The notes under the pieces: generated by a model
Seen by the model: only the letters and a program-made list of their open reading frames with translations
What the model was told of the DNA's origin: nothing
Databases searched by the model: none
Program-made: the position numbers and the translations under genes
Part shown: positions 1-33,392 of the stretch, one piece after another
Numbering within the stretch: the stretch's first letter is position 1
How the letters are laid out: the number at the start of each line of letters is the position of its first letter
Assembly (NCBI GenBank): GCA_037834085.1
Contig: JBBMKC010227212.1
Span: 1-33,392 of the forward strand
From: Bipalium vagum
Taxonomy: Eukaryota
DNA: 33,392 nucleotides
Reading direction: 5' to 3'

Positions 1-1323
1 TTTAAAATAATAATAAAATAATTTTAATTCAATTTTAATAATCTTAAAAAAATTATTATTTAAAAATACTCTTTTGTTTTTTTTTAATTTTTATAATTTT
101 AAAAATTTTTATTTTATTAAAAAATTTATTTTTTTTATATTCGAAAAATGTTTCTAAAATTATTATTAAAAAAATAATAAATAATTTCCATAAGAAATCT
201 TAATGATAATCATAATATTTAAAGTTAATCAGTTGTTAAGCATCGAAAATATAATTGAAAATTATCTCTATTAAAATAGATTCTTATAGAAATGCAAAGA
301 AACTCTGGAGAAAATTGGGGATTTCTCCGAAGAAATCAATATTGACAGGATATCACAAGAAATGTCTCAAGATTTCTCTACCATCTCCGAGAGAAGAATA
401 TATATAATTTAGAAATTTATTTTACATAATTTTAATTATTCTTTTCTGAATGAAAATCAATTGGGTCTGCATGAAAGTTTCACAATTTCATACAGAACGG
501 TCTCATAATCTCTGAAATGAATTTTTTTATATTTATAAATATATAAATAAAACAAATCAACTTCACTAAAATATTTGCTTTGAAATTTGCGAAATCAGAA
601 ATTATTTCAACTAAGACTGGGGGGAAGTGTTTTCCTTGGAGCTGTTTTGCGGCAGCGTTGACATAAATAATTAATTAATTTATCACTAAATACGAACCGT
701 ATATATCCGGATGAAATTTATGTAAAACCGAGACTCAAACCTTTGTTCTGAGAGATTTTCCTCTTTTAATTTATCTCCCCGCATTTTTATTGAAAAAAGG
801 ACTTCATCAAAAATATAATCTAATTTAAAAATGAAAGTAATTAAAATTTTTAATATCAACTTAAAAATAGCTTTAATAATAAAAAATGATTAGTACTATT
901 ATCATCATTTTTTTATAATCATAATTATTATTATTTTATTTATTTTGAATTTTTTTATATTAAAATAATTTTAATATAATTTTAGTCGTTGTTTGTCAGC
1001 TCTCTATTTTACTCATGTCTTATTGTATTTTCATGATCACTTTTTTTTTAGAAATAGATATTTCTAAAAATTCACCAAAGTTCTTATTTACCGTTTATAT
1101 ATATTCTTATTGAAATGTGTTATGTAACTTTAAATTTTAATAAAAATTGCTTCATTGTCTTACTATCTTCTACCCAAAATGACTAACAGGTTCATGTTTT
1201 TTAAAAAAAAAGTTTTTCTACAATCACAAAAATTTTACTTTGGAAATATTTGAGTGGAAAAATGACCTTCAACATATTTTGTGATGCATTTAAATAAAGA
1301 TTTGATCAAAATAATTTTAAATA

Positions 1324-1670
1324 ATTAGGGTGAGTTATAAATAATTTCGTCTTTGTATGAAAGAATGAAGTAAATTAATTAAAAATTTTTAAAGTTTCAA
1401 ACTCACCTATCTGCCAGTTGTTTCATCTCTCGTTGATACCAGTCTTTGTTTTTGGACACAAAAAAAACCTTGACTTCCCTTTTCCAACTATTCCAAATCA
1501 TAAAAGGTACGCATTTTAAGGAAATGCTTCATTGATCGGAAAAGATGAAAATCCGATGAAGCTAGGTCAGAATTATATGCTGAATGTGGTAAAAACTGAA
1601 CAGATTCCAATTCCTTGATTTTTCTTAAATTTTCTTCGTGATATGTGGTCTGGCATTATCTTTCTGCATT
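1324..1670 (-). mobile_element. Mariner (DD34D) transposon 3' fragment: C-terminal transposase remnant plus probable right TIR
   Basis: Manual minus-strand translation across frameshifts: QKDNARPH...KIKELESVQFLPHSAYNSDLASSDFHLFRSMKHFLK...FVSKNKDWYQREMKQLADR*. This matches the mariner HDNARPH and YSPDLAPSD motifs. A TIR-like sequence, ttagggtgagttataaataatttcg, lies at ~1325-1349. Confidence 0.9.
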
Positions 1671-2509
1671 GAATTTTTTATTTTTTATTTAATATAAGAT
1701 TTTCAATTATAACATTAATTTTATATTTAATTTTAACCGTAAAAATTCGGCATAAAAAGATCGGTAAAAAGTTTAATTAAATCAAATTTATTAATTATTT
1801 GCCATATTTTATTAAAATATTTATCAATGAAAAAAAAACGATTTTACTTCATGAGCCTTCAATGAATTACATTTCAATTAACTTTAAATTTAGATGTAAT
1901 AAACCTTTAAATCCTAAAATGTAATGAGTAGATGACTGATAAAATTAAAAATTTATTTTGAAATGTAATAAATATTTTCAAAAGAAATTAGCATTAATAA
2001 ATCATTAAATCATTAAATTGTTTTAAAGTATTAAATAAGCAAAATAAAGAAAAATTTTATTGTGAAATTTGATATAAAATTTAAGACGAACAGCTTTATT
2101 ATTTCCTTTAAGATCTAAAAATCATAATGAAAAAGATATTTTAAATTTATTTATTGAATTATCAAAAATCTTCGCAATATATTTTAATAAAAACAAAAGC
2201 AAGATTTATTGTAAGATTTATTAAAAATATTTTTTATAAAAAATAATTGTTATCCTAGTTATTAATTCAAATTAAATAAATTGGTTAATAATAAGAATTA
2301 AATTAAACATTGTAAATTTAACATATTTGTTGGATTTGCTAAATGCACAAACCATAAAATAATGAGATTAATTATTAATATTATTATTATTATATGAGAT
2401 TAATAATCATAATCATAAGATTAATAATAATATTAATTAAAAAAAGAAAACTTTTTAAAATGTTTTTAGAAAAATTAATAAAAGTAATATATCAAAATCT
2501 CGTCTTTGG

Positions 2510-2960
2510 GTAATTAAATTTGATTCAAGGAATATATCCCGTGATCGGGATAATAAATTAATTTTTTAACTAGTTTTACCTTGGCGTGAAGATAAAGTTA
2601 GGATTAATGGGCTATTTAAGGAAATAGCCGTTTCAAAGTGTAAGGATTGGACTAATTTCTACTACTATATAAAGAGACGGCTATTCCCTGAAAGCCACCC
2701 CTAATAAAATGAACCCAGAAAAGACAAAGGCGAAGACACTTTGAGGATTACTACCCTAGTAATTTCAATTTTTAGCTATGGTGATAATGCAAACGTGTTT
2801 AACAAAAGGGCTCAGAGAGTTTGGGAATCCCTAGGTGACATGAAAAGAACCTAGAGGACGACCCAGAGATCCCTTGTCACTCCTCGTGAGATTGTTATAG
2901 ATTTCCTTTTATTTTATTTTTGTGATTTTTAATAAATATTTGTTTTATATTATTGTGAAA
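2510..2960 (+). repeat. GC-richer interspersed repeat, LTR-like, rich in hairpins
   Basis: TATA-like tatataaa at ~2666 is flanked by an imperfect inverted repeat (ggaaatagccgtttc ~2620 / gagacggctattccc ~2674). Several small hairpins and an AATAAA at ~2931 are present. A 77-bp block (2817-2893) recurs inverted at 21779-21855. Ends not defined. Confidence 0.4.
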
Positions 2961-4739
2961 TTTATAATCATAAATTTTTTAGCATCATTATTATACTTTG
3001 TTTTTATTCATTTGTGATCATTTGTTATTAATGAATGTTGGCTTTTTGTTATATTTTTATTGACATTGGATCAATGGATTACGAAATGTAGGTTAGATAT
3101 ACATAAGTATTTACACGATAGTCATAACTCGTATATATGTTTAAGTATCTAAATGATTTTTCTATATAGTTACAAGGGGCTTATCGCAAGGCTCACCATC
3201 TGTCGAAGAAAGTGTAAATAGTAAAAGAATCACGAATAAATAAAGCGATTAACAAAAATAAGATATAATTGTTATCAAAACTGCAAGGTTAGCTCTATTA
3301 TACAAATTTATATTTCACAAACACAATCAATAATTATTCAATTAATAAAATAACTTCTTGACTTTCTTTTTCTTTTTTGCTTTTTCTTTGAGTGTTGCGG
3401 GGATTGAGTGTGGTTTGTTATCAATTTTACTGTAGAACTCAACATATGCATGTTTCATCCGCCTTATTCGCCACACACTGCCCCTTCCGACTATAATATC
3501 TTTTGATGGATGAGTGATGACCTGGATAATGTCCACTTCTAATCTTACGGAGAATGCAAAAAGTGGATGTAGTCTTGGATTTCCTCTAAAGATAAACAGT
3601 TCTTTCGTATCGGAATTTATATGGTACCCGAGAAATTGGAGAAAGTAATACTTAACGATGAACAATAATTTGAACAAAAATATATTGTTTCAACTTTTCA
3701 TATAAAGCTTCTTATTCACAAAGACCCTCAAAGTCTATTTGTATACTTAATAAATAAAGAGCTAAAAAGAAAATATATTTTATATTCAAACTTCACATAC
3801 AACAAATATTTCAACAACTTCTTAAGCTTGTGCATTTTAACATTCATTTGTTCTCTTACCAAGAAAGAGTCTTCCAAACCACCCTGAACTCTCGTAGTTA
3901 TAAGAATTATCTATAATATCATATGCTAAGAGGAAAAGATCTCGATTTAAATTCCCTTCTGATTTAATGAAGTTATGTTAAAATGTGATCTTGTCGGTCA
4001 ACCTTCCCATATCAAATTAAGATGGAAAGTAACAGTATTCCTTAGATGATGTCGAAGGAGGAAATTTAGAACTTACGTATCATAATACAAATCTGCTCTA
4101 TTATTATGGATGACATTTTCATTGTTGATATGATAATTAATATTTTAAAGTCTTATGAATTTTTTCTTGTTATTTTTTCATATTGAGTTTTAAAAAACTA
4201 AAAATTATTTAATGAAATTATTTTTTAATATATTATCTCATAATCCTATTTAAAAGAAAATTAAATATTATATTTATGTTTATTTAATTTGTTTAAACGT
4301 GTGTATTAATCTACTATTAATTTTCATTCTGAAATGGCCAATTTACATTTTAAGGAAATGAATTTAGTCTTCTTAATTATCTTGCTGCCATTTATAACTA
4401 ATGAAAAGGTAATTGAATATTATTTTTTTAATATGCTAGTAAATATCTAAAAAAATTCTATATATTAAAGTACATTTAACTAATTCCTATGTATTTACTT
4501 TATATGATCAGTATTTGAAATTAATTTTGGCTATGGTATAGTATCTACCCCGTTTTTTAATTATGAATGACATTTTTAATGTAAAATTTTATTATGAAAT
4601 ACGAAAATTTCAAAAAATAATAGTAAAAATAAAAAATTTTAATGAAATTAAATATTAATTATGTAAATTATACATCCTGTTTTGTTTTTATATACCTGTA
4701 ACGAAAATGAAGTCATTCTTAATTTAATGTAATTTTAAT

Positions 4740-5714
4740 TTACAACACAATTAATTCCACATTAATCTTAATCAATAAACATAAATCATTGTTGAGTAAA
4801 TCTATTATAGAATTTTTTTCATCAATTTTAAGTTTTACGTGGAGAAAATTTTTATCCAGCTCAACTGTGTTAAAATGGAAGTTGCATCTTAACACATTCT
4901 GTTCCTCTTTATTGGGATAACCAAGAATACTGAATATTTTGATTAATTGATCCATATTATCTATTCCTTGAAATAGTGGTTCAGCATTGATCATATGGAT
5001 AAGAACAATAGCAGATGACCAGATGTCAATAGTAAACTTGTAATCTGTATTTCTGCATAATATTTTTGGAGCTTTATAATATCTTGACCCAACGTTGATT
5101 TTCAATTTCTTCGAACAACCGAAATCAGCTATTTTAACATTATAATGTTCAATATCAAGAAGAATGTTTAAGCTTTTGATATCTCTGTGTGCAATTTGAT
5201 GGTCATGTAAAGACTGTAGGCCAAATAAAATTTGCTGCGTAAGCGATTTTCTAATATCCCCTGGGATCAATTTTCCTTCTTCGTTATATTTATGCATTAA
5301 GTTATGTAAATAATCCGGAAAACTTTCCATTAATAAATTTAATTTATTTTTACTGTAAAAGTAGTATTTTAAAGTAACTATGTTTCGGTGTAATCCACTG
5401 ATTTCTCTGTGAATGTCAAGTTCTCGTTTGTTTTTCCGTGACAAAATTTTAATTGCCAAATATTTCGAAACTGGTGGTCCATTGGAATATTTTGAGCACT
5501 CTGGCACAAAATCAACGAGAAAAACTTGACCAAATCCTTCTGAGCTCAAATTCCTAACGAATGAAATTTCGGCATTGATAAATTGCTTGCCTGACGCCAG
5601 ATGTGCTCTAACTTTATGATAGCGAACATTAACATTAGCTGAGTTAATGGTTAAATAGCTTAAATCGGATCTATAACTGAAAACACTCATAAAACACACG
5701 TCTTCAGTGTTCAA
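4740..5714 (-). CDS. GSK3: Divergent GSK3/shaggy-like CMGC Ser/Thr kinase, intronless; possible pseudokinase or young pseudogene
   Basis: 324-codon open frame with AIK, KRELDI (GSK3 NRELQI), HRNIVTLKYYFYS, HRDIKSLNILLD, DFG, SRYYKAPK (GSK3 SRYYRAPE), TDY..IDIWS, PLFQG..DQL.KI..ILGYP. The first ATG is at 5690; the ORF track start is TTG. The Gly loop is degenerate, the activation loop is short, and subdomain XI is not recognisable. Confidence 0.8.
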   Translation of the reverse strand: MNTEDVCFMSVFSYRSDLSYLTINSANVNVRYHKVRAHLASGKQFINAEISFVRNLSSEGFGQVFLVDFVPECSKYSNGPPVSKYLAIKILSRKNKRELDIHREISGLHRNIVTLKYYFYSKNKLNLLMESFPDYLHNLMHKYNEEGKLIPGDIRKSLTQQILFGLQSLHDHQIAHRDIKSLNILLDIEHYNVKIADFGCSKKLKINVGSRYYKAPKILCRNTDYKFTIDIWSSAIVLIHMINAEPLFQGIDNMDQLIKIFSILGYPNKEEQNVLRCNFHFNTVELDKNFLHVKLKIDEKNSIIDLLNNDLCLLIKINVELIVL

Positions 5715-7140
5715 TTAAAGAATTTCAATGGTGACAAAATAGCAATTTTTTTTGAAAATAAATTTAATTTCTGCTAATAAAATTCCTCGGAATACACGAT
5801 AATAATTATTAAAATCGAGAATAAATAATAATAATAATAATTTGGGAGATATTTCTTATCATTACGTGATCATCAATTATTTGTAATACAATATATAATG
5901 AGCGTGAAAGGAAATTCCAACATGTTTTTGAGAACGAGAACGGAAAAGATTAGGATGGTTTTCTTTCAACCTTGGCCTGTGACATCAAACAAACTTCCAT
6001 CATTACTCCGCATCTATTTTCGCCTTCAATGTGGATTGGTCAGCTAATCGGTTGCCAAAATCGACAATCACTGATGGACGTTTTCCTAAATTATATTGAA
6101 CCGTGATTTTTCGCGTCCTTGTTCTCGGCTGTCATTGAACTTAAACCATTATTTTATCGAACAAAGAATTCAAAAGCTCTTTAAATATTGATTAATTTAT
6201 TTTTTATTGAATTATTTTTATTCGTTTTAATTTCGATTAAAAACTATTTCAATCGAGTAATATTAATTTATTAACTAATAATAATATCAATTTTAATTTA
6301 AATCTGTTGAAAATTGATTTTATGTATTTGTAATTATTTATTATTTTGATACAATTATCCATTATTGATTTATTCTTTATTAAAATGAAAACAAATATTT
6401 GGACATGGGCGGCATTTCTGATTGCGTTTGAATTGAAAATAGGTCCCTTATTGGAGTTCATGTCATTTAATTTTAAAAATTTCTATCAACAGAATAAAAT
6501 TTCTAAAAAGAGATCAATCCTAAAATTCGCTTATAATTTAAATTTATGCTAATAAAAATGAGAAACAATTATTAAATATTACTATTAAAGTTTATGGCAA
6601 CATTTTTGTCTGATAGGTGGTATTTCACTTCTATTTTTATTTTTTCATTAATTTTGCATTTAGTGAAAATCAAAGTTTTCTATGTCGAAATATCAATTAT
6701 TTCAGTTTTCTGTTATTTTACAATAGTAATTGCAAAAAAAACTTTATATCATATAATAATTATTTTTCTGAAAAATAATAAATTTGGAACAAGATCATAA
6801 TTTGTGGAATTAACTTGAAACTCGGTTATGGTTCTTACTTGTACAATATTTATCTCAACTAGAGTCTTATTACAGAGTTTCCCAAATTCGCATCTTTCAT
6901 TTGAATTGCCGAAATTTTTAATGGGAACTTGAATGAATCATTTTACAGAAATTTTTATCTGAAAATAATTAATAAACGAAAAAAATTTTCATTTCAATAA
7001 GATTCTCAATTTTCTTTGTTTCTTTGTCGTTGCTATAATTGAAAATGTCATTGGTACTGTAAGGTTGTCAATCACTTCAAATAGTATAAATGGTAATTTG
7101 TCTTTTACACAAAATGCTTTAAGCCTATTTTCAACTCAAG

Positions 7141-7200
7141 TGTTAAGTTCCTAAAAGTGATTGATTTTAAGTTAAAAATATCGATAATGGGCTTTTAGGT
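7141..7200 (+). repeat. Dispersed repeat, 5' end of a putative LTR family (copy 1)
   Basis: tgttaagttcctaaaag...gggcttttaggt is shared with 32802-32856. It starts with TG, and cctaaaag/cttttagg form an inverted pair. Confidence 0.5.
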
Positions 7201-7589
7201 TAATCAGCAAAACATATATTACTATCAGAAGGATTTATGAAGTATAGTTCTGAATTGTAAATAAAATAGGAAAAAATGAAAACAAATCGATTAATACCAA
7301 TTGTTTTTATTTGTAAAAATGGAATTTTAAATGAGAATTCTTAAATCCTTTCAGTTATCCTGTAAACTGTGGAAAGGCCCTGAGGTAATTTCATGAGTGT
7401 GGCCCTAACTGCTGTGTAAATTACGAACAAAAAGAGAAATAGGGAGAATATAAAAATAAAAACAAAGGTAATGCTACTTAATAGTGATTGCCAGAAGATG
7501 CAAATTTAAATATAATTTTAGTGAATCTGTGCAAACTATAATAGTTTACCAGATTATATAGTAAATAACAATTTATAAAATAATAATAA

Positions 7590-7660
7590 TTAAAAGTAAT
7601 AATAATTAAAAATTAAAAGTAATAATAATTAAAAATTAAAAGTAATAATAATTAAAAATT
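7590..7660 (+). repeat. Tandem repeat, 23-bp unit x3 (taaaagtaataataattaaaaat)
   Basis: Directly visible; the single G recurs at 7596, 7619 and 7642. Confidence 0.9.
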
Positions 7661-7799
7661 TACTGCTTCAATAGCATGTACTGAATGTCGTCGAAGTTTT
7701 TAGTGTCCGCTTACGATTCTTAGGTCATTTATTATGTAAAAAGAAATTTTAATCATAAAATATGAATATAAAAATATTTGTATATGGAAAATTAAGTTT

Positions 7800-8160
7800 A
7801 CAATGACACAATTTTTACACATTTCATATTATAATTTTCTCCGAATGCTCATTGCAGACATATTTTCCACAAGTGTCACAAATTTGTTTAGAGGCTTTTT
7901 CTTTTGATAATAGACAGCAATGACATTTCCGTATTTTTCAACAACTTTGTTATCGAGATCAATTGTAGTAAAAGTATTGTAATAATCTGAATAATACGTA
8001 GTTATTGAAAAAATGTTTAACATTTTTCTGTTTGTTAAAAGGTGTAACCAAGTCTTGAAAGTTTTTTAAAAAATAATTTCCGATGTGAATTGCTTTTGGT
8101 TTTCTTCCAATCTGAAAAAAAATGTTTCCACGTGATTTCGACAGCTATACCACATTTTAA
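7800..8160 (-). mobile_element. piggyBac transposase C-terminal remnant including the cysteine-rich domain
   Basis: Minus strand: CGIAVEITWKHFFSDWKKTKSNSHRKLFLKNFQDLVTPF, resembling piggyBac W..K..RR.FL..L...LVTP. In a frame different from the listed ORF 7829-8023 it reads KIRKCHCCLLSKEKASKQICDTCGKYVCNEHSEKII..MCKNC (CxxC..CxxC.CxxH..CxxC). Confidence 0.8.
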
Positions 8161-8345
8161 TGCTGGTTAAAGAAAAGCAGTTTTAGAAAAAATAATCAAG
8201 TTGTTATAATCAATATAATCTTTTTTAATAACATATTATATAGTAAAATTGTTTTTCCTGAACCAGAAGGATCAATAATTAACATTCTAAAAATTTGTGT
8301 TAAATTTGAATGATGGTTAAATTTTACAGAATTAATCACAAATCA
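8161..8345 (-). pseudogene. Polinton-type (A32/FtsK-HerA-like) DNA packaging ATPase, N-terminal fragment
   Basis: KFNHHSNLTQIFRMLIIDPSGSGKTILLYNMLLKKDYIDYNNLIIFSKTAFL*P. The Walker A motif has its first Gly changed to Asp and is followed by the DY..L..F.K..QP segment typical of Polinton ATPases. Truncated at the piggyBac fragment. Confidence 0.8.
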
Positions 8346-8380
8346 AATTCGGTTTTTTAAAATATAATTTGACTTACTAT

Positions 8381-9179
8381 TTAAACTTGTTTGAGGTGAA
8401 TTTTAAAACTAATTTCTTCTCCATTAAAGTCTATTAATTCTCTGTTATCATCAATTATTCTAAAATTTATTACATGAATATTTTTTTTGTAATCACAGGA
8501 AAATATTAGGAAAAATTGGTTCTTTATTAATTTTATATCCTCTTTTTACAGTATTCTTAGGAAAATCATAAATAATAGTTGTTTTTTTATTATTAAAATG
8601 TAATCCACTTACAATATCACATTCAACCATAATTGTATTTATATCTGAAATATTAACTTTTTTAGAATAATGAACTCCTTGATAAGATTTATTAACTACA
8701 AATCCTAAGAAATGAATTTTGAACAGGAAAAAATATTTTACAACTTTTAGATATTTATATTATACAGTTTCCAGAAATTTGATGAGCAACAATCTTAAAA
8801 TAAAATTTATCTTTTTTTATACCAACTAACTCTGTCATATTTAAATTGGTACTCGATTTAATTAGATATTTCTGAAATTTCATATTCTCCAGGAGTTAGT
8901 TTGAAATTTAATTTTTTATTTTTACCTTTTGAATCTGTAATTTCTAAATTGATTCAAATTTTTTTTTCAGTAATATTACAAATTGAATTATAAGTTGAAA
9001 AATATACTAAACCTAATTCATAGTTTAAATCCTCTTTAAGTTTTAAAGGATAATCTAATCTTAATTTTATTTCTGAACTACTGCTTTTTATGAGAAATGA
9101 GAAAATTTTGAGATAAAAGGTTTGTTATTTTTTCTAAAGATTGGAAAGCTATGCTTCCAAGAGCTTCGCTTGGTTCCAT
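8381..9179 (-). pseudogene. Polinton/adintovirus minor capsid (penton-like) protein
   Basis: Across frameshifts: SSSEIKLRLDYPLKLKEDLNYELGLVYFSTYNSICNITEK; LTPGEYEISEI; FLGF..GVHYSKKVNISDINTIMVECDIVSGLHFNNKKTTIIYDFP..VKRGYKINKEP; YFPV; RIIDDNRELIDFNGEEISFKIHLKQV*. Stop codon at 8381-8383. Confidence 0.8.
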
Positions 9180-9236
9180 ATTTTTATTAAAAAAAATTTT
9201 TTTAAGTTATTAAAAATATTTTCGTAAACCTTTGGT

Positions 9237-9700
9237 TTAACTCTTTTTTGTTTTTTTTAATTTTTTTAAAATTAAATGATCAAGATTATCATGTACTGCT
9301 TTGTTAGCAGATAAATATTTTCTTAAAGTTACAAACTGATCAAGAGAATCTTTTGGTTTATAAATTTTATAACCTTCACTTTCTCTTTTTATATTTTCTA
9401 ATAAAAAATATTTATTTTGAATATTTTTTGTATAATTTGCTTTCATAGACTTTTGAACATATTTTATTAAATATATACATTAAATATAATACGTATAATA
9501 ATTCAAATCTTTTAAACTATAATCTCTTGCCCAGTTATTATAAAAAATATTACCATAATCTTCACCTTCAATTAATGATTTTAAATCTTCTGATAAGACT
9601 CCTGAATTTGCATCATTTTTTTTCTATAATTAATTTCATTACCAATTTTAAAAAACTCGAAAGAAATTTTATTTATTGTTAAAATATTTTTTTCCGATTT
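9237..9700 (-). pseudogene. Polinton-associated conserved protein remnant, upstream of the penton
   Basis: LSEDLKSLIEG...DYSLKDLNYY, then ORF 9237-9446 LRKYLSANKAVHDNL. These resemble the Y..DL..Y and LRLL.AS..AGN motifs I recall from Polinton ORFs next to the penton. Recognition from memory only. Confidence 0.4.
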
Positions 9701-10284
9701 ATTATAGTTAAGGGGCTTGAAAAAATTTGTTTAAGTTAACTATTTAAATCCATTAACTAACATTTTTTAAATTTAAAAATTTTAAATTTATTTTAAAAAT
9801 ACTTAAATAATATAGTAATTATGGTATTATTATATGAAAAAGAATGTTAAAGTAAGATAATTTATATATTTCCATCTATTTATGAATTGAAGATAATTTT
9901 TTTTCGATGAAAGCCTGCCAGTGTATCAATTTTTGGTTGGATCGAAATATTTTAAACAAAGTATCGGTTGTATTGATGCATGTTTCATATAAGGACAGTT
10001 TACATTTTTCAATGGGAAACTTGGAACTAAACGTCAAAAGTGACTAAATGTGACAACTTCATTGCTTACAAGATGAGATCGCTTCCTTTTTGTTCCTAAT
10101 TGTCAATTGATATATAGAGATTTACTGAGTTCTGCTTTTGAAGATATTTCATTTCGTAATTTAGTTGAGAAATAATTTATTTTTAAATAAATTTTTAATA
10201 AATAATTTTTATTATCAACAATCATAAAATGTGGCCGCCCTAAAGAAAACCGTATTTCGTTCTCTAAATCTAAAAATTTTTTTT

Positions 10285-10815
10285 GACTTGTTCAATTTTT
10301 TCATTAGTTAAAGTTTTATCACCTTAAGCTTTTATTTGAACAATATAAAGTGTTAATTGAATTTTCAATGATTTACAAATTTCTCTATAAAGTTTTTTTC
10401 TTTTGTAATATTTTTACTAATTGTTTTAGTAATAAATAAATTTAATCCAGTAAAAATTGAAATACCAATTGGAATATAAATAACTAACTCAATTCCTAAA
10501 GTAGAAACTCCTGTCATTTTTGCTGATCCAATTCCAATAATTCCTGTTACAACATTTGTTCCTAATTTTACATGAGAATCTTTTTTGTATATTTAAGTTT
10601 TAATTTTTTATAATGTGTTAATAAGTCTTCTAAAACTTTTTTCTCATTCATAAAATTTTTAATTTTTCTAATTGATAGATAAGTGAATTAGAAAATCTAT
10701 CATTTAAAAATCTATCTAGCACCAACGTTGCGCTTTGCAGTGCTCAATCATTATAATAAATATATTTATTTTCTAAATTTGGATATATTTTTTCAATAGG
10801 TGCACTTCCATTTTT
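10285..10815 (-). pseudogene. Polinton/adintovirus putative membrane-active protein (Gly-rich hydrophobic hairpin between basic helices)
   Basis: SAPIEKIYPNLE...KKVLEDLLTHYKKLKLKYTKKDSHVKLGTNVVTGIIGIGSAKMTGVSTLGIELVIYIPIGISIFTGL...KRKKLY..NSINTL..DKTLTNEK; frameshifted. Confidence 0.6.
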
Positions 10816-10834
10816 TTTAAATATTTTTAATATT

Positions 10835-12037
10835 TTACATTGCAGCGTAATTAGGATAAAATTGTTTCATAAAAATTTCAATTTCTTTTAATTCATTATT
10901 TTGTAAATATCTATGAGAAACCATAATTTCATAAATTTTTATATTTTCTGAATTAATTTTAAATGAAAAATTTTTTAATTACAAATGGATTCATATTTTT
11001 TTTCTGAAGTATAAAAAAATTTTATTTTATTAGACCAGACTAATGGAGTAAATCTTAAAAATATTAAATCAATTCCAAGAGCGAGAACTTTGTTCTCTAA
11101 GCCAAAGGCTGCTTTGCTTGCTTTAACTAACGTTTTTTTCTAAAGGTTTTCCATTTACCATAAAATAATTCCTATAAGTATTGTACCAACCAAAAACATG
11201 ATTATTTGTAGTTCCAAAATTTACAACATTATTGTTTGTGTATTCATTTTTACACTAATATTATTGTAAATTCGTCTTTTAAAGAGATATTCTTTCTCCA
11301 TAAAAATATCCAAAACTGGTTATATTGATTTTTAATTTTTCATTTGTTGCTAAAGCTTTCCAGTAAGAATGACAAATAAAAGGCGCACCTTCAGTGTTAG
11401 AGCCGACAGCTCGTTTATTTTTCATACATTTTTTTATAATCATCAACTGCTAAATATTTTTTTAATTTTAATTTAATATTAATAAAATATGAAAAATCTT
11501 TAAATTTGTTTAATTAATTTTTAATTTTTGTTATAAAATTTTAAATCTATTCGCTTTACACACATACCTTGCATTTCATTAACATCCTTTTCTATAGATT
11601 TATAATTTATTTCTATATCAGAATATTTTTTATTTATATTTTTTTCTATATCTTTATTAAAATTTTGATAGATTTTCTCAAAATATAATTTATTTTTATT
11701 TAATATATCTTCTAATTGTTTTTTATCATTATAAAAGTTTTGTTTAAACGAAATAAAATTAAAAACTGTTATACTTTTATTATTTATATAATCATTTTTT
11801 TATTTTCAAAAATTTGGTTTCATATTTTTTGTTCTATCTCTTAAACATTTTAAATTTACAACATCATTATCATTAATAGGATCATGAGTATCTATTATTA
11901 TTCATATTTAAAATTCCTTTCATAGAATCTCCTGTAACATTTAAAAATTTATTTTCACTTTCATCTCTAATAAAATCAATTTCTTCTTTAACCTCATTTT
12001 CATTTTTAGCAATATTAACAAGTACTTTATCGGACAT
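10835..12037 (-). pseudogene. Fibre/spike-like viral structural protein remnant
   Basis: N-terminal FLNVTGDSMK-GILNMNNNR..DPINDNDVVNLK is a GDxMxGxLxM / DP...D.VN fibre-type repeat. The middle is coiled-coil-like. The C-terminus IYEIMVSHRYLQNNELKEIEIFMKQFYPNYAAM* resembles the end of LamG/concanavalin-like head domains. Confidence 0.55.
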
Positions 12038-12149
12038 TTTTAAAAAATCTATATTTTTAATTCATGTGAGCACTCATGAGAATATGTTCGAATTTTTAAT
12101 TTTTCTAAATGAACGTATTTTAAATTTTCTAAAATTTCATCAAATTTTT

Positions 12150-12357
12150 TTCCATTATATATATATATATATATATTTGATATAATGGAAACCACCTCCG
12201 CGTAAACCACCTGGTTTTTGTTCTTCAGTTTGATTATTAACTTTTTCATTAATTATTTTTTTGGATAGATATTTCTTTTCTCCTTTAAAAGTAATTGTTT
12301 TTGATTTTCCTACCTCAATAATATTTTTAATTTATCCTCTGTGATTTCTGTAGTCAT
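12150..12357 (-). pseudogene. Small basic core-protein-like remnant with LRGG motif
   Basis: MTTEITEDKLK/IIEVGKSKTITFKGEKKYLSKKIINEKVNNQTEEQKPGGLRGGGFHYIK, in a different frame from listed ORF 12049-12249. (M/L/I)xGG is the adenain consensus cleavage site. Confidence 0.4.
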
Positions 12358-12639
12358 TTTTTGGAAATAAATTTGAAAAAAATTGTTATTTCTTTATAAA
12401 AATTGAAAAAAAATTTTTTTAATTTTTTAATAAAAGATTTATAAAATTTAAGAATTAATATTATTAATATTGTAATTATAATTATAGTATTAGTTAATAT
12501 TTTTTAGAATTTTATAATTATATTAACGATAAAAAATAGGCGATTAATATATAAAATCAAGAATTCACACTTTTAACCAATAAAAATACATAAAAATAGA
12601 AAATAAATATTGAGACAAATTTAAACAATTAAAGCTATA

Positions 12640-13250
12640 GTATTTTTTATCACATAAAATTTCAATTGTTTTGAAATGTTTTTTTACAAAATAAATAGAT
12701 TAACCATATTTGAAAATATTTGTTTTCTTTTCTAAAAGAAAAGATCTACATAAAAAATTAATATATTTTCTAGAATATTTAATTCCATTAGTCTTAAGGA
12801 TATTTATATAATTTCTTTTGGATAAAATCCTTATTTTTTCAAAGGCTTCACCTTGAATAGCATAAATTAATAATTGATCCTTTAATTTATATTTTAATTT
12901 GAGGTCGCATTTTTTAATTGTTGCTAAACAATTTTTTACATCTAACAAATTGAAGTAATCTATGAAAAATATTTCCTTATCAATTTTTGAGTTCAATATT
13001 TTCCTCAATAATTTTAGATTTTTTGTTCTTTTGGAAATTCCACGATAATTTCTTCAATAACTCCATCTTTTTCTGTCACTGGAATATCTACATATTATGT
13101 TTCGTTTGATATTGACATTTCTTGATCTTCTGTAATTTTCATATATTTATTTTGAAAACTGGAACATAGAGTTATTAATTCATCATCATGAATATTTAAA
13201 TAAATGCAATCGAAAATCATATTTAATTGAGTTTTCATTTCTATTCCATT
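12640..13250 (-). pseudogene. Polinton-associated hypothetical protein remnant (includes ORF 12700-13008)
   Basis: LLIYAIQGEAFEKIR...IKYSRKYINFL...SIYFVKKHFKTIEILC resembles an uncharacterised ORF I recall from animal Polintons. It is co-oriented with the module. Confidence 0.4.
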
Positions 13251-13654
13251 TTTCTAAAATAAATATATTTAAAATAATCATTAAAGTGACCTATGGATAA
13301 GTGTCTTTTTAAAATTAATTTTAACAAAACTAACCACATAAAATAAATAAAAGAAAAATAAAATTTTTACTTTCTCTGTGATGATAAAATTGTGATAATT
13401 CTTATAATGCTTAGTAACAAGGACAATTAAGACAATTGTTATTAATTATTCATATAATCAATAACAATCTTTTAATTGTTGCATTATTAATACAATGTTG
13501 ATAGCATCAAATAATAAAATATTTTTAATTTGATAAAACAAATAATATTAATAAAAATAAAAATATTATATAAAAATTTTAAAAATAATTCATCTTTAAT
13601 TTAATTATTATTTTAAATCCTCGAATAAAGAAAATACATAACCCACATTTTTAA

Positions 13655-14880
13655 TTAATTTAATACGTAATTCAATCCTCGCATGATTAATTTGTCAAAA
13701 CCTGACATCAGATCATACTCCAACTGCAGCACTCGGCTCTCCATATGGGGGTAGCCTCGCTCATACTGGACTATATAAATGAACCCTTCCGTGCATAAAG
13801 GGTTAAAGCAAATGCGGAATTTTCGAGAAGGCGACAACCAATGAATATTATATACTATCAAAGGGATTCGTTCAAGAAATATATCAAGAGCGTATCTCAA
13901 TCCTGCCCGTTGAGTTAGCAATGTCTCCACAAGAGTTTTCCTTATTTTCATTCTTGTATAATTATACAAGGCAGTTGTGTTTAGATCTAGTGTCTCCCAT
14001 GATAAAGATTTTATTGTCTTTCAAATTGTAATAGAGTTTTAGTTTCGTAGGCTGATATATGACCATCTTCAGTCACTTTAAAACCTACCTTATGTAAGAA
14101 TTCGACTGAGAATTTCGAGTATCACACTGGAAACGACTGACTAGGCACTTTAGTGATAGCTACTCGTCCTGTCGAATGACTGGTGTCCATTGCAAAGACT
14201 GCTGATCGTCTCCACGTGATTGAAAGTTGCTGATCAATTCCTAAGTATACCCAATATGCCGAAGATCCTAATACTGGAATTGCTGTATGATATACTACAG
14301 GGAGATCATGAGTCAAGTAAACTCCATTAGGTAGAATATCATTCAATCCGCAATTAGGATGATATACAGGGATGAAGTATGCTTGTAACAATTCATTCAA
14401 AAGTGTTGTGCTCCCATGCTTGATTCTTATTGAGGTGTCTAAGTCTATCGTCAAGAAACATGAATCAGCACAAAAGGCAGACATATAGGACACATACACG
14501 GCCAGGTTTAAACGCTTTAAATGTGTGTAATGCCACAATCCTTCTTTACAACGTAAGTTAATTATTATAAAAAAAATAAGTTAATCAACAGAATATAATC
14601 GGTTTCACCAAAACGAATTCTTTTCAGATCCGCTGACTATTAGCTGAGCTCTTTCGGTTCGCTTAGAAATAGTCCTCTGGTGGGGAACCTAGACATAATC
14701 CTGTAATACTGAAATGAATCAACATTCTTGGTATTGTGGGTAACGTCAATACGTCTTTCAACAATATCAATTATATGCATCTTTTCAATATTCAATATCT
14801 TTGCTACAGTTTCATTTTTTTTTCTTTATTTTCGTCTCTATTCCTGGGCGAAAAGATGGAGAACCGCATCTTTTTTTAAA
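13655..14880 (-). pseudogene. Disrupted ~400-codon orphan gene (joins ORFs 14122-14538 and 13655-13969)
   Basis: GC-richer than the flanks. The frame continues past the TGA at 14122 (PV*YSKFSVEFLHKVGFKVTEDGHISAYETKTLLQFERQ), and one frameshift leads into the 13969 ORF. Removing a 23-bp insertion at 14563-14585 restores the frame upstream (RRIDVTHNTKNVDSFQYYRIMSRFPTRGLFLSEPKE..RIRFGETDYILLINLRCKEGLWHY). Family not recognised. Confidence 0.6.
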
Positions 14881-15839
14881 ACTGTTTCATTATTGATAGA
14901 AAATATTATCAGTAATACTTAAATTATTGTTAAGTACTTCTCCTTTTCTATTCTATGAATTATGGGAAATATTTTCCAACGATTAATTATTTTACTATTT
15001 TTATTTATAACATTTTATTTTATTGAGTTTTCACACCCTTTACGGCTCTTACTATTTACTATTCGGATTGTGCTTCAGGACTACCCCAACACTTTGCTTT
15101 TTCCTTTATCTCATTTACTAACTGACAAGACTTCAACTTGAAATTTATGTGAAATGAATTATTCATATTAAATCTTGTTCAAGGAATATGAATCAAAGTA
15201 TTTTTATTAATCGCAATAAGCAATTGGATTTTTGGTTGGGAATTATCGGTATACAGACTGAAAATGACTTGAAGTTTATCACATAAGCTAAACCATTACT
15301 CTCGATGAATATGTATAAAAAATTAGAAAGACATCTATGCCTATATCTCGTAATATTGTATATTTGAATAAATTGAATTCATTTTTGCAAATTTGGATTG
15401 CATCAAATAATCATTGTTATTCAATAATATACCTATTGGTTGCTTAAGTTTCTAATCTAATGACCATAATTTTTTAAAATAAAAATATATCAAATTTTCC
15501 AGCTTTATGACCGTAGTGTGTTCAGAACCACATTTGGTTTGATTTTTCATTGATGTTTTCATTGGAATTTTATTTTAAAAATTGCTGATTTTAAATTTTG
15601 AGTTGCATTAACATCACAAATATCATCAGAAGATATTTAATACTTTATGATTATTGATTTATTCGATTGGATAATACATTTGAAGTAGCTATTATATATT
15701 TAAAGCAATTGATTCAACTTTATTTTAAATTATTTAATTGCATAATTTTCAAAGATAAATCATAGACAGATATGGTTAAAAAGTCAGCTCCATGATACTA
15801 AATTATGATTGGATATTGAATAATAAAAATATCAGATAT

Positions 15840-15950
15840 TCGATACCCTAAGAAAAATATTTCACATATTTGCTTATCTTTGTCGTACAGGATTTATTAT
15901 TGATTGCAAGTATCTGCAGGTCATATTATTATTAAATATCTATTGGAATG
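15840..15950 (+). pseudogene. Possible F-box motif remnant
   Basis: Across two frameshifts: IP*E / IFHIFAYL / VQDLLLIASICRSYYY, compared with the consensus LPxEIxxxIFSYLxxxDLxxxSxVCRxW. Confidence 0.3.
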
Positions 15951-16939
15951 TCGATAGTGAAAATGACTTCATCTAATTTAAAGCAAATTTTAATACTGCC
16001 ATTGAAAATATTAATCACAGATGTCTTCATAAGATTCATAGAAAAACTAAAAATAAGAACAAAAATCTCGATTAATCAAAAACACAATTTAATGATCTTC
16101 GTTGGGTGCCTTTATAATTTCACTTCAGAAAAGGTCTGAACAAAACCCATTGAGAGATTCATTTAAAATATAAGGGGATTGGAACACGGAAATATCATTA
16201 TCAATAGAAGGTATAACATTTACCAAAAGTAAAATATAAATAAGGCTGAATTGGCCTGTTTGGTTAAGAAAAAGCAATTAAGAATCTTCGTTATTTTTGA
16301 TTCAGAAAAATAGAATGATTTGCAATATGGAGACTGTAAGCATTAAATTAAAATTATTATATTACTATTATTATAAAAGCATAAATAAAGCTCTTAGATA
16401 TTTATGTATAAAATACCATATATTACATAAATTAGGAAAGTTATAATTAACAATTTATGTATATTGTCCTGTCCTTGGCATTAAGGGTGAAGCATTAGTG
16501 TGATCTCAATTTCTATATAAATAGAAACCTGTGTGGCCCATGAAATCATCCCTATGAATAAATACTATCTCATATGAAAGGAATTCTGGATGTAAATAGA
16601 GCCAATTATGTCTTGACTGATCTAATTTTTTAAAAGGTAATTGATAGGTCTGAAATTGTCTACGGGATGGGTTGACAGGGGTTGATTTATTAATATTATT
16701 TGTAGTCTTAATCACAATTTATTTCCAATTTCAGGCACATATATATGACATCAAATATATATTGAGATATATATAGGAAATAGAATTTGGTTCTGTTCAA
16801 TAATCTAAAAACACTGCAGATGAGTTCCTAACTCGTGGTGCAATATGCCTACTCTTTCCGCAAATAATTTTATCAATATATATAGTTATTGGAAATTTTG
16901 TAATAACAGAAGGACCAAAATCATAAATAATTAAGTGAT

Positions 16940-16942
<3 letters not shown>

Positions 16943-16981
<39 letters not shown>
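16943..16981. repeat. (TA)n microsatellite
   Basis: Direct observation; a shorter (TA)n lies at ~12157-12176. Confidence 0.95.
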
Positions 16982-16984
<3 letters not shown>

Positions 16985-17835
16985 ATTACCGATTTAATAT
17001 CTTAATTTCTCTATACAATTATTATAATTATATAAAGAGCCCCATGGATTGCAGCTAATATAAAACCGAGCATGTATGTTGTGATATTTAAAAGACAAAT
17101 TACTAACGAAAACTTTAATATTAGAGAAACAGAAAAGTAATTTCGCTTTGTACAGAATTTTTATTTTACAAAATTTACACTTTGGCGTATAATGATTATA
17201 TATTGTTATTTCAATATTTTTAAGTTTAGTTACTTGATTTCTATTATACTTTACCATAAAAATCAAAGAAAATAGAATGATAACCGAAGTAGCTCTAGTT
17301 AATATTAATTAGCTCACAGATTATTTTTATCCTCATAATAGATATATATAATGTATAACTCATCATTAATATATTTGTAAAAAGTTATATATTAAAGTAT
17401 ATAAAAAAAAAGTATATATAAAATTAATTCAAACATTAGATGGTAAATCTTTAACTAGTTGTGAGGTTTAACTTTAAGACTCGCAGTTTTAGGTTCTATA
17501 GAAAATGATTTTAATATTACCATCCATATTTATAGTTAATAATAAAATATTTTAAAATTTATAATATCGAAGTATTCTAATTATTAATAATTAGGGTATG
17601 GGTCCACTTCAACTTTTTGGAATTTTATTTGGCACAGTAATGGTTGTGGGTTGAACACCGCTGTACTAATGCAATATTTAAATTAAAACTACTTTTAAAG
17701 TAAAAATTACTTTTAATTATTATAAATATGAGGGGGGGGGGGGTATTGCAGAGATAAATAAACATTTATAATTTATTAATAAAAATCAGAATTTTGAAGA
17801 TCTAATAAATAATTATATTGAAAATATGATTTAAG

Positions 17836-18652
17836 TGTTAGGTAGTTCAACTAACTATCACCAACTCAACACAAAGTCTCCAATTATTAATTAATAAAAA
17901 TGAAAGAATGATGTTGCAGTTTACTAAGATATATTTGTATCGAATAAAATACAATGAATCGATTGATAGAACAATTTAGGGTGCTTCAAAATCTTAATAT
18001 TTATAATCTTATTTTGTTTTAATTAAACAAAAAAAAACCTTAATGACTAATGATAGTCTAGTTAAGTTCTAAGGCAAGCTACAAATCTCCATCTAGTAGT
18101 GTTGAGATTTTGAGTTTGGATCAAGCTAGAGTTTTAGATGATTCTCAAGTGGACAAAGATAGAACCCCTTGAATATCTTAATTAGAAGGGTTCTCTTACT
18201 AAACGTTCTCGTATAAGAATTATCATTAATTTTATTTAAACTTAGTCTAAATTATAATAGTTGATAGATCGAAAAAATTATAATTTTTTGAGTCAAGATC
18301 GATAAACTTTTTTGATTTATGAGATCATAAATAAATAAAGTAATCTTACTTGCAAAATTAAAATTGATCGGTGGTTAGTCCATAAAGCGAATAATACATG
18401 TATCGAAAATTTAGTGGTTTTAGTATTCTTGAGTCTGCTATCGAAATTGTTTTTTATTGTAAATCTGTCTGGAATTTTGTTTAGTTTTATTCCGTCACGA
18501 GATTTTTTCGTTATATTTTGAGTTTTGTAACAAATTTTCTCTGGGTTTATAACGATCTTAAAATAATTTTCTAACAACTGTAGTAATTGTTGGTGATTAT
18601 AATTCTTATTATACGTTAAGTTCTTTGTACATCTTTTTTTATTTTAGTAACA
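17836..18652 (+). mobile_element. Solo LTR (817 bp) with 4-bp TSD, Ty3/gypsy-like
   Basis: Begins TGTTA, ends TAACA, and is flanked by TAAG on both sides (17832-17835 and 18653-18656). Its 5' end is similar to ~21975-22030, and it shares ttagatgattctcaa with 32298-32312. Orientation is assumed. Confidence 0.7.
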
Positions 18653-20829
18653 TAAGCTACATTTTAAATTTTGAAAATGTAGTTTTTTATAATTTAAAGT
18701 AAATTTTTTATGATTAATTATTTTACTTATTTGTGAACTTTTTAATTGATTATTAATATAGAATTATTACTTTTGTGGATATTTCAATGGGGTTTTTTTA
18801 TTAGTGATTATTATTATTACATTTTACAAGTTTGAAGCTCACAACATTACAACATAAAAGATAAATTCAAACTTTTCAGACAATCAATTAAAATTTATTC
18901 TTACTATACCAAGCTTCATGCACTAAAATGAAAGATGGTTTATGCAATGGTCCCTTGATAGATCCACAATTTGGCTTGATTGCGTCATTTTTTCATTTTG
19001 GCTTTTTATTTTACTGGATTTGGCTGCTGGTTTGGCATTCTCCATACCTCTTCCTTCTTCATAGGTCTTATATTTAATTTTTCTCATAAAGAATAATTAC
19101 AGCTCAAATAATTGAGTTAAATTCTTTATTATATATAAACAGTTTTTGGATATTGATTTACAATTTTTGTTTCTTTCTAAACTAAATTAAAACTAAATAT
19201 TGAATATAAATTTTGCCAATCGATAATATTTAGCACATTTATATTAGGTCTTTACTTTTTGTAATATCAAATTCCATTGAATTCATCCTATTCTTGAATG
19301 TTTAATATCCTGTGAAAATTTTAGTTTTACTTTATGAATCTTCAATTTCAATTGATTGAATTAATAAAAAATTAGTTCCACTATATTTACTTTCATCTTT
19401 TTAAAAACATACATAAATATCTTATTTAATTTGTACTTTTAATCTGGAAATAAAGCTCGGTCAGAGTATGTTTCTAATAATTTTTAATATTATAATCTAA
19501 CTGAGAATTTGTTCTTTAAAATGTTTTATTATCATAATTGATATTTATTTTCAAGTTTTAGAAAATACTAATGAACTGTTTCTTCAAATTGAATGTCCGA
19601 ACATTTTCAGAAAATAATACTCAAATTCATTATTATTCGTCATCTTTTGTTTAAGAACACCAATTTATAATTGATATAATTTAAACTTGAATGACAAATA
19701 ATTTTAAATTATTAGTCTTTATAATGTTTTGTTCAAAAATATTTCAGTCTTATTCAAATTAAAGTACCAACATCAAGTCTTACTAATATTGTAAGCAGAC
19801 AAATATTTTATATTTCTATTTTCTTATAAATCGTTAGATCCATTTTAATCGGAAGTATTTTTAACATCGTTCAAATATAGTTTAAAATTACTGCACGTTC
19901 CCAGGGACATTTAATTTCAATTTCTGTATCTTCTTATTTTAAAGTCATTTCTTCAAATAATCTTGGATAAAGGTGTTTTCTAATGTTATTTTAATATTTA
20001 AATACAATTGGTTAAATTTTAATTAATTTATAACAATGTACAGAAAAAAGTCTGAAATCTGATTAAAAATACAGTTTTTCTGAAATTTTTGTTCATTGGT
20101 TAGCTAATATGACATGTTCTAAATTTGGTATTATATCTTAATCCACCAACATTTAAAATAAAGTGCGTAGATATAAAAGTTTATTAATCGTACTACACTT
20201 TATCACAAAGGAAAATGTAAATAGTGTAGGGCCACGACTTCGATGATCCCACCAATATATATTATCAGTAAATCCAGCGACTCTTAAACTGGTTACTAGA
20301 TTCGGAACTCACCTTCAAAGCTTATGGTCGCTTTGGAACTGAATGTTCAAGGTCAAGCTCTTTTTACCCAATACTTCGCCATACTAATTATCATCATCAG
20401 AAGGTTATTTTGATACGGAGTTGGTTTGAGAAATAATTGGTATCCTGTATATTCTTCGTTGGTTTATACCCTTCCACCATGGTTTAAGACTGTACTTTGC
20501 ATCACTTTTTAGGGAAGATAATTCTAATCAATGCAAATATAAGCATCAAAGTAAACGAAGTTCTAAATGTATAAATTTAATATCTTAATATACTTTCAAA
20601 CAAATATATAAGGAACTCCATGTACCTATTGTAAAGAAATAAAACAATTTAGTTTTAATTTTAATTTCAATTCAGTTATTTAAATATATTATTTTCTTAA
20701 AAAATATATATTTGGTATATTAACAGTCGTATTATGAAAATATTTCTAAGTTTATTATTATTAGATTTTTATTTTTCATAAAATCCCCTTCTGTTCTTTG
20801 ATTATTTCTAAATATTTATATATTTATGT

Positions 20830-21080
20830 AAAATGTTGTGGGCGCCGAGAAACTCGTGACATGTCTCCAAATCAGTTGAAAACATTAAATCTCTCCTGTT
20901 TCGTTGTGGATTTCCTATTATAGGCGGTAATAAGATTAATTCCACTGATGCAACCATAACTTCATTAAGTTCACAAAGAAGAAATACTAACAGTAAATCA
21001 AAATATTCTTTTTGTCCAACATCTATCAATAATGAACTAATTTATTTATTAATAAAATGTTTTGTGCAATCTTGTTATTT
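20830..21080 (+). mobile_element. Possible second piggyBac C-terminal remnant
   Basis: Plus frame NIKSLLFRCGFP...SQRRNTNSKSKYSFCPTSINNE....IKCFVQSC resembles a decayed piggyBac cysteine-rich tail. Confidence 0.25.
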
Positions 21081-21969
21081 AAATTTTTCTTAATTTTATT
21101 AAATTTCAGTTCCATTTGAATTGTTTTATAAGATATTTTTTATCTTTTGACTGCTTTAGTTATTTTGTATCTATCCATGATATGCCCGTTATTATTTTGA
21201 GCTGCAAATAAAAATTTTTTCATTCAAATCAAACAATTGTAAAAATTTTCAAATCAAATAATATCAAATGTTTTAAATATCCATTATCAATTTTGGAGAG
21301 TTTTCCTCACTCTCCTGAGGTTCCTTTGTGATTTTCTCGAGTTGATCAGTCTTTGTCTTGAAGGTGTGTATGGGTTGAATGAGGTTGTCTATGGATTTTA
21401 TCGTAGATACACATTTATTTAATTTTATTTTTTGTAACTTTTAGCTCGCAATTTTGTTGACCCTTCACTTGTTACTAATGTGTTCGTGAATCAAAATAAT
21501 CTTTATTGTATGAATCAAATTAATCATACTAACCAGTACTAAATCAGTCACAATAATCTAAGTAAAACACAATTTCATAAACAAGATCGCATCAATCTCT
21601 TTGAATCAAGGGCAATGCTATAATATAAAAATTGATTATATGAATTAATATTAATTAAAAAAGAAGATCGAAAATCAAAATATTAATCAAGTTTAACATT
21701 ATCTCCTTATTAAATTGTTAATTACAAAATTGAAAGGATAATGATAAAATATAATGCAAAAGTAAATGATAAAACAATAATCTCACCCGAAGCGATCAAT
21801 AAGCCCCCGGCTTGTCCGCTAGACACTGAGTGGTCGCCTATGGATTCCCAAACTCCACGGAATCAATTGCATAAATTTTGCGTCATTATCATTAAAAATT
21901 ATTGTGTGATACTACTATACCTAAAACACAAATATATAAGGTAATTATAATATAAAATTATACATTTTT

Positions 21970-22600
21970 GAGTTCTTAGGGTAGTTTGCTAACTCTTTTT
22001 AACTCAACACAAAACTGCAAAACAATTAATTAAGAGAGCGAGGTTGCATATAAAATATACATTAATATTATCACAATTACGATTGTTAACCTGACTGATA
22101 CGTATTCCTGATTTTACTAAATTTTATTTTTTTTATTAAAGTTCTGATGATTATCGAGTAAAGTTAGTCTTGATAATCCTCAGAAAAGATCGCCAATCAT
22201 CACTTAATTATGTTACGATGTGAATTTTGAACCAAAGCGTCTTAATACTTTATTTGACCCTTTAGTGAGCGAAAGTAGCTGCTTCTCAAGGAGTTAATTA
22301 TGATTATTTTAAGGACGATTTAACGTTCCTTCTAATAAATGTTTATTTATGAAGAGAATGATATTTAATTTGAATGTTTAATTTAATTTATGAACAATCA
22401 AAAAACGATTTGTAACATAATTTTGATGCTTTTTGATATATTTGAATAATAATAAAATAATGATAGACTTTAAGATAATTTTTGTTTCTTAGGTGTGATT
22501 TTTATATCCGAAATTTTTTACAATTTAATAATTTATTGATTAATGTTACTAAAATTAAATGTTTATTTTCAATTCTTATATCATCTTATTATAGTAACTA
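21970..22600 (+). repeat. Diverged relative of the 17836 LTR
   Basis: ttagggtagtttgctaactc...aactcaacacaaa...attaattaa aligns with tgttaggtagttcaactaact...aactcaacacaaa...attaattaa. It contains a 17-bp-arm hairpin at 22142-22185. The 3' end is approximate. Confidence 0.45.
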
Positions 22601-24856
22601 CAGTTACAAATTAAATATTCTCATTTTTATGACTATATGCTATCTTATTTTTAATAAGTTAATCACGTATCAAATGAATTATTTATTAAAGTAATGTAAT
22701 TTTTCACATTTGTTAATTAATTGTAAAGTAAAAGAAATGAAAAAGCAATATATCAAACTCTTATATAGACCCTTTGGTCCTAGGGTCATTAGATAACCCA
22801 TAACCGGTACGCTCATAAACGCCCTAACAGCACAGGACTCATCGTTAGCTCTTGTCGCATAACAATAGGTACAAAATGAATAAATAAATATTCATCAATG
22901 TTTTCTTCGAATACGATTACAGGGTTCCTCCAACATACGATGGTTTTTTCGACGTACTATAAATGGCTTCAAAAAAATGATGCTGGTGGCAGTCCATTGA
23001 GGACTCCAATCTCTTTTATACTGATCAGACGACTACTCAGTCGTACACCAGTATTCTTAATCGCCGACTCTAATCTAATCTTGGAATTTCGAATATTGTC
23101 AAGATTCGAACATCAAAAAATTTTTTAAATAGTATTATTATATTATTCCAGATCCTTTAGCGGTCTTTATAATTTGAAAGATGTGTATTTTGTTAACCAA
23201 AGATTTACAATAAAAGTAAGAATTTCGAGTAATCATAAATTTTATATAAATATTAATATTATTGTCTGAATGATTTTAATATATATATATGGTTGCGGAC
23301 TGGTTTTTGTGCAACTCCAACAGTGATGAACACGTTGCAAAATGAGTTTTAAGTCACCCCGTGAGATATGTTTTAGGAATTCTGAAGATGACTTTGCCCT
23401 GAACAGGTTTTTCAAAAGTGGCCATTAGATTTAAAAAGAAGTTCACAATCATGATTTCTATCGACTTCGATCATGGGTGGGTTATCTTTTTCGTGGATCT
23501 ACAAAGATCTGCTCCCATTCCGTTGGACCCTAGGCTCTCAAATTATTTGACTTCCACTATTATAATATTCAAGTTCCCTTGATAGAAGCTTCTTAAGGCC
23601 ATTCATATCATCTTATTGTGTATAAACTTTGTGCAAGTGAAATAAATTAAATTGTATCATAAAGGAAAAGTGATGAGATTTCGTTTTGCAACTCATTAAG
23701 CTTTGACTCCACTGCGGCTTAGTATAAGAAAACGTGCATTTACTTAAAACGTAAACCATTATATATTAGTAATTTATCCCAATAAATATTTTTTATTTTG
23801 TTGCTTTTCATATCCAGGAATTACTATATTCTTTGTAAGTTAAATTTGAAGCTCTTCCTAACGTTTTGTGCTCTAATTGTTTCTTTCCTTCTTTATTAAA
23901 TTATGAACTTTCATCTGATCTTAGCTATATTTTTTAAAGGCCGTCTCAATCATGCAGATGTTCTTTTCCTGTGTCCACTTTTTAATACATGGCTCAGCTC
24001 GAACCATTTGATTACTAATTAGAGTGAGTCAAAATAATTTATGTTTTATAAGACTTTAAAATGAAAGACCAAAAATAAAAGTTTTGTATCATTTATTCAT
24101 CAAAAAATAAATCACCACATATGTGAACAAGTTCTTAGTATCAATCAACTCAACCCAACCTAAGTCCAAAATCAAATACCTTATCAATTTCAAAACTATA
24201 TTAAAAAATCGTGATTTTATTCATTTTGTGATAATTATTAATTCTTTTTAATAATAAATAACAAAAATAACTTACGCTGTTTTATTTGAAACGGGGGTGT
24301 CGGTGGAGAATCTGTGGTTCTGAAAAGGAGATAATAGTAATAATAAGATCTTACCGATGGTGATTAACTGTTTTAGATAATCTGAAAATAAAGTAAGTTA
24401 AACAAAGAATAAATTTTATTGATATCTTGATTGATATTGAAAGAAGTAAATGGAGGTCTTATGACCTTTTAAAATTTAATAATAGAAAATAAAATAGGAA
24501 TTATGTATATATAAAAACTAACAATAATAATAAAATCACCACAGGATAAGAAAATAAAATTAAAAATATTAAAAACAGCATTATAAGAATGAAATAGTAA
24601 TAATAAATAAGAGAAAAGTTGAGAAGACGCTAGTTAACAGGAATAACTTGAATTTAAAATAATATAATGAAGTCAATAAAAAAGCAAATACAGAAAATTT
24701 TCACAAATTTCAATTCGGCGTTTTTGTGTATTCAGATTATGCAGTAAATTATGGCAGCAACTACTGATCCTTCAAAGTTCATGTAAATGTATGAAAGGCA
24801 GTTAGTTGTCCTTTGTGGGGTATCACTGTTCTTTTGTAGTCTGAATTGATATATTG

Positions 24857-24964
24857 ATCTTTCCCCCTCACTTCACATATATTTCTTGCTGCATCTATTG
24901 CTTTCCTGTTTTTTTTCAAGTAATGTCTCAGAATGACTCTGATTTCGATTGGTAAGTAGCTCAT
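24857..24964 (-). mobile_element. Mariner transposase N-terminal (HTH) fragment
   Basis: MSYLPIEIRVILRHYLKKNRKAIDAARNICEVRGKD matches the mariner N-terminal IR..L.....G..A.EAAR.IC.V.G.D pattern; similarity ends after ~36 codons. Confidence 0.8.
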
Positions 24965-25476
24965 TTTGAAAGTAAATATCTAAATAAAATTTCAAAATAA
25001 ACACACATTTTTTAATATTTAAAAATTAGAATAATATATAATATCAATTAATGATTATTTCGATATTTGAAAGTTAATATACTTTAAATATTTCATAGAT
25101 AAAATTTTTTTGAAAAGTTATTTTTTCATCTGCTTTTATATCTTGTATTTCTCTTTCAAAAATTAATAATGTTTTTGATAATTCTAAGGTATTTACTGTT
25201 ATTAATGAAGAAAAAAAAATTATTTACATATTTTGCAATTTTTGGGCTTAATGAAATTACTCTTTAGTTTTATAATGCAATCCCAATAATTAATTGTTTA
25301 ATTGTTATTTTGATATATTTATAACTTTATTTTTATTTTCAATTTATATTTTTATTTAATTTTTCAATTATTTCTTGTTTTTTAATTCTTAAATTTGATT
25401 TTTAGAAATATTTTGTTTGGAATGATTATGGTAGTAAATATGAGAATAATTATTTTATATTTCATTTTAACAAGTA

Positions 25477-26764
25477 CGGGTTACATGAAAAGTTATGAAA
25501 GCAATACCTATAAACTAGTAAAAGAAAAAAGAAAAAATTTCTGTGGTATTTTAATACGAAGGTGTTGCTTGGTATCATTCTTTTTAAAGATAAGTAGAGC
25601 ATTAACGCAGAACTTAACGAAACAATGTTTCAACATTACACATGAAAATTTTGTTTAAATCAATTACCATTATTGTTTGCACATGTTTGAATTTGATTTG
25701 TCATGTATTATTTTTAGTATGGAAAAAATATATCGCAAAGTCATCAAAAATTTTGTTTCTAGATGTATAAAACATATCAGAAATTCACAGTGAATTGGTA
25801 AAAGTATCAGAACAGTTTGCTAATTTAATTTTTTATTGTCTATCGATGAATTTTGAAATTCAAAAGAATCGAACTGACATCGAAGATAATGCACACAGTT
25901 AACGTCCTAAAAGTTCCTCAGCACCGGAAATTATTGGATAAATTCATGAAATGATACATAAAGATCCAGGTGTGACTTTACGTGGAATTATTGAAAACTT
26001 TTTATCTGAGACGGATAAGTTTGTCATATAATAAAAGATGTCGTAATCAAAGTTTCTATAAAGTGATGCACATACTTAAACGTTTCAGTAAAAGTTCTTT
26101 ATAAAGAAAATTTGTCAATACCATTAAGATTTTTTATTTTAAAAATGTACTTTATTCTTCGTTTCATAACAATGTACGAGATTTGGATTAATCACCAATA
26201 TCCTAATTTGAGTCGAGAACGTTTGTGAAACTGAATTTTTATTTTCAAAGAGAATAAACGGTTTTAAAAGATTTCAAAGGTATTCTGGTAACAAATAATG
26301 TTGAAAAAGACAAAATTAGTACCTCTGAAAACTATACAAGGCTATTAGATATAAGTTAATTTGCCTTTTGTAAACCAGGTCTTTTTTCGCAAATCATTGC
26401 ATCTAACTATCAAGATAATGTATTTACCCACACAAGTAAAGGCAAAAATCAAATAATTAAATTATTATTTGCTTGAACAATCATCTTATTCACCAGATTT
26501 GGCTCCAAGCGACATTTACCTTTTTAGAAATCTAAAACATTGTTTATGGAGAAACTTTTATCATCAAATGAAGAAGTTATGGCAGTCGAAGACCAGAATT
26601 TTACAGATCTTTTGGAATTTCACTTCAAACATAGTGTAGAATTATTGAAAAAGAACTTAATTAAGTTTGTTGAATTGTTTGGAGACTATGTTCAATAATA
26701 AAAACAATTTCAATAAAATAGATTACGTTTCATTTTTCGCTTTCATATCTTTTCATGCAACCTA
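25477..26764 (+). mobile_element. Full-length defective mariner element (1288 bp) with 26-bp TIRs and TA TSD
   Basis: Left TIR cgggttacatgaaaagttatgaaagc (25477-25502) and the reverse complement of the right TIR, taggttgcatgaaaagatatgaaagc (26739-26764), are 22/26 identical, and both are flanked by TA. Decayed transposase from ~25719: MEKIYRKVIK, IEDNAHS*RPK, RFITMYEIWI (ITxDETW), YSPDLAPSDIYLFRNLK, GDYVQ*. Confidence 0.95.
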
Positions 26765-26989
26765 TAAAAATGAAAATAAAAATACATTTATTTAAATTAG
26801 AATAATTCAAAAATATTCTATTCTTAACCATTAACTATTAAAAATTATTTTACTCATATCAAGCAAAAGATATTATCTGTTTGTTAAAAATAATAAAAAT
26901 CAAATTGACTCATTAGAAGTAGTAAGTTTTAACAAAATATTTATTAAAGTTTCACCTGCTAAAACATTTAAAGTAGGACAAGATAATTC

Positions 26990-27812
26990 CTTTCCAGTTT
27001 CTTTTGATTCATTTTACCTTCAAAATAACGAAAATAATTGGATTCTATCTGTTTTTCTTTGAGCAAAGTGAACATAACGAGCTTTCCCATCGACGATTTT
27101 CCAGTTCATTTCAAACAAAGCTCTCAAGGTTTCTCATTGTTGACGAACGATATAAATCTGATTTTTTAAAGTCCTCTTTTTTATCACATCAGCTGTCACT
27201 GACAATTTCACCAAATAGTTCAAAAACTCTTTCAAGCTCTTTCAGTTAGGTCAGTAAAATAGTTGTTGATGAAACTATTTTTAAATTCGTCGCTGTTTTT
27301 ATTTATATCAATTCAAGGAATGAACTTTGGCCCTTTATAATGTTTTCACTGTCCACCTCAATTGCTTTCTATGTATTCTCTTCGCACTTGTATTGTACGA
27401 AAATAGAGCCTCTGGACTTTTGATTATTATCCGTACACGAAATAATTTCACCAAAATGAGCGAAAGTATGATATATCTGAATATCCGTAATTGATGGCTA
27501 AAGATTAATGATGAATGTGATAGCATCACTTGATATGGAAGCACAGAAACTATTCTCCGATCCCATAATTCTCCAGTTTACATCAAGTATCTTGTGTAGA
27601 TTAAGTTCTTCAATGGCATGCGTTGCATCTTTCTCATTTCTAAAGTTCACAAAACCATATTTGAGAAATTTACCACTGCTGACGTCGCGACAGACTCGGA
27701 TAGATATTATTTTTTCAAATTGTCGGAAAAGATCATGGAGAAAAGTTACATCTACACTCGGATGAGGATTTCCAACATATAGACTTGCATAATATGAGTT
27801 TTTATTTGTCAT
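26990..27812 (-). pseudogene. PABPC: Cytoplasmic poly(A)-binding protein pseudogene (RRM1-RRM3), intronless
   Basis: RRM1: ASLYVGN..SIRVCRD..LKYGFVNF..DATHAIEELN..RIM. RRM2 after a TAG: FIINL*PSITDIQIYHTFAHFGEIISC-DNNQKSRGSIFVQY..*KAIE..KFIP. RRM3: FKNSFINNY..VFELFGEIVS..EMNWKIVDGKARYVHFAQRKTDR. Multiple stops and frameshifts. Confidence 0.85.
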
Positions 27813-27979
27813 TTCTTAACTTTTATTTTTTCTAGAATTTTTAAAGCTCTATTTAAACAACCAATTCGAATTTTTCCTCAAAAAAAGTTTATTTTATTAA
27901 TTTGGATATGAAATTAATTTCTTTTAAAATTTAAAATTGCTTGTTTTAATTGTAAACTATTATAATCTTACAGGCTTGT

Positions 27980-28150
27980 AATTACTAATAATTTTGCAGG
28001 TTTCCCAACTTGTTATGACATGTATGATGTTCTTTCACACATTTAACATATATAATTCTGTCACAATCCCTTTGAATAATGCCTTGATCTACGTGGTTAC
28101 CATGTCTTTTATTTCTGAGTGTATGCTGTTGATATGACCTATATTTTGGT
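27980..28150 (-). mobile_element. Possible LTR-retrotransposon integrase zinc-binding remnant
   Basis: Fragments HGNHV / KGL*QNY..V*KNIIHVITSWETCK resemble the HHCC region (H.G....Y...V..C..C); heavily decayed. Confidence 0.25.
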
Positions 28151-29547
28151 TTCACTTAAGGCAGTTTTTCCTCTTTGGATATTTTGGCTTCTACGGAGTA
28201 CTGCTCCTAGGTTTCTGCAATTAAATTAATTTACTACATCTCTGCAATTTCGTACTATGTTCAAGTTATCTTTCAGTTCATCCTTTACTTTTGTTACTCT
28301 TAAAAATATATTGTTTAACTTTAAACTCAAGATTTCACTGACTCCTCACCCGGATTTATCAGTGTGCTTTTTTAACTTTTAATCGGATTAAGTACAATAA
28401 TCTTTACAAATCAAAATAATCCCAATTCTCTTTACTCAAAGTAAATGAAAATAATCACAGAAAACTTTAGTTACAACACACTGGCAATTTAACCGTCAAA
28501 CTAAATCATTATATCAAACACTCAGCACAGGCTATTAAGAATAAAAGGATCAAGATAATAATGATAGTGACAAAAACACACCATTATATCATTATTTCGA
28601 AATAAAACGATCACTTAAATTCTCAATATAATGTTCAAAAACACCAATCAATAGAATAATCTATAAATTTTTCAAAATCACAAATTGATAATTTATTAGT
28701 AATTATTTAATTATAAAAAAATATTAATTCAGGCAAAAAGAAGATTGAACACAAAAAAATGGTCATCTATACATAAAAGACACTCAACGTCTGCTCAAAA
28801 CTTGAAAATCAAAAAAATTAGAACAAGTGTTGTATCAAAGATATATACATTTTTAGTCTATTAAAAAATAACTTTATTTTTCGAATACACACTTTTCAAT
28901 AAACATTCTGAACAAAGAAATTTAATTATAATACTATTTCAATATAAGTTTCGATCTTTTCATTCAGATCTTATTCAGTCAATTTTTATATTCTTTTCAA
29001 TTACCTTCAAATGACATCAAATTTATGATTTTTTCATAAATTCTCTTTATAATTAAAAGATAAAAGTAAAAAGAAATTATAAATATTTTAAATTCAAAAA
29101 TTATTTTTAAAAATCTCCAGAAATATTAATTAAGGAAAACATTAATCATCTATTGATTTCTGTTCTCTTCATTTTTCGAATTAGTTTCTGATTTTAATCT
29201 TTTTGATTAGGAATGATTCACTGATTTTTCTTTCCTCGTTATTAGCAAATTACTAAACAAAATTTATGTTTATTCGCATATTTCCGTCTTTTTTGCAACT
29301 TCAATGATCCAACATTTTATTTGTCCTACTAATTTGAAATGGTCAATAATACTGGTCTACAGCTTTTTGTATCTGAGATACATCTATATTTTTCTGAAAC
29401 TACTCTTAAAATCATGAATTTTGGTATATAAATTATAATCATGACACATCTAGATCTTGAAAAAAATTAAAATATATAAAATAAAAAATTACCATAAAAC
29501 TTAATAAATTGGCTTAAATATTCTCTATTAATGAGTACTTATTGAAA

Positions 29548-29870
29548 ATGCTAAGAAACTGCAAGAATAAACCTAGCAATTTCTGTTACGTTTGTGGTTC
29601 TTTCACAACATTAGATCAGAAAAAAGCTGACGTGTGAAATTAGGCATAACGTTAATTTTGGATGTGAAGTGGGAGAGCAGGATAAGAACTGGGTGCCTCA
29701 CATAATTTGCTTATCGTGTTCTACCTCGTTGACAGGGTGGTTTCCTGGGAAAAGAAAATGTGTGCCGTTTACATTAAAGATGATCTGGACAATTCCTTTT
29801 GATCATTCAACAGACTTCTACTTTGCATGACTAAAGTGACTGGTATAAACAATTATAATTCAAATTTTCA
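29548..29870 (+). mobile_element. DNA transposase N-terminal zinc-finger fragment, CMC/Chapaev3-like
   Basis: MLRNCKNKPSNFCYVCGSFT..FGCEVGEQDKNWVPHIICLSCSTSLTGWFPGKRKCVPF..MIW..P.DHSTD.Y.CMTKVTGIN is a strongly conserved invertebrate transposase N-terminus. The superfamily name is from memory. Confidence 0.75.
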
Positions 29871-29962
29871 GGTGACGTTGCGTCTCCTTTATGTATAGAT
29901 GACAACACTAATGACATTGAAATGTATATATAAATATATATCTTAAATAATTTTTTCTTCCT

Positions 29963-31030
29963 TCAGAGTGGACTATAAATTATTTTCCTATTTAGAAATT
30001 GAATAATAAAGTTTTATTGAAAATTTGAATTTTCTAGAGATTAATAAATTTTAAATTCTTGGAAATTTAATATGGAAAAATATACGATAGAGCAATGAAT
30101 AAAAATTATCGAATTCTAATAATCAAAACATCATTTTAACAAAAAATAATATATTTCAAAATCAGAAAATTATCAACAATATCAGCAATACCTAACCTGG
30201 TCAAGTATTTCCAACAACAAGATTCTGTTACGACCCGGTAGACCAATTTCAGTACATTCTCAGAAAATTGTTGTTTGGGTACAGAAGAATGTCCTAGAAG
30301 ACTCGATTATCTACTAAAAGAATTGTCGATAATTTGAAGTTTCAAGAACTTCTTTGCAGCGCATACTTAAAGATTTAAAATTGCACTCGTACAAAATCAA
30401 AATAGTTCAAAGGTAACTCAATAAATTATAAGCAGTGAATAAACTATGCGATTTTAATTCAAGATATGGGTAGAAAAAACAGCAGCGTTATTGAAAATTT
30501 AATTATGCGAGCTTAATCGCATTTTCACATGAATGGCTATTTTCAATAAGTATCGAGAATCTGAAGAGTATTCATTTACATAAATTGTATCTTCTTAAGA
30601 TATCAATTTGGTGTGACCTAACATCTGGGAAGATAATCAGCCTTCCATTTTTAGGACGAAAAAGGAAATGCACTAACAGTCAGAGTCAATCAATATCGAA
30701 AAATATTGTAAATTTTTTGGTATTCAGAAATAGAGGAATTATCAGAAACATTAGGGAAATAAGATGGCGATACTGCTCACACTAGCAGAATTCTGAAGCA
30801 GTTTTTGTAAAGCTAATAATTTCGTGAGATTCAGATTTTCAATAGCCTGCACGTTTACCTGACCTAAATGCACGTAACTTTCTTTCTAAGCTACCTGAAA
30901 AATTAGATGCAATCTAATAAACCCAGAACTATCCAGAAGCTTAACTTCAGGAACTCCACAAATTTTAAATGACATAAGAGATCAGTTGGTATTTGTTACA
31001 CAAACAAATATATTTTAATCGGAATAAAAC
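29963..31030 (+). mobile_element. Decayed Tc1/mariner element, rosa/DD41D-like
   Basis: From ATG 30072: MEKYTIEQ*IKIIEF; SRTSLQRILKDLKLHSYKIKIVQ; HFHMNGY; KISIWCDLTSGKII; *DGDTAHTS; DFQ*PARLPDLNARNF (WPARSPDL..DFF). The D-D spacing cannot be counted because of indels. Ends approximate. Confidence 0.85.
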
Positions 31031-32139
31031 GTATTCATTTATTTTTGCGTTTGTAAGGATTAAAATTTTAATTAATATTAAAAATAAAAAATAATTTATA
31101 AATATTTTTAAAATAAATTTTACTGTAATATATTAAGATTTAATCCTTAATGTAAAATAAATGTTTTGAAAAAATTTTAATAAATATAAAGTTTTCATTT
31201 TCAAAATTAAAAAGTTAAGTTAATATTAATAAAAATTTTAGATAATTAATTTGTTAAAATAAATAATACAAATAAAACACTTATTCAATTTTTTTCATAG
31301 AATAAACATTATACTCAATCTTGACTTTATGAATTCAGAACGTGTTGATAACGTAGCAGTGACTAACATGGTGACCAGACCAGGACTAACAGTGTTGAAT
31401 TTTATTGTGAAGTGTTTGAATCTTCTGGAGACAGATTCTAAATTAATTTAAAATCTATTAGGAGGCTCATTCTGTAATAGTACTATAGAGCTAAGTAAAT
31501 CAGCGAATGGTAACAAGGTATTTTGCTATTGTTTGTATGAGGTAAAATGGATCGTTTAACAGACAAAGCTTTTCAGAGTAAAACATGACAACCTTAACAT
31601 TTATAAAATGCTTAAATTAAAAATATAAGGCATTTTGAACCCTTTATATATATAGAATGGTTTTAAAGACTATTGATGTATTAAATATTCCCAGATATAA
31701 GGATTCTGAACTTGCACACCAATTTTGACGCAATTGGATTAGTCATAATCTAAATAATTTTTTCATATTGGTTACATACATCGTCAACATATGTAAGGCA
31801 AGGGGGTTCATGTACTAAATTTATCAGACAATCATCTGGAACACTAGTTGTGTGGAGAATTCAAAGCAAGAAATTGACTCAGAGCTATTGTAGTTATGAA
31901 AATAATAAATAAATAACCCAATAATACAACTGTTAAGATCCTAATGGTTATAGATGATGGAGCTTATTAGGTCTTAACGGCGAAGGTTGCTTTATATTAT
32001 TGTTGGGAAAATATATAAAATAATAGTGCTTGGATCGAATGACTAAATCGAAATCAATTTTTTCAAAATTATATTTTATATCAAAAAGGAATTTTAAAAA
32101 CGCGAGTGATCGTCCTTGATGTATTTTATGGAGAATTAT

Positions 32140-33385
32140 TATTTTAGGGTTAGCTTTTAGTTTGGGGTTAAACAGCCCTCTCGCTCTTAGGCTCAGAGGT
32201 CCTCGAATAGGAAAAACAATTTAACTCATCGCCCTACTTAGCGTGTGAGTTAAAAACAAGAAAACAGAAACAGAAAAAGGAATGGGAAAGTAAAAAATTA
32301 GATGATTCTCAAATCCTGGTCTGAGTATTTATTTATTTATGTTATTAAAATCAAATCTTGTTTAGTCTACAAAACAAGTCTGATTAAAAATTGAGTTAAA
32401 GCTTTAACTAAAAATGATTTAAAAACTTTGTCCTAATTATAAGACAAGTAATGACAATTATATTAAAAATCGATTTGGAAATTCTTATAATTTAAAAGTA
32501 CGAAAAATCAAATTCAGTTAAGTTAAAGCTTTGTCTTAACTATAAGACAAGTAATAAATGATTTTATTATAAAACGAATTGAAAAAATTGTTTAGAATAA
32601 AATAAAAATAAACTTTATTTAATAGGGAATAAATAAAAATCAGGATTGGAGTGTAGACTGATCGTAGGTAGTTGCGAATTAAATCTGGATTTGAGTATGA
32701 ACTGATCGTAGGTAGAATTTGTTTCTAACGTGGCAACTGGTTCTACTGTTTTTATAGGATACATTGATGCTGGTTCTTGAATAATTGATGGTTGATGTCA
32801 GTGTTAAGTTCCTAAAAGGAAGGATGATTTTGTAAAACTCAATAGGGCTTTTAGGTCACTAAGGCTACTAAATTTTATATTTTTTATTTTTATTATTTTT
32901 TTTTTATTTTATATTTTCACAGAAATTTTAATAATAATAATTAAGAGAAAGTCTTCTGATAATCAGCCACAAAGCTTTACAAAGTAAAAACAGAATTAAA
33001 AATGTTTATTAAAATCATAACATTTTTTAATCAAATAAAAATTAGTAAACAGAAAAATTAGATATTGTAAATGTTAAAAAATGTCTATTGTGGGATGCTC
33101 CACATCAGCTCAAAATATAGATCTTGATGATTGATGGTTGAAGTCAGATCGAATGATTACTTGTCGATAATAACGTAGTTATCTCGTTTAATTAATGTCT
33201 TTTTGTTTCTGCCTTTTTTCTAATTTACAGGGCTTGTATATTATTTTATTTATATTAAAATTTATTTTTACTTATTATTAATTGCTAAATATACACTTAT
33301 TATATTTTTTACACTATTTTTAATTTTTATATCTTTTTTTTTGTTTTTAGTAATTTATTTTTGTATTTTTTAATTTTAGTAACTA
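32140..33385 (+). repeat. Composite LTR-like repeat region with internal duplications
   Basis: Shares a 15-mer with the 17836 LTR and a similar T-rich end (ttttagtaac). Duplicated units: tttgtc(c/t)taa(t/c)tataagacaagtaat at ~32428 and ~32530, actgatcgtaggtag at ~32657 and 32701, attgatggttga(t/a)gtcag at ~32784 and ~33130. It contains copy 2 of the 7141 repeat at 32802. Confidence 0.45.
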
Positions 33386-33392
33386 CGTTATT

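Follow-up and report, generated by a model that had tools for sequence, protein, structure and literature searches.

The 8-13 kb block of the window (the whole stretch of DNA analysed, 33,392 nucleotides) is very probably a decayed virion-gene block of a Polinton/Maverick element of the adintovirus type, and one of many diverged copies present in sequence from this animal, likely a flatworm. The module was assigned to this type since several lines of evidence agree with one another: the penton fold of an intact homolog, an A32-type ATPase, a pX-like core gene, and the related locus L004, where homologs are linked to a double-jelly-roll capsid and an rve integrase. The element is a further Polinton rather than something new in kind, and the copy in the window likely encodes nothing today. 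A preliminary description had already read the block as the structural arm of a Polinton/adintovirus-like element, made of seven co-oriented, abutting remnants readable only across frameshifts. The identification and the breakage were borne out, and each of the five supported genes is split over two or three frames. All five are encoded on the minus strand and follow the proposed order; the remaining two, the fibre-like and the hypothetical gene, found no significant homolog. The genes do not all abut, since the run is broken by gaps at 12357-12620 (264 bp, 11% GC) and 9731-10224 (approximately 490 bp without homology, inside the gene run).

Five virion genes are broken across reading frames

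The window has a GC content of 25% and contains much low-complexity sequence. Profiles were compared with the six-frame window, in which stops were read as X, and each score was compared with the highest from 10 local shuffles of the window. The five genes exceeded this shuffle maximum by a factor of 2.6 to 8, and the full-library E-values for homologs reached down to 1e-13. Since scattered stops and frame changes occur in every gene while the homologs are intact under the standard code, programmed frameshifting or another genetic code is needless as an explanation.

The penton, a single jelly-roll minor capsid protein (PX), was found at 8381-9179 on the minus strand as a full-length remnant interrupted by an internal stop and several changes of frame. 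Its 266 codons compare with 227-280 aa in 14 of the 15 aligned homologs, the other being a 204-aa partial. The penton profile scored 77.6 bits against 9.7 for the best shuffle, 18 of the 24 full-library matches landed on this gene, and the tblastn pieces were collinear. The structure model of the intact homolog P0004 (pLDDT 80) displayed the single jelly-roll that had been expected, with an inserted domain, as in the pentons of mavirus (PDB 6G41/6G42) and Sputnik (3J26) and the adenovirus penton base. The model matched mavirus penton 6g42 with an E-value of 1.4e-11 and a Z of 12.4 over 232 aligned residues, the rmsd being 14.4 because the domains hinge; Sputnik penton 3j26_N was matched with a Z of 11.2 and an rmsd of 2.9 over 138. 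However, identity to these proteins is about 10-15%, and the fold alone is in common.

Next to the penton, an A32/FtsK-like packaging ATPase is represented at 8154-8345 (minus strand) by its 5' part of approximately 60 codons, the Walker A region, in two frames and with the 3' side missing. The Pfam Pox_A32 match (E 1.6e-5) was over the curated cut-off, the profile scored 46.4 versus 14.3 bits, and the remnant is 57-59% identical to P0024 and the ATPase of L004. Thus 8381-9179 and 8161-8345, which might have proved to be cellular or unrelated to Polintons, matched pentons and Pox_A32-type ATPases. The ATPase remnant stops at about 8154-8179, and there the cut gene adjoins unrelated sequence of low copy at minus-strand positions 7760-8153. 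A deletion would have joined the ATPase start to this DNA at about 8154. The sequence ends in a Cys-rich motif, which we take to resemble a piggyBac C-terminal domain; Pfam and PDB searches with 7760-8153 gave no match.

On the other side of the penton, the conserved Polinton ORF claimed earlier was recovered at 9183-9730 (minus strand) as its C-terminal half, a helical C-terminal domain, with the homologs P0001 (E 1.1e-13) and P0002 (E 1.4e-10) in the full-library search. The profile reached 60.3 bits versus 12.7 over 9183-9620, whereas the part from 9620 to 9730 was assigned by eye. Only profile positions 146-274 were matched, and the homologs' N-terminal half, a coiled coil, was not seen in the window. 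The P0001 structure model was poor (pLDDT 58); its best viral match was a bracovirus DUF8207 protein (E 0.033), its matches among solved structures were generic coiled coils, and no function emerged from them. A word-index search with the ORF piece gave 0 of 31 candidates.

The membrane-hairpin protein (coiled coil, hydrophobic Gly-rich hairpin and helical tail) occupies 10225-10990 on the minus strand, its start near 10990 having been read by eye. Its intact natural homologs P0003 (E 7.8e-10) and P0014 (E 1.9e-5) came from the full-library search, and the profile scored 69.0 bits versus 9.4 over 10225-10678 in three frames, which upholds the hairpin as first described. It is likely one of the adintovirus membrane-active accessory proteins. 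ESM Atlas look-alikes of P0014 were viral and mollusc clusters without a name, and Pfam and PDB searches with P0014 gave no match and no link to gasdermin (GasderminX).

The fifth gene, at 12171-12356 on the minus strand, had been noted as a basic protein with an LRGG motif. It corresponds to the N-terminal part, approximately 60 codons ending in that motif, of a pX (mu)-like core protein precursor. It shares 46% identity over 39 aa with the L004 core gene, which itself matched Pfam Adeno_PX at an E-value of 9e-4, under the cut-off. The core profile scored 22.1 versus 8.6 bits, and the hydrophobic tail of the homolog was unrecognisable in the window.

By analogy with known Polintons and adenoviruses, the double-jelly-roll major capsid protein would form the facets of a particle, the penton would cap its vertices, and the A32 ATPase would pump the genome into it. 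An adenain-type protease would likely cleave the pX-like precursor behind its xGG motif, the hairpin protein would likely be membrane-active during entry, and insertion and copying of an intact element would fall to an integrase and a protein-primed polymerase.

Two regions look like decayed coding DNA

Minus-strand positions 10991-12170 and 12621-13250 look like decayed coding DNA. In the former, stop-free runs of 35 or more codons cover 0.84 of the minus strand, a value reached by none of 200 shuffles; the plus strand is equally open (0.86). Openness and purine skew are consistent with a gene that is possibly fibre-like, with a coiled coil and a beta-rich end, and the region carries what we presume to be a fibre motif. 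No significant homolog was found, the PHROG matches being weak (E 0.004 to a family of unknown function and E 0.058 to a long tail fibre), so the fibre label given earlier was not sustained. In 12621-13250, such runs cover 0.80 of the minus strand, again reached by 0 of 200 shuffles. ESM Atlas placed this hypothetical gene with Ank families at 0.94, but the recognition was weak (1606), and it is at most weakly ankyrin-repeat-like. Searches of Pfam, PHROG and PDB gave no match, and its membership as the first gene of the element found no support from any tool.

Related copies are abundant in the sequencing run

The element family is repeated in the genome, since 3,131 contigs of the run holding the window DNA (X1) tile 7000-10100, mostly at 80-95% identity. 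By identity, 146 contigs fell at 99% or more, 474 at 95-99%, 1,219 at 90-95% and 1,292 under 90%. The summed depth was 481-30,676 over 8144-10100 versus 39-41 at 7832-8039. Contig depth does not translate into copy number, and the window may itself derive from run X1. Left of 8154, 31 contigs continue with different sequence. Younger copies elsewhere in the genome had been anticipated: many related copies were indeed found, those seen are mostly diverged, and intact ones are absent from the result. Searches of viral_contigs found no relative.

Comparison with an intact relative and with known elements

The closest locus with context, L004, is an intact related element on a JGI contig and carries an integrase (rve with a PLA2 domain, PF00665 and PF08398), a major capsid protein (PF21738), core, ATPase, ORF and penton. 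L004, together with L002 and L003, shares with the window homologs of the core (46%), the ATPase (59%), and the ORF and penton (40-49%, local). The ORF directly precedes the penton in L004, as it does in three of the seven related loci. In contrast to the window, L004 is intact, its order is core-ATPase-ORF-penton with a divergently placed capsid gene, and it has neither a hairpin nor a fibre-like gene, whereas the window order is core-fibre-like-hairpin-ORF-penton-ATPase. No pPolB was seen in the related loci, each shorter than 7 kb.

In adintoviruses, the Alpha and Beta classes are marked by a PolB with an OTU domain, a class-specific hexon, and PLA2X versus GasderminX/Cupiennin. These viruses (Starrett et al. 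2021, PMC8502044; PMC11071296) and the window have in common the penton, a hexon-type capsid, an FtsK ATPase, and pX-like and membrane-active accessory genes; unlike them, the window revealed no PolB with an OTU domain. Animal Polintons/Mavericks likewise have a penton (PX), a packaging ATPase and a major capsid protein (PY), and are intronless, co-oriented, repeated and mostly frameshifted fossils (PMC8097293); among 3,511 Maverick loci of vertebrates, 96% show this kind of degradation (PMC8097293). However, the pPolB, integrase, protease, terminal inverted repeats (TIR) and target-site duplication (TSD) of these elements were not found in the window. Planarians are already known to carry Polintons (PMC4028283, PMC8532177), and the former paper names Polinton1_SM, -1_SM, 2_SM and -2_SM of Schmidtea mediterranea, with which the comparison was by description only.

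Replication genes and termini

Pfam detected no DNA_pol_B_2 (pPolB) on all 115 stop-free pieces of 42 or more aa beyond 13250 and part of the 85 before, a scan that a heavily broken gene could escape, and no rve integrase in the window pieces scanned. The L004 integrase as a query found a 10.0-bit piece at 2894-3031 versus 6.1 in shuffles. In L002, the penton is followed by a partial ORF, presumably protease-like by its motif; this ORF has no Pfam match, and as a query it found nothing above shuffles in the window. Polinton ends carry terminal inverted repeats with (AG)3/(AGT)2 and a 6-bp TSD. Among the 25 longest of 132 inverted pairs, no long pair brackets the block, one end of which is deleted; the end motifs in the window are scattered without a pair, and no target-site duplication was found. 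Of the defining replication genes, the integrase is therefore known from the relative alone and pPolB not at all.

Alternative explanations

With 25% GC, abundant low-complexity sequence and a fibre region open on both strands, chance readings of AT-rich DNA, or decayed cellular genes, had to be considered. The margin over shuffles, the E-values and the penton fold refute both readings for the five genes, and the homologs sit in virus-like loci, leaving this explanation a negligible probability. The block could instead derive from a Polinton-like virus or another DNA virus of middle size, which shares the virion module and uses another replicase or recombinase. Neither pPolB nor integrase turned up in the window, the best fold matches of the penton homolog include Tetraselmis virus, virophages and giant-virus minor capsids, and virion modules are also described as paired with other replicases (PMC8502044, PMC11071296). 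Nevertheless, L004 combines the rve integrase and PLA2 domain with an Adeno_PX-like gene and a PF21738 capsid, and the high repetition in an animal run fits an integrating element; a virus of this kind is quite improbable.

A patchwork of several insertions and host pseudogenes, in which the Polinton would include neither the first gene nor the fibre-like region, is doubtful but carries more weight. It would account for the two gaps, the missing half of the ORF, the separateness of both capsid remnants and the weakly ankyrin-like first gene, and also for fragments of mariner, RRM and kinase genes in the window, the kinase having its best match at 37%. However, the fibre-like region is flanked on either side by a gene with Polinton homologs and shares the strand and the purine skew of these genes, and depth remains high across 9704-10100 in run X1. 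Moreover, a patchwork would shift the boundaries of the Polinton block, not its identity.

Significance

Taken alone, the Polinton block is an ordinary genomic fossil of a kind usual in animal genomes. It is of use for repeat annotation and as a pointer to a large Polinton family overlooked by ORF-based searches; intact copies, if existing, would raise its importance. It seems unlikely that the family is a recently expanded, virion-competent, undescribed Polinton lineage, with its own gene order and accessories (fibre-like, hairpin and ankyrin-like cargo) and with unnamed metagenome sequences as relatives. If this were true and the host is a planarian, it would offer a place to seek Polinton particles in an animal, since planarian Polintons are piRNA-controlled and de-silenced during normal differentiation (PMC8532177). 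Polinton particles were unobserved at the time of PMC8097293.

Major capsid remnants outside the block

Two major capsid remnants lie outside the coordinates of the preliminary description, on the same strand as the block, and supply the double jelly-roll major capsid protein (PY) of Polintons. With a profile built from 27 homologs (PF21738 family), minus-strand positions 19156-20023 gave two collinear pieces with the expected spacing (profile positions 68-119 at 15.0 bits and 344-373 at 17.7 bits versus a shuffle maximum of 8.5). Judging from strand and distance, this remnant may be part of the same insertion as the 8-13 kb block. The second remnant, at 25074-25247 on the minus strand, is an N-terminal piece (profile positions 36-93, 24.7 bits, iE 1.3e-6) followed by a mariner fragment. 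Since its profile positions overlap those of the 20-kb piece, it is likely a separate copy, and a single capsid gene split across 19-25 kb was ruled out by the same overlap. The mariner fragment contains an HTH_48 domain at 24782-24979, and RRM and kinase pieces are also present in the window.

A degraded Polinton virion module in the window

The window, with a GC content of 25%, was crowded with broken pieces of mobile elements and host genes. When the minus strand was read from 13250 to 8154, protein-like stretches were found interleaved across three frames, and they followed the order given in the preliminary description (hypothetical, LRGG basic, fibre-like, membrane hairpin, conserved ORF, penton and Walker-A ATPase). 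One natural frame (10640-8160), with its stops written as X, was searched against 1.84 billion proteins. This search gave 24 matches at E ≤0.001: 18 to the penton, two each to the conserved ORF and the hairpin, one to the ATPase, and one to a protein (P0005) whose start is ORF-like and which also includes part of a penton. Ten of the matching clusters were checked, and all lacked a name. Furthermore, the profiles of intact homologs scored 22-78 bits on five genes, whereas the best scores reached in 10 shuffled windows were 8.6-14.3. The window contains a real Polinton virion-module fossil, correctly recognised beforehand, which is a member of a repeated family. In this copy no reading frame is still intact and the ends are gone, and deletions and insertions have since broken it up. 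The module is larger than proposed earlier, as capsid remnants at 19-20 and 25 kb had been missed; the one at 19-20 kb may come from the same insertion as the block at 8-13 kb.

A profile of 27 capsid homologs was run on the window, with 20 shuffles as controls in one search and 10 in another. Three minus-strand pieces (25247-25074, 20023-19868 and 19248-19156) scored above all 20 and all 10 shuffles. The latter two span 868 bases end to end against 307 profile positions, and since this spacing matches, they fit one gene. The piece at 25247-25074 is likely a second copy, because its profile positions overlap those of the other two and a mariner HTH then follows. There are thus two remnants of a double-jelly-roll major capsid protein (19156-20023 and 25074-25247), and more than one Polinton insertion may be present here.

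Penton and ATPase

The penton remnant (8381-9179) consists of collinear pieces over several frames, and its closest full-length homolog was the intact protein P0004. The P0004 model (pLDDT 80, built with 15 sequences) matched the mavirus penton with a Foldseek E of 1.4e-11, as well as the Sputnik and adenovirus pentons, among 38 PDB matches at E ≤0.001. An independent structure aligner placed mavirus, Sputnik, PBCV-1 and aviadenovirus chains at the top (Z 12.4 to 8.4). The ATPase piece matched Pox_A32 above the curated Pfam cut-off and ended after approximately 60 codons. Both assignments agreed with those proposed from the sequence.

At 8154, 31 contigs from the public sequencing run X1 ran on into other sequence, and the window itself entered low-depth DNA. 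A 553-base contig identical to the window spans this junction with 30 letters on its right side, one under the bridging rule. A deletion is inferred to have brought the start of the ATPase next to an unrelated element. The Cys-rich end of this element may resemble piggyBac; searches of Pfam and the PDB found nothing for that reading.

Core, hairpin and remaining genes

The LRGG protein of the window aligned with the start of the core gene of L004, an intact metagenome relative (46% over 39 aa). Since this L004 gene weakly matched Adeno_PX (E 9e-4), the proposed basic protein is read as a pX-like core precursor. LRGG fits the adenain cleavage consensus. The hydrophobic tail of the core gene could not be made out in the window; a TA run comes next there, and then the following gene. 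The fibre-like and first (hypothetical) regions looked like decayed coding DNA by frame openness, as had been claimed, but no firm homolog was found in Pfam, PHROG, PDB and ESM Atlas searches.

The look-alikes of the hairpin family were viral and mollusc clusters without names. In kind, the family would fit the membrane-active accessory class of adintoviruses (accessory classes in PMC8502044, PMC11071296 and bioRxiv 341131). Its member P0014 had no match in Pfam or the PDB that would tie it to GasderminX. For the model of P0001, an intact homolog of the conserved ORF, the best viral fold row was a Cotesia bracovirus DUF8207 protein (E 0.033); that DUF8207 is the conserved-ORF Polinton family is a lead from this predicted structure.

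Related metagenome loci and replication genes

When metagenomes were scanned using the conserved-ORF family, seven loci (L001-L007) were recovered. One of them, L004 (6.7 kb), is intact and carries in one block the genes for a PLA2-rve integrase, an HNH-like protein (so named by us from a motif, with no Pfam match), a major capsid (PF21738), core, ATPase, ORF and penton. The integrase (L004 61-1473) is a fusion protein that also includes an N-terminal zinc finger and a PLA2 domain of the parvovirus type, and the HNH-like gene adjoins. The penton directly followed the ORF in L002, L003 and L004; L001 stops about 50 bases past the ORF, and no penton followed it in L005-L007.

In the window, the profile search for protease and HNH gave no piece above shuffles, and that for an L004-type integrase gave a single marginal 10-bit piece, far left of the block. 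Stop-free pieces of at least 42 aa were scanned with Pfam, namely all 115 beyond position 13250 and, of the 85 that precede it, 33 and a few more; no pPolB was found among them.

The likely roles of the element's proteins are transferred from known Polintons and adenoviruses. By this analogy, the major capsid would form the facets and the penton the vertices, the ATPase would package the genome, the protease would mature core proteins, membrane-active proteins would serve entry, and integrase and pPolB would mediate insertion and copying (PMC4028283 and PMC8502044). Table S1 of PMC4028283 lists four Schmidtea mediterranea Polintons with penton and ATPase, piRNAs target planarian Polintons (PMC8532177), and Orthopolintovirales insertions were reported in a rhabditophoran flatworm (bioRxiv 10.1101/2025.04.19.649669). 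In vertebrates, 96% of 3,511 Polinton/Maverick loci were degraded (PMC8097293; further sources are bioRxiv 2023.08.22.554363 and PMC6431247).

Other copies in run X1

Run X1, the one public run in which this DNA was found and possibly the window's own source, had 3,131 contigs that aligned to positions 7000-10100: 146 at ≥99% identity, 474 at 95-99%, 1,219 at 90-95% and 1,292 below 90%. The summed contig depth, which is not copy number, was 481-30,676 over the Polinton genes versus 39-41 in the flank at 7832-8039. This identity spread and summed depth show a repeated, diverged family for the Polinton genes within 7000-10100. The copies anticipated elsewhere were many and diverged; the listed pieces, under 600 bases, gave no intact one. 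Another repeat lies at 7104-7727 (summed depth 482-6,392), with a 23-bp tandem array inside it (7579-7660).

Other features of the window

A 37%-GC island on the minus strand (13655-14600) contains two frames that run without a stop for 121 and 152 aa, with no convincing match in Pfam, PHROG, PDB or viral contigs. An intronless, stop-free 324-aa Ser/Thr kinase frame (4740-5714, minus; Pkinase E 4.5e-38) is highly diverged (best match 37%); we take it to be GSK3-like by its motifs, and it may be a retrocopy or pseudogene. A broken multi-RRM gene with RRM_1 matches in Pfam (27100-27815, minus) presumably resembles poly(A)-binding protein (PABP). Tc1/mariner-type fragments were located at 24782-24979 (minus, HTH_48 confirmed by Pfam) and, as read by eye, at 25800-26700 and 30495-30900 (both plus). 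Moreover, a 45-bp inverted pair (28762-28806 and 29859-29903), 84% complementary with 1052 bp between, may bound a small DNA transposon.
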